DNA from: Callorhinchus milii
Lineage: Eukaryota
Length of the DNA stretch: 64,000 bases
Assembly (NCBI RefSeq): GCF_018977255.1
Contig: NW_024704746.1
Span: 60,078,001 to 60,142,000, forward strand
Direction of reading: 5' to 3'
In this document: in pieces, positions 1-64,000 of the stretch
Layout: each line of letters opens with the position of its first letter
Numbering within the stretch: position 1 is the first letter of the stretch
Made by a program: the position numbers and the translations under genes
Notes under the pieces: generated by a model
What the model saw: only the letters and a program-made list of their open reading frames with translations
Told to the model about the DNA's origin: nothing
Databases searched by the model: none

Positions 1-494
1 TTTTGTTGCTGTTGTTGTTGGCCATGAATGGGATATTCCCTCATGTGGCATGTTGCCAAAGGTACAAAATATACGGTCAATTCACTTTACATTATATTCT
101 GTGAAGCACTTTGAGACATCTCAATGACATGATAAGGCGCTATATCAAATGCAAGGATTGTTATTATTATTATGTATAATAGAATTTTTACCTCCATAAA
201 GATATAATGGAATAGGGGCCGGTCAGCTCCAAAAACATACGTTTTACATATTTACAATACAATGCAAATTTACATTCATAAAGCACCTTTCACATCGGGA
301 CATGCTTAACCATACTGGCTTTGTACATCTTTGAAAGGGACCGTCTAAAAAATTGGATTAAAAGGTGAGATGTCAACATTAGCCAGGTACAATGTAATGC
401 AATTGATAAGTTATTTAAAATATTTATTTTACAGAGCACCTTTGACAGGTTTTTAAAAAAAACTACAACAGTGACTTTTCTCTCTGTTACACAG

Positions 495-1937
495 AGGAGT
501 CGATATACTGTTACACGCCGAACAATTTCACCCGTGACCAAGCTCTGTATGCCAGAGGGTACTGTTGGACGGAGTTGAAAGACGCTATCTCGGGTGTCGA
601 TCCCAGTCAGTGGCCATCCCTGTTTGAGCACAAGTTTCTCCCTTATGCATTACTCGCCTTTGGTGGTGTCATGTACGTTCCTGTCCTCGGCTGGGAATTC
701 TTAGCCTCTACCAGGCTGACTTCAGAACTGAATTTTCTGCTCCAGGAAATAGATAACTGTTACCATCGAGCCGCTGAAGGTCGTGCCCCTAAGATCGAGA
801 AGCAGATCCAGTCGAAAGGACCAGGCATTACAGAGAAGGAGAAGAGGGAGATCATAGAGAATGCAGAGAAAGAAAAGAGTCCAGAGCAGAATCTTTTTGA
901 GAAATACCTAGAGCGTCGAGGGCAGAGTAATTTTTTGGCCAGGCTTTACCTGGGAAGACAATTATCTGTTGTGTTTTTAAGCATAGTTCCAATTTCCTAT
1001 CTATGCACTTACTATGCAACTCAAAAGCAGAACGAGTTCACCTGCCCTTTGGGGGAACCTCCGGATATGTCAAGTGGTCAAAGGCAGCACGTCAGTGTCA
1101 AGTGCAAACTGCCATCTGTGCAGATGCAGCGCATTATCGTCATAGTAGACATCACTCTGCTGAGCTTCATAAACCTCATCATCTTGATAAATCTAGTCCA
1201 TCTTTTTATAGTCAGGAAATCTAACTTTATTTTTGATAAGCTGCATAAAGTGGGCATCAAGACTAAAAAACAGTGGCAAAAGTCGCAGTTTTGTGACATT
1301 AACATTTTAGCTTTGTTTTGCAATGAAAACCGCGACCATATCAAATCACTAAACAGGTTAGATTTCATCACAAATGAAAGTGATCTGATGTACGACAATG
1401 TGGTGAGGCAATTGTTGGCGGCCTTGGCCCAGTCTAACCATGACTCTACCCCGACCATGCATGATGCAGGGATCCAGACAGTTGATCCCAGTGCTGATCC
1501 AGCAGAACTTGATGCCAACGAGCAGCTGGTTATAAAGAGACCCAGGAAGAAAATGAAATGGATTTCAACCACACACCCACTCCACCAGCCATTCAAAGAC
1601 CCCCCAACCCTCACCAAGGTTGAGAATCACAAGGAAAAGCTGAAGCCGGTTAGACGCAAGACGGTGACTGACAGTCTTGCGGCTCCTCTCCTCGATTCTG
1701 GTTCCAAATGTCCCCAGGATTCATCTTCCAGCAAAAATGAAGGCTACCCTGCAGCTAACAGTGAGAAGAAACACAGTCGGCACTTTTCCTTAGACGTTCA
1801 CCCATACCTCCTTAGCACCAAAAAGCCCAAACCTGAAAATCAAGAGAGTTGCATCGTTCCTGCTTCTAAGAGTCAAGCGACGGACTTCCTGCACCCAGAG
1901 GAGCATGTGTTGCCACACGTACCATCTCCAATGAAAG
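495..1937 (+). CDS. PANX2: Pannexin-2, large second coding exon (EL1 to most of the C-terminal tail)
   Basis: Acceptor tctctgttacacAG|495. The frame reads EESIYCYTPNNFTRDQALYARGYCWTELKDA...FEHKFLPYALL...QEIDNCYHRAAEGRAPKIEKQIQSKGP...FCDINIL...RHFSLDVHPY, near-identical to human PANX2. Donor ATGAAAG|GTAAAG at 1937/1938 (phase 1, equivalent to human PIK|D). Exon 1 lies upstream of the window. Confidence 0.97.
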
Positions 1938-3239
1938 GTAAAGTGTGGGTTAAGTAAATAATAATAATTATCACAATAATAACCAAAGTAAAGAAGTAGA
2001 TTAATGGGGAATAATGCTTAATATATAATTGTAATTATTCATTCTACAGTACTTGCTTACTGCTGTACAATTCATTCCAAATGTTTTACAATGAGCACCA
2101 CTTTTCTAAAATTTCCCCACAGTGAAAACAGTGCACTTTTTTAATGCACTCTTCCGAGTACTATAAATATTTCATTAATGTGATGTCTTTAAAAATACAT
2201 ATAGCCCATTTACTTTGAAATAAGTTTCACAATATTATCCACTGTGGTATGAATATCCTTTCCTTTACTCTCAAGCCAATATGATGTTAGATCTGTATTA
2301 TTTGTGTATGGGAGAACTTTTAAACTTCATTGGTGCATAAAAGAATTATCACCAGTATCAAAATCACAGGTTGTGGTTCCATTATTAAGCAGCGTCAACT
2401 TTCTAATAGAAACAATAAGACATGGGACAAATGGTATGTTAGGGAATGGAAAAGAGCCATTGAAAAGAGAATTGTACCATTTCATTGCATCTATGAGTCT
2501 AGGATCTATGAGTCCAATTTAACCAAATTGTTCTCCAATGAGGTTTTCACACCATATTTTCAGTCGATTGACAAGGCATTGATCTTATTTCTGATAATTC
2601 TGCAGCATCAGTTTTTATTTTATTAGGTTTTTGGGTGATCATTGAAAATCATTGAAAGTACAGCATAGGAGGAGGCCATTCAGCCTAACATCTTGATAGT
2701 TACTAATAGGTTGGTCTCTGCCTCAATAGTTGTTTATAGCAAAGATTCTATATTCTGATCACCCCCTCCCCCCATGTCCCCAACCCACCCCACACCCCCC
2801 TAAAAAAAGTTTCTTCTAACCTTCCTATTAACTCTTCCAATGTCAAGCATAAACTCTCTTGTTACCCATTTTTCAAGTTGCAGGAATAATCTTCAAATGC
2901 CAAGTTGTATTCCCTATACTTTGTTTTGCTCCTTTAACCCATCCTCCCAATAAGGACAGACGTGTGACGTGTTCCAAGGTTGCTGACATGGAACTTCTTT
3001 GATGAAATATCAAGTGGTGCGTGAACTTAGGGTGATTGATTTCCCAATTTTCCTTTCCTCGGATGAGTCAGTAACTCACTCTATGGAAAACCATGGGAGA
3101 GATTTCTTGTTCCAAAACCTAGTGGCACAGCATGTGGGTATGTCAGTCGACAGTACCACCAGTTAAGAAAGAAACGAAGGAAGGAAAATAAAGAATTGTG
3201 CCCCTCAGCCAACAATCTGTCCCATTTGTCCCATCTGTC

Positions 3240-3500
3240 CCAATCTGTCACCTTCTATTGTCCAATGTCAAGCTAATTTTCAAAATCCTTGGCTGGCCTG
3301 GGTTACTTTCAGGAACCTTAATTTTGAAAATCGTTACCTGAATATTGTTACCAAATAGCTTCTGAAATTCCCAAATGATTGTATTCACTGGCTATTTCCC
3401 ATTTCCTGCTTAAATTACCTTCTTGAAGAATTCCAGCAGATTGTTTATTGCATAACTTCTTTCCGAAACCATGAAACTGGAGATCACTAATGCTACTGAA
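3240..3500 (-). mobile_element. Decayed CR1-type RT fragment in the PANX2 intron
   Basis: Minus strand HGF.K...NNLLEFF and a DF.K.ALD-like remnant. Confidence 0.5.
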
Positions 3501-4384
3501 ATTAGGAACATCGCTACCAGACAGGACAACATTTTAATTTGACTTACATGAGGTCGTATTTTTGGTTTGTAGAAAAGCTCTCAAATATTTGCAAAGATTG
3601 TGGCTATTATTGACATTGAAGTACTGATTCACAATTCCACAATATCTCCTTATAGCTCAATAAGGTAAATCCTGAAAGTATCCTTGTGGTTACTCTAATG
3701 CTCCCATACCATATTTGAGCTGTAACATTTGCAACATCAGCTGATGATAGGCTCAAGAGCAAAAGTTAGAAGCTCAGAGAGAATTCTATGGTTCATTACT
3801 TGGGACAGTCCTGGAAGATAAGAGCAAGCTCAGACAGAAATGTTCAGTATCAATTAAATCTTATTGTGTACATCCTCATCCTGAATATTCCTGGTTGGGA
3901 TTCACCCTCATCTCTAGCTAAGAATATTAGGATGCTGGTGTAGGAATTACAGTGTTGGCTGGTTCTCTTGTAACTGGAATCCATAGAGCTGCAGCTTGAA
4001 ATGGGAGATCTCCAACGCGTTGAATCTGAGAACGTCTCCAACCAGACTGGTCACATTTTAACTTTCCTGATACAGGATAGTACATTATATTGCTTGCCTG
4101 GTCCCTTCATTAATTTAGTATGTTTCCTCAGTGACCCTTGTCATTTAGATACCTAAACGAAAAGTTTCATACTTTCAGGTTTGATCTGATTATAGTTCAA
4201 TAAATGCCCGGGGTGCTTACTATCTCTGGGTTTGTCGTTTACGAGTAACTAAGGACTAAATATGTAGTTGCACACTTAATAATAACCTGCAAACTTCGCC
4301 TAAGTTTTAGAAAATGTGAATAATTGCCCCAAATATTTTTTTTATTTGTTGCCATTTGAACTCTTAACCAGTTATTTCTCATAG

Positions 4385-4773
4385 ATAGTAATCTGTCTGA
4401 AGGAGGTGCTACAAGCAATATTAAACATTCATCAGAGAGCTGCCTAACCCTGCCTGTCAGTGGACTTTATGCCGCCAGCAGTACTAATTTGCCTGCAGTA
4501 GCAGTTGCATCCGATCTACTTATAGAGAATGGTTTCTCTGAAGCAAAACCCCAGTTCAACCATGACAATGCTCATCCACAAATCAACATCCAAAACATTC
4601 AGACACTCTATGAAGACCATGAGGAAAAGGAGTTTTCCTCCAACTTGTTAAACCCGAAACTCATTTCCTCTACCGATGCAGAGGATCTATCTTCACATCC
4701 ACGATCACCAGAGAAGAGGCTGCTGGCAACATTTGAAGACCCTATAGTAATGATTAGCACTATAGAGTGTTAG
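4385..4773 (+). CDS. PANX2: Pannexin-2, terminal coding exon
   Basis: Acceptor ttatttctcatAG|4385, phase 1 compatible with the exon ending at 1937. Reads DSNLSEGG...IQTLYEDHEE...LLATFEDPIVMISTIEC*, matching the human C-terminus INTLYEAREE...LIATFDEPRTVVSTVEF*. TAG at 4771-4773. Confidence 0.92.
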
Positions 4774-7700
4774 CTAATTAGATATGCATTAGCACTAGTC
4801 CTGGCACATGGCTGATATTGTATTCAAGGAAGATGACATTGGCACAGTTCGCAACCTCTCCGTTCCTTTAGGTAAGAAATATAGAAAGTAAATAATATGT
4901 GACGCAGTTATGATCAGATTTCAAAATGATCAATGAGAATGTTTTCCTTTTTTCAAAATGGATACACCGTTAAACTTAACCAACAGTGCAAGACCCCACA
5001 AAATTTTAAGTACTTAAGTTTTACTACTGTAACTAATGTAATGTAACAAGACTACTGCCTACATAATGCAATAGAGCCTCAACTGACCAATTGGAGTTTA
5101 CACTCAGAAAGCTGATAGGACTATAACTAGCAAAGACTTGGTATCAAGGTTACACAAACAGACCGATTGCTGCTGTTGAATGGATATTTATCACAAGAAG
5201 TCGAATGAAGCATATACACAGGTTCTTTGTTGTATAGATTCAACCTAAAAAAGAACCAAATAAACATTTACACCTTTTCTTTTTTACATAGGGGGAAATG
5301 TGACTTATGACGTAATAATAATAATAGTAATATTAATCCTTGCATTTAATATAGCGCCTTATCACCTCTTTGAGACATCTCAAAGTGCTTCACAGAATAT
5401 ACTGTAAAGTGAATTGACTGTATATTTTGTGGGCAAAATTGTATTATACAATACAAATTTAGTTATTACTTGTAAAGCGCCTTTCATGTTAGGTGGCACA
5501 TCATACGTTACATTCACCCTATATCTTCTAATCATTAATCTCTACATTATCAGGAAAGCAACAAATATAGCACAAAATGCAATAAACAGTAACAAGAACA
5601 AACAAACCTCCAAAGCAATTCAACCAACTCTTCTTTAACGATTTTTACACCTTAGCTCTCATTCTTCGATGTTTTTCAGAAGACAGTAGAATAGCTGTAC
5701 ATTTTGTATTCCACTTCTTATGAAAGATAAGTACATCTGCTATGTCAGCAAAATAAAGTATAGCAATAATATGTAAATATTACTAGGTCCTGCTCAGCAC
5801 CACTGAGATAAAATAAACTTCATGTTCACTGTCTGATACACAAGAACGATTTAGCAAACACGCCTTTGACTAAGCTGAAGCATTCTTAAGATTTAAGGAA
5901 ATCATCAAATACAGCAATTGATATCTTATTGCTGTTATACATTGGCACTTTACTAACTAATTATGGTTAAACACTGTGTAGAAGCTTTTAAGTGGATGGT
6001 GGTGCACTAGACTGCAGCATTAAAGTCTTAACATTTCAGCTGGTATTACAATATTTTTTAACACCGATCATATTTCCTTTTCTCCTCTGGTTATCCATCC
6101 TGGGTCCGCTTCGTATGAAGAAATAATTCATGTTAAATTGTGTCATCATAAGTCGCAGTGGCTCTCCAGTACTTTGCCTAGTAGTATCTCTTCACTCCTG
6201 GTGCTAAACAAGGAGCTTTTCAGTGATATTGTAACTGAGCCTGACTCAGCCCTTGCCCAGCTATCACACTTATACATTTCCAACAGGTCCCGCTAGTGAG
6301 CAAACAAGACCAGGAACCTTGGAATGCAGAGTCTATTGCAAGGCTGAGCTTGGGCAATTCAGCACAGAACTGAATGTCATCAGGCATCTTCCCAGTTCAT
6401 ATGGCTCAGTGCTGAACTAAACCATTTGTAATCAGAGGACAATTTGCTCACTGAACCATTTGGGAGAAAAGGGCTATATTATTAGTTTGTTTTGTTTTGC
6501 TCGTATCAGTTATGAACATATGTTGGCCTCATTTGGTCATAAATGCCTATTAAATGATTGTCTATGCTATACGTCAAATTTAATAGTTTAATATGAAATA
6601 TTAAATTGTTGGGACAATAGTTCTCCAGAGAACTATTTTGCATAGAAAATGTGCTTCACGAAAGATAATGTAAGGAGAAAACATTGGAAGGAAGCTATGC
6701 AAATATTTTATAACTTCCTCACAGTTAGCAATGAATCAAATAACATAATTCAATAAGTCTTAATAAGTGTCCTTTATTATCTCTGCAAACCCTTTAATAA
6801 GTAGCCTTATTCAAGCGATAGCAACACAATAGTTAAACGTCACCATTTTCCTGAAAAAAGTGTCCAAGCAAAATGTTTGTTTGATTACAAAGCGCAATAG
6901 AGTTCTGTAAATTGTAATACAGTGAAATAAATGTGTCACTTAAATATGAGGTCATCCTTGTGAGAACAAAGCTTGATTTTGTGGTTCTTTTCTCAAGCAG
7001 GAACAGGTTTACCAAATAATTAACTTTAGCTTTTGAGTTGTCACGCTTCATTTGTCACAAATATTCTGGAAACAACGAAGTGATATTTACTTGTCATTAA
7101 GCGTAGCAACATTGACAATGTGTCTTTATAAATAGAATTTAACCACTTACGAATGCACTTTCTCAAAGTAACCAAAATTAATGACGAGCAGAATATTTTG
7201 TCTAATGTCCCTAGATTAGTTAACTAGTCAGAAGAAGGAATAAGTGAAATAAATCTATAATTCTAAGAGCGCAAATACTGGAGAATTCATAAATTGACAA
7301 ACCTGCCTAACAGGAGGATTCAGTCTACTTCAGGCAAGAATGCACACAAGACTTGCCAAATATCCTTACAAGATTAATTGCCATGGACAGTGTCTCTCTA
7401 CAAACACAGATGAGGACATTGTCTAAGACACAATATTAATTCATGTGTTCTGGAAATAACATGCATTTAAATGGTAAATTCCTGTTAATGCGCACCAGGA
7501 GAAAACATGTTTACCTGTCATTTTTTGTAAGGCTGCATCACGTTACAAAGATATACTGAATGATAAAATGGAGAGTGAAAAAAATAAGAATCAAATTCAG
7601 GGCTGACACAAACTGCAGGTCCTCTGTATCTTTACAGTCACAAGGGAAGCAATATTTCCTGTAAAATTGATTTCACTTCAGATATGCTGATATCAGGTTT

Positions 7701-8904
7701 TTACCCAACAATTTGTGTATTTGTTTCTTTCTAAATTGATGTCTCTTGTCAACAGCACTGTCGTATTACTAAAAATAATCCTGTCTCTGGTGGAACTTTT
7801 TTTTGTTTTGTCTTTTGCAAACGGAAGCAATTTCATAGTGAGGGTGTTCTACAGATCTCATTTTTTTCTGGGCATTCATTTGAACGTCTGCAATGAAATG
7901 TTAATGGACGATCTCTGTATTCCAGATGAAGTGCTCTGCAGGAATGACGTAGTTAAAGACGTGATCAGTCACTGGTGGGAAGTACATTGGAGGGTTTCAT
8001 TTCCTATGCATAGTGCAGCAGAGCTGGTTCAACTCAGCCTCCACACAGTTTGTGCAACTACTGCAGTTTTGTCCTGCATCCTCCTCGGTATTAATCAACC
8101 AGCACCAGAATCATTTTGATTTGCATCTATCCATAATTTCAGCAATATTTTTAGTTTAAAAAATGCATAAATCGACAATGCAAGACAGTGCATCACATAT
8201 TCTTATTTTGCTCCACAAATTATTTGTTAGCATCAAATAAATTGTCTAGACGTCAGATATAGGTTAGCTTTTGCATCTGAGCAATCTTTCCACTTTATAA
8301 AGCTGGTCACATCCGTCAATTTGTCTTTTAAAACTAAATTCCAGAAAACGACAATCAACACAGAGGGATGGAATATTCTGTATTCTTAATAAAGAATCCC
8401 TTTAGATTTCCCATCAACGTGTGGGAACTCTAGTGCGGAAATACTTTGCCTTGGCCTGATGTCGTTCTGGTTACTGGAATGAGACCTCATTTATGCAACT
8501 CAGATTACTTATTGAGCAATCCCATTGAGAAATACTACACCACAAATTGAACCCCGCTGACACCCCTTTGTAAAAGCAATATGCATACAGAGGGTAAGCC
8601 AGCTATGGAGGTTCTTGAGAATAGCGAGGGGTTGTGGTATCCATTTTATTTAAGGTACAAGAGAATTAACTATAAAGTCACCGTGCTGTTTTTGCTGTGC
8701 AGAACCATGATTTAGTGTAGGTCTCTAATAGTAGGTTGTGGTAGAATGGACCAATTAGTTTCAGAATCCACAAAGGTCTACAACAAAAAATGAGCAACAC
8801 AAATGAGAAATTGGTGCAGAGATTCTGGAGAGGTGGATAGATATGTGGTGTAAAAATATACTAAGGTAAATATGGTAGAGAGATAGAGAGGTGGGATTAA
8901 GGGA

Positions 8905-9810
8905 GGATATGCTATATAAACTATGGAGAGGTTTGTGGTGGTGCAGATTCAATGGGCCAAATGGTCTTCAACTGTTTCCAATTTCCTATATTCTGAGACT
9001 TCTCTCATTGAAGCTGAAATTGTTCCCCATTAGCTCAACCCCCTGATGATACAATACAAAATTACATTTCTATAACGCCTTTCACTTTGGGAGGACATCC
9101 CAACTTAAATTCTATCCTCTCCACAGAGAACACGTGCCTCCCACTTTACTTCCCGTACTCAGTGACTTGCACTTACCTATATTGTACGTCTGTATTGAAC
9201 TGCCAGGAATTAGTTAATACTTGTAAAGCTCTCTTAGTAAGATCTTGGCTGCCTCTTTGGATTCCATGGCTTGGTACCATTTGCAAATTAAACCACTTTG
9301 CATTATGACTAGCAATCCAGGTCATAAATATATAAAGAAACAAGAGGGGTTCAAGTACGAATCCCTGAAATACCCAATACCCAACTCAATACTTCCCCTA
9401 TTTTGACCTTGATATGTTTCTGACTACCTTTTGCTTCCCTTCATTTAGGTAGTTTCCAATGTGTGTCCATTTCTTACCCCTGGTAATCAATGAGATCAGT
9501 TTGGAAAGGAGATTCTCAGCAGTCTTTTGTCAAAGATCTTTTGGAAGTCTAGACATTTTATAAAAGTAGTAATTTTATGTAATATACTTCAACATTTAAA
9601 TTGGGATGCCACCTCCACAAAAAAATCTACCAGGTTAGTCAGAAAAGATCTTCCCTTTCTGAAACTGAGTTTGTTGTGTTTTATTCGGTTACGTCATACA
9701 TATTCTTTCATCTTACCTCTAATGATTGAGTTATATTGGTTGAAATCTTCTCCCAAGGCCACCGAGCTTCTATTTGCTTTCATTCATTCATCCCCCACCT
9801 GATTTTCTGC
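8905..9810. repeat. Direct duplication copy 1 (~905 bp), containing a decayed minus-strand CR1-type RT fragment
   Basis: Near-identical to 11709-12615. The minus strand shows degraded CR1-like RT motifs (xLDFQKxFDK, QGxVLxPLLFxxYI). Confidence 0.9.
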
Positions 9811-11708
9811 CTTAAACAGGGTTGGGAGATTGACAGAACCATTGCCATGTCAAATCAGTTTTATACCTTTTGGTAAGCTACCAAAATGGACTGTGGTGCT
9901 GAGTTTGAGCTGATGGTAATCATTTTCTTAAAGGACATTGGAAGGTGAAAGGAAGAAAATAAGTGACAGGTTTAAAAGATACAAAAATTGAGGAGGGAAA
10001 TGTTTCCATAGGTTAAAAGAATAAGTTGATATAAAGAATATAGGGTAGAGAATAATGAACTGAATTTAGAACAGATGTGCAAGCACTTGGAATGTTTTAT
10101 TTTTACTTACAATAGTAAATTATGCATTTATGTTGGCGGTAGCTATTGACGTTTGAGTTGCTTCCTTTTCCGATATGAGTATCTGATCTGAAAACAGACA
10201 AAATCAGTCATCACAGAAAGAGTCACCACATACTCTGCTCCCTCTCTGATGTTTGCTGGAAACGGAAACAACATTGGTTCCAGTTGTACAACAATATAGA
10301 GCAAGAAGCCTGACTTGTACCTCTTAATCCTCAACACACGGAGAGGAGCTGTTAAGAAAATTGATCACATACGCTAAACTGCACCACTACATTTGTTTCT
10401 AAGCCACTCTTTGCTAATGGGACAAGGAGCAGAGTGTGTAGATCTGGCTTTGTGTTACTGAGTGCCATTGAGCTGATAACATTAAAGATGTTTTTTCCTT
10501 GAGAGTCTAAAATCTTGAAGGATCCATTTGGGAGCGGATCCAATTCACACCCACTGTGTGTTTATCCTGCTGTGGAATGGAAGAACTCGCAGAACTACCT
10601 CCTTAAAGTGGTCTTAGCAGCAGATTCTGTTAGTACTATTTTACTAAAGGGTAATATTTTGCAATGGACCATCCCACTGAGCACCACAGAGCTCAACTCA
10701 TCTTGATGATTTTAATCCTTGAGATCGTAGAAATTTGAAGCGAATCAAAGGATCGCAAGCCCACATATTGTAAAAGTAAAAGCTGCCATCAGCTCTGAAA
10801 GTCCTAGTTGAGAGTTTGGGAAATAACTGTACATTTAGTGTATTCTAGGTTAATGTTCACTGTTTGAAGCTGAAGCTAGTGCCTGACGTATGCTTTCCCC
10901 ACCTTAAGAGTGCTTACTGATGTGGCAGGAATTTAAAACCCAATGCGCAGACTACCATGCCTACTCAAATTAGGCAAGAAAACATTTAAATGGGGTGAGA
11001 TGCATCAAACTGTGTCAAGACAAAAGAGAGAAGTAGAGTAAATTAAAACAGTTAAGAGAAACAAAAGAGGAGGAAGAAAGTCAGCCACTTTAAATATCTC
11101 GCGTACATAATCTATATAGAAGCAGTGTGCATGGTAAACGGGAGAATCAGCTTTACGTCATAAGCTGCATGACTTGAGAAAACCTTTCTCTGCACTCATC
11201 GAGATGTTTCACTGTATGCCTAATATGCCAAACATCGTCACAGCAAGTAGAGTTTAAATTAAAAGATGCCACAAAACTTTGCCAATAGCTTGAGGGTCTG
11301 ATATCATAATAAAACTGTACACTTTATATCTGTATGTTTTATCCTACCTCTATTGATTCATAGTATCTATAACGATAGGAAATCTCTTGGTTTCCTGGCA
11401 TAAGGTTTCATATCTTAAAAAGGTGCACGTCCTCACTTACTGACACTGGACAATATATATTCTACAAATGTCATTGATGAATGTTGGATCACAAATGTAA
11501 TAGCATAATTTGAAAGCAAAGTATAATATAGATGTATGTATTAGATCTTTCCAAACTATGTATAACCACTTTGTCACAACGGAAAATAAAATATACTATA
11601 GCACAATATTTTATTAAAACCTTGAGCGATAATGATGCCTTTTAACTGAATAAAAATCTCAGAATTGAAATCCATTGTGGGTTCTTGTGGCTTTTTCTGG
11701 CGCATTTT

Positions 11709-12615
11709 GGATATGGTATATAAACTATGGAGAGGTTTGTGGTGGTGCAGATTCAATGGGCCAAATGGTCTTCAACTGTTTCCAATTTCCTATATTCTGA
11801 GACTTCTCTCATTGAAGCTGAAATTGTTCCCCATTAGCTCAACCCCCTGATGATACAATACAAAATTACATTTCTATAACGCCTTTCACTTTGGGAGGAC
11901 ATCCCAACTTAAATTCTATCCTCTCCACAGAGAACACGTGCCTCCCACTTTACTTCCCGTACTCAGTGACTTGCACTTACCTATATTGTACGTCTGTATT
12001 GAACTGCCAGGAATTAGTTAATACTCTGTAAAGCTCTCTTAGTAAGATCTTGGCTGCCTCTTTGGATTCCATGGCTTGGTACCATTTGCAAATTAAACCA
12101 CTTTGCATTATGACTAGCAATCCAGGTCATAAATATATAAAGAAACAAGAGGGGTTCAAGTACAAATCCCTGAAATACCCAATACCCAACTCAATACTTC
12201 CCCTATTTTGACCTTGATATGTTTCTGACTACCTTTTGCTTCCCTTCATTTAGGTAGTTTCCAATGTGTGTCCATTTCTTACCCCTGGTAATCAATGAGA
12301 TCAGTTTGGAAAGGAGATTCTCAGCAGTCTTTTGTCAAAGATCTTTCGGAATTCTAGACATTTTATAAAAGTAGTAATTTTATGTAATATACTTCAACAT
12401 TTAAATTGGGATGCCACCTCCACAAAAAAATCTACCAGGTTAGTCAGAAAAGATCTTTCCTTTCTGAAACTGAGTTTGTTGTGTTTTATTCGGTTACGTC
12501 ATACATATTCTTTCATCTTACCTCTAATGATTGAGTTATATTGGTTGAAATCTTCTCCCAAGGCCACCGAGCTTCTATTTGCTTTCATTCATTCATCCCC
12601 CACCTGATTTTCTGC
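11709..12615. repeat. Direct duplication copy 2
   Basis: Same sequence as 8905-9810 with only a handful of differences. Confidence 0.9.
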
Positions 12616-12989
12616 GTGGGATTCTGGCGTGGGATCTCTAACCTTAAAGGGCAGATTTGATCTCAGTTTAACATCTCATCGGAAGGACAGCATCTGAAAC
12701 ATGCAGTGCATCCCTAACACTACACCGAAGTGTCAGCCTAGACTGAGTTAAAAATCCTAAATCCTCATTCTTCATAATTCCTGGTAACCAGGACCTGCCT
12801 TGCCTTGCCAAGCCCCTCAATAATAATAATAATAATCCTTGCATTTGATATAGTGCCTTATCACATCGTCCAGACCTCTTAAATCACTTCACAGAATATA
12901 CTGTAAAGTGAATTGACTGTATATTTTGTGGGAAGCAGCAGAGGGGATCCCAGAATGGTTCTGTTTCATTCACGAGGGAGGTATGGATA

Positions 12990-13375
12990 AAGAAGACCCT
13001 TCAGCCCATCGATCTCACCGCTCCAAAAATCCAACTCTACTGTCATTACAGAATAAAGCCAGGCAGTTTCTTAAATGAGTCCAGTGTCCTGGTCTCTACC
13101 AGCCTTCCTGGCAATTTGCCACAATTCTTGATTACCATCTGGGTAAATAAATACTTTCTGGTATCTGTCTTTAACTTTCCCTTTGCAACCCAGAACCTCT
13201 GCACCTCGCCCTGTTGTCTTGACACATCTGTAAGTACGTCCTTCATTAAGAAACCTGATTGGGGACTCTCTCCAACAATTGGAAGTATTTCATATATACA
13301 ACACCAATTTGAGGGAACTCTGCTCTGAAAATAAATTACATTGAAGTAGCGATCCCCGGAACCAGTGTCGTTCCC
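12990..13375 (-). mobile_element. CR1-type LINE 3' fragment
   Basis: KLKTDTRKYLFTQMVI..CGKLP.RLVE...LDSFKK matches the CR1 ORF2 C-terminus pattern (R..FFTQRVV..WN.LP..VVEA..L..FK). Confidence 0.7.
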
Positions 13376-13819
13376 AAGAGCCAAATGACTCCTTCATTTT
13401 TTAATTAAGAAATCTGTTAAGAAATTTTGCTAAATTGACTCCACAACCGCGCGATATTTATTATAGTACACAACCAAGTTACAGCATCCATGAGTTCTGG
13501 ATACAGAACTCTCTGCCTGGGTTGCTTATCAGCAGCATAGTTTTTATTTGAATACATTAATGTCACCCCTGCAGAGTCTTTCTTATTGAAAGAGAGAATG
13601 CTCGGAAATGTCATTCTTCACGTTGTCAGTTCTCTGGAGTGGTGTTTCTTGGAGATTTAGCCCAAAGTGACAGTCAACAACAAACACAACAACAAATTGC
13701 ACTTAATAATAATAATCCTTGCAATTGATATAGCGCCTTATCACGTTTTTGAGATGGCTCAAAGCGCTTCACAGCATAAACTGTAAAGAGAATTGACAAT
13801 GAGCAAAAAGCCTGAGTAT

Positions 13820-14365
13820 TTACTTAGCACCTTTCAACATCAGGATGACATCCCAAAGTTTGCACCCGAGCTGGAGGTGGGATACAAGAGGTGTGAGGGC
13901 AAAAGGCGATGTAGATGGAAAGATGACCAAAGGCATGGTCACTGAGGAAGGTCTTGAGACAGGCATTGAAGGAGGCAAGGGAGGGAGCAAGGCAAAGGGA
14001 TTCAGGGATGAAGTTCCAGAGGGTGTGAGCAGAAAGGCTGAAGGCCTGACTGCCGATGGTGGGGCAGGCAGGGCGGGTGACATGTAGCAAGCCAGTTCCC
14101 GCTGAGCAGAAGGAGCGGGAAGGTTGGTAAGGTGTTAGTAAGTCATAGAGATATGAAGGAGCATGGCCGTGGAGGGCTTTGAAGTGTGGACGAGGACCTT
14201 AAACTCAATTCTCTGGGGGATGGAGAACCAGTGAAGTCAGGCGAGGATGGGGGTAATTGGCTCACGGAGCTTGGTGTGGGAGGGGACACGAGCTGCAGAG
14301 TTCTGAATAATCTGCAACCTGTGGAGGGAAGAGTTGGGAAGTTTAGAAAGCACAGAGTTAACATT
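13820..14365 (-). mobile_element. L2 LINE 3' fragment
   Basis: Minus-strand translation with L2 ORF2 C-terminal motifs (GSQAFS..A.TLWN..P, LKT.L). Confidence 0.75.
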
Positions 14366-14734
14366 GTCAAGCTTGGACATGATGACATTCGGAAAGGAAT
14401 GAAAAGTTATGTAAGGATGACCTCCTCAGGAATTAACCCAAACTGTTTCAAGGTTTCAGTTTGGTTCAGAGTACAAATAGAAATCAATGAGTCGAAAGCA
14501 AATCGTTTTTTTTAAAAAAAGACTTTCATCGATTTATTTTTTGGGACTTTTGCCAGTTTTGTGTCAAATCCTCATCTCACAATTAAACAATATACACAAT
14601 AATGGCTTTTGAATTACTACACCTTTATTTGGCAATGAAAAAGACACAACTTTACTACAAAAATATCCAGTCGAGGTTTTTTTCGGGTTCTCAACTTAGC
14701 TCAATTCAAATTAAAGTATTTTAGAGACCACAAG

Positions 14735-14753
14735 GTGCCACCAGGGGGCAGAA
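14735..14753 (+). promoter_or_regulatory. CTCF-motif match
   Basis: gtgCCACCAGGGGGCAGaa matches the CTCF core CCACCAGGGGGCGC. Motif only, no binding evidence. Confidence 0.5.
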
Positions 14754-15869
14754 CATCCCTGTAATTTAACATTGCCTTTTGGCCCTTGTCTGTCAAACAA
14801 GTCCCCATCATGTTCAATCATAGAAACAATACCTTATTTTGCTGTACTGACAAACTGTTCTCTTCACTTTTCCTGTCAACATAGTGTTAGTGCTTTTAAA
14901 CAAGTAACGTAAGAAATAAGTACATATGAAATGTATTGGCGGAAATTCCATCCAAGGTCTAACTCTACTTATGTGGCAATTTACAATGTCCAGAATTTGG
15001 CGAATTCGTAACTTTGAAGCTGGTTTAGAAAGCCAAATTAAAAACTTAAAAAGCCTGCTTCGAAACGCAGGCTGTATTTAGGAATTTGTCAAATTCTGGA
15101 CACTCTAAAGTGTTACAAAGACAGAGTAAATCTGGATTCAGATGATCACAAAATCACAAGATTGGTCTGAATGAAGAAGACCCTTCAGCCCCTCTGATCA
15201 GGTCCCTCCAGAACAACGAGACCCTACCATACCTCCCTTCACAGCACCAAGCTGATTTTTAAATTTCTCTCAGTAATATCCCTAAGAAGGGTGTCAGCTT
15301 GGTAGCATGCTCGCTTCTGAGTCAGAAGGCTGTGGTTTCTAAATCCCACGTCAGGGCTTTGAACTCATATAGTTTAAGCTTTTTGCCCACAAAATATAGT
15401 CATATTTACTTTGCAGTATATTCTGTGAAGCACTTTGAGACGTCTCAAAGACATAATGAGGCACTATATCAAGTGCAAGGATTATTATTATTAATATCAA
15501 GATAATATCAATGCTTTGCACACAGCTAAGTCCGTTGCAAAAAGATTAATGTTGTGATTTTATATGTGAATCGATGAATGGGGCCTCAAACAAGTCTACT
15601 TACCCAGTATACTTACCAACTTACCAAAACACAGCAGCATTTGAACAAGAGAACCCATCCCATTCAAGGGTGAACAACAGCAACAACAACAAAAATACAT
15701 TTGTAAAGCGCCTTTCAGTGTTTCGGACCTGAGCTGGGGGTCGGGATCGGGGAGGGTGGAGAGTAGGGAAAGTCAAATGGGACACTATAACAGCTCCCTT
15801 CCTCCCCCTAACCTCTCCACAAGCACACACGATAAGTGACTCCTGAGTTAATTTTCGCAGCTAAGTATT

Positions 15870-16677
15870 AAAATAATAATAATAATCATTGCATTTGATA
15901 TATTGCTTTTCACATCTTCTAGACGTGTCAAAGCATTTCACAGAATATGCTGTGCAATGAACTGACTGTATATTTTGTGGGCGAAACACAGCAGCCAATT
16001 GCGCACAGCAGTGTCCCACAAACAGTTGTGACCAATTTTATTACTGTTTTTTATCTTTAGGGATTATTTTTAGGAATGCGGAGTAATCCAGAACTTTGCA
16101 GCCCGTATCCTCTCCCGCACTAAACTCTGTGACCCCATCTCCCCCATTCTCACCCACCTCCATTGGCTCCCTATCCTTCAGAGTATCCAGTTCAAGATCC
16201 TGGTCCTCACCTACAAAGCCCTCCATGGCCTCACCCCACCCTCCCTCTGCTACCTCCTAACTCCTTACCAACCTGCCCGTTCCCTCCGCTCAGCCGGCTC
16301 TGGCCTGCTCCACGTTCCCCCGACCCACCCGCCTCACCATTGGCAGGAGAGCCTTCAGCCACTCTCCCCCAACCTCTGGAATTCCATCCCCCAGTCACTC
16401 CGCCTCACCCCCTCCTTAGCCTCCTTCAAATACAGCCTCAAAACCCTCCTCTTCGACCATGTCATCAGTTAACCCCCTTCCCTTCCCCTCCCCTCCCTGA
16501 CCCCAGCTCGGGTCTGAAATGCTGTACACTGTCCCACTGTCTTGGGACGTCCTCCCGACGTAATGTAATCTTGTTGTTGTTGTCAGGAAATTTGCCCAAG
16601 ATTTCACCCTGCTGGGAATCAAACCCAGGTGTCTCTCTTGCAAGGCGAGTGCTCTAACCATTGAGCTACAGGACTCC
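15870..16677 (-). mobile_element. tRNA-derived SINE split by a nested plus-strand L2 fragment (16075-16585)
   Basis: SINE tail/body at 15870-16070 and head at 16586-16677 on the minus strand. The intervening L2 3' region reads HWLPI..RIQFKILVLTYKALHGL-like. Confidence 0.75.
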
Positions 16678-17985
16678 TACAAGGAGATTTTTATGAACTA
16701 GAGATGCTTTCCACAATAATATTTGGTGCATTATTCTTCGGCTGTGAAATGTCCCTTAAGTCAAGTGTCTCATTAAAGAGTAATGTATTTTATTTAGCTT
16801 TAAAGTAAGTGTTGAGGAAGCGTGATAAATAATGTGGTCCATTCCCTTTGAGCAGGCCGACAATTTGAACACATTTTACCCATTAATCAAGCAGGAGCAG
16901 CATTATCTCCAGCTCCCTGGTGTGGCTCATTAATGTCAGTGATCTCATTCAGAATGAAACTGTGAAATGCATCATTTGCTGAGTTTTACGCCACATATTA
17001 CTGGTACAAGTAATATGCCTCACAAGCCTCCCTGCTATAAACATACAGTAATTCAAATGTCTAGCTGGAGTTTTCAGCTAAGCTTGCTTGATTTTTGGTA
17101 TGCATCGAATTATATAAGCTGTGAATTTTAACCACAGCTACTAATAGTCTCAGTGAGTAGATCAGTTTTGCCATGTTGGTGAATTCAAATGCTGAGGGTT
17201 TGGCTTGAAAATCTTATTTCACAAATCGCAAATTTTGCGCTGTTTGTGAAATATATAATTTGATGCCCACCAATGAGGCAATCCTAGTATTATTAGAAAA
17301 GGTGAATGCTGGAGGATTGAGGGGTGCGGATACTGGAGCAGAACCAATAATAATAATCATCATTATATTTGGCATAACGCCCACCTTTCACAGCAAGAGG
17401 ACATCTTAAAACACTTCACGGGATCTAATGTAAAGTGCAATGACCGTGAATCTTTGTAGGGAAACTCAGAAGCTAATTTGTGCACAGCAGTCCCACAAAC
17501 AGGGATAAATTGAATGACTAATTTTATTTGGAGGATTGATGGCCAGGACATTGGGAGAGACTCCCTCCCGCACACAATTGGAGATTGCAGTTCTATGTGT
17601 AATAGACTGATACAATGACTGTCAGCATAGATTTTGTTGCCAACACTAAAGCTTAGGCAAATAGTGGGTCTAGCTATTGGTACTGTCTGTACATTGATGA
17701 AAGGAATGGCTGGAGTGCTGCAGTTATTACTTTCCATCAGTCAATACCTCACTGTTTGACAGATGAATGCTCCTGTGTTTAGAGATGAAACTGACATTGA
17801 ATCAAAGGTTACTGAGGGCATCGGGTGACAGATGATACCCATGAGGAGGCAATCATAGAATTAATAGGAAGAGCAAGTGCTGGAGTGCTGGAGGATTGAG
17901 TGGTGAGAATGTTAGAGCAGAGAAAAGCCCTCTCTGTAGTTACCCTCTGCTTGCTCAGTGAGTGTAAGTGCTGCTTGCTCTTTTG

Positions 17986-18367
17986 TGGAATCCTATAGCT
18001 TAGTGGTTAGAGCAATAGCCTCGCAAAGCGAGAGGACCTGAGTTCAATTCCCAGCAGAGCGAAATGTTTCCTTACTCCACACGCCTCTGTTTACTTAGCA
18101 GTAAGTAGAACCCGAGAACTGTTAGTCGATGGGCAGGTTTCTTTTCGGGGGTAATAATTCCTTCAAAAAAAAATAATAATTTGGTCACTCAATCCACGAC
18201 TGCTTGTGAGACGCTGCTGTGTGCAATTGACTGCCGCTTTTGCCCACCAAACATACAGTCAATTCACTTTACACTACATTCTGTGAAGTTCTTTGAGGTG
18301 ACTCGAAGATGTGATAAGGCGCGATATCAAATGCAAGGATTATTATTATCATTATTATTATTATTAT
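17986..18367 (+). mobile_element. tRNA-derived SINE, near full length, (ATT)n tail
   Basis: Head tcctatagcttagtggttagagc...gagttcaattccc (A/B boxes), common body, tail aaatgcaaggattattatt. Confidence 0.85.
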
Positions 18368-21300
18368 CAGCAGCCCTGAAAGGCAGTTTCAGAATGGATA
18401 TTTGAGAACTTCCACTGACAGTGTGTCTGTCACCTGATGAAATCTGAAACATTGACCTGTATTTCTCTTTCCGGATGCTCTTCAACCTGCTCTGCATTTC
18501 CCATCACTTACTGTCTTTTTTTTGTATTTTATTTCACATTCACATCTGTTCATTCACATCTGAAGCAATGATATTAAATACCCATGAAGCAGTGAGGGCA
18601 TGAAACCTCCCTACAGATGGGCTTATCTGAACTCATCACATAATTTACCATAGGTGGAGATTTGGGAAGCTCTCAGATGCACTGCTCTCTCCATTACCCC
18701 AAGCGAATAAGATACAAACAGACTTTAACATCCGGTATACCTGAGAGGTCCAGTAATGTATTGACCTGCAGAAATTCATCCCCATAGTGCTGTAGCTTTT
18801 CCCATTAATCCTTTATTAATAGGGCATTGTGCAGTTGTCACATGAAAATACAGGGGAATATGCCTTTTAACCAATGTGAGAATAAATCAAGGTTACATTT
18901 TATTATAATAGCACATGTGGCAATACTTATTTCAAAGAGGTCCTGGAATTGTCAGTCAGACGGCAGATCTTTGGCTAGATCGTCCTTTGTTTGGCACTTG
19001 ACAGCTTTTCAAAGCACTTGGATTTGGTGTCGCTATTCAGAAATTGGGGGAACGGAAGATATTTTGAAATGCATTTTAACCTCAATCCTTAGATAAGGCA
19101 TTACAGTTGCAATTTTTGACGTGCTGTGAGATGCTACATTAATGCAATATAATATGCAGCGCTATATAAACGCAAGTTGTTGCTGTTGCCTTTGACTGCT
19201 GTATTTTTACGGCAGGAGCAATAAAATATTTTGCATTTCACTGCTGAACAGTATGTTTTCCCTTTCTCTCTCTCTTTTTTACTCTTTTCCACTCGAACAA
19301 CAACCAATGGCAAAATTCCTTGTTTGAAATGTTAATGGTGTTCAATTTACATTGACGAAGAACGTTTCACATCAAGAGGAAGTCTCAAAGTGCTTGACAA
19401 TGCTGAAAGGGCATCTGATCTGGGGATGGGAGCCGAGGAGGGGAGAGATGACCGAAAGCGCGGTCAAACAAATACTTTTTTAGACATGCCTCGAATGAGG
19501 GGAGTGTGCGAGTTTGTCAGAGAGACTCCAAGATGGAGTTTCCAGAGATTGGGGGGCAGAATGGCTGAAAGCCTGCCCGCCAATGACAGTGTCAAATAGA
19601 GCGGGAGACACTATTCACTGAGAGAAGGTAATAATAATAATAATAATCCTTACATTTGATATAGCGCTTTTCACATCTTCTAGACGTCTCAAAGCGCTTC
19701 ACAGAATATACTGTAAAGTGAATTGACTGTATATTTGTTGGTGTACGCGGGAGCCAATTGCGCACAGCAATGTCCCACAAACAGCCATGGATTGAAAATG
19801 ACCAATTTATTATTGTTTTGTTTTGGAGGAATTATTATTCCTTCCTTCAACCACACCGACCCAAGGGAGCAGCTAGGGTCGGTGTGGTTGAAGGAAGTTG
19901 TAGAACATTTCGAATCTAATGGACGGATTTGAAATCTTCAAACATTATTATTTGTCAACTGGGCTAGGTCAGCTTCTGTGTCGAATGTGATGGGGTCATT
20001 CCTCATCATTGGGACTTGAGCTACAGTCAAGGCTGGTATACAGAGCAGTGTTTGATTGTCAGAGGTGCTGCCCTTCAGATGAGGCATGAAACCAAGATCC
20101 TGTCTGTTCTTCAGATTCTATTGAAACAGAAAATGCAGCATTTCCTTACCAACAATTCTTAAAATTGAATTTGTCATAAAATGCTACTTATGAGACTCTC
20201 CTGATGCAAATTGCTGCCACCGCATTTGACAGTAATTCCTTATGAAATGTTTTGATGCTACGATGATTCAAGTTCTTTCTTTTATGTACCATCACAAGGA
20301 CTTCAACATGAATGGCTCTAGACAATAATAATAATAATCTTGGCATTTGATATAGCACCTTATCATGTCATCAAGACGTCTCAAAGCACTTCACAGAATA
20401 TACTGTAAAGTGAATTGACTGTATATTTTATGGGCGAAACGCGGCAGCCAATTGCTCACATCAGCGTCCCACAAACAGTTGTGGATTGAATGATCAACTT
20501 ATTATTATTTTTCAAATAATAGTAACAAAATCTAATAATAGAATCAACACTATTCATCTCAGGAAGTTTGTCCCCTTTGCTGGGACACAGGCAGCAAAGG
20601 AGCACTTAGGCTTTTATTTTCATCCAGTGCATTATTGGTACATTGAGGCCCAGTCAAGGTCATTTTGTCATCTGCTGGCTATTGAGTCGAGTGACGCAGG
20701 AAATCTATGCATTGTAATTTTAGTGATAATCACATGCATCTAAAGACCTTCTTCGGCAACCCGTCACAGTTTATTTTTAGGGTTTTTACTACCACAAGGA
20801 ATATTTGTGTAATTGCTGCTAAGCATCAAATGTATATTGGGGAGCGCTATATATAAAACAACCCTCCAATAAATACTGGATAATGGTTTTAATTCCAGGT
20901 GAATTCACAACTCCACTGGGTTGTATAAACGTATCTGGGCTCAGCTGGAGTAAATAGAAAAAGATTGCACTTCAACAGATTACCCTGTCAGATGTTGCAC
21001 ATTTTATAGCCCAGAACTGCTTCTAATGAAGCCATAAAACCAGGAGCTAGTTTTGTACAAAGTCATTCTAAAAAATAGTTCATGAAAATCTGAGTGAATA
21101 ACTGGGATTGCAGTTTAGAAGGCAATTTAATAAGTACAAAAGAGAATGAAATTACATCGGCTCATTGTTATAAATACCTGAGATCAAAACTGAGCACCAC
21201 ATCCTGAATTTAAAAAAATCCTCTGTAAAGAACAAGGTTAAAATGTGTGTTCAAAATCAACTGGCTTCTGAATAACAACGTGTACAAGCCCAGCTGAAAA

Positions 21301-21681
21301 AGGTCAAAGCGCTAATCATCTTGAATTCATACTTAACAGGGTTCATTATCAAACACTGAAAAATGTCCCATATAGGTTTACTCAGGAGATTCCAGTTTAA
21401 AAAGTTAACAGAATGAAGGAACAATGTTAAAATAGTTCGTAAGGACATAAGCATACTTCACTGACTTTGCGAAGTAACATCAGATAGTATTTACAATCAA
21501 AATATTGAAAACTCTTCCACCTAATCAATCCAATCGATATAATTTACAAACACAGACTGGTTTTCCACGCTACGTGTTAGAATTGCTTATGTGAAACGTT
21601 GCCACAAATGGCGTCATGTCGATGTTACATTGTATTTTTTCTCCCATTTTTGTTGTTGCACTTGCAGATCTGTGAGTGTGT

Positions 21682-21820
21682 TTAATGGAAAATTGAGCAT
21701 GATGGCATGAAATGATGAACCCATGTTCCAAGCTGATAGATTCCATAACACATCAGTCCAAACCACGCAGCTCTGATTACAACGCCCAGGGTTTTACTGA
21801 GGAATGAAGGAGCAGGGACG
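21682..21820 (-). CDS. TRABD: TRABD-like terminal coding exon (hydrophobic C-terminal anchor)
   Basis: Acceptor ccttctcttttacAG, phase 2. Hand translation (S)VPAPSFLSKTLGVVIRAAWFGLMCYGIYQLGTWVHHFMPSCSIFH*, versus human VPPPSVSGRVSRLAVKAAFFGLLGYSLY. TAA at 21684-21682. Confidence 0.88.
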
Positions 21821-21940
21821 CTGTAAAAGAGAAGGCATTGATGAATCTCTCACTTCTCTATCTAAAAAACTTTTATGGAGAGGTTCAGATTGGATATTTT
21901 TTTCCTTCCTGTGCTCTCCAAAAGGTTGTAGAATACTCAT

Positions 21941-22170
21941 GGGGGGAGAATTCCACCCGGGTCTACATTTAATCTATTAATATTGCATTTCCGAGAGTCC
22001 AGATTTTGGCAAATTAGCCTTGGCTTTAAAATTAATTTTATATTAAGGAATAAGGAAAGCTCACTGCAAAGGTGAGAGTGAATTCAATAATTTGTCAACT
22101 TCTGGGGATGATATGAAACACTAGGGTAATAGAGTAAATCTAGACCCAAATTCAAGGATTATTTCTCCCC
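21941..22170. mobile_element. MITE-like element with imperfect terminal inverted repeats
   Basis: Left ggggagaatt..gggtctacatttaatctatt and right aatagagtaaatctagaccc..atttctcccc. Related copies at ~14938-15140 and ~35138-35250. Confidence 0.6.
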
Positions 22171-22661
22171 AACAGAACCAATTTCTGCATCTCTGATTTT
22201 TTGCAAAACAATGAAGTTTTTAAATGATTTTTGCACACAGAAATAAAGCAGAATTTCCATTCAGAATAAGTCGGATGGACACGCTACAATCGTATTCTGT
22301 GCACTTTCTAGCACTCTTCCCCAATCACATGTATCATAAAGGTGACCTTACACTGTTGGGTCCCCCCAATTTATATTCTCCTGGTATGGTATCGCCAACA
22401 GTAAACACTCAACATACTTTATCGTAAATCCTATGAAGAACTTTGAGATGTTCTGTCAATGTAGTATATTGCTGCATCAAATTCAAGGATTATTGGTAAT
22501 AATAAACAATATATTAATCCTTACATTTGGTGTAGCACCTATCAGGAGGACGTCCCAAAGCGCTTCATAGGATATACTGTAAAGTGACTGTGTGTTTTGT
22601 AAGTGAATGTAGTATTATTATGGTGAGGAAGTGCTGCACCAAATTGATGAGTGAAGATTAC

Positions 22662-22773
22662 CTCATTATTTCTTGGATATTTAATTCATTATTCCAGTTT
22701 TTCTCAATTCCAGACACGTGACACATTCCAACCACTCCTACTATGACCGATGGTACAAATACTGTGGATTCAG
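22662..22773 (-). CDS. TRABD: TRABD-like coding exon containing the VVGMxH motif
   Basis: Acceptor tttgtttttcacAG, donor AG|GTAATC; 112 nt, phase 1 to 2. ESTVFVPSVIVGVVGMCHVSGIEKNWNNELNIQEIM, versus human VPSVVVGVVGMGHVPGIEKNWSTDLNIQEIM. Confidence 0.92.
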
Positions 22774-24008
22774 CTGTGAAAAACAAAGAAGAAATCATGG
22801 GATCACAGCAGGCAGCTTTGCCAGTTTGGAATAAAGTCAGTAGTATATATATATACATGTGAGGAAAACTATGAAGCTTATGTTTTCAATTATTGGTGGG
22901 TAAAATGTGGGATTTCCGATGGGATTCCTTAATAAGGAATTCTATTCAGAAATTCCACTCGAATCTGTCATTAAACCAAGATCTAATCTGCCTTTCTTAC
23001 TTAGAAAGGAGTTCCAGTAGCAATCTCTCATTTTCTTGTCTCTCAAAAAACAATAGTAATTTGGTCACTCAATCCACGACTGTTTGTGGGACATTGCTGT
23101 GCACAATTGGCTGCCGCGTTTCGCCCACAAAATATACCGTCAATTAATTTTACAATATCTTCTGTGAGGTGCTTTGAGACGACTCAACAATGTGATAAGA
23201 CTATATCAAATGCAAGGATTATTATTATTATTTTAGACCCTACTTGGCTTCATCTTGAACCTTATTAGACTATCGGGACCAAGGTTCCATAAAGTCAGGA
23301 AGAAAGCAAAGATAGCAAGATTCATCTAAACAGAGTCAACTGTGACACTCCATGAAAAAGGTTTTATTTGTCATTCAAAGTGAATAGCTGGAGATAGCTA
23401 TGTCAGAAAAAAGCAGGTTTGCGGGGAGGAATAAAATGGTTGTTTAGATAACCTTTATCTTCTCCATTCATCCAGTGTTTTGGGAATTTATCCATAATTG
23501 TCTTAAAATCAGGTTTGTAAAATATATAATGCAAATCTTAAAGAATAAAAACAACATATTTCATATCCATAAAAATTGGAGCAGGTGAGAAGAAATCTTC
23601 TTCACTAAAGCGACAGTATCACGGTTAAAGGGGCATTTTTTAAAAATATATTGGACAAGCACAAGCACTTACAGATTATATAGATAGGTATTAGAGGTTA
23701 TTGGGAAAGAGCAGAGATTTCCCAGGATATTAATCACTCCCCTACTAAAAAAAATGTGGTCACTCAATCCACGACTGTATATGGGACATTTGGGACATTG
23801 TCCGATCACCCACAAAATATACAGTCAATCCACTTTACAATATATTCTGTGAAGCGCTTTGACCTGCCTCGAAGACATGATAAGGCTCTATATCAAATGC
23901 AATTATTATTATACCAAATGCAAGGATTATTATTATTTTTGTTATAATTACTATCATAATTCGCACAGCACTGGTGTCGATATTCACCTCCAAATAAGTT
24001 GAACTTAC

Positions 24009-24181
24009 ATATTGAAGTTTGTGGCCGTTCGATGGGCTTTGCAGCCTGCCTGAGCATGTGAGTCAAATAGATATCCCGTTCAGTAATGAGAGTGTGGTAA
24101 AAAGAAGGCAAATGTTTACTTATACTCTTCTTCAGCTCCTCCAGAACGTCCCTTTGTTTCAACTTTTCCACAAACTCTTTC
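24009..24181 (-). CDS. TRABD: TRABD-like coding exon
   Basis: Acceptor cattttccAG, donor T|GTAAGT; 173 nt, phase 2 to 1. KEFVEKLKQRDVLEELKKSISKHLPSFYHTLITERDIYLTHMLRQAAKPIERPQTSI, versus human ...HRTIVSERDVYLTYMLRQAARRLELP. Confidence 0.9.
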
Positions 24182-24294
24182 CTGGAAAATGTTTACAGAA
24201 ACGTTATTTGGGAGTGGATTTCTTTGGAAATGAAAGGAGGATGGGATCAACAAGTAAGTGTTGCTAAAATAAAATATTTTCTATTCCCATTTAA

Positions 24295-24570
24295 GTGGTG
24301 TCCTTCAGCGAAACATTAAACTGAGGTCCCATCTTTGCCTTTTTAGGTGGATATTGATCCTGTGACACTATTCAAAAAGAGAAGGGAGTTTCTCCCGGTG
24401 TCCTGGCCAACAATCCCCCAAATAAAATTGGTCACCCACTTTTATGGGAGTCTGCTGTTGGCTAACAATTTGCCTACAAATACACAGTCACTACACTTTA
24501 CAGTATACCTTGTGAACTACTTCTGACGTCCTCTCAAGACGAAAGGCGCTATATCAAATGTAAGGCTTAT
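24295..24570 (+). mobile_element. DeuSINE-type fragment
   Basis: Core aaactgaggtccc...aggtggata..gatcc.gtgacactattcaaaaagag..ggagtttctcccggtgtcctggccaac. Confidence 0.6.
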
Positions 24571-25304
24571 TAATTTGAAATACTTAGGGTCCCAATATTG
24601 ATTGACTATCAAGCGATCCACGAATCATCTTTAGCAGAAAAGCATTTGCTTTGTTTCAAGGACATGCTACGATGAACGGCCTTTAAAGCACTAAATTCTT
24701 TTATATATCAAACTAATTCCAAGTGTCAATTATTTTTGCAATTTTTAGTTTATAAACATAGACATTCTCCTTTCAATATCTTTTTTACAATCATATATAA
24801 ATATATTGATCATCAAAAGGTTCCCGGGAATGATCCTTGGTCAAACGTTAAATGCTAAACTCAGTATAGTTTGTTGTGTATGAAGAAAATAATGCAAACT
24901 CTGAACTTACTTTAATAGTTTCTTCTGGGTCCCAGTACTATTCTGCTGAGAGTCCCACCTGGAAGGGCAAGAAGCAAGAAAGATAAGGACCAATGGATTA
25001 GAGATAGACTCTGTATTTACAATATGAAAAACATAAGTCTTAGTTCTACTTGAAAAAGTAAAGCGAAGGCTTAATCGATTATTCATAATAATAATAATCT
25101 TTGCATTTGATATTGCAACTTATCACATTGCCGAAATGTCTCAAAGCGCTTTCTAGGATATACTGTTTGTGGGTGAACGGAATTGATTATTGATTATTCA
25201 CAGCTAGTGAAAGCATATATAGGAGTCTTGGTAAGTATCTTGTTCTGGATAAATCACAAATAGATTTAGTGAAGTTCAGCAGATCTACTGCAATATATGA
25301 TATA

Positions 25305-25660
25305 GGACTAGGTTCAATTTCCGGGTGGGGCAGGTTAGGGCAAAACCTTAGGCAAGTTTCCTTACTCGACACACATGCCTCTGTTTACCTAGCAGTAAGT
25401 AGGAATCCAGATGTTAGTCGATTGGCGGATCAGTATCTGGGGGTAATAATCCCTCCAAAAAAGAACAATCATAATAATAATAATGTGGTCACTCAATCCA
25501 TGACTGTTTGTGGGATACTGCTGTATGCAATTGGCTGCCACATTTCACCCACAAAATACATAATCACTACACTTTACAGTAAATGCTGTGAAGCGCTTTG
25601 AGACGTCTCGAAGACGTGATAAGGCGCTGTATCAAATGCAAGGATTATTATTATATATAT
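25305..25660 (+). mobile_element. tRNA-derived SINE, 5'-truncated
   Basis: B-box ggttcaatttccc, with the same body and tail as the other copies. Confidence 0.8.
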
Positions 25661-26704
25661 TATTATATGGAGCTTTCTGTGTAGAGATTTCCTCTATCCC
25701 AAAGGACAGGAATTATTTTATCTTACAGTGCCTTCAACATATGCAAGATTCAATTTATTGTTTCTAACTCAGCAAGTTTTGAGTTATGCTTCATTACTAC
25801 AATTATATTTCAGTCTCTGAATACGGACCCAACGCTATTGAACCCTTTCACAATTGTGTTTTTTTTATATATGTGTAAGATAACAATCTACCCAGCTCAT
25901 AAAGAGTCCAGTATAAAAGTATACACGGCCTTTTCAATGGTTGTGATAAACTTCATAATATTATTACAAGATCACGATCACAGGATTAATTTGATTGAAA
26001 AAGCCCTTCAGCCAATCTGATCTCTTCGCTGCAGAACATCCACCCCGCAGTCAGTCCAATTAGTCCACACTGATGTTTATATTCCACTTGAGTATGATGT
26101 TTAATTATAATGTATTTCACAAAATATCACAGCAACAAGCTACTTTTTAGGAGACCAATGCTTTGGTCTCAACCACCCTTCCTGGCAACTTATTCTAGTT
26201 GTTAATTCCCCCAAATAACTGCGTAAAATAAAAAAATACTAATTTGCAAGCTTAATAGAGTGTTTAATATTCAATGTATCCAACAAAGCAATATGTCAAG
26301 CATATTGTATATATAAATATAATTTATATTTTTGCACGATTTTACATTGCTCTGCACCGATAGAATCACCTTTCAGAATGTGAAGCTGCGCTTAGAAAGT
26401 AGGTAATGTTGCTGAGATAATGAACAGAACAGCTGAATTTCCTGATTTAAGGTCACGACAATGTTCAAAGCACAGATAAACATCTTTCCACTACACCACA
26501 TCATGACATGTGTGCAATGAACAGACAAAGACACAATATATGGCAGATAAACTCCCCTAACCAAATAGAAGTGTCTATTGAAAAAGTAATTGTTTTTTTT
26601 GTTGGGGTGGGGTTGCACAATGTTTCAGGGCAAACTATCACAGCACTGAAATGTAGAACTTGAATGTAACATCCCTGAAGAATGCTGACGAGTTTTACCC
26701 ATAC

Positions 26705-26853
26705 CTGTTTTTCGTGATAATAAAGAAAAGGCTCATGAAACCAAAGCCAAGTTTAGCAATTTCCTGAAGGGAAAGCCCAGCGACAATTCTCTTAAAGGTG
26801 ATAAAGATAGGTCTGTCAGCCAGGTGCAGTTTACAAAATGGCACTTTTTTTGC
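26705..26853 (-). CDS. TRABD: TRABD-like coding exon
   Basis: Acceptor ctctctttcAG, donor AG|GTATGG; 149 nt, phase 0 to 2. AKKVPFCKLHLADRPIFITFKRIVAGLSLQEIAKLGFGFMSLFFIITKN, versus human ASKVPFCKFHLGDRPIPVTFKRAIAALS... Confidence 0.88.
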
Positions 26854-27134
26854 CTGAAAGAGAGATATTTCAACAAATGACACAGAATTACATAACAACA
26901 AAAAATTGCATTTATATAGTGCTTTTCACATCGGGGGGACATAGAGAGGTGCAGCACAGAAATAGGAGATTTTTGCCCAATTAGGACCGCACTGATGTTT
27001 ATGCTCCACTTGAGTTTGATGTTTAATTATAACGTATTTAACAAAATATCTGATAATCAAAGAAACTTACAGGACATAAACAGGCATTTTGACCCTTCAA
27101 ATCTGCACTGGTATTTTGTCACATTATGAGCCAT

Positions 27135-27500
27135 CTACAACAACAACAACAACTTCCACTTACATAGTGCCCTCCACGCAGGCTAGCGGCTCAGAGCGCT
27201 TCACAGTGGCGGAGCCTGACTCCGAGCCGGGGGGAGGGGGTAAGGTGGCCCTAAGCACGGTCGAAGAGGAAGGTTTTCAGGCGGGACTTGAAAATGGGGA
27301 GAGAGGGGGCAAGGAGGAGGGATTGAGGGAGAGGATTCCAGAGTTTCGGGGCGTAGTGACTGAAAGCGCGACCTCCAATGGTGGGGTGCGGGATGCGAGG
27401 GACGAGCAGGAGGCTGGTGCCAGTCGAGCGGAGGCGCCAGGTGGTGGACTGGGGAGTGAGGAGGTTGGAGAGGGAGGGAGGGAGGTGCCAGGGAGTGAAG
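27135..27500 (-). mobile_element. L2 LINE 3' fragment
   Basis: LRSTG...GGRAFSHYAPKLWNPLP...FKSRLKTFLF and a (GTT)n tail. Confidence 0.8.
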
Positions 27501-28858
27501 GGATCTAATCCCACTATCCTCTTCATAACCCACCATCTTTAATACTTTTCATTTTCGAACATCTGTTTAATTCCCATTTTAATAGAATTTATAGACTCTG
27601 CCTCACCAGAGGCTGAACAAAAATTGGTGACCTCTCTGTCTTTGTTACTAATCACCCTGATGGAAGGGAAACATAAATATTCTAAAGTTATATCCTTGCA
27701 ACTAATATAAAGCCATCTTATGTCAAAACATCTCAAAGCAGTGCGCAGAGTTTCCTTTAAAGTGAGTGACTTACTTTTTATTTGCAGGCAAGCGCAGTAA
27801 GCAATTTTCCCGTATCAATGTCCCACAAACAGCCATAAAGTGAACAGTCCATTTTATCTGGAGGACTACTGGGCAGGACATCAAAAAATAATACTTTCCT
27901 CTCCTTTTGATAATGGCCTGGAGTCTTTAAAGTCATATCAACAACCAGACAGGACTTTGGTTTAGCATCTCATCCAAAGGATGGCACTTCCTCCAGCACC
28001 TTATTGAAGAAGATGTTGAGTTCAAAGCTCGGATAAGGAAGTTTGAACCCACATCCTTCTGACTCGGAGGCTAGAGTCAAATGTCTTTCCCATTCAGAGC
28101 CAGTAGCAAGCAATGTTAGGAAAGGTGCAATAAATTTCCGTAACTTTATCCTTCAATGTAGTAATAAATTATTATTATACATTAATATTCCAAGATCAGA
28201 AGATACTACAAAAAATAACCTTAATGTTAAAGATTTCTGTCTGTTGTATACTAGGCAAAGTAATGTAGTTGGAAACCATTGTTTTGGAATAGCTTGGTAA
28301 CATTTATTATTAAAGCCTGATTCTTAATGACTTTTCTGCATGAATGACAGATACCCTATTTCTAAACCAGCAAGCATTAATATACTGTATATCAAAATAG
28401 TTCTTATTCAGAAGATATCAAATTAATCAATTTAGCTCTCTGAAAATGACTCAAATGATTTTGGCTATAAAGCCAATTGTTTACACTGAAGACAGTCTCC
28501 AAGCAATTTTAGGATCACCGCAGTATCCTCATCCATCTGCATTTAATCATTTTCTGGTCTGGAGTTTTACGGTGGCTTTCTTTTTCCAATAATTGGCAGA
28601 GGGAACACGATAGCATAAGTTCAGCCTCTTAATAAATCAAATTAAATAAAGGACTGTTTCCAATCATGGAGACAAAAATGGAAACATAAGCTAACTTTTA
28701 TATCTTTTGAAATATCTTTTAACCACTTCAGAAAGTATGAGCAAGTATTCTGTGTGCCAAAATACCACCCATTCCTACAAAGATGTACATCAGTATTTGA
28801 CCTTAACAAGTCAGGTAAGGGCATCAGGATTACGATGCTCTGCGCCCAGTGCTCCTAC

Positions 28859-28969
28859 CTCCTTGAATGCGGCTCTCATCTCTCCTCCTGGAAACATTCC
28901 CAGCTCTTCTACAACAAAGTTGACTCCCATAATGAACAGGAACTCCAACAACCCCACCTTAACACCCAC
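28859..28969 (-). CDS. TRABD: TRABD-like coding exon (not shown in this frame in the ORF track)
   Basis: Acceptor gtattgactAG, donor GAG|GTAGGA; 111 nt, phase 0-0. Hand translation VGVKVGLLEFLFIMGVNFVVEELGMFPGGEMRAAFKE, versus human ...EQLGMAPGGEFREAFKE. Confidence 0.88.
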
Positions 28970-29029
28970 CTAGTCAATACGTTGAAAGAAAAACACAGTG
29001 ATTTGCAAGAGTGCCTGCACTTGAAATGA

Positions 29030-29512
29030 ATTACAATACAATACAATATTACATTTGTAAAGCGCCTTTCATGTTGGGAGGACGTCCCGAGGAGCCGGAC
29101 AGTCAGGTGTTTGGACTTGAGCCGTGGGGTCGGAATCGGGGAATGTGGAGGCCAAGGAGGGTAGGAGGGTGGCCGAAGGCTCGTTGAAGAGGAGGGTATT
29201 GAGACGCACCTTGAAGGAGGAAAGGGAGGGAGCAAGGCAAAGGGAACGTGAAATGACGTTCCATAGAGTGGGGACAGAAAGGCTGAAGGCCTGACTGCCG
29301 ATGGTGGGGTGGGCCGGGCGGGGGACTTGGAGTAGGCCACAGCCTGCTGAGTGGAGGGAGTGGACAGGTTGATATGGACATGGAGTCAGCAGGTCCCAGA
29401 GGTAGGGAGGGGCAAAGCCGTGGAGGGCTTTGAAGGTGAGGATGAGGATTTTGAACTCTATCCTTTGGGGGATGGGGAGCCAGAGGAGCCGAGCGAGGGT
29501 GGGAGTAAATGA
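29030..29512 (-). mobile_element. L2 LINE 3' fragment
   Basis: LARLLWLPIPQRIEFKILILTFKALHG.APPYL... Confidence 0.8.
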
Positions 29513-30524
29513 CAAATTATTTTCCTATAAGTTCTATTTAAAATGTTTGTTGTTACAAATAAATTACATCTTTATTATTTCTTCTGACTAGAAAAAACTC
29601 CATGACTGCTAGGGTGTGCAAACAATGTCAATGAGGATATTTGGAAATGTCACTCAAGTAGGTATCATGTCCGGTTGGCAACATACAAAACTTCACCACC
29701 TCTGCTTCATGATACAAAAAGAAGAAATACAGGAAAGAGTGAATACAATACATTATAATAATCCTTGTGTTTGATATAGTGCCTTATCACAACTTGAGAA
29801 GTCTCAACGTGCTTCACAGAATACAACTGTAAAGTAAATTGATTGTATATTTTGTGGGCAAAATATTCACCTGCAGTATCTAGGGTACCAATCACATCTT
29901 CAGCTATCTATAGAACATATGTCCTGCCAATTGCAATCATCTTGCTCTGTTTTTCCTTTGATTCTCCCCCAAGGCTTTGTTTCTTTTTTCATCCCCTTCA
30001 CCTGTCTGGTACTGTGCCCTTCCTCCATCTGCTCTGTGCCTGCTCTATCTGCATCAAAGTCACAGCTCTCTTCGTCTTTCTTGCTAACACGGCCAACTCT
30101 TCAATGAGTCGTGTCACCTTTCTTGCCCTGATATGAATCAAAGTCTGAACAGTATTTTCCATTTCTCACACTATTTGTGTGCTCTCTCTGAATCAGTTGT
30201 CCAACTTAAAGCTACATTAACTGCACAATAAAAAGATGGTTCACAGCTTTTTATTGTGCTTTGTCTGGATAGGACTGCCCTACTGACAGAGACTGGCTTG
30301 CAGTGTTCGCAACATCATATACATCCAAACCAACCATCAATAATACCATGGATTACTGTGGATCTCCTTGGAGAATGTTGAATCCTGGGGAAACCTTGCT
30401 TACCGCTGTCCAAAGGAGATTGTTTTTTAGACAAGGTACATATTTTAACAAAGCCAAGAGGCTGAAAAATTGAGAGAAAACAATAGAATTCAAATTCAGA
30501 TCCAAGGCTTATTTGACTGACTAG

Positions 30525-30885
30525 AACAACAACAACAACAAGATTCCATTTATAGAGCGCCTTTCACGTCGGGAGGACGTCCCAAGGCGCTGTACAGTTC
30601 GGTCAGGACCCGAGCAAGGGGGAAATGGTCAGGGTGAGGGAAGGGAGGGAGCGAGGAGGGGGTAGAGAGTCGAGAGGGGAGCTGAAGGCACGGTCAAAGA
30701 GAAAGGTCTTGAGACCGGCCTTGAAGGAGGAAAGGGAGGAGGCGGCGAAGGCACTGGGGGATAGAGTTCCAGAGCCGAGGGGCTGAGAGGCTGAAGGCCC
30801 GGCCACCGATGGTAGGGCGGTTGGGGCGGGGGATGTGGAGCAGACCGGAGCCAGAGGAACGGAGGGTACGGGCAGGTAGGTAGGG
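30525..30885 (-). mobile_element. L2 LINE 3' fragment (young; closely similar copy at 33192-33495)
   Basis: SFKAGLKTFLFDRAF, and tail cgcctttcacgtcgggaggacgtcccaaggcgc with (AAC)n. Confidence 0.8.
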
Positions 30886-31139
30886 GGATAGTATGTATGT
30901 AGTTCAATCTCATCAGGGTGGATTGGATTCAATCCTAGGCCATAACTAGAGCATTGGTCTTCAAACACACTGTTCTACCAAGTCCATCAAATGCACTAGT
31001 CTTTTATGTCTTAATATATTTTAGTCATTAAAGAATACAAGGTTTTGGTAACAGTGTACAACACTGGAATTCCGTGGGGTCTTGCGTTATCACCACAAAG
31101 CACCAGATTTTGGCTCAGAAATGAAATAGAAACCTGCAC

Positions 31140-31280
31140 CTCCTTTATTTTCCTTAGCAGCAGTTGTAGGTTCACGGTTTCCATCGCCTCCATCAGTTTC
31201 TGCTCATCCCAATGCAGCAATGAAACTCTGCTATTACAGAGTTCCAAAATGACCGAGTCTGGCTGCAGTTGTTGGATAGT
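31140..31280 (-). CDS. TRABD: TRABD-like coding exon
   Basis: Acceptor tttttttcttgcAG, donor GAG|GTGCAG; 141 nt, phase 0-0. TIQQLQPDSVILELCNSRVSLLHWDEQKLMEAMETVNLQLLLRKIKE, versus human TIREVQPDVVVVELCQYRVSMLKMDE... Confidence 0.88.
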
Positions 31281-32378
31281 CTGCAAGAAAAAAAAACAAT
31301 CCTTTCTATGATGCATCATCAATCAAATAAAACCAATGTATGCTTCTTTTATCTTTTATATAGGAACAGTGGAGCCTCCCTCTAATATTCTCTTTTGAAC
31401 TATAAGGGTTAGAGATAATAGATATCATACTTTCTCTCCTTAAAGAAAAAGTCAGAACAATGCAAACTATAGGAAAGGCGATGCTTTGTCCACTGTTTTC
31501 AAGACGTTTCGTGGGTCAGTGTCATACACAAGAGGATCTCTGGAGGAGCTGCAATTTATTCCCACAGGTACCTTTTCTAGTGCAAGCACCATTTACGCTC
31601 CTGTTTTCCTGTTGAATGCTTGTTAGTTCCCATTGCTGCAGATATACCAGGGCAGTATAACTCTACAATGCACTAAATGATTAAGTGTGCAATTGTACCA
31701 ATAATGTTCCATCTTCTCTCTTCACAGAACAAAGAGAACTCAGTGGAGTTTTTGTCACTTCAGAGGAGCAGCCCACACCTGAACAAGAACCATCATCTAC
31801 GCTGACAATCGAATGCGGTGCTGACCCAACGCTTCATTGTCAGAGGTGCTATCCATCGAGTTAGATGCACCTCTGACAATGACAATTAACCTCCTTAAAG
31901 AGGAAGAGGTTAATTTGAAGAGGTTAATGATCCCATGGCATTACTCATAAAAGTTTATGAGTTTACGCCATTGCTCTAGCCAACTTTTCTCATTCCAACT
32001 AGCCATCTCTAGCCACCATGAGAAGCCCTTACCTCAAATGTAAGGATCATCATTATTATAACCACTACTTAGGTCTGTGGGACGCTGCTGCGTGCAATTG
32101 GCTGCTGCGTTTTGCCCACAAAATATACAGTCAATTCGTTTTACAGTATATTCTGTGAAGCGCTTTACGACGTCTCGAAGACATGATAAAGCGCTATATC
32201 AAAAGCAAGGATTATTTTTATTATTATTTATTATTGTGCTGTTGCTTGTTTAAAACAAAACAGATCCATGTACTTGGGGAAAATTTAGATACGACTGAGA
32301 AATCAGTTCATAACATGTAAATTTACTGATGTTTGAAGAATTGTCATCTCGGTCTGCTGTGGAACAATCCTGGATTAC

Positions 32379-32545
32379 CTGCTTTACATCTCTTATGCTC
32401 TTCTTACTGACATGTGCAGTGCCAACTAAGTAGACTTTGCAGCCTTCTTCAGTGACGAGTTCAGTCACAGACTTTGGTAGTTTAGGTATCATCTTTCTCT
32501 TCCAAATCTTCACTGCCCATAGGAGGTCAAATACTTCTACATAGG
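32379..32545 (-). CDS. TRABD: TraB-domain protein (TRABD-like) coding exon containing the GTAH motif
   Basis: Acceptor tttcaatctgcAG, donor CAG|GTAATC; 167 nt, phase 1 to 0. Reads YVEVFDLL...LPKSVTELVTEEGCKVYLVGTAHVSKKSIRDVKQ, versus human LPRTVTQLVAEDGSRVYVVGTAHFSDDSKRDVVK. Confidence 0.9.
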
Positions 32546-33191
32546 CTGCAGATTGAAACAAAAATTACAGATTTATCACAGATAATGGCAACAAAAATTT
32601 CAACTGCATCAAAACTCTTCTTAAAACGGTATAATTTTAATTTTAAAAAAAAGGAAAACAAAATTTAGAAAGATTGGATCAAAGTGGAAAATATTACAGG
32701 TAATACACCAGGAATGGTATGTTGACATACCATAGAATTATCGTTTCACTTTGCAAGCACTTCCTGTACTGGGAAATTAAATCATCGCCCTAAATTGAGC
32801 TACAGGGGAATTTCCGATTGTTGATTTCTGTTTCAAACCACTGGATGCCTTTGCAAGATATCAGTAATGCAATTTCAAACAAAATACAAGCAATGGTTGC
32901 AACTAAAACAGGCATGACATGACCAACACGGGACATGTGTTAGAATATAATTTTCCCGATATCTCACTGAGTGAGACAAGCACATTGCCTGGAGCAGCAG
33001 GAGGCTTGGCTGTGATTACATTTCTTTCGCCGAGTAAGCCAGTTATCATTGACTGTCCAGAATCGTACATGAAGAATAGCCATTAGGGTGAGGGACTAGA
33101 GGGCTGAGGGTTCCAAGTGCATCACAGAATATACCGTAAAGCCAGTTGACCGTACATTTTGTGGACAAAACGCGTTCAGCAGTGTCCCACA

Positions 33192-33495
33192 AACAACAAC
33201 AACAACAAGATTCCATTTATAAAGCGCCTTTCACGTCAGGAAGACGTCCCAAGGCGCTGCACAGTTGGGTCATGACCCGAGCAGGGGGGAAATGGTCAGG
33301 GTGAGGGGAGGGAAGGGAGGGAGCGAGGAGGGGGGAAATGGTCAGGGGAGGGGAGGGAAGGGAGGGATCGAGGAGGGGAAGAGAGTCGAGAGGGGAGCTG
33401 AAGGCTCGGTCAAGGAGAAAGGTTTTGAGACCGGCCTTGAAGGAGGAGAGGGAGGAAGCAAGGCGAAGGCACTGGGGGATAGAGTTCCAGAGCCT
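33192..33495 (-). mobile_element. L2 LINE 3' fragment nested in a minus-strand SINE (33120-33690)
   Basis: Same tail as the 30525 copy; SINE pieces on both sides. Confidence 0.75.
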
Positions 33496-35572
33496 CGGAT
33501 TGAGTCGTGGATTGAGTGACCAGACTCTTATCAGATATATATTTTGAATGGATTATTACTCCCGGAAAACCAATCCACCAATCGACTGACAACCGGGTTC
33601 CTACTTACTGTTAGGTAAACAGAGGTACGTGTGTGGAGTAAGGAAATTTGCCCAACGTTTCGCCCTGCCCGGGAATCAAACCCAAGTCCTCAGCTGTTAC
33701 TAAGTTCAGCACAAGTACAAGAAGCTGTAACCACTGTAGAATTAGAGCATTTTCCAATGTTCAATTTATTATTGAAATAAACATACTTATTTGTTTGAAA
33801 GTGTCTGAAGCACTCCACCTCTGTCTTGTTTTCTGTTGAGAATAAAAAAATTGTCAACAACAAGATCTTCTGGAAGAACACTGAGGTCCTTTATTTGACT
33901 TCATGTAAAACATTCACCCACAATACATATGCCTGGACAAACCATCTTTGCTAAGTGGCCCAGATCAGAAAACCAGAGTATTTGGGTCTTTTAGTGGCTA
34001 GAAGTGTAACTTGGACACATGACCCTGGTTCCCATAGACCTGTGGACTTCATTCTCAGAGACAACCAAACATAACCTTACAGGGAACGTTCTACCTGTCT
34101 CTTCTGATATTTTCCTGATATCTCACTGAGTGAGACAAGCACATTGCCTAGTGCAGCACGAGGCTTGGCTGTGATTACACTTCTTTCCCTGAATAAGCCA
34201 GTCATCATTGACTGACCAGAATTGTCCATAAAGAATAGCTGTTGAACATTTCCTCTTTGAATCACCCCAAGCACTCCACCATAATGCACACTTCTGACTT
34301 AAGAATTTCAGTTACTGTTTCATATCATGGAAAGTTTAGGATAGTTTTGTAACTCTTTCAGATATAGCGATAGTCTGTCCATGTACAGTGAGCTTCTCTT
34401 TCACAGGTACTGTTATTTATTGTTATAAACTCTTTCAATTTAGCACCCTGGTACTATGTTAAACATTAAACAGAAGGCAGCTCGCTGATAAAGTTGTGGC
34501 TGTGCTGCTTTACAAAGATTACTTATTCCCAGCCTACTTTGATAATTCTTCAAAACCAGTCAGGTATGGATAATGGTGTGTCTAGACGGATCCTCCAACT
34601 GAGAATCAATTGTCAAAACCAACCTTTGTCATCATTAATAAGAATTGTTGATTAGATTTGTGCTGTGGTTTTCAGGCACTAAAACCTACCTTAGACCTTG
34701 GAATAATTAATAGCTATTTTGTCCCTTCATAATCATTCAACACAAAAATATCCAAACAAGCAATAGAGCAGAAACAACTCAAGGGACTGTACAAGGCAAT
34801 TTTGAAACACTACAGTGCTTTTTTATTAAATGCTATTTCTCCCTGATTCTACCTCCAAGTGACAAATATAAATTTGTATCATACTCTGTATTGATTTTCA
34901 GTATTTGGTTAATTCGTTCCAAAGACTTAAGCAGGTATCATTATTGTCTTAATATGGTGAAGAATGCAAAGTTTCAAAACACATTCAATGTCATTATTTC
35001 TTCTGAAACATTGCACCAAAGCAGGATACACTGTGCATCGAAAAAATTCTCCCAAAATTGAACAAATTTAAAGCACCTAAATTCCTAAAGAGTATAAAAT
35101 CAAAAACCTGCAAGCCTACTTATGTGGCAACTTATTAAGGGGAGAAATTTAGAGTAACCTGGGTCTAGAGTTACTCTAAATATGCAGCATTTTTTAAAGA
35201 GTGTCTAGAATTTGGCAAGTGGTTGAATTCAGTCTTAGTTTGGAGGTCGTTTCCTGTTGTTCTTCAAAGAAAAGAAAACCTGCTACAAAATTCAGGCCCC
35301 TTGGTTTAACTTCTCAACCGAAGGGTGGCACCTCCGGCAATACATCACACTCCTAGCACTACATTGAAGTGTCAGCATAAACCAAATCAGTTCTAATTCC
35401 TGATGTGGGGCTTGAACCCAAAACCTTCTGATTCATAGGCAAGAATACTACCAACTGAGCCAGACTGACGCACATTAATGCCGATTGGTTAGGAATGTAA
35501 CTTTAAACCACATACAGGATGAGGTAGTCCAACCTACACTCTGGACTATCCTGGTGAAATCAAAGCCATTTA

Positions 35573-35955
35573 GAGTCCTGTGACTAAGTGGTTAGAGAAC
35601 TCGCTTTGTATGTCAGAGGGTTATGTCATGGTTTTGATTCGTGGCAGGGTGAAATGTTGGGCAAGTTTCCTTACTCCAAACGCCTGTTTGCCTAGCAATA
35701 AGTAGGGACCCAGTTGTTAGTTAATTGGCGGATCGCTTTTCTGGGGGTAATAATTCCTTTAAAATAAATAAAAATAATTTGGTCACTCAATCTACGACTG
35801 TTTGTGGGACACTGGTGCAGATTGGCTGCTGCGTTTCGCCCACAAAATGTACAGTCAATTCACTTTATAGTATATTCTGTGAAACACTTTGAGATGTCTT
35901 GAAGATGTGATAAGGCGCTATATTAAAATGCAAGGATTATGATTATTATTATTAT
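35573..35955 (+). mobile_element. tRNA-derived SINE, full length
   Basis: Head gagtcctgtgactaagtggttagag, body and (ATT)n tail. Confidence 0.85.
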
Positions 35956-36119
35956 TTGCCAGTTAATGGGGGGAGATTATGGTATGTATGTGTGTATCTC
36001 CTCCCTTATTTTCTTTTGCACAGTACAGTAATGGTACAGGTGCAAGAAGATTGGAGGGAAAATTTTAAATGCAAAATTAATCAGCTTAATAAAAAGAAGT
36101 TCAAATAAAACAAACTTGC

Positions 36120-36155
36120 CTTTCTCTTTTTCCTTCCTGAGAGAATTCTGTAACC
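36120..36155 (-). CDS. Candidate 36-nt upstream micro-exon of the TRABD-like gene (GC-AG donor)
   Basis: Strong acceptor tttttttgtttttcAG and donor AAG|GCAAGT. A phase 1-1 reading (xLQNSLRKEKEK) joins the 32545 exon in frame. No homology support. Confidence 0.3.
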
Positions 36156-38474
36156 CTGAAAAACAAAAAAATTGACAAAGCCTCAGCTGTGTTATGACTG
36201 TAACTGAAGGCCCACATTAATAATAGTGCAATTATACTATATGTGCTGATTTGCTGCCAGTGCCATTTTTAGAATGGTGCAAACAGACAGCAAGTGCAGT
36301 GTTATACAACCTCCTCCCGCTGCTCTCCATTGAGTCAAATGTTGGCAGAGGTCTCACTCCCGCTGTCAGTGAATTTGATTTATTTTGCCAATTTTTTCCC
36401 TTCTTCGTCACACGTGAAGTCATTTGGCTTCTTCCTTTCCCTAAGATACTGTTTCAAGGTCTCTCTCTGGTACGTTGCCAACTCTGATACTTTGCCACAT
36501 ATCTATTATTCATCCATGAGCCTTGTCTGTGTACTATTTAACCATGAGGGAGGGAGGGACGGTGGCATCACAGTTCAGCCTAATCTTATCATCGCATGAT
36601 GTGAAAGGAGGCATAGAGAGCGTGTATCCTCCACAGGCACACTTCCACTGAGAACAGCTGGTGAGTGAATACTCAACACTCCCCACACAGCAATTTCTAC
36701 ATTTCTGCCAAGCTATTGAGGAAGGCATAGAGCAAAGAGCATGTTTCCTCCGCAGGTACCAGAAGGAAAATCAAAGGTTAAGCCACCCCCGTCTGCTCTC
36801 ATACGTCTCCATATGGCCAATCATTTGAAGCATTGAAAGAAGCCAAGCACTAAACCAAATTAATTCTGCTGCACAAAATTTCACAATGTATGTTGGGAAT
36901 GGGGCTTTGGTTAAAAGCATTATTATAATCCTTGATATCGCGCTTTATCGCACCATCAGGACATCTCTCATCACTTCACATGATTTTTACCGTGAAGAGT
37001 TATGACTTGTACTTGTGGGCAAATTGCCATCTGTGGCCTTGGCCTTCAAAATACATTCACTGAAATTTACAGCAAATGTGAAGATTTTTGAGACTTCCTC
37101 CTTATGTGAAAGGCACTATATTAAATGCAAGATTTATTATTTATATTATAAGTGAGGTCATGAAATAAACAGTCTTATCTGACTGTAATTACAAAAGGTA
37201 TCAATCATACCTCCTCCACCACCCATTTGATAACCCTCCCTACCTTGTTGTGTTGATTTCGCAGCATCACTGAATTTATTTTCTTTTATCAGATAGATGG
37301 GGTTCTGTATGAAAAATAACAAATGAAGTTAAGCAGATTGATGGAAAACCCACTTCACACAAAACTGGCCATATTTCACAACTCATTGGGTAGCTTAATC
37401 ATCACATGAAACTCATAAAACACAACTGAATTTGGCCTAATGACTGATTAAAAATACATTGTTTGCAGCCTTGTTTTGGGATAACTATAAACTTTTGTAT
37501 GCTTCAGTGTCAAATAAAAGTATTGGAGCAATTCCGGATACATTGAATTACTGTATAATAATAATAACAATCTTTACATTTGATATTGTACCTTTCACTT
37601 CAAAACAACAGCTCAAAGTGCTTCACAGAATTTACTGTGAAGTGCAGTGGCTATATTTTGAAGGCAAACACAGTAGTCAATTTGTGCCTAGCAAGATCCC
37701 ATAAACGTTTCTGGAGGGGTTGTTGTCCAGGACACCAGGAGAAAATCCATCAATCCCTCAGATCAAATTGAGGAGTAGAAGTAGAAAGAGAAAGATTGGG
37801 CTGGTGCCACCTTGTTACTATTCAATGCTTTAAAGCAGGTTTCGTTTGTGACACCAAACACTGCGAATTGCATGGATAATTAACGTCAGTCTCTAATTAA
37901 GGAAAACTACAAGTTATTACTGCTTGATCAAGGTAAAAAAATTCACTTTGATAAAGAATTGACCAAATGTTTGTGTTTAAACTCAGCATGATTATTACCC
38001 CTCAAACCAGGACAGTGCAGTTTATGGCACAGCCAACATTGCTGGGGCACTTTCAACCATGTCACAGTTTCATCAATCAAGTTTACAGGAATGATCAGAA
38101 AACAATAGAAAATCTATGTCAACATTTATGATTTAGTTTCAATCCAAGCTGTTTGTTTCACTTCTGGATTCAGTGAAAAACTGGTTTCTGTTCAACTTTC
38201 CTCATGATAATTCCTTGACTTTCTTGCATATCAGACTGCTTGTACGTCTTGTACATTTTGTTTTGGGGGAATAATAATAATCCTTACATTTGATATACCG
38301 CATTATCATGTCTTTGAGCGCTTCACGGAATATAGTGTAAAGTGTAGTGACTGCATATTTTTTGGGTGAAACGCAGCAGCCAATTGCACACAGCAATAAT
38401 TCTCACCTTGATCAACGGGTGTAGCTGATTTTCTGCAATTCTCTTCCCAAAAGCGGAAATGTTACCAAAAATCA

Positions 38475-38778
38475 AATAATAATCCTTGCATTTGATATAG
38501 CACTTTTCACGTCTTCTAGACGTCTCAAAGCGCTTTACAGAATAGATGAATAGATTGTAAAGTGAATTGAATGCATATTTGTGGGCGAAACACAGCAGCC
38601 AATTGCGCACAGCAGTGTCCCACAAATAGTCGTGGATTGAAGTGACCAATCTATCATTGTTTTTTTTAGAGGGATTATTATCAGGCGTGTGGAGTAAGGA
38701 AACTTGTCCAAGGTTTCACCCTGCCGGGAATCGAACCCAGGTCGCTCGCGAGTGCTCTAACCACTGAGCTACAGGACT
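38475..38778 (-). mobile_element. tRNA-derived SINE (internally deleted)
   Basis: Reverse-complement head (ctctaaccactgagctacaggac) and tail (aataataatccttgcatttg). Confidence 0.8.
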
Positions 38779-39959
38779 TTAGTGCTCTGTTGTGCAATTC
38801 ATAGTGAGAAACGGGATTTATATTTTCCAAATTATTCTCGCTAGTGGCTAAGGGCAGCTTGTCAATCAAACCCTTACATTGCGTTCCCCTCCCTGAACAA
38901 CATAAGATTTTATTAGTGTTCAAGAGAAGAAATTATCAAGTGGCCAGCTCTTCAAATAACACTAAAACTGGTTCTTTAAAAGTTCAAGTGCTTTTAAGTA
39001 ACTAAACATTTGTGGAAACTAAATTCATTCAAATTGTTTCAATTTTGTTTGACTACAAATACAGTTGCTATTCGCTATACTTTGCAGTAAATCTTGTGAA
39101 GCACTTTGAGACAAATAGATTAGGTGCTTTGTCAAATGCAAGGATTATTATTACTTATACTGATGCTCCATTTGTTTAATTGATATCCTGGACTACCCAC
39201 CTAATCCATGTGATTTCATAGTCCAATAGTTTTATCTTCCACTGGGTGTGCATTGCAAGTCAATAGATTTTTCACAGTGAATTTGCACAAAACAACACAT
39301 CATAAACTGATCATGATGTTTTCTGCTATTGAGAAATGGAAAGGGAAACAAGTATATTGGAAACTTTTGACACTCCCTTTCAATAACATGGCAAGTGGGG
39401 ATTACCAGTCTAAACTTCAGATCACAAGACTGATCAGAAAATAATCTTCCCTTTTCTACCCTTTGCTGTAGAGCTAGTTTACCAGCAAACTACAGTATAC
39501 ACAAATTTAAGGTCAATTTTGCGAATTTAGCATCAACCATTTAAGGGTTACACCAATAGGGCTTGCCTTTAACCAGTGGAATGAATTAGTTAATAAACAA
39601 AAGGGTGACAAATGTGGTATGTGATGCAATAATTATCACAAGCAATATTGTTTTGGGAGATAACCATACAATCTAATCCAAACCTGTTTTTAAGTAATAA
39701 TCAACATGTTTCTGAGTGAACATTCCAGCCCTTTCCCTCTTCCACTGACCCACTTCAGTACAATGATTTGGACTGAAGCCAATTTCTGCAGACTGACAAT
39801 TTGTCCTCTTTCCCTCTCTCGCGCGCTCTCTCACAAAAGGAAATGCAGGCTTGAGAACATGTCAAGGTGTGTGTAGCAATATCATGGCCTGATGCCTCTT
39901 TGTTTACCAATCTATCAATTTATCTATCTTGCACTCGCCCCGCAAGCAAGAAGACCTGT

Positions 39960-40341
39960 GGAGTCCTGTAGCTTAGTGGTTAGAGCACTCGCCTCACAAG
40001 CGAGACAACCCTGGTTTGATTCCCGGGCAGGGCGAAACATTGGGCAAGTTTCCTTACTTCATACGCCTCTGTTTACCGAGCAGTAAGTAGGAACCCGGGT
40101 GTTAGTCAATTGGCAGATCGCTTTGCTGGGGTAAAAATCCCTTCAAAGAAAGAATAATAAAAATTTGGTAACTCAATCCACGACTGTTTGTGGGACACTG
40201 CTGTGCGCAATTAGCTGCCGCGTTTCGCCCACAAAATATACAGTCAATCCATTTTACTGTATATTCTGGGACATGCTTTGAGATGTATCGAAGATGTGAT
40301 AAGGCGCTATATCAAATGCAAGGATGATTATTATTATTATT
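39960..40341 (+). mobile_element. tRNA-derived SINE, full length
   Basis: ggagtcctgtagcttagtggttagagcactcgcc...aaatgcaaggatgattattatt. Confidence 0.88.
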
Positions 40342-43300
40342 GGTCATTGGTTAGTTGCCACCCATAATTATTATTTGTCAGTCCAGTTGCATGGAATATC
40401 AGCCAAAATATGATGGAGATACACTAGTGTCCAATGTGATACTACATTTTTCTGCCATATAATGCTGATCTCAGAAGTACCTGACTGAGATCATTAACTT
40501 ACAAGCATCAAGCAACTTGTTCTCTGTTTTGTAAAGCAGCTTTACGTCTGCTCATGAAATAGGAAAGGATTGAAAATGACAATATGCAACATTTCATAAC
40601 ATGAATAAATGGCCCAAAAATATAACCGTAAAACATAAAAGTAAAAACAGTATTTGAATATTACATTTGCAATGTTTCGAGCAATGGAATGTACATGAAG
40701 AAATGCCTTTGGCTCCATAACGTTTTAGGGATATCTTCAGCAGGTTTGCAAACTATTTAAAATAATAAATAAAATGAATATCCCATCTTTCTCGCCAGTA
40801 TAAGTCCAAATACTGTAAGGTTGATAAGATTATACTGTATTATACAAGGTGATATACTTAGCAACAGAATGTCAAAATTGAATCAATCCTTTATGGTGGT
40901 ATTGGAGTTTTGGTAACCCTGTTCCTGAGCCAGACAGGTTAACAGTACTCCGGGGCAATGCTGATGGTAGTTCTGCCAGCCTATTTCCATGTGCATCTGG
41001 CATTACACAGAATTCTCAGTTTGGTTTGAATACCTCTAAGCATGGTAATGTGTTTCCACATGTGTCAGACACCGGACTGACCAAAAAAACTCAACACGCC
41101 AAGGTTAATAAGTTTGCCAGAACAGCAGAACATGCAACACATTTACCCAACAAAGCTGGCAGACTCTCTAATTGTAGTATTTCTGCCTTCGTCCTTCGTC
41201 AAGTCTCTGAATTCACCTTGTAACCATTTCTTGTAAAATGAAAATAAATAAGGACTTACAGTACTTCGAAATGTCCTGCTTCTTCACTTACACCTGAATG
41301 AAAAGTGAATGATTTCTGTAGAAAACTACAGTGAAAATGAAACCAAAAGGAATTGTTTAATTTGACTTCCTGTCACTGATAGATAAACAAGTACGGTTTC
41401 TGAGCTAGTTAACCCTTACTGGATCACAGTGGTATTTCTGAATAATAAAGCATTAGTTTCTTGACTTTCTTCCTAAAGATTGCAGAACATGTTGATGTGG
41501 TGAAAATGATATGTGCATTTCATAATCTGTGATATATGTAAGTTTATTTTTCTTTCTTTGCTGGTACATTAGTGCTGATGTGTTCAATCACTGTCCTAAT
41601 GAGCTCTTGATTTTCAATCCCATTTCTGAGGGATTTCTTCAAACCTTCAAAATGTTTCCTTAGAATCTTTTGAAAGCATTGCTTTGAAAGTTCAGACCAA
41701 GTTCTGTTACATTGGAGTTTTATTTATGATATTCACAAACCAGATTTGTTGTGTTAATTGTAATTTCCAGTTTCCAGCGTACAATTTGCGAAATCCATGG
41801 GGGAAAAATGCAAAGCAGAAATTGCAGTTATCACAGTGAAGGTAGTTTGCACTGTCATTCTCTTCCAGTGTCTTCTTTGCATAGCTATAATTATAAACAC
41901 AATATCATTCTATATTGATATAAACTATGAACTCAAGTGGTCACACTGGGGCTTGAACCAATTCCATCACAGAAGTGAAAATGTTACCACTGAACCAAGC
42001 TGATTCTTCTACATTTTAAATTTAAATGTAAGTAAGAGTTAAGCGACTCGTAAACCCTAATTGTTAAACCATCAGTGACAGGAAGTCAATTGGCTGCCGC
42101 ATTTCACCCACAAAATACACAATGAATCCACTCTACAATATATTTTGTGTCAACAACGTCAATATATGTGTGTTCAACATGAGTTTTCTGCAACACATCC
42201 TTTTGCGGTAACAGCTTTCCCGCTTGCGCAATGTGCAAATTACCGGTACTGTAAGAAGAGATGAATTCACAAAATTTATGTGCAGAGTTCTGTTGTTCAC
42301 AGTTTTACAGGATATTGCCAAAGTGATCAGCATAAAAGAACAGTCGGTTCCCACGATGCATGTCAGCCTGGCTCAGATAGTAGAACTCTCTTCCATGAGT
42401 CAGATGGTTCTGAGTTAAATGCCGTTGTTGGAGCTCTAAACTCATATCCTCTACCCTGACGCTGCAATGTGATGCTGGGACTTTGCTGCATTGAGGTATT
42501 CAACTTGTGAAGCACACTGAGACTACTTCACGACTTGAAAGATAGCACATCAGACGCAAATTTTATATTTGTAAATGAATATGAACCATCTCTGTGTTTG
42601 TCACATCTTCTTCCATACCTTCCAAAATGCAACTAGCCATTCTGCATTGCTCTCTAGAATTCTAGCACACTATTGCCAGACACCACTGCGCCTTCCTCCC
42701 CTCTTTCAAGGCATATCTCAAAATATATTTCTTTAATTGCGCTTTCGATCATCTTTGATAAACAAATAAAAATCATTTGGTTACTCAATTCATAACTGTT
42801 TGTGGGACACCATTGTGCGCAATTGGCTGCCGTGTTTAGCCCTCAAAATATACAGTCAATTGACTTTACAGTATATTCTGTGAAGCACTGTGAAGCACTT
42901 TGAGACGTTTTGAAGACGTGATAAGGCGCTATATCAAATGCAAGGTTTATGATTATGGTTATTATTATTAACTTTCCCCTGCCACTGCCAACTCCGGTGC
43001 ACATGTGAAGTACTTTGAAGCATCCTCCCGATAGGTACTGTAAATTGCCAGATCAGAAACCAAAGTTTGTGCACTTACGATTCCTTTTATCCATTATTCT
43101 ATCATTTTCACCTCAACAACTGTTCATAATCACAATCAAATATTTTGAATAACAGCTTCAACAATTTGCATTTCACGTAGGATAATGTCTCGAAGCACTT
43201 AAGAGGAAACTTAAGAGGAAACTTAAGAGGATGCATACATGAGGGAAAGGATATATAGAAGGGGATTAGGAGGGGGTGAAGGTTCATCTGAAGTATTAAC

Positions 43301-44449
43301 ACCATCATAGGCCAAATGGCTTGTTTCCGTGCTGTATCCTTCTATGTATTTCTATGCTTTACAGAAATGTTGACGGACACCAAGCAGGGAGAGTGGGGGA
43401 AGAGAAGATGACTGTACACATGTATCAATAAGGTTTTTAGGAAGCTTTTAAAACCAGATAAAGAGAGAAAAAGGCTGAAGTATTTAGCTGGAGGAGTTCC
43501 AGAGGGCAGGGGTATTGAGGCTGCAAGATCGGACCCTGATGGTGAGGCAGAGTGGGAAAGGAATGTGCTTGAGTTTGCATAATGAGGTCTGAAGGTGACA
43601 GACATAGAGGGGTGAGGGATTTATCGGTGAAAGTGATTTACTAAAAGATAATCATTTTTATCAATTTTGATCACACATTTGCCAAGTTTACTGATTCAAG
43701 CCACACGGGAGTTTGATATTATAGTCAAGGCTGACACTGCCAGGTGGTAAGAGAAGAGTACAGCATTGTCAAATGGTGCCATCTTCCAAATGAGACTTTA
43801 CAATCAAACGCTGACTGCTTGTTTTGGTGGATGTTGAAGATCCCACATTCCTCCATAAAAAAATCCAAGGACTGTTTCTCTGTTGAGTAATTTGGGAATA
43901 TTTTAACTCACTGCGTTTTAACCAAATCCTACGTTTTAAAAAATAAAAATAAATAATTTACTCTTACTGGTTACATTTATGAAATGATTTAATATACAGT
44001 TTAAAGTGTAAAGATTTTTTAACGTTCTTAAATAAAGTATTTAAACCACGATCAAATTGTAGTTATTAAAACAATGTATTGATTCAACATATACCCTTGA
44101 AAGTGTAATTTTTAAAAAAAACAATCTTAAGTATCGAAACAACCTTCAGCTTGTAAAGTTATTAAAATAGTGAGTCAGTCACTCAGAGTATAGGTTTTTT
44201 AAAAAACATTTTAAAGTATTTAAACCACCTTCAGATCGTAAAGTTATGAAAAAAAACAATAGATATATTGATGCAAAACTAAATATGGATTATACGGTAC
44301 ACATTCTTGAGCAAGACTGAGCTGCTGAGTGAATGAGTGAGTGAGTCAATGAGTCAGTCAATCAGAGAGTGAGTGAGTGAGTGAGTCAGTCAGAGAGTGA
44401 GTGAGTGAGTGAGTGAGTCAGTCAGTCAGTCAGTCAATGAGTCAGTGAG

Positions 44450-44805
44450 TCACCCTTGTCTTCACATCCCTCCACTCCTCTGCACCTGCTACCTCTCTGA
44501 CCTCTCTCCTCACAACAGTGCCCTTTGCCTTCGTTCCACCGGTCTGGCCTCCTCCTTGTCCCCCGAATCCTTCCCTCCACCCTCGGCAACCGTGCTTTCA
44601 GCCATTATGCGCCGAGGCTCTGGAACTCCCTTCCTCACGCCCTTTGCCTCATCCCCTCTCTTCTTATTTTCAGGTCTCGGCTGAAGACCTTTCTTTTCGA
44701 CAGCACCTTTGGTCACCTTCCTCCCCCTCTCCCTGGCTCAGCCCCGGGATCCGTTACCATGAAGCGCTCTGAGACGACGTCCGACGTGGAGGACGCTATA
44801 TAAAT
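44450..44805 (+). mobile_element. L2 LINE 3' fragment within the satellite
   Basis: GNRAFSHYAPRLWNSLP...FRSRLKTFLFD. Confidence 0.78.
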
Positions 44806-44924
44806 CCGAGTGAGTGAGTGAGTGAGTGAGACAGTGAGTGAGACAGTCAGTCAGTAAGAGAGTGAGTGAGCGAGTGAGTGAGCGAGTGAGCGTGTGTGTG
44901 AGCGAGCGAGCGAGTGAGTGAGTG

Positions 44925-45275
44925 AACAACTTGGATTTATATAGCGCTCTCTACGCCAGACAGTGTCTCAGAGCGCTTTACAGTATGGATCCCGGGACCG
45001 AGCCGGGGGAAGGGGAGGAAGGTGACCAAAGGCCCAGTTTGAAAAGAAAGGTCATCAGCAGAGACCTGAAAATAGGAAGGGAGGGGGCGAGGCGAAGGGA
45101 GTGATGAAGGCAAGGACTGGGGTGATCGGGGAGCGGAGTTTTGTGCAGGTGAGAATGCGGGCGGCAGAGTTTTGAATGATTTGGATGTTATGGATGGTAG
45201 TGGATGGGAGACCGGTGAGGAGGGCGTTAGAGTAGTCCAGCCAAGAGGTGACAAAGGCATGGACCAGGATTTCAG
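44925..45275 (-). mobile_element. L2 LINE fragment within the satellite, tail-to-tail with 44450-44805
   Basis: Reverse-complement L2 tail (gctatataaatccaagttgtt) plus an [18 protein letters not shown] segment. Confidence 0.75.
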
Positions 45276-45543
45276 GGAGTCAGGGAGTGAGTCAGTCAGG
45301 GAGTGAGTGAGTCAGTGAATGAGTGAGGCAATGAGTGTGTCAATGAATGTGTCAATGAGTCAATCAGTGATTGAGTGAGTGAGTGAGTCAATGAGTCACT
45401 GAGGAAGTGAGTCAGTCAGTGATTGAGTCAGTCAGTTAGTGAGTGGGAGGGAGGGAGGGAGTGAGTGAGTCAGGGAGTCAGGGAATGAGTGAGTCAGTTG
45501 GTCAGTGAGTCAGTCAATGAGTGTATCAATGAGTCAGTCAGTG

Positions 45544-45732
45544 NNNNNNNNNNNNNNNNNNNNNNNNNNNNNNNNNNNNNNNNNNNNNNNNNNNNNNNNN
45601 NNNNNNNNNNNNNNNNNNNNNNNNNNNNNNNNNNNNNNNNNNNNNNNNNNNNNNNNNNNNNNNNNNNNNNNNNNNNNNNNNNNNNNNNNNNNNNNNNNNN
45701 NNNNNNNNNNNNNNNNNNNNNNNNNNNNNNNN
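45544..45732. other. Assembly gap (N run)
   Basis: Run of n characters. Confidence 0.99.
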
Positions 45733-45973
45733 GTGGGTGAGTGAGTCAGCGAATGAGTGTGTCGATGAGTCAGTCAGTGATTGAGTTAGTGAGTGAGTGA
45801 GTCAATGAGTCACTGAGGAAGTGAGTCAGTCAGCGATTGAGTCAGTCAGTTAGTGGGTGGGAATGAGTAAGTTAGTTAGTTTGTTAGTGAGTTAGTGAGT
45901 GAGTGAGTTAGTGAGTCAATGAGTGAGTCAGTGAGTGAGTCAGGCAATCAATCAGTGAGTAAGTGAGTGAGGA

Positions 45974-46693
45974 TCATCTTTGTGGCCCCCCGGCGGGAGG
46001 AAGCCTGGCTGCCAGGGCACAAGCCAAGACGATGCTGATAGTCTGAGCCAGTGCCGAGCCCAGTGCCCCGGCCGTGATGTGGAACACATTGTCGCTCACG
46101 AACTGGTGGATCTTGCTGAAGCAGCCTGGCCGGTGGATGCCCGGGGCGCCGGGCGAGACGGGGTTGTGGTCGCAGCCCTTCCGTACGGTGCAGCAACTGA
46201 GGGGCACCGACCCGTTGGCCCACGGCTCCCCAGGCCAGGGCGAGGGGTACCAGTCCCGGTAGCTGTGGACTCCGCAGCAGTCCAGCGAGCGCTGCATGCT
46301 GTTGATGGCGTTGGCTTTCTGCTCGTCCTCCCCGTACAGCTCGATGGCTCGGCTCAGACCCCTCTGGAGACCCTCGGCGATGTCCCTGTGGTAAAACAAG
46401 CCCGACAGCCCGGCCGCCAGCCCAGCCGCCAGCACCGCCGCCTGGAAGATGCCGTAGGTCCTCAGCAGCCGCTTGTTCTCGGTGGCGGCGCTGAAGCAAC
46501 CCAGGAAGCCCCAGAACAGCACCACGCCGCCCGCGGCCAGCAGGATGAACGGTGTGTTGGGGTAGCCGTGGGCGGACAGGACCAGGTAGTGACCCAGCGA
46601 GATCTTCGCCCAGATGCCCACCGTGAACATGCCCAGTCCCGCCACCCAGAAGACGGAGCTGAAGACCACCAGCGAGACCTTGAGCAGAGCCAT
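45974..46693 (-). CDS. Intronless tetraspanin, TSPAN6/TSPAN7-like (239 aa from the Kozak ATG)
   Basis: gccATGG start at 46693. Four hydrophobic segments, GFLGC in TM2, and a large loop with DCCG, PLSCC, KGC and PGCF (6 Cys) plus an NGS sequon. Resembles TSPAN7 (VFWITG...NAPYVL...QRSLSCCGV...IPPSCC). No introns; TGA at 45976-45974. Confidence 0.9.
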   Translation of the reverse strand: MALLKVSLVVFSSVFWVAGLGMFTVGIWAKISLGHYLVLSAHGYPNTPFILLAAGGVVLFWGFLGCFSAATENKRLLRTYGIFQAAVLAAGLAAGLSGLFYHRDIAEGLQRGLSRAIELYGEDEQKANAINSMQRSLDCCGVHSYRDWYPSPWPGEPWANGSVPLSCCTVRKGCDHNPVSPGAPGIHRPGCFSKIHQFVSDNVFHITAGALGSALAQTISIVLACALAARLPPAGGPQR

Positions 46694-46726
46694 GGCCCCC
46701 GCGCTGCTGGGTCTGCGGGGCAGGTG

Positions 46727-46862
46727 GGGCTGGCAGGGCTGGCGGGGCTGGGGTTGGCAGGGCTGGGGCTGGCAAGGCTGGGACTGGCAAGGCTGGGGCT
46801 CGTAGGGCTGGCAAGGCTGGGGCTCGCAGGGCTGGCAAGGCTGGGGCTGACAGGGCTGGCAG
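46727..46862 (-). repeat. 15/24-nt GC-rich tandem repeat encoding QPC(Q/E)P units in the tetraspanin frame
   Basis: Plus strand ggctggcagggctgg-type units. Minus-strand translation CQPCQPQPCQPCEPQPCQPYEPQPCQSQPCQPQPCQPQPRQPCQP. Confidence 0.85.
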
Positions 46863-47990
46863 TCGCGGGGGAAGGAGTTCAAAGCCAAGCCTTTGGAGTC
46901 GCAGTTCCCACAGGAAGAGTCGGAGGCGAGAGGTTTCTCCTGGGTTCTCCCGGGCTCGGGCTCTGGCCGAGGGTTGCCCCTGGGCGGTGTCCGGCAGAGG
47001 GCGGCGATGGTGTCGGTGTAGGCGGGGAGCTCGCACGCCACTCCACCGGGAGCCACGGAATTCCTCTGGACACGAGGATACGCCTGGACACCCACCGCAC
47101 CACCGCCCGGGACCCTGATGGGGAGGAGAACCTCCTGCCATCACCAGCCCCAGCGAATCCCGTCCGGTAGATAACAGGACCCCCCACCTTGAAGAGGATT
47201 TGCCATGCTCTGCCACCCCAACCCCCAACCCCACCACCACCAAAAAATAAATAATAACACCCCCCGCAGATGAATGCGGAGCCGTTCAAATCATCTCCAA
47301 TTAAACTGCAAAATTAAAAGAAAATAAAAAAAAGAGAGGAAACTAAAACTCCAGCTTTGCTCGTGTGTTTTCTTGGTCAACGTCGATCTGGGGGTGGAGA
47401 GGGGAGTGGACCCCCCAATACCCACTCTACCTCATTGGCCATTAAATCCTTCCCTCATCGCACTTGAAAGCCATGAGGACAGACATGATCAGCTCATAAT
47501 ACCAACACAAACACACACATACACCCAAAAAACACCTGTCAACATGGCCTTTGAGACTGACTTCAAGCCATTGCATGCATGGGGGTGGGGGGTGTTGTAC
47601 ACATATATATATAGTGTGTGTGTTTAAAAAAACATGCACGTCTTGTTAAAAATTGGTTCCTTTCATAGCATTCATTGCAATTCAACACATAAATCGGGTT
47701 GGAAATGAAATACTGAACGAGAGTAGGAGTGGAGTATCTGAACATTTTCTATTTTTCACACGGTTATTGATGGGGGGGGGGCGGTTACTGCAAGTTGTTC
47801 TGTGTTGATTGAAGGCTCCAGAGAAACTCCAGTGCAGTCTGCAGGCTTTCCCTGTTGAATGTATTGTGCACCAAAGAGCCATACACTTTGTACTGATTTA
47901 TGCCCAAACCCACACCCACGATCTCTCCTTTATTTGTTTTACTTCTGGAAAGCAATAACGCAGTTATTGTTGGAAGTCATTAGTTAGAAA

Positions 47991-48533
47991 CAAGATAATT
48001 ACAATAGATTACGGTATCACAATAGATCCATACAATTGCAATAGATAATTACAATAGATTACGATATCACAATAGATCAATACAATTGCAATAGATAATT
48101 ACAATAGATTACAATATCACAATAGATCAATGCAAATGCAATAATAATAATAATAATAATCCTTGCATTTGATATAGCGCTTTTCACGTCGGGAGGACGT
48201 CCCAAAGCGCTTCACAGAACACACTGTAAAGTGAATTGACTGTATATTTGTGGGCGAACGCGGCAGCCAATTATGCACAGCAATGTCCCACAAACAGTCG
48301 TAGATTGAAAATGACCAATTTATTATTGTTTTGGGTTTTGGAGGGATTATTATTAGGCTCTGTGTGGAGTAAGGAAACTTGCCCAAGGTTTCGCCCTCTG
48401 CCTGGAATTGAACTCAGGTTTCTCACTTGCAAAGCGAGTGCTCTAACCACTGAGCTACAGGACTCCAATAGATAATTACAATAGATTATGTATCACAATA
48501 GATCAATACAATTGCAATAGATAATTACAATAG
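47991..48533. repeat. ~50-bp AT-rich minisatellite interrupted by a SINE
   Basis: Unit caatagataattacaatagattacgatatcacaatagatcaatacaattg occurs ~3 times before 48139 and ~1.4 times after 48466. Confidence 0.85.
48139..48466 (-). mobile_element. Young tRNA-derived SINE inserted in the minisatellite
   Basis: Intact head and tail; caata on both flanks (possible target-site duplication). Confidence 0.88.
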
Positions 48534-50570
48534 GACCCAGGAAGAAAAAATACATGTTTTCTTTTTTTTTAAATATTTTTTATTTTCTTTATTAAAGAAA
48601 AATGTAACACTTTTGTGTAATGTTTTCCCATACATATAGCGCCCTTGTACGTGTGTGTGTGTGACATATTAAAGTAATATCATTTTTAAACCTCAAACCC
48701 TAAAGGGTTGTGACTTGTCACAATGTGTCGCAGAACCTGTTTTACTACAAAGCCAATCAACTCTGGAGTTGAGATGTATGGCTTGATGCTACATCGTGAT
48801 TTGTAATGCTTCCTTGAGATATCATATCGATTCCCATAATTTTTTTAAAAAGAAAGGCTCTACATACTCGATTGCTTGAATTAGTCCTTATGCTTATTTT
48901 TATACTTGTCTCGGCTTGTAACTGATATTGCATTAATTGATATTCACTATTAATGCGAGCTTATCCATAGAAACCATTATTTTCGAAGTAATTGCTTGAA
49001 AATCTAATGAAGATGTTTATGTACCTTCATTTAATTAAAGCAAATCTCTCTTCAGGAAAGCGTTAAAAAAGAGAAGAGTTAGAAATCAATAGGAGTTTTG
49101 TGAGTTTCCACTTTAAGCTATCTCGCTCCTCTTTAGACCATAAATAAGCAAGAAGCAATATAAAGTATACAGTGGATATCTTCAAGATTTATACATTACT
49201 TTGGTGATTTCGATCAGTGAAGTTCAGTCGATAGAACAAACTTGTGCCGCGATCAGAAGGCTGACAGTTAAAATCCCATGTTTATAGTATTGGGAGAATA
49301 TTGGAAGTCTCATCTTTTGGATGAAATATTAAACCAATGTCTATTTTTGAGCTTAAACATTAAATGGAGTTTCTCCTGGTGTCCAAGATCATTAATCTCA
49401 CAGGTGTTTGCAGGATCTTGTAGGTACGAACAGCTGTCATATTTGGTTACAAAAACAGTTACTACATTTGACAGTAATCAGTTGTGAAGCACTTTACATG
49501 ACAATTTGACAAGGTACTATAAAAAGATACAAATTTTTGATAGAATTGAATGACTTATTTATTTTATTCACAAATAATTACTTTATTATTCTATTCAGTA
49601 ATTGGCCACATTTGAAAACGCATCAAAATCATAGCAACACATGATTGATTGTTGATTAAAAATTAAAATCAATAACCATTTAAACCGCAATAACTGATGT
49701 GACATATCCGTCCCCTGATGTGCATTGCAATCAAAGTTCCTGTGTGAATGTAAATGTTTGAAATCGTATATTACAAAGACATGAAAACATAAAATTATGG
49801 TCTAGATGCCTTATACACTTCGTGTATTTATAGTAAAATCACGAAATATTATTTGTGCCTTTCACACAACATAATCCTAGAGTATTCAAATTGGAAATGT
49901 GAGTTGTGAAATCCTCTGTAGTACAATTGCAGGGATGCAGAGATGATTTCACAATCCAGCAAGAGTTGCAACAATGTACAGTATCATAAAGTAGGAAAAA
50001 TACACGTATAACAAGGTTAGAATCTATGCCGAAATAATTTTATTCTTAAAATCTACAGAAGTGAAAAAGTTTCGTGACTGCAAACAAGCCTTTTCTTTTT
50101 ACATTTTGTCAATAGCCAGTGCTGAGTTGAACACACGCTAACTTGAATAAAATAAAATACTCAACTTGTATTTCATTTAGCGCGTTATCACATCAAAACG
50201 TGCAAAAGCTTTGGACAATAATATTAAAATGCAGTGCCTGTTGCTGTGGCGATTTTCGGACTAAGGGAAAAAATTCGCCAAGAGAAGGGGAGGTGACATT
50301 GTGTGTAGGGCAAGGTCGCCAGGTGTGATCTGAAGACGCACGAGCGTACGAGGGAAGGCAAGGCGGAGGGATTGAGTATTAAATGTTTCATCCAAGTGCT
50401 TTTTTCATTTGTATGGGTAATTCTTTATACACTTATGTGAGGCCGAGGAAAGTTTGCAAAGTTCTGAGAAAGAGATATTTGGGAAATGATCTTCGTTAGG
50501 TTTTCCCGATCAAACTAAACTTTGATAACAGGTTGGATGGCCGCATTTGAAAACGCATCAAAGACATGAT

Positions 50571-50861
50571 GCAAGCGAGAGACCTGAGTTCAATTCCAGG
50601 CAGAGGGCGAAACCTCGGGCAAGTTTCCTTACTCCACACAGAGCCTAATAATAATCCCTCCAAAACCAAAAACAATAATAAATTGGTCATTTTCAATCTA
50701 CGACTGTTTGTGGGACATTGCTGTGCGCAATCGGCCGCCGCGTTCGCCCACAAATATACAGTCAATTCACTTTACAGTGTGTTCTGTGAAGCGCTTTGGG
50801 ACGTCCTCCCGACGTGAAAAGCGCTATATCAAATGCAAGGATTATTATTATTATTATTATT
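50571..50861 (+). mobile_element. Young tRNA-derived SINE (5'-truncated), near-identical to the 48139-48466 copy
   Basis: Shares the diagnostic junction ccacacagagcctaataataatccctcc and the tail gggacgtcctcccgacgtgaaaagcgc. Confidence 0.88.
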
Positions 50862-51129
50862 GGGCCAACTGAGGGCCAGGTTGTTAAACACAGTAGTTAG
50901 CAGTGGGGAAGTCTGTTCTGTGAGGTTACCACCACCTGTGGCTGTGTCCCAGGACTCACGCCCAATGGGGCGGGTTGGTGATGGCATTGGGCGTGATTTA
51001 AGACGGCTTTGGGCGGTCCCTTAATTTTTTTTGCCATTTCATTTCGGAAAAAAACTTTTCCCTTCCCCTTTGAATACCTTTTCTTATAGCGTTTCGAGAG
51101 AGAGAGAGAGAGGGAGAAAAAAAGGGATA

Positions 51130-52330
51130 AGGAGGATAAACCGTTATTGGAGGCGGCGTGTAATATTTGGGCTACATTTGGGCTCGTGTCGGGATGACTT
51201 TGGGCTACAAACCGCGTTGGATGGCTGGCGAACCCCCCCGGTCAGAGAGCACGCGAGCCGGGCACCAACACGCATGCGCACTCTCACTCCCTCCCTCCCT
51301 CCCTCCCTCACACACGCGCGCGCGCGCGCGCACACACACAGCGGCGGCTCCGCCAACCGTTAAAACCCCAAACCTCTCGACGTCACCAAATGCCCGAGTT
51401 CACCCACCACTGGACCCCGGGGGGTGCGTCCAGTTTTTTTTGGTATTAAAAAAAAGGAAAATCAAGTCTCCGGCCACGAATTGAGCTCACAAAGGGGGGG
51501 GGGGGCAACAAGAGGGGGGGGGGCAACAAGAGGGGGGCGGGCAACAAGGGGGGGGGGCAACAAGGGGGGGGGGGGAAGCCTACGGCCTACAGTGCGAGCA
51601 ACGGCTCGGAAGCGGCGCGAGGGGAGAGAGAGAGAGAGAGAGAAAGGGAGGAGTGCGCATGAGCCGGGGCTGACCAACGGCCACGACAGCGCATGAGCCT
51701 GAGTGTCGCGGTGGCCTGTGGGAGTTGTAGTTCCCTCCCTCCTTCCCTCCCCTCCGCTGCCGGGTCAGGGAGCCAAAAGCGTTGACCGAAAGCCGGCGGA
51801 ACTACAGGTGCCAGCGGGCAACACGCGCGCCTTCCCCTCCGCCTCCTCCTCCTCCTCCTCACCGCCACACGCCTTTCGTAAGCGGGGGCCAAGCTGCCCA
51901 GCGAGAGGTGAGTCCCCGCTGTGAGTGAGTGCCTCAAGTGACACACCTGGCGGGGCTGTGGGCTGCCGGCGGGCGGGCGGGCGGGCGGGGCTGTGGGCTG
52001 TGGGCCGGGCCGTTCCCCCCCCTTCTCTCTCTCTCTCTCTGTCTCCTATTGTAGCCAAACGGGGTCGGTCGGTAAGTTAACGTCTGTGGATCAGTGTGTG
52101 ACCCGCACTTTTACATCAGTGATGATAGTGATGTGATGATGATCTGATAAGCACAGGGTGTGTGGCCGCCGCTGCACTCGGTTGAAGGGGTGGTGGTGGG
52201 GGGGGGGGAGAAGAGCAGTGCCCCCCCCCCCCCCCCGGTTGCTGTGGGGAGGAATGTCGCTCCCACCCATACGGTGCTGGTGGTGGATTCCCTCGTGCGG
52301 GACTACCGGCAATTCCTGCAAAAAAAAAAG
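51130..52330 (+). promoter_or_regulatory. CpG island / housekeeping-type promoter with probable non-coding first exon ending at 51907
   Basis: Abrupt GC- and CpG-rich block in AT-rich DNA. NRF1 palindrome CGCATGCGCA at 51271-51280, ZNF143-type motif at 51707-51732, CCAAT/GC box near 50961-50975, and consensus donor GAG|GTGAGT at 51907/51908. Confidence 0.8.
51707..51732 (-). promoter_or_regulatory. ZNF143/THAP11-type motif (ACTACAnnTCCCA extended SBS)
   Basis: Minus strand reads AACTACAACTCCCACAGGCCACCGCG. A second, opposite-strand variant AACTACAGGTGCCAGC lies at ~51800-51815. Confidence 0.7.
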
Positions 52331-53689
52331 GATTTTATTTCCATGGGATTTGAATCGATTCTCGGCTTCACGTTGACATTTCAAGCCTCGTGGACGCTTG
52401 TAATTTCACCTGCGTTAGTGTGAGTGAGTGAGTGTGTGTGTGTGAGTGGTGTGTGTGTGTGTATGGGGGGGGGGGAGGGGTGGAGAGATTTATACGTGTA
52501 CTTTTTTTATTGCTCTCGCAGAATTTCTTTCAAACTCACTGGGAAGTGACATGTTGTCGGTGGTGAGAGGAGGGGGAGGAGGGGGTTGGGGGGGTAACAA
52601 GACAAAGAGGTCTTTTTGACGTCGTTTTAAAGGGATATTCGTTTTGTGGCATTTATTTTTGGAGAGGGGTTTGGGTGGTGGGGGGGGGCGTTTGGGGAGG
52701 AAACCTCAGGTTTAGGGAGAGAGAAGAGAGTCAAAAGTGTCATTTGAATCACAATGGCAGCATATGCCAGTGATGCTTGTGACTTTACTGCATTTTCTTA
52801 AAAACACACATCAAGCGCTTTTTGTGAACATGCCATAAATTTCTTTTTATGTCTGAAGGGCCGGGGTTGGCAGCGGGACGCTTTTAGCGAGACTCGGAAG
52901 AAAACCGTGAGATAGAGGTTGTTTTCTGCGAGTAACTTTCACGCGAAGCTGCTGGAATCGTGTCGCAAACTTAAAGACGCAACAAGGAACATGGAAGTTA
53001 TTGTGTCCGTATGTTTTATGTAGTTTGAAAGGTAAAGTTTGCAGAAACTTAAGATTTGCGATAACTGGTACTGCATCAAATGTGCCTATAATGAGGTCCA
53101 CAATGGCGTTTCAAGTTTTAGTACTTTATTTTTAAGTGGCAAATTCTTATAAGTCCTGTTTTGATCAACAGTCTGTCACTGATACTAAAAGCTTTCGTGG
53201 AAGGGATTTTGTAAAGAAACTTAACAATTTGAAGAAAAACATTTTTAGTTCAACTTTCTAGGAATAATACACAAGAAAACATTTAACAGTTTTAAAACTG
53301 GCCACTTTGAGGATAGACACTGAACAGGTCAACAGTTGTGAGTTGAAGAATCTAAAGGTGGCTACTGGTTGATTGAATAATCTCTGTAGGTGTTGTAAGA
53401 AGACTACAATTTTTATGGCCCAGTATCGTGCAATAAAGTTGCCCATGCAGTTGAACAAGCATCAGGTATGATGCAAGAAAACAGATTCTAAAAGCAATAG
53501 TTATCATACTGCATGGTATTTATTCAGTTAGGACCACCCTAACATTTTTTTTTGGCCAGCTGGGTTTCTGACATGTGGAAATCTATCCATGCTTAAGAGT
53601 ATCCAAACAGGACTTAAGTTCCATATATGTATGCCACCTACACATGGAAATTTCACCGTGTCTGGGCATCCTCTCTCTTGAGTGACACA

Positions 53690-54080
53690 ACAACTACAAC
53701 AAAATTACATTTGTAAAGCCCTTTCATGTCAGGAGGACGTCCCAAGGTGCTGAACAATCGGGGATCGGGATCCGAGCGTGGGGAGGCAGGGTTAGGATGA
53801 GGCAGAGAGGTAGGAGAGCGGCTGAAGGCACGGTTGAAAAGAAGGGTCTTGAGTGTGCCTTGAAGGAGGCAAAGGAGGGAGCAAGGCAAAGGGATTGTGG
53901 ATGGAATTCCAAAGGGTGGGGGCAGAGAAGCTGAAAGCCTGGCCGCTGATGGTGGGGTGGGTCAGGCAGGAGATATGGAGCAGGCTGAAACTTGCTGAAC
54001 GGAGGGAGCGGACAGGTTGATAGGAGATTAGCAGGTCGATAGGGGATTAATAGGTCAGAGAGGAAGGAGGGGGCACACCC
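53690..54080 (-). mobile_element. L2 LINE 3' fragment
   Basis: LKTLLFNRAF, with the shared L2 tail. Confidence 0.72.
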
Positions 54081-54804
54081 TGCTTACCTAATTTTGGAGA
54101 TTATTAGGCTAAGATTGGAGACTCTTGAAGTGCATGGGGATAACCTGCTTAAACTGCATACTGTGCCATTGTCTGTCATGCTTCCTGTTGCTTGTCCAGC
54201 TAAGACCACCGTACCAGTTAGGGCTTTGGCTTGCAAGTTTAACATGAGCTGAGTGGGAAACAACTCCAAGGAGATCGCACTCCCCCCGAGGATAGTTATC
54301 CTTCCATTTGAGGCGGTTCAAATGAAAAGGCTATTGACTTGTAAGGCGAAGGCTCTATCTGTAAATCCCAAGTTTGATTGATGAAATGCAAGTGGATAAA
54401 ATATTAGATTACAGAGGATCTGCTGTTCTTTCCAAAGTTCTCAAAAAGAAGTGGATGCCATAACATATCAGCTGCTCTGACTTCATGCTAATAAATAAAG
54501 ATTTAATTGCTTCAAGGTTTGTATGTGAAAGATGGATGCTTGAAGGCATATGAGGATAAGGCAGGGTTAGTGGGTTTGAAACAATACTTTCCTCTGAGAT
54601 CTGGTGCAGACTTGATTGGCTGAATGGCCTCCTTTTCAGCTGTAAATTTCTAGGAGTTGTTTTTAGGCAGGGGTCACCCAACCAGTCGATTGCAAATAGG
54701 CATCCTGTCGCACATGCTCAATTTAATAAATAAATAATAATAATACTTGAATTTGATATAGCGCTTACCGCTTTCAAGCCGTCTCAAAGCACTTCACAGA
54801 TAAC

Positions 54805-55200
54805 AACAAGGTTACATTTGTATAGTGCCTTTCACGTCGGGAGGATGCCCCAAGGCACTGGAAAATCAATGTTTCGGATCCGAGCTGAGGGTCGGGATCA
54901 GGGGAGGGTGGAGGGCAGGTGGGGAAGGAGGTGAAGAGGAGGTTCTTGAAGGAGGCGGAGGGACTGCGGGATGGAGTTCCAGAGGGTGGGGCAAAGTGGC
55001 AGAAGGCCCACCCGCTAATAGTGGGGCAAGTGAGGCAGGGGACGTGAAGCAGGGAGCGGGCAGGTTGGTAGGGGGTTAGGAGGTCGCAGAGGTAGTGGGG
55101 AGCAAGGCCGAGGAGGGCTTTGAAGATGAGGACCAGGATCTTGAGCCATATCCTCTATGTGATGGGAAGCCACTGGATTCGGGCGAGGGTGTGTTATGAA
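54805..55200 (-). mobile_element. L2 LINE 3' fragment
   Basis: Shared tail cctttcacgtcgggaggatgcccc and an FKILVLIFKAL-like segment. Confidence 0.7.
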
Positions 55201-55363
55201 AAGACGAGAGGGAGGAGCAATTATTTACAGCAGTTAAACAATGAAAGTTTATTTTTGTTTTGAGATGCATAAAATACTTTGTGCATTTGGCTTTGTTTTC
55301 AATTGGACTAAATAACTACGCAGTTCTGTTGCTCCTTCCTCTTGTCTGTTTGATCATGCATGA

Positions 55364-55382
55364 GAGCGCCACCTAGTGTTGA
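55364..55382 (-). promoter_or_regulatory. CTCF-motif match (reverse orientation)
   Basis: Minus strand reads tcaaCACTAGGTGGCGCTc. Motif only. Confidence 0.45.
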
Positions 55383-55758
55383 TGGACTAGTTGGAGAGTC
55401 CCGTTTTATTTGGCTACAGTTGAAAGTTTATAAGTTGAACAGTTTTGTTCTTGAAGCCAAATTCTGACCAAAGAGTTAGTTGCTGCCACTCACTTTGGTA
55501 ATCTTCATCAGAAGGTTATTGTTACTTTGTAATACCATTTTTGGTGGATCTGTAAAAATTAAGTGTTCCATGAGAAACTATAGGGAGTTTGTGATTAAAA
55601 AGCTGCACGGAAATCTGGATTTATTATAGGTCTTTTGAGGTTTAATAAGGGTTAGTATCAATATTATTTTTAAAAGTAATTTTAAAACCTAGACAGCTGA
55701 GTTCAACACCGGCTATATTAAGATTGAGTCCCCACACCCACTAACAAGACAACCACAG

Positions 55759-56083
55759 AGTCCTATAGAGTATTGGTAAGAGCACTCGCCTCACAAGCAA
55801 GAAGACTCGGATTTGATTACCGGGCACGGCGAAATCTTAGGCAAGTTTCCTTATTTCACACGCCTGTGTTTACTCAACAGTCAGTAGGAACCTGGTTGTT
55901 AGTCGATTGGTGGATTGCTTTCCAGGGGTAATAATACATCCCCCCAAAAATTATTTGGTCACTTAATCCACGACTCTTTGTGGGACACTGTGGTGCGTAA
56001 TTGGCTGCTGCAGTTCTGTGAAGCATTTTGAGACATCTCAACAATGTGATAAGGCGCTATCTTAAATGCAAAGATCATTATTA
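55759..56083 (+). mobile_element. tRNA-derived SINE, diverged
   Basis: gagtcctatagag...agagcactcgcctcacaagc head, body and tail. Confidence 0.78.
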
Positions 56084-59000
56084 TATAAACCAGAATTTGT
56101 ATTCCTGATCACTAGTGCCTGTGAATGTCCAGTGAGCCTACTGGCCTTAATACCAGTTTGAGGCTTTGTGAGGATGGTGTGAAAAGTGTCTCTTGGACTA
56201 ATGCCAGGAGCTGGCAGACAGATTCCATACTCCGGTGTGATTAACCATTAACCACCTTAAAAGAAGAGGATGGCACCATCAAAATGAATCTTGATTTTTT
56301 TCTGTAATGGTCTCATGTCCATATGGTAACTACTGATAATACCTGATTGGAAAGACATTGAGCGAGGGAGGGAGGGAGGAGTTAACTTCTACAACTGATT
56401 ACCAAATGACCAGATTGTTACAGCAATGCGAATTAATACTGTAATTCACAAACTGATGTATTCAGTGACTCCTTCCACAGCTTCTTCTTAAAATGAAAAA
56501 TAATAATTAAAATCTTACAAAAGTAGGCTCATGAAAATAAGTGTGTTTATGAATGGAATTTGGAATAATTTAATTCTAGTATCTAATTTGTGATTGGTAA
56601 AGTATGTTTGTGTTAATTGTAGCTTCTGGTTTGTGATATTTCTGAATCCCAAGGCAGGCAAAGTCCAAAAACAAGGTATGCAAGGAAAAGTCAACATACA
56701 GTTTTTAGGACTTTGCTGACTTAGCACTTGCGGGTATCTTGGAATTTTGCCACAAAACAGGTTACAATCAGACCCCTATACCATAAACCAGATTTTCCTA
56801 CTCAAAATAAAAATAGCCAGCGACTTCCAGTGCCTTGGAAATCATCAACGTGAAAGCCGCTATATAAATGTAATTTTGTTGTGAGTTGGGACATTAATGC
56901 ATTGTACAATGAAGGCTTACACCTGCTTCACTCACTCAATTGGGTTGCAATCTCAGCAGTTCTATTTTGGAGTGGGGCGTAATAGATGCACTTCATGACC
57001 ATGAGAGAGGGAAAATACCAACAAAATACACAGTCAATTCACTTTACAATATATTCTGTGAAGCGCTTTGAGACGTCTCAATGACATGTGAAGGCAGGAT
57101 ATCAAATGCGAATATCTCAAATTGCAGATCAAGAGGCTAAGGCTGTCTTACAGTATTTTGACTGGTATTAAGAGAAACCATTCATCATTTTTTAACACAA
57201 TGTCTAACACAATGGTACTAATCGTTCCAGTTTTGAAGATCCAATCAGGATTCATCCATCAAATGAGGATTCAGTAGAGGCTTAACCACTGGAAGTATGC
57301 CATTTAACCTATGCAAATCAGATTATTTTCTGTACTCAGCACAGGTAGCTAACAGTAGAAAATTACATCTCCGCAAGGAAGAAAGTTTGCCATTGTTTGA
57401 AAACCCTTAGCCAGCAAATTGTTTGTTACATTACATTGGTTTATTTCTCATCACAATATCTTAATTTACTTTTTCCTACATATGCTTCCAAAGTAACTCA
57501 TCAAAGTGAAGCACTTTGAGATGATAAGAGCTTTGAGATTTTAACATGATATAGTATATAACAACAATAAATAAGTGTTGCCTTTAATATAGTGCCTTTC
57601 ATATCCAGAGAGTATCTCAAAACTTCACTGGATTTTGCAGGTGAATGCGACAGCCTTTGTGTATAACATTGTCCCACATTCGGCCATGTAATTAATGACC
57701 AATTTTATCGCATGATTGTTAACCATTAACATTTGACGCCCATAAAAGGGAGCTGTGTATTATTGGAAACACACTGGTTATAAACTCAGTAGAACGTCAG
57801 AAGATTGCTGGACTGCCATCAACAGCCTGTTTTGATTGATCAGACAAAACATTGTATTTCAGCAAAATAATTAAGCTTTGAAAGACCCAGATATGAACAA
57901 AAAAGTGCCTGGGATAGAATTGAGGTTGGCTCGTGGAACAAGAGTAATCTTCTGCCTCCACTTATTCTGGTGAGTTTTTTTAAAAATATCTGTCTCTGCT
58001 ATTTCACTTTGTCTCAAAGGTTTTACTTTAATATGTGCATTCCAAAAAAGTATCATTACAATTCCTTTAAAGCATCTGTAAATATTTTCCCTTCTACATT
58101 CAGCACAATTCGGTGATTTCAAACGTCTGTAAAGTTTTAAGTTTTCACATTGTCATTCTGTTAATGTATGGCTCATCAGGGATTAAGGAAATGTTCTTGT
58201 ATGTTCCCAGATAAATTGCTCTGGTCTTGAAGGAGAAGGAAACTTTTACCTAATTTGACAGACCTAGTATGGTTCAGGAAACCTTGGAAAGAAAAGGTGT
58301 GCAGCAAAACCCCTGAGGTGCATCAGTACCTTAATCTACAAGTTGACAGTAGGAGGTGGTTTGTTGCATGGAATCACCGGCCAGAGGTCAATCACAGGTA
58401 AGAGGGATTCATCTGTCACAATCTACAGATGATGCCTCTTCATCACTCTGTAAATATCAGATCCATATCAGAGGCTAGTTACATTTGCGGTCAATGTGAA
58501 ACGGATTTGAACAAGTGCATCGGTCCATAGTTTTATATTGCAAACATTTTATCATTTAGAGCTTCAGAGTCTGCTGGAGTGCACCTTAAGGGGAATTATC
58601 AGTGTATGATCTGGTGGCATAGTGGCTAAAACTGACTGTGAAGGGTACCTTCACTGACTTCATTCCAACCCTCTTTGTGTTGCTTTTCTGGGGGTAATAA
58701 TCCTTTCAAAGAAATTAAAATAATTTTGTCACTCAAACCATGACTGTTGGTGGGACACTGCTGTGTGCAATTGACTGCCACGTTTCCCCCACAAAATATA
58801 CAGTCAACTCACTTTACAGTATATCCTGTGAAGCACTTTGACACGTGTCGAAGACGTGATACCGCGCTATTTCAAATGCAAGGATTATGTGACATTTGAG
58901 AATAGATATCATGAATATAGCTTTAGTAAAAGAAAATCCTATTCTGATGTATTATAAAATATAATTTCACAGTTCTGTTTATAGTTCAGAATTTAAAGTA

Positions 59001-59649
59001 ATTGTGCACTACTGCTCAATGACAAACACTACCCAATTTACTGAATACCTAAAGGACTATTCATATTGATATTATGCCACATGAATGTTGAATTTGGTTA
59101 AGTAAATGTAGTGAAAGGAATTTTATTTATCTTTTAACCCATTGAGTCAGATGTATTTAGTTTGCGTATTATTATGTTTTTTTGCAATAAAGGCTTTAAA
59201 TATCTACTGCTTTGTCCTGTTTTTTTTAAAGTTATGATGGGTTTTCAATTATGTTTTCCATACAAGTTGTACTTAAGTTTCACCTTGGCTGAATAAGATG
59301 TAGTGTGTTAAAAAAATCATCTGTTAAAAGTGTCTTTTGTATCTTGTCGCTCATGGCCTCATTTGCATATCACTGTAGCATTTCACAAGTACATGTATGT
59401 TTTTATTGTAAGGCAATATTGTGACCAGAGCTTTGTGCAAAGATATTCTTTCCATATGATTCAGTAAGATGATAGTAATACGACTGGCAGTTTATAAAAT
59501 TGGGCACTTGTACATCAAAGTTAACTGGTTTATTCATAATAATCCTTGCATTTGTTTTATACAAGAAAAATACTATTGTACAATGCATTGTATTCTCAAT
59601 CCTGTTTTTGAGAAGAAGAAGAAGACAATACTTTTTCTGCTTATCTAGT

Positions 59650-60070
59650 CTCAGCCTGGCTCAGGTGGTAGCACTCTCGCCTCTGAGTTAGTGGGTTATG
59701 GTGGGTTCAAGCCCCATGTTGGGACAAGGAGCCTACATAGCCTACGCTGAATTCAGTTCAGTGCTGGAGGTGTGCTTCATTAATGTTTCATCAAAGATGA
59801 CGTCCTTCCGATGCGACATCAAACCGAGGTCTGTCTACCTGTCCAGGTGGACATTAGAGATCATCTGCACTATTCAAGAAAGGAGTTTCTCCCAGTGTAC
59901 TGGCAAACAAGCCCCCAAACTTACTTGCTTCTGGGACGTTGCTGTGTGCAAATTGGGTGCTGCGTTTTCTCACAAAATACTCAGTCGCACTACTTTGATA
60001 TATCCTGTGGAGTGCTTTGAGATAGCTAGAGGATGTGATAGGCGCTATATGAAAGGCAGAGATTATTATA
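59650..60070 (+). mobile_element. DeuSINE-type (SacSINE1-like) element
   Basis: tRNA-like head ggctcaggtggtagcactctcgcctctgagt...ggttcaagccc, followed by a Deu-domain-like core aaaccgaggtctgtct..caggtggacat..gatc..gcactattcaagaa..ggagtttctccc.gtgt.ctggc. Confidence 0.65.
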
Positions 60071-60859
60071 TATATGTGCTTATATATGAAAATCTATGTG
60101 TGTATATATTAATTAACAAAATTAACATGATACATATACTACCTGTAGTATTTGTATCATATTAATTTTGATTAACTTGTACATGTATGTAATCACAGTA
60201 GTCCTAATGCACATTTGGGTTAAGTAAGCAGTTAATTAACCTATTAATTAACCAGTGAATTGTCAGATTTTGTTTTTTGTATGGAATATTTTCAACCAGT
60301 TTAACATAATATGAATAGAATTAACTAGGAATATTTAATGAAACTCCTCAATTCCAACCAAAACTTAGTGTTTTTGCATGGTTTCCCCCCCAGTTTCCTT
60401 TTGAACTCAATACTCAATGTGAGTAACATGATCCCATTGCAGAGTGGCCTTTTTGAAAATGTTTAAGCTGTTGAATGTCTTCTTCCAGAGGTGACAGTGG
60501 TCTGTAACTCTCACTGATTGAAAATGTATACACTTTAACTTTGAAATTCAACATTTTATGCATTATTTTGTGATTGCAGAAAAATACTAATGGTCATTCC
60601 CATGGTGATGAGGCTTCAAGATCCATTCTGCTATTGGTGTTCATTTGTTTTTGTGGAGAGTTCAGTCTCTGGTGGGAACAGTAAGTGATACCATAATCTG
60701 GTTATGTTTTTACTGCTGCAAAGTACACAATGGGAATGTTGAATTAATATTAAAGTATAATAAACATGCAGAGTTCATTGCGTGTGCCAAAGTGATAAAA
60801 GATTACAATATTATAAACTGCAGTCTTAATCTGTTAATTTTTTAAGTCTACAAATCTCT

Positions 60860-61785
60860 TCATGCCCTGGCACTACCCTACTTCGCCAACCTGCTTACTC
60901 CCCACTCCACCACCCTCCGCTTGGCTGGTTCTCGTCTGCTTGTCCCTCGTCCCCTCTGCTCCACCATTGACAGCCGTGCTTTCAGCCACTATGCCCCTGA
61001 ACTTTGGAGCTCTCTCCTTCAATCCCTCCAATTCTTCTGCCTTGCCCCTCGTTTCCCATTTTCAGATTAGGCCTGAAGAGCTTCCTCTCCCCGCCCCCCT
61101 CCCGCGACTCAGCATCAGGCTCCACCACTGTAAGCTCTCTGAGCCGGGCATAAAGTCACTATATAAATAAATGCAAGTTGTTGTTGTAGAGTGCAGAATG
61201 TGAACACATGTACATAATTTGCTGTCCAAACTATTCTAATATACTGTTAGATTCTAACGGTATAACAACATTCTATCAACCTCCCTCCACAGGCTACAGA
61301 TCATCCAGAACTCTGCAGCCTGTGTCCTCTCCGGCACTAGGCTCCGCGACCCTATCACCCCCATCCTTGCCCAACTCCACTGGCTTCCCATCACACAGAG
61401 GATACAGTTCAAGGCCCTCCACGGTCTTTCTTTCCCCTATCTCTCCGATCTCCTAACTCTCTACCATCCTGTTCCCCAGCGCTCAGCGGGCTCCAGCCTG
61501 CTTCACATCCCCCACCTTGCTCGCCCCATTATTGGCGGGCGGCCTTCCACCACTGCACCCATCCTCTGGAACTCCATCCCGCAGTCCTTCTGTCTCGCCC
61601 CCTTCCTCGCCAACTTCAAGACCCACCTCAAGACCCTCCTCTTCGACCGTGCTTTCGATCTTCCTGCTTACCCCCTGCCCTCCACCCTCCCTCATCCCCA
61701 CCCCTAGCTCGGGTCCATAATCCTGTCTGTCCAGCACCTTGGGATGTCCTCCTGACGTGGAAGGCGTTCTACAACTGTAATTTTA
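60860..61785 (+). mobile_element. Two tandem L2 LINE 3' fragments
   Basis: C-rich L2 ORF2 ends ([24 protein letters not shown]) with L2 tails at ~61180 and ~61770. Confidence 0.72.
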
Positions 61786-62584
61786 TGTTTGGGGTCAAAA
61801 TTGAATATTCAAACTGAATTTGAAAATTCCCCGAAAGCATCAAATTCTGAATACGGGTAATATTCAAATGTGACTGAAAATGCTTGAGCCAGTGGACTTT
61901 AATCTGTCATTTTAATTTCCAATGTGAATTAAACTTCTCCTGACTGCATACAGTAATGGCAGTGCTAAATGGATGAAAAGTTCAAGCACTTGTTCCATTT
62001 AAAGTTCTTTCAATCTCCAATAATAACAAATGACTCTTTTCCATTAGGATTTCAGGTCATAGTTTAGGTTGGCATTCCAGTGCAGTAATTGCATAACAAC
62101 CCTTCACATTTTGACAGCATATTGAAAGAACATTTAAAAGCACTTCACTCAGCTGACTGCATTGTTGGACAACGTTGCTGTCCCTCAGATGAGATTTTAC
62201 CCTTAACTAACCAGCCTGTTGAAGGCAACACGAAAGATCCCAAAGTGCGGTCTTGAGAAGAGCGGTTTTCCTATTGCCGCATACATACCCCGACCAAACT
62301 CCGTACCCCCATCTCACCAGTTCTGGCCAGGCTCCACTGGCTCCCTGTCACCGATCGGATCAACTTCAAAATCCTTACAAATGTTCAAATCCATTCACCC
62401 CCTGGCACCTCCCTACCTCTCCCCTTTTTCAAGTCCCTCCTTCCTTTTCGACTGTGCTTATGGTCACCTAGACCACCCCCCACTGGCTCATACTCGGCCT
62501 CTGCCACTGTTAAGCCGCTGAGTCCCTACCCTGCTTGGAGGATGCTGTATAAGTGAAAGTCGTTGTAAAAGTGCAAGTCCGGGG

Positions 62585-63395
62585 CTCTGTCTTGGTGACA
62601 TCATCCGCAGCCATGGAGTCAACTTCCACATGTATGCGGATGACACCCAACTCTATCTTTCTGCCTCCACCCTCAACTCCAGGACCACTGCTGTCCTGAC
62701 AGACTGCCTGTCGGACATCAAGTCCTGGATGAGAGCAAATTTCCAACAGTTGAATGTGAACAAGACTGAGGCCCTCCTGATTGACTCGCGCCAGCGCGTC
62801 TGCACCTCAGGCTCTGGCAGCATCAACCTCCATGGTTGCACATTTCAACTCACCAGCCAGTCAGGAACCCAGGTGTCTTGTTCGACCCTCAACTGTCTTT
62901 TCTTTCCCACATCCAAGCCATGACCTGCTCCCCCTTCCCTCACTTTCATGACCCCATCTCCTCCACTCTCACCCGACTCCATTGGTTCCCTATCCTTCAG
63001 AGGATCCAGTTCAAGATCCTGGTTCTCACCTACAAAGCCCTCCACGGGCTCGCTCCACCCTACCGCTGTGACCTCCTAACCCCCTACCCGCCACTCAGCC
63101 AGCTCCGGCCTGCTCCACGTCCCCCAACCCACCTGTCCCACCATTGGTGGGAGAGCCTTCAGCCACTCTGCCCCCAGCCTCTGGAATTCCATCCCCCAAT
63201 CACTCCGCCTCACCCCCTCCTTAGCCTCCTTCGTCCTGCCTCAAGACCCTCATCTTCGACCATGCCAGAGGCCACCTCCCCTCCCTTCTCCCCCCACCGA
63301 CCCCAGCTTGGGTCTAAAATGCTGTACACTGTCCAGTGCCTTGGGACGTCCTCCTGACGTGAAAAGCCCTATTACAAATGTAATCTTGTTGTCTT
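62585..63395 (+). mobile_element. L2 LINE RT fragment with YADD motif and 3' tail
   Basis: HMYADDTQLY...LTDCLSDIKSWMRANFQQLNVNKTE...LHWFPILQRIQFKILVLTYKALHGLAPPY; frameshifted and deleted. Confidence 0.85.
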
Positions 63396-64000
63396 GGTCA
63401 ACTATCCTTCATATTAAATGGTCATTCGCTTCATGGCTGTTTATAGACCTTTGTTGTGTTATAGTTGCTGTGTTTGCCTATAAAAACAGTCACTGCACAT
63501 AGCAGTGATTACTGTGAAGCACCTTGAGGTGTTCTGTGGCATCATGTGCAATAAAACTTTTAAAATTATGTAGATATGAGGAATATCTCCTCCGATTCTG
63601 TTATTAATGAAAAAGAATTATTAACTGTTAAATAAAGACTGTTTTGAAGCCGATAATAACCATAAATTCGTAAGGTTCTCAGGTCCAACTGATAGATACA
63701 ACAAATTGATTTGGAAATTGCAATCTTTACCAAGAACAGCCAACAAGCGAACATTTTGCTGATTCGTACAAATTAACAGCGTTCCTCTGGTGCTTGATGG
63801 TTGATGTCCCTACTAAACATTTGCAGAATAAACACATTTGCAGGTGTTTTCTAATGGAAAGCATGTTAATATTTTAAACGCTACCAGAAGGTTCTCAGTA
63901 CTCACAATGTTAATAGATCAGTAATGTGTTTTTATGTACTTGGCATTGCTGAGCATTTTACAACATTTTTATGCCTAATATATAATTGGAAACACTTCTT

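What the first reader, a model, noticed from the sequence alone, without database searches (positions are those of the whole stretch)
21682..32545. Intact but strongly diverged, inverted TRABD copy: candidate lineage-specific TraB-family paralog
Seen in sequence: seven GT-AG exons (167/141/111/149/173/112/139 nt) splice in phase into ~330 uninterrupted codons with a hydrophobic C-terminal anchor. Established knowledge: in human the order is PANX2(+)-TRABD(+)-SELENOO(+), and TRABD is normally well conserved. Here the gene faces PANX2 tail-to-tail. By eye it is only about half identical to human TRABD, while the neighbouring PANX2 core is near-identical. Inference: this may be an inverted duplicate under relaxed or new selection rather than the true orthologue. 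It keeps the TraB/PrgY/Tiki-type candidate metal-site residues (GTAH, ELC..R, GGE, ERD, G..H).
Basis: partly seen in the sequence, partly recalled or inferred. Interest (0 to 1): 0.7.

Follow-up and report, generated by a model that had tools for sequence, protein, structure and literature searches.

The report
Fast-evolving TRABD duplicate in cartilaginous fish
The elephant shark has a second, flipped copy of the mitochondrial-surface gene TRABD that is spliced and intact but has changed about nine times faster than its neighbour, is likely shared with sharks and rays, and has lost the charged tail that is predicted to steer it to mitochondria.

Summary
The gene is real and is a duplicate. 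The conserved TRABD (copy B; 91% identical to sawshark TRABD) starts 180 bases past the window on the + strand and is followed by SELENOO. The minus-strand gene (copy A) is 47% identical to B. Contigs from 4 of 4 runs (2 studies) splice it. A changed about 9 times faster than B (125 vs 14 sites), yet keeps 43 of 45 family-conserved residues; dS is about 1.1 and dN 0.41. It is probably not chimaera-specific: whale shark, zebra shark and two stingrays carry similarly diverged copies, and in three of them it lies on a contig of the same length as their TRABD. Trees join them to A, but simulations show long-branch attraction could do that. All five have a short C-terminal tail without Lys/Arg, unlike 13 of 13 canonical TRABDs, which predicts weaker mitochondrial targeting (untested). 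A third, intron-poor paralog lies on another contig. Three literature searches found no paper. Verdict: new member of a known kind, modest interest.

The parts
21682..37267 (-). TRABD paralog A, whole coding span (11 coding exons, 381 aa)
   Evidence: The exon set translates letter for letter to XP_007889150.1 / UniRef100_V9KQW9
37244..37267 (-). Coding exon 1 (ATG at 37267; in-frame stops upstream in the same exon)
   Evidence: joint not listed
36120..36155 (-). Coding exon 2 (36 nt, GC donor; basic Arg/Lys cluster)
   Evidence: fit to the RefSeq protein; joint not listed
33787..33832 (-). Coding exon 3 (46 nt)
   Evidence: joint 32545/33787 in 4 of 4 runs
32379..32545 (-). Exon of 167 nt; start of the TraB domain, His80
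31140..31280 (-). Exon of 141 nt; Glu104, Arg109 (a RefSeq isoform adds 2 residues at its end)
   Evidence: contigs of X3 and X4 run through it (table 8)
28859..28969 (-). Exon of 111 nt; Gly166, Glu168
26705..26853 (-). Exon of 149 nt (140 nt in copy B, so +3 codons); Asp188, Arg189
24911..24958 (-).
   Evidence: joints in 4 of 4 runs; segment lengths
24009..24181 (-). Exon of 173 nt; Glu275, Arg276, Asp277
22662..22773 (-). Exon of 112 nt; Gly314, His317
21682..21820 (-). Last coding exon: predicted tail-anchor helix (342-373) and a short tail with no Lys/Arg
21108..21681 (-). 3' UTR (ATTAAA at 21131; one contig runs on past 21001)
   Evidence: contig ends are only a weak hint

Best explanation
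This is an intact, spliced, inverted neighbouring duplicate of TRABD that likely arose before chimaeras and sharks split, and it likely makes a tail-anchored TraB-fold protein whose core site is kept but whose surface, N-terminus and anchor tail have changed, so that it is predicted to be less firmly targeted to the mitochondrial outer membrane than its parent. Shown: duplication, orientation, splicing, open frame, rate asymmetry, kept core residues, loss of basic tail residues, and an N-terminus turned from acidic to basic. Inferred: one ancestral duplication shared with sharks and rays (about 65%); purifying selection on the fold and site with relaxed selection elsewhere (about 90%); re-targeting towards the ER or mixed membranes with new partners (about 35%). 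Whether any TRABD is an enzyme is open in the literature.
For: Duplicate: three TRABD loci in the genome, A (-), B (+) and C. B is followed by SELENOO and is 91.4% identical to sawshark TRABD, while A is 45.9%. A and B share exon sizes 167/141/111/173/112. Splicing: CT..AC joints in 4 of 4 runs from 2 studies. Rate: 125 vs 14 lineage-specific changes with chicken as outgroup (p 5e-21); significant with all 5 of 5 outgroups. Constraint: 43 of 45 positions conserved in at least 90% of 94 reference proteins are kept; A differs from B at 13% of the most conserved and 72% of the least conserved columns. dN 0.41, dS 1.0-1.2, pairwise ratio 0.35, bootstrap 0.24-0.48. Contig differences: 11 in 574 UTR bases vs 2 in about 990 coding bases, one of them synonymous (p 0.0005; 0.007 without three shared sites). 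Age: no intronic match was singled out, and of 209 blastn pieces between the A and B regions only 3 touched exons. Diverged 'traB-like' proteins exist in whale shark, zebra shark, Hemitrygon and Hypanus. In the first three, this copy and canonical TRABD lie on contigs of identical length. Trees join A with them (91/83; 99/97; 91/89), and A+B as a clade is rejected (p-AU 0.016). Tail: 5 of 5 A-type proteins have 10-16 residues and 0 Lys/Arg after the anchor columns; 13 of 13 canonical ones have 26-29 residues and net +1 to +4. Lower tail charge shifts tail-anchored proteins from mitochondria to ER (PMC5450235, passages). The human TRABD tail is sufficient for mitochondrial targeting (PMC12329661, section 3.1). 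Fold: pLDDT 88.6; best matches are 8bqs_DQ (Z 13.9, rmsd 4.6, 221 aligned) and ChaN (Z 8.8).
Against: Long-branch attraction is not excluded. With independent duplications simulated, the observed likelihood gap was reached in 13 and 18 of 100 draws (simple model) and 4 of 24 (mixture model, where the observed gap fell to 5.7). A shares the derived residue with whale shark at 18 of 75 sites (24%), against 14-22% for the other long branches. Of 31 residues derived in both whale shark and stingray, A has 6, the coelacanth copy 6, copy C 5 and sponge 5. The 2-3 residue loop extension also occurs in the C-type paralogs, which the data reject as one clade with A (p-AU 0.0004), so that insertion arose at least twice. 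Same-length contigs show one chromosome, not adjacency. Anchor hydrophobicity of A (GRAVY 1.16) lies inside the canonical range 0.56-1.26. The shark and ray copies keep one Lys at the end of the anchor columns. Localisation rules come from mammalian cells. The branch estimate of dN/dS for A (0.32-0.82) rests on an assumed split of dS. The polymorphism table was cut at 25 rows.
Confidence: 0.55

Rival explanations
1. A is a holocephalan-only duplicate; sharks and rays duplicated TRABD independently, and the copies look alike because relaxed copies decay at the same sites.
For: Simulations show the tree grouping can be an artefact. Shared derived residues are barely above controls. A is only 42.8% identical to the whale shark copy, less than to B (46.9%). 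The 48-nt exon and the basic N-terminus are unique to A.
Against: It needs two duplications on the same chromosome and two losses of the basic tail. The AU test rejects A+B. dS near 1.1 points to an old event, though I had no shark DNA to calibrate it.
Confidence: 0.3
2. A stays on the mitochondrial outer membrane and does TRABD's job in some tissues or stages (subfunctionalisation or dosage); the divergence is mostly drift.
For: Core residues and fold are kept. Anchor hydrophobicity is in the canonical range. Basic residues remain at the start of the anchor helix.
Against: Net charge is +23 vs +1 for B; the N-terminal 35 residues are +11 vs -6; there is a 16-residue insertion and an uncharged tail. 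Changes are nine-fold one-sided, where partitioning would more often be shared.
Confidence: 0.35
3. The paralog was driven by positive selection (a new substrate or a conflict role).
For: Extreme rate asymmetry in chimaera, shark and ray copies alike (125:14, 139:10, 125:12). Whale shark and stingray copies are only 53% identical to each other, whereas canonical TRABD is 88-91% identical across chimaera, shark and ray.
Against: Whole-gene dN/dS stays under 1 for every assumed split (0.32-0.82). No site or branch-site test was possible.
Confidence: 0.15
4. A is a decaying, transcribed pseudogene.
For: High dN (0.41); two changes beside conserved histidines, F81V and G316C.
Against: Open frame over 11 exons at dS about 1.1; 43 of 45 conserved sites kept (p 2e-12 if changes were spread evenly); spliced in 4 of 4 runs; coding differences scarce.
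Confidence: 0.03
5. It is the single orthologue in a local inversion, or an assembly duplicate.
For: None beyond the odd orientation.
Against: A conserved copy B lies beside it; the copies are 47% identical, not allelic; both are separately annotated.
Confidence: 0.01

Closest known systems
TRABD (TraB domain-containing protein; human, and copy B of this genome)
   Same: Pfam PF01963 (57.4 bits, cut-off 26.8); five core exon sizes; all 16 invariant residues of the 102-sequence alignment; a C-terminal anchor helix.
   Different: Opposite strand; 47% identity to B; 11 coding exons vs 9; +3 codons and a new 16-aa exon in a segment that is 22 aa in 21 of 21 canonical proteins; basic instead of acidic N-terminus; short uncharged tail.
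'traB domain-containing protein-like' of Rhincodon typus, Stegostoma tigrinum, Hemitrygon akajei, Hypanus sabinus (RefSeq names)
   Same: Fast-evolving second TRABD; contig of the same length as canonical TRABD in three species; lengthened loop; short tail without Lys/Arg; grouped with A in three trees.
   Different: Only 41-45% identical to A; shorter N-terminus; no 16-aa insertion; orthology likely, not shown.
Tiki1/2 (TRABD2A/B) Wnt proteases and the TIKI/EreA/ChaN superfamily
   Same: Fold matches ChaN (Z 8.8), EreC (Z 5.8) and RRSP (Z 5.5); conserved His, Glu and Arg residues.
   Different: No hydrophobic N-terminal stretch among the top windows; tail anchor rather than GPI anchor (PMC12329661, passages). 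Protease activity is not shown for any TRABD according to that paper's discussion.
Intron-poor TRABD-like paralog C (G000:C22; coelacanth H3BG56)
   Same: Another diverged TRABD copy in this genome that keeps the core site (41 of 45) and a lengthened loop.
   Different: Different contig; one intron in the stretch examined; basic tail (+3); 57% identical to a coelacanth protein; rejected as one clade with A.

Membership tests
TraB/PrgY/GumN (PF01963) | Score above Pfam's curated cut-off | tested here: met
   57.4 bits vs 26.8, residues 66-325
TraB/PrgY/GumN (PF01963) | Family-invariant His/Glu/Arg/Asp residues | tested here: met
   H80, E104, R109, E168, D188, R189, E275, R276, H317 invariant in 102 sequences; 43 of 45 conserved positions kept, exceptions F81V and G316C
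TIKI/EreA/ChaN fold | Parallel beta-sheet core flanked by helices, matching solved members | tested here: met
   Model pLDDT 88.6; 8bqs_DQ Z 13.9 (Foldseek E 2.5e-7), ChaN Z 8.8; EreC and RRSP only Z 5.5-5.8
TRABD gene family (paralog) | Shared exon structure and nesting within jawed-vertebrate TRABD | tested here: met
   Exons 167/141/111/173/112 shared with B; inside the gnathostome clade at 100/99
TRABD orthologue | PANX2(+)-TRABD(+)-SELENOO(+) position and high conservation | tested here: not met
TRABD-type outer-mitochondrial-membrane tail anchor | Moderately hydrophobic C-terminal helix followed by a basic tail | tested here: inconclusive
   Helix present, GRAVY 1.16; tail has no Lys/Arg. 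Sequence only
TRABD-type outer-mitochondrial-membrane tail anchor | Localisation with TOM20; interaction with PGAM5, MFN2, MIGA2, PLD6 | not testable with these tools
   Needs cell work (PMC12329661)
Shark/ray 'traB-like' clade | Monophyly with A, robust to long-branch attraction | tested here: inconclusive
   Trees and AU test in favour; simulations reach the observed gap in 13-18% of draws
Shark/ray 'traB-like' clade | Same inverted position beside TRABD | not testable with these tools
   No shark genomes held; only equal contig lengths
Tiki (TRABD2A/B) protease | N-terminal signal peptide and extracellular topology | tested here: not met
   The four most hydrophobic 19-residue windows start at 140, 204, 303 and 342; the N-terminal 35 residues are net +11. 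Hydropathy only, no signal-peptide predictor
Tiki (TRABD2A/B) protease | Metal-dependent peptidase activity; 2His/2Glu site mapped on a solved enzyme | not tested
   Residues were not superposed one by one; activity needs an assay

The most novel reading that the evidence does not exclude
Cartilaginous fishes have kept, for about 400 million years, a second TRABD that left the mitochondrial surface for another membrane (ER or nuclear envelope) while keeping an intact TIKI-type catalytic site. With the intron-poor third copy shared with coelacanth, early jawed vertebrates had a small TRABD family that most bony vertebrates lost, and comparing the copies would separate TRABD's putative enzyme activity from its scaffold role in mitochondrial fusion.
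Probability: 0.2. Interest if true: 0.55.

Novelty: new member of a known kind. Interest (0 to 1): 0.33.

Why it matters
TRABD is a very conserved outer-mitochondrial-membrane protein whose biochemical activity is unknown. A long-lived paralog that has changed over half of its residues but kept the His/Glu/Arg site is a natural mutagenesis experiment: it argues that the site matters in its own right and marks the surfaces (N-terminus, helical lid, tail) that are free to change. It also shows a fast-evolving gene family inside genomes known for slow evolution (that reputation is recalled). The gene is already annotated automatically, so what is new is its history and the tail change, not its existence.

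Tried and rejected
1) Pfam search of the own genome found only copy C, because short exons were missed; protein queries found all three loci. 2) My first guess of a 49-nt exon broke the frame; the true exon is 48 nt. 3) Origin of the 48-nt exon by duplication of a neighbouring exon: 569, 809, 585 and 14 of 1000 shuffles reached the score in four comparisons; not claimed. No repeat match in the fetched regions. 4) Copy C as a retrocopy of the A lineage: rejected, p-AU 0.0004. 5) Coelacanth H3BBZ4 as an A orthologue: joined at 92/83 in one tree, unresolved in another; left open. 6) Shared-derived-residue counts gave little signal above controls. 7) Calibration of dS: bioRxiv 10.1101/2022.10.17.512540 (passages) gave an approximate 400-My divergence but no chimaera-shark Ks. 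8) Tissue specificity: no listed holder is on record as RNA, sample names are coded and contig depth cannot rank genes. 9) ESM Atlas gave only general TraB clusters. 10) Literature: 'TRABD'+'Callorhinchus' 0 papers; 'trabd'+'shark'+'duplication' 2 listed, unrelated by title and abstract start; 'TraB domain-containing'+'cartilaginous' 0. Subscription journals and supplements were not covered. PMC3794667 (Bazan 2013) is not held. 11) Earlier scan findings: none. 12) No complex prediction was run, as no binding is claimed. 13) The 209 blastn pieces between the A and B regions were not sorted into repeats and true intron homology.
Full report
Observation. Contigs from four runs (two studies; 'RNA' is the tool's guess, but joints with CT..AC ends show splicing) list six joints in 4 of 4 runs, and two contigs run through the remaining two junctions. 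Two further 5' exons, fitted to the database protein, give an 11-exon frame from an ATG at 37267 that translates exactly to XP_007889150.1 / UniRef100_V9KQW9, named 'traB domain-containing protein(-like)' of Callorhinchus milii. In-frame stops lie upstream of that ATG.

It is a duplicate. The window is G000:C5:60078001-60142000. A search with the canonical protein returned 18 matches: 16 fall in three loci and 2 are noise (E above 0.9). Copy B starts 180 bases past the window on the + strand and is followed by SELENOO-like exons, then fibrinogen-like and TUBGCP6-like exons (named by eye from translations). The order is PANX2(+), A(-), an intronless tetraspanin(-), B(+), SELENOO(+). B is 91.4% identical to sawshark and 71.6% to gorilla TRABD; A is 46.9% to B and 42.5% to gorilla. 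So B is the orthologue and A an inverted neighbour, head-to-head with B, start codons about 27 kb apart.

Selection. Over 326 codons, dS is 1.0-1.2 and dN 0.38-0.43 by four methods; the pairwise ratio is 0.35 (bootstrap 0.24-0.48). Nearly all protein change is on A: 125 vs 14 sites with chicken as outgroup, significant for 5 of 5 outgroups. A rough branch ratio for A is 0.32-0.82, depending on how dS is split. Change is graded by family conservation: 13% of the most conserved and 72% of the least conserved columns; 43 of 45 positions conserved in at least 90% of 94 reference proteins are kept, the exceptions being F81V and G316C beside the two histidines. Contig differences from the reference fall mostly in the 3' UTR (11 in 574 vs 2 in about 990 coding bases; the table was cut at 25 rows). 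This is relaxed but real purifying selection; positive selection is neither shown nor excluded.

Age and range. Among the 120 listed of 314 homologues, and the 150 listed of 2271 representatives, nothing outside A's own cluster exceeded 50% identity to A. But similarly diverged copies exist in whale shark, zebra shark, two stingrays and coelacanth. In whale shark, zebra shark and Hemitrygon the diverged and the canonical protein come from contigs of identical length, which suggests one chromosome. Three trees join A to the shark and ray copies, and A+B is rejected (p-AU 0.016). Against this, data simulated under independent duplications reached the observed gap in 13 and 18 of 100 draws and in 4 of 24, and counts of shared derived residues barely exceed controls. 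A segment that is 22 residues in 21 of 21 canonical proteins, from sponge to gorilla, is longer in 8 of 8 paralogs, but these include the C type, which is rejected as kin of A. I put a single origin before the chimaera-shark split (about 400 My; bioRxiv 10.1101/2022.10.17.512540, passages) at about 65%.

Structure and likely working. The model (pLDDT 88.6, pTM 0.84) has the TraB core at about 58-329 and a C-terminal helix at 342-373. Best matches are a Tetrahymena complex IV-associated chain (8bqs_DQ, Z 13.9, rmsd 4.6, 221 aligned) and ChaN (Z 8.8). Human TRABD is anchored in the outer mitochondrial membrane by its C-terminal helix, N-terminus outside; its tail region is sufficient for targeting, and whether it is a protease is stated to be open (PMC12329661: abstract, section 3.1 and passages). 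A keeps the helix with ordinary hydrophobicity, but its tail is 16 residues with no Lys/Arg; the four shark and ray copies have 10 residues and none, while 13 of 13 canonical proteins have 26-29 residues at net +1 to +4. In mammalian cells, lowering tail charge moves tail-anchored proteins from mitochondria to the ER (PMC5450235, passages). A also swapped an acidic N-terminus (-6) for a basic one (+11) and is net +23 vs +1. My reading is a membrane-anchored TraB protein with the site intact, altered partners and likely weaker mitochondrial targeting. The last step is a prediction only. 'Metal site' is a recalled label: one TIKI-family enzyme is metal-independent (PMC6254334, passages).

Third copy. 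G000:C22:2988104-2989900 or so holds an intron-poor TRABD-like gene, annotated, spliced in contigs that bridge its intron in at least three of four runs, 57% identical to a coelacanth protein.

Novelty. Three searches found no paper on these paralogs (open-access library only, supplements not seen), and the scan has no earlier finding. The gene is already annotated automatically, and asymmetric evolution after duplication is common. New here are the likely cartilaginous-fish-wide range, the three-copy family and the shared loss of the basic tail. New member of a known kind; interest 0.33.

Noticed in passing
window 45977-46693 (-): Intronless tetraspanin ORF (about 238 aa; Pfam PF00335, 149.6 bits) in a GC-rich island between TRABD copies A and B. 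The other six matches in the genome are 27-39% identical, so it is an old gene or retrocopy; TSPAN7-like by recall. It would be a good synteny marker for the duplication.
   Followed up: partly
G000:C22:2988104-2989900 (-); L021 about 4100-5900: Third TRABD-like gene with one intron in the stretch examined, at the same position as an A/B intron, and none downstream (partial intron loss or partly processed retrocopy). Spliced in contigs; relative in coelacanth. Its database N-terminus is amphipathic and Arg-rich (moment 0.76), like a mitochondrial presequence.
   Followed up: partly
protein P0145 (UniRef100_H3BBZ4, coelacanth): Coelacanth has a further strongly diverged TRABD besides the C type; its tie to copy A is unresolved.
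   Followed up: partly
window 36120 (-): Coding exon 2 of A ends in a GC (non-GT) donor in the RefSeq-fitted model.
   Followed up: partly
window 41259-41293 (-): Short stretch with a good acceptor and a GTAAGT donor; a candidate 5' non-coding exon of A. Not tested with reads.
   Followed up: no
window 50000-53000: CpG island (observed/expected 0.7-0.9) between the divergently oriented A/tetraspanin and B; it could be B's promoter or a shared one.
   Followed up: no
window about 9494-9799 and 12299-12604 (+); 33000-33090 and 34150-34240: Near-identical local repeats: the two ORFs translate almost alike, and a short segment upstream of A's exon 4 is duplicated. One UniRef model (P0009) starts in the latter, likely wrongly.
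   Followed up: no
window 446-1954 (+): Large PANX2 exon, matching solved PANX2 at E 8.7e-238.
   Followed up: yes
PDB 8bqs_DQ / 7w5z_E: The best structural match is a chain of the Tetrahymena mitochondrial complex IV; that it is a TraB-family protein is recalled, not checked.
   Followed up: no

What the first reader, a model, noticed from the sequence alone, without database searches (positions are those of the whole stretch)
45974..47206. Tetraspanin frame is open ~150 codons upstream through a Gln-Pro-Cys repeat, behind a single in-frame TGA and a Kozak ATG
Seen in sequence: upstream of the tetraspanin ATG (46693) the same frame has no stop until TGA at 47143-47141. Just above that is an in-frame agcATGG at 47206 encoding MANPLQGGGSCYLPDGIRWGW*. 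The open stretch encodes QPC(Q/E)P repeats with unit lengths in multiples of 3 and much synonymous third-position variation (CCC/CCT, TGC/TGT, CAG/CAA), which suggests coding constraint. A pyrimidine-rich acceptor (ttctcctccccatcAG, 47115) could feed this frame from a phase-2 upstream exon. Inference: there may be an unusual tetraspanin with a long cytoplasmic SPRR/cornifin- or keratin-associated-like Cys/Pro/Gln tail (410 aa if the TGA is bypassed), where tetraspanin N-tails are normally short. Alternatively this is a regulatory in-frame uORF.
Basis: partly seen in the sequence, partly recalled or inferred. Interest (0 to 1): 0.7.

Follow-up and report, generated by a model that had tools for sequence, protein, structure and literature searches.

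The report
Elephant shark tetraspanin's broken ancient tail
The open frame ahead of this elephant shark tetraspanin gene is the broken remnant of a long front end that ray, lungfish, coelacanth and sturgeon gene models still carry intact, so the shark likely makes only the short protein and the old start codon likely opens just a 21-codon upstream frame.

Summary
The gene is the intronless 'TSPAN6-like' (databases: tetraspanin-7-like) tetraspanin. 57 of 120 listed relatives carry 60 or more residues ahead of the first membrane helix. A profile of eight such tails matches the window's open frame at 47086-46874 (E 3e-9), so the frame is old coding sequence. But the first ~37 tail codons lie in three frames here (shifts near 47188, 47141, 47118), which puts the TGA in frame with the ancestral ATG. 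All 4 DNA runs share this layout, and 2 of 4 carry an extra 24-nt repeat unit with an in-frame TAG. The Gln-Pro-Cys repeat is a local expansion of tail codons, not a cornifin-like domain; its synonymous variation is at neutral level. The proposed acceptor at 47115 is the codons of the old RRFSSPR motif; a much stronger acceptor lies at 47305, upstream of the ATG. The core also evolves fast (32 private changes against 0-6 in six relatives). Verdict: decayed N-terminal extension, now likely a uORF. The by-product of interest is an unstudied, motif-bearing long tetraspanin tail kept in many jawed vertebrates. No RNA evidence was obtained.

The parts
45974..46693 (-). Intronless tetraspanin core CDS, 239 aa (TSPAN6-like lineage; 'tetraspanin-7-like' in databases)
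   Evidence: Pfam Tetraspanin E 1e-43; 70% identical to lungfish orthologue; CCG, DW, PLSCC, C, GC pattern
46694..47116 (-). In-frame remnant of the 3' three quarters of the ancestral N-terminal tail (141 codons, no ATG)
   Evidence: Alignment with ray, lungfish, coelacanth, sturgeon tails
46874..47086 (-). Stretch matching the tail profile, with CELPAY and EKPLASDSS
   Evidence: hmmsearch E 3.2e-9
46718..46872 (-). Lineage-specific tandem expansion (6, 9, 15, 24-nt units) at the place of the ancestral C-x-x-Q-P codons; length-polymorphic; one allele has an in-frame TAG
   Evidence: runs X2 and X3; CAG to TAG at 46834
47119..47145 (-). GDGRRFSSP: old RRLSSPR motif, now out of frame; its codons form the 'acceptor' before 47114
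47142..47186 (-). WGVLLSTGRDSLGLV: old LLSGRQ(D/E)SLE(L/V)V stretch, now in the third frame
47141..47206 (-). 21-codon ORF from the likely ancestral start codon (MANPL against MTNEL/MTDEL of rays) to the TGA; predicted uORF
45948..47141 (-). Out-of-frame 397-codon ORF whose ATG overlaps the TGA by one base (TGATG); no Pfam hit; runs over the whole gene
47305..47330 (-). Strongest splice-acceptor-like site upstream (T-rich tract + CAG, exon would start at 47305); predicted start of the exon, 99 nt before ATG 47206
   Evidence: Ranked first of all AGs in 47700-46694; T share 0.74, like the neighbouring TraB-domain gene's acceptors (0.47-0.74), against 0.26 at 47114

Best explanation
The open frame is the remnant of an ancient N-terminal tail of the TSPAN6-like tetraspanin, broken here by three frame shifts and in some animals by a further stop, so the long form is likely lost and only the 239-aa core would be made. 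Shown: homology of the frame to orthologous tails, the shifts, the TGA in 4 of 4 DNA runs, the TAG allele in 2 of 4, and fast evolution of the core. Inferred: the ancestral gene had two in-frame starts (tail ATG and the conserved Met at helix 1), which made the long form dispensable; the exon begins at 47305, so the mRNA would carry the old ATG; ribosomes would read 21 codons, stop, pass the overlapping out-of-frame ATG and re-initiate about 450 nt downstream at 46693, with output probably damped. The repeat is an expansion of tail codons, perhaps from when the tail was still read, and is now free to drift.
For: Tail profile match E 3e-9. Anchored frameshift-aware alignment of the first 36-39 residues of 5 orthologues gives shifts at 47188 and 47118 in 5 of 5 and at 47141 in 4 of 5; summed score reached by 4 of 300 shuffles; frame-0-only scores are 22-43 points lower. 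No substitution or indel at 47110-47206 in 4 of 4 DNA runs. X2 and X3 carry the same extra unit, reading C-H-P-Q-P-C-stop in the tetraspanin frame, each on the one long contig over the gene (codon change computed for X2, read by hand from the inserted letters for X3). Of the other 5 substitutions in the extension 3 change the residue. The helix-1 Met is kept in 53 of 57 tailed relatives. Core: 32 private changes at columns shared by six relatives, against 0-6 for each of them; terminal branch 0.51 against 0.00-0.09, though the genome is cited as one of the slowest-evolving (PMC5381603, passage).
Against: No RNA, ribosome or protein evidence; transcript start and splicing are untested. The 3' 141 codons stay open and align best or nearly best in frame 0 (frame-0 scores 79, 112, 48, 44 against 83, 120, 48, 45 with shifts), and 13 of 13 repeat spacings keep frame, which fits later or continuing translation of that part. 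The out-of-frame N-terminal matches are individually modest (1, 17, 11, 64 and 16 of 300 shuffles reach them), and an unanchored profile alignment recovered only the RRFSSP piece. The four runs come from one study, one may be the assembly's source, and contigs hide heterozygosity. Rate acceleration is significant in 8 of 8 tests with lungfish or coelacanth as outgroup but only 2 of 8 with sturgeon or bichir; part may be GC bias; no neighbour-gene rate control was run.
Confidence: 0.72

Rival explanations
1. The whole gene is decaying: not only the tail but the core is under weak or no selection and may be barely expressed.
For: Long branch; 8 departures at columns 90% conserved against 1-3 in sharks, rays, lungfish, coelacanth; 4 of 5 core substitutions among the four runs are non-synonymous and X4 has a 1-nt deletion near the stop; two further residues differ between database versions P0121 and P0001.
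Against: 239 codons without stop or internal shift; third-position GC 0.88 against 0.61 and 0.51; all six loop cysteines kept; 4 of 5 has P 0.09 at omega 0.3, so the sample is too small.
Confidence: 0.14
2. A shortened tail is still translated: an upstream phase-2 exon splices to 47114, or an in-frame GTG (47095, 47056, 47041) starts translation, giving a tetraspanin with the LPAY motif and the Gln-Pro-Cys repeat.
For: Frame-0 homology begins right at 47116; clear shifts cluster in the first 90 nt; repeat keeps frame; GTG 47041 has G at -3 and +4.
Against: In-frame TAG allele in 2 of 4 runs would cut any such product before helix 1; the acceptor is weak and explained by old codons; synonymous share in the repeat is neutral-like.
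Confidence: 0.1
3. The TGA is read through (or as selenocysteine), giving the 410-aa protein the first reader proposed.
For: Optimal Kozak ATG in frame, single stop.
Against: The first 30 codons in that frame do not match orthologous tails beyond MANPL; the context TGA-TGG is not the CUAG readthrough context (recalled); no Rfam match other than a tRNA-like piece in 41000-53000, so no SECIS at gathering score; TAG allele downstream.
Confidence: 0.02
4. The TGA and shifts are assembly errors and the animal has an intact tail.
For: The region is GC-rich with short homopolymers.
Against: 4 of 4 separately assembled DNA runs match the window over 47110-47206 without a gap or substitution.
Confidence: 0.02

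Closest known systems
TSPAN6-like lineage of Huang et al. 2010 (PMC2965184; zebrafish XP_001336998, chicken XP_426904, Xenopus CR855804), 'tetraspanin-7-like' in NCBI
   Same: The supplement's chicken and frog rows begin with the same letters as hits P0068 (core) and P0016, and its zebrafish row begins like tailed hit P0089. Same 6-Cys-a loop pattern. The figure legend names a divergent tetraspanin of retrotransposed origin in all bony vertebrates; that this is TSPAN6-like is my inference, the figure was not visible.
   Different: The paper's main text has 0 occurrences of 'N-terminal' and its four TSPAN6-like rows include no cartilaginous fish. Here the tail is broken, holds a new repeat, and the core is fast-evolving; relatives also occur in lampreys and marsupials.
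TSPAN7 (PDB 9w2b)
   Same: Closest solved structure by sequence, E 9e-44.
   Different: Chain of 250 residues with about 13 before the match; a different paralogue with no long tail.
SPRR/cornifin and keratin-associated Cys/Pro/Gln repeat proteins (recalled)
   Same: Composition of the translated repeat only.
   Different: No Pfam hit for the extension; the repeat sits inside a tetraspanin tail alignment and no relative has it.
uORFs left by decayed N-terminal extensions (scan notes on CPEB2 in this genome, BCL9, PAX6, LCOR; unchecked)
   Same: Old start codon kept, front end frameshifted, inner Met conserved.
   Different: Other genes; AI notes not tested here.

Membership tests
Tetraspanin (PF00335) | Four-helix core over the Pfam cut-off | tested here: met
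   149.8 bits against cut-off 32.1, profile positions 1-223 of 225
Tetraspanin, 6-Cys-a type | CCG--[DN][WY]--PXXCC--C--GC in the large loop | tested here: met
   CCG, DW, PLSCC, C, GC; pattern from Table 1 of PMC2965184
TSPAN6-like lineage | Closest relatives are the sequences that Huang et al. file as TSPAN6-like | tested here: met
   Starts of supplement rows match P0016, P0068, P0089; only the first 60-70 letters of each row were seen
TSPAN6-like lineage | Intronless coding sequence (retro-origin) | tested here: met
   One uninterrupted 239-codon frame; single full-length match in the genome
TSPAN6-like lineage | Monophyly against true TSPAN6/TSPAN7, and synteny | not tested
   Tree held only orthologue candidates; relatives' genomes were not available
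Long-tailed form of TSPAN6-like | Unbroken frame from the tail ATG to helix 1 | tested here: not met
   TGA and three shifts
SPRR/cornifin or keratin-associated protein | Match to family profiles or relatives sharing the repeat | tested here: not met
   0 Pfam families at E 0.1; 0 of 425 candidates at E 10
Readthrough or selenoprotein gene | Conserved coding sequence on both sides of the stop, or a SECIS element | tested here: not met
   Upstream codons out of register with orthologues; no SECIS at gathering score in 41000-53000
Regulatory uORF | Lies in the mRNA, is translated, changes main-ORF output | not testable with these tools
   No RNA data laid on this stretch; needs RACE, ribosome profiling, reporters

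The most novel reading that the evidence does not exclude
Jawed vertebrates have an overlooked tetraspanin with two starts and a 90-130-residue disordered signalling tail (kinase-type RRxS sites, an LPxY motif, cysteines next to helix 1), and the elephant shark still makes a cut-down version, by splicing into 47114 or a GTG start, bearing a length-variable Gln-Pro-Cys repeat that a common TAG allele switches off.
Probability: 0.1. Interest if true: 0.55.

Novelty: new variant of a known kind. Interest (0 to 1): 0.33.

Why it matters
It explains the oddity as loss in progress rather than recoding. It also points to something wider: a tetraspanin lineage whose long cytoplasmic N-tail is kept in ray, lungfish, coelacanth, sturgeon, bichir, frog and teleost gene models and is absent from the listed shark, lizard, lamprey and Xenopus models and most bird and marsupial ones. 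In 4 of 57 tailed relatives the inner Met is gone, so only the long form could be made. Tetraspanins usually have short tails (recalled), and my searches found no paper on this one, so zebrafish or frog offer a direct test of long against short isoforms. The elephant shark copy is a natural tail-less control and a fast gene in a slow genome.

Tried and rejected
Search with the extension alone: 0 of 425 candidates. ESM Atlas with the ray tail: no usable hit. AlphaFold of the ray protein from 17 sequences: mean pLDDT 51.5, residues 1-126 under 50; fits disorder but the model is poor, so no fold search was run. Pfam on 7 tailed orthologues: only Tetraspanin at E under 0.05. Idea that the gene is nested in the TraB-domain gene: its first coding exon is at 37267 on the same strand, 8.7 kb downstream; nesting depends on an unseen 5' exon, unresolved. 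TMEM243 as neighbour (prompted by one stickleback name): lies about 7.5 Mb away, rejected. PF01963 search missed the window's TraB exons. Local alignment and averaged-profile alignment found only the last shift; the anchored one found three. Further compensating shifts at 46993-46953 are favoured by only 4-8 points in two rays and not in lungfish, left undecided. Profile search of 1.84 billion representatives: of the best 150, only 3 match from the start of the tail. Earlier-findings look-ups by place and sequence were empty. Literature searches found no paper on the tail.

Full report
Observation. On the minus strand ATG 47206, TGA 47143-47141 and ATG 46693 share a frame, and 149 codons between the TGA and the second ATG are stop-free. 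The 239-codon core is a tetraspanin (Pfam E 1e-43); the extension has no Pfam hit. Named cluster members identify the gene as 'tetraspanin-7-like' of Callorhinchus milii. It is single-copy at full length in the genome. Openness alone proves little: 8.5% of 3000 shuffles are stop-free at this GC, and another frame is open for 445 codons.

Relatives. Of 193 hits the best 120 were listed; 57 of these have 60 or more residues before helix 1. Sawfish, skate, lungfish, coelacanth, sturgeon, paddlefish and bichir tails (92-130 aa) align with shared blocks: MTxELPY, RQ(E/D)SLEL, RRLSSPR, CELPAY, REESLAS. Frog and teleost tails share the start and motifs by eye but score weakly against that profile (best E 8e-5, many above 0.1), and six long turtle, bird or unnamed leaders show little or none of the motifs. 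Permissive patterns, with no null computed, are found in 51 (R-[RKQ]-x-S), 36 (R-x-S-S-[PAL]) and 38 ([LPI]-P-x-[YF]) of 57 tails; reading them as kinase, 14-3-3 and WW-domain sites is recalled knowledge. In 4 of 57 the Met at helix 1 is absent, which argues that the tail is translated in those species. Three shark models, and the listed lizard, lamprey and Xenopus models, are short; so are 8 of 9 marsupial ones; whether that is loss or annotation I could not test. The tail is predicted disordered in a low-confidence model.

The window's frame is that tail. A profile of eight tails hits 47086-46874 in the tetraspanin frame at E 3e-9; the next best other place among 858 six-frame pieces is E 0.63. 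The first ~37 codons are present but scrambled: LLSTGRDSLGLV in one other frame and GDGRRFSSP in the third. Aligning the first 36-39 residues of five orthologues from ATG 47206 to 47117 with shifts allowed gives shifts at 47188 and 47118 in 5 of 5 and 47141 in 4 of 5; the summed score is reached by 4 of 300 shuffles, the single scores by 1 to 64 of 300. The three shifts sum to zero, so the old ATG is back in frame with the core but reads a scrambled 21 codons to the TGA.

Other animals. Contigs of four DNA runs of one study were laid on 45900-48000. None differs at 47110-47206, so the TGA and shifts are real. X2 and X3 each carry an extra 24-nt unit; placed in frame both read C-H-P-Q-P-C-stop (X2 computed as CAG to TAG at 46834; X3 read from the inserted letters). 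Any product starting upstream, by readthrough, splicing or a non-AUG start, would end there in that allele. Contigs collapse variants, so zygosity is unknown.

The repeat. It lies where orthologues have C-T-W-Q-P or C-R-Y-R-P, so it likely grew from tail codons. Synonymous excess is absent: 6 against 7, with four of the six being one copied change.

The core. At columns where six sharks, rays, lungfish and coelacanth agree, the window protein differs at 32 against 0-6 for each of them. In a 22-sequence tree its terminal branch is 0.51 against 0.00-0.09 for those six, with unsupported placement; relative-rate tests are significant in 8 of 8 comparisons with lungfish or coelacanth and 2 of 8 with sturgeon or bichir. 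It ranks 12th of 140 for departures at 90%-conserved columns (7 of 147 rows dropped for gaps). 4 of 5 core substitutions among the runs change the residue. Changes lean towards GC-rich codons. Constraint looks relaxed, but the frame and loop cysteines are intact.

Mechanism. Most likely the ancestral gene had a long and a short start; the long form was lost here; the old ATG now opens a 21-codon uORF followed at once by an out-of-frame ATG (TGATG) that opens 397 codons. Re-initiation at 46693 after the short uORF is inferred from general knowledge of scanning, not shown. No RNA evidence was obtained.

Known work. Huang et al. 2010 (PMC2965184; I saw passages, sections 2.5 and 2.11, and supplement search hits) list this lineage as TSPAN6-like, including a tailed zebrafish sequence, without the word N-terminal in the main text; supplementary figures were not visible. 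PMC5381603 (passages) calls this genome one of the slowest-evolving. Other papers were seen as search listings only. Searches found nothing on the tail. Scan notes describe similar decayed extensions in other genes; I did not test them.

Verdict. Real feature, ordinary mechanism (decay of an N-terminal extension), with a worthwhile lead on an unstudied conserved tetraspanin tail. Interest 0.33.

Noticed in passing
window 446-1957 and 4360-4773 (+): Pannexin-2-like exons (weak Innexin hit; the name PANX2 is recalled from the sequence), converging on the TraB-domain gene.
   Followed up: no
window 21685-37267 (-): TraB-domain gene, about 11 coding exons mapped by tblastn with P0141; a second PF01963 match lies on C22 as one long frame.
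   Followed up: partly
window 51000-52100: CpG island with ACTACA-type motifs that I recall as ZNF143 sites of bidirectional promoters and a GTAAGT donor on the + strand near 52075; could drive the tetraspanin, the TraB-domain gene or both.
   Followed up: no
window 48398-48460 (-): tRNA-like head of a SINE (Rfam tRNA 39.4 bits).
   Followed up: no
window 45973-41000 (-): The stop is followed by long tetranucleotide repeats; the first poly(A)-like hexamer in readable sequence is 2 kb downstream at 43993.
   Followed up: no
window 45986: Run X4 has a 1-nt deletion in a G run that would lengthen the protein from 239 to 246 aa; one short contig only.
   Followed up: partly
P0121 against P0001, residues 131-132: Two database versions of this protein differ (DG against NS); relatives have D at the first place.
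   Followed up: no
L002 1213-1950: Another tetraspanin on C20 with a long uninterrupted frame and a Gln/His-run N-terminal leader.
   Followed up: no
L008 700-2300: 1.6-kb CAGCCC/CTGCC satellite on C10, non-triplet, giving 500-700-codon low-complexity frames on the other strand.
   Followed up: partly
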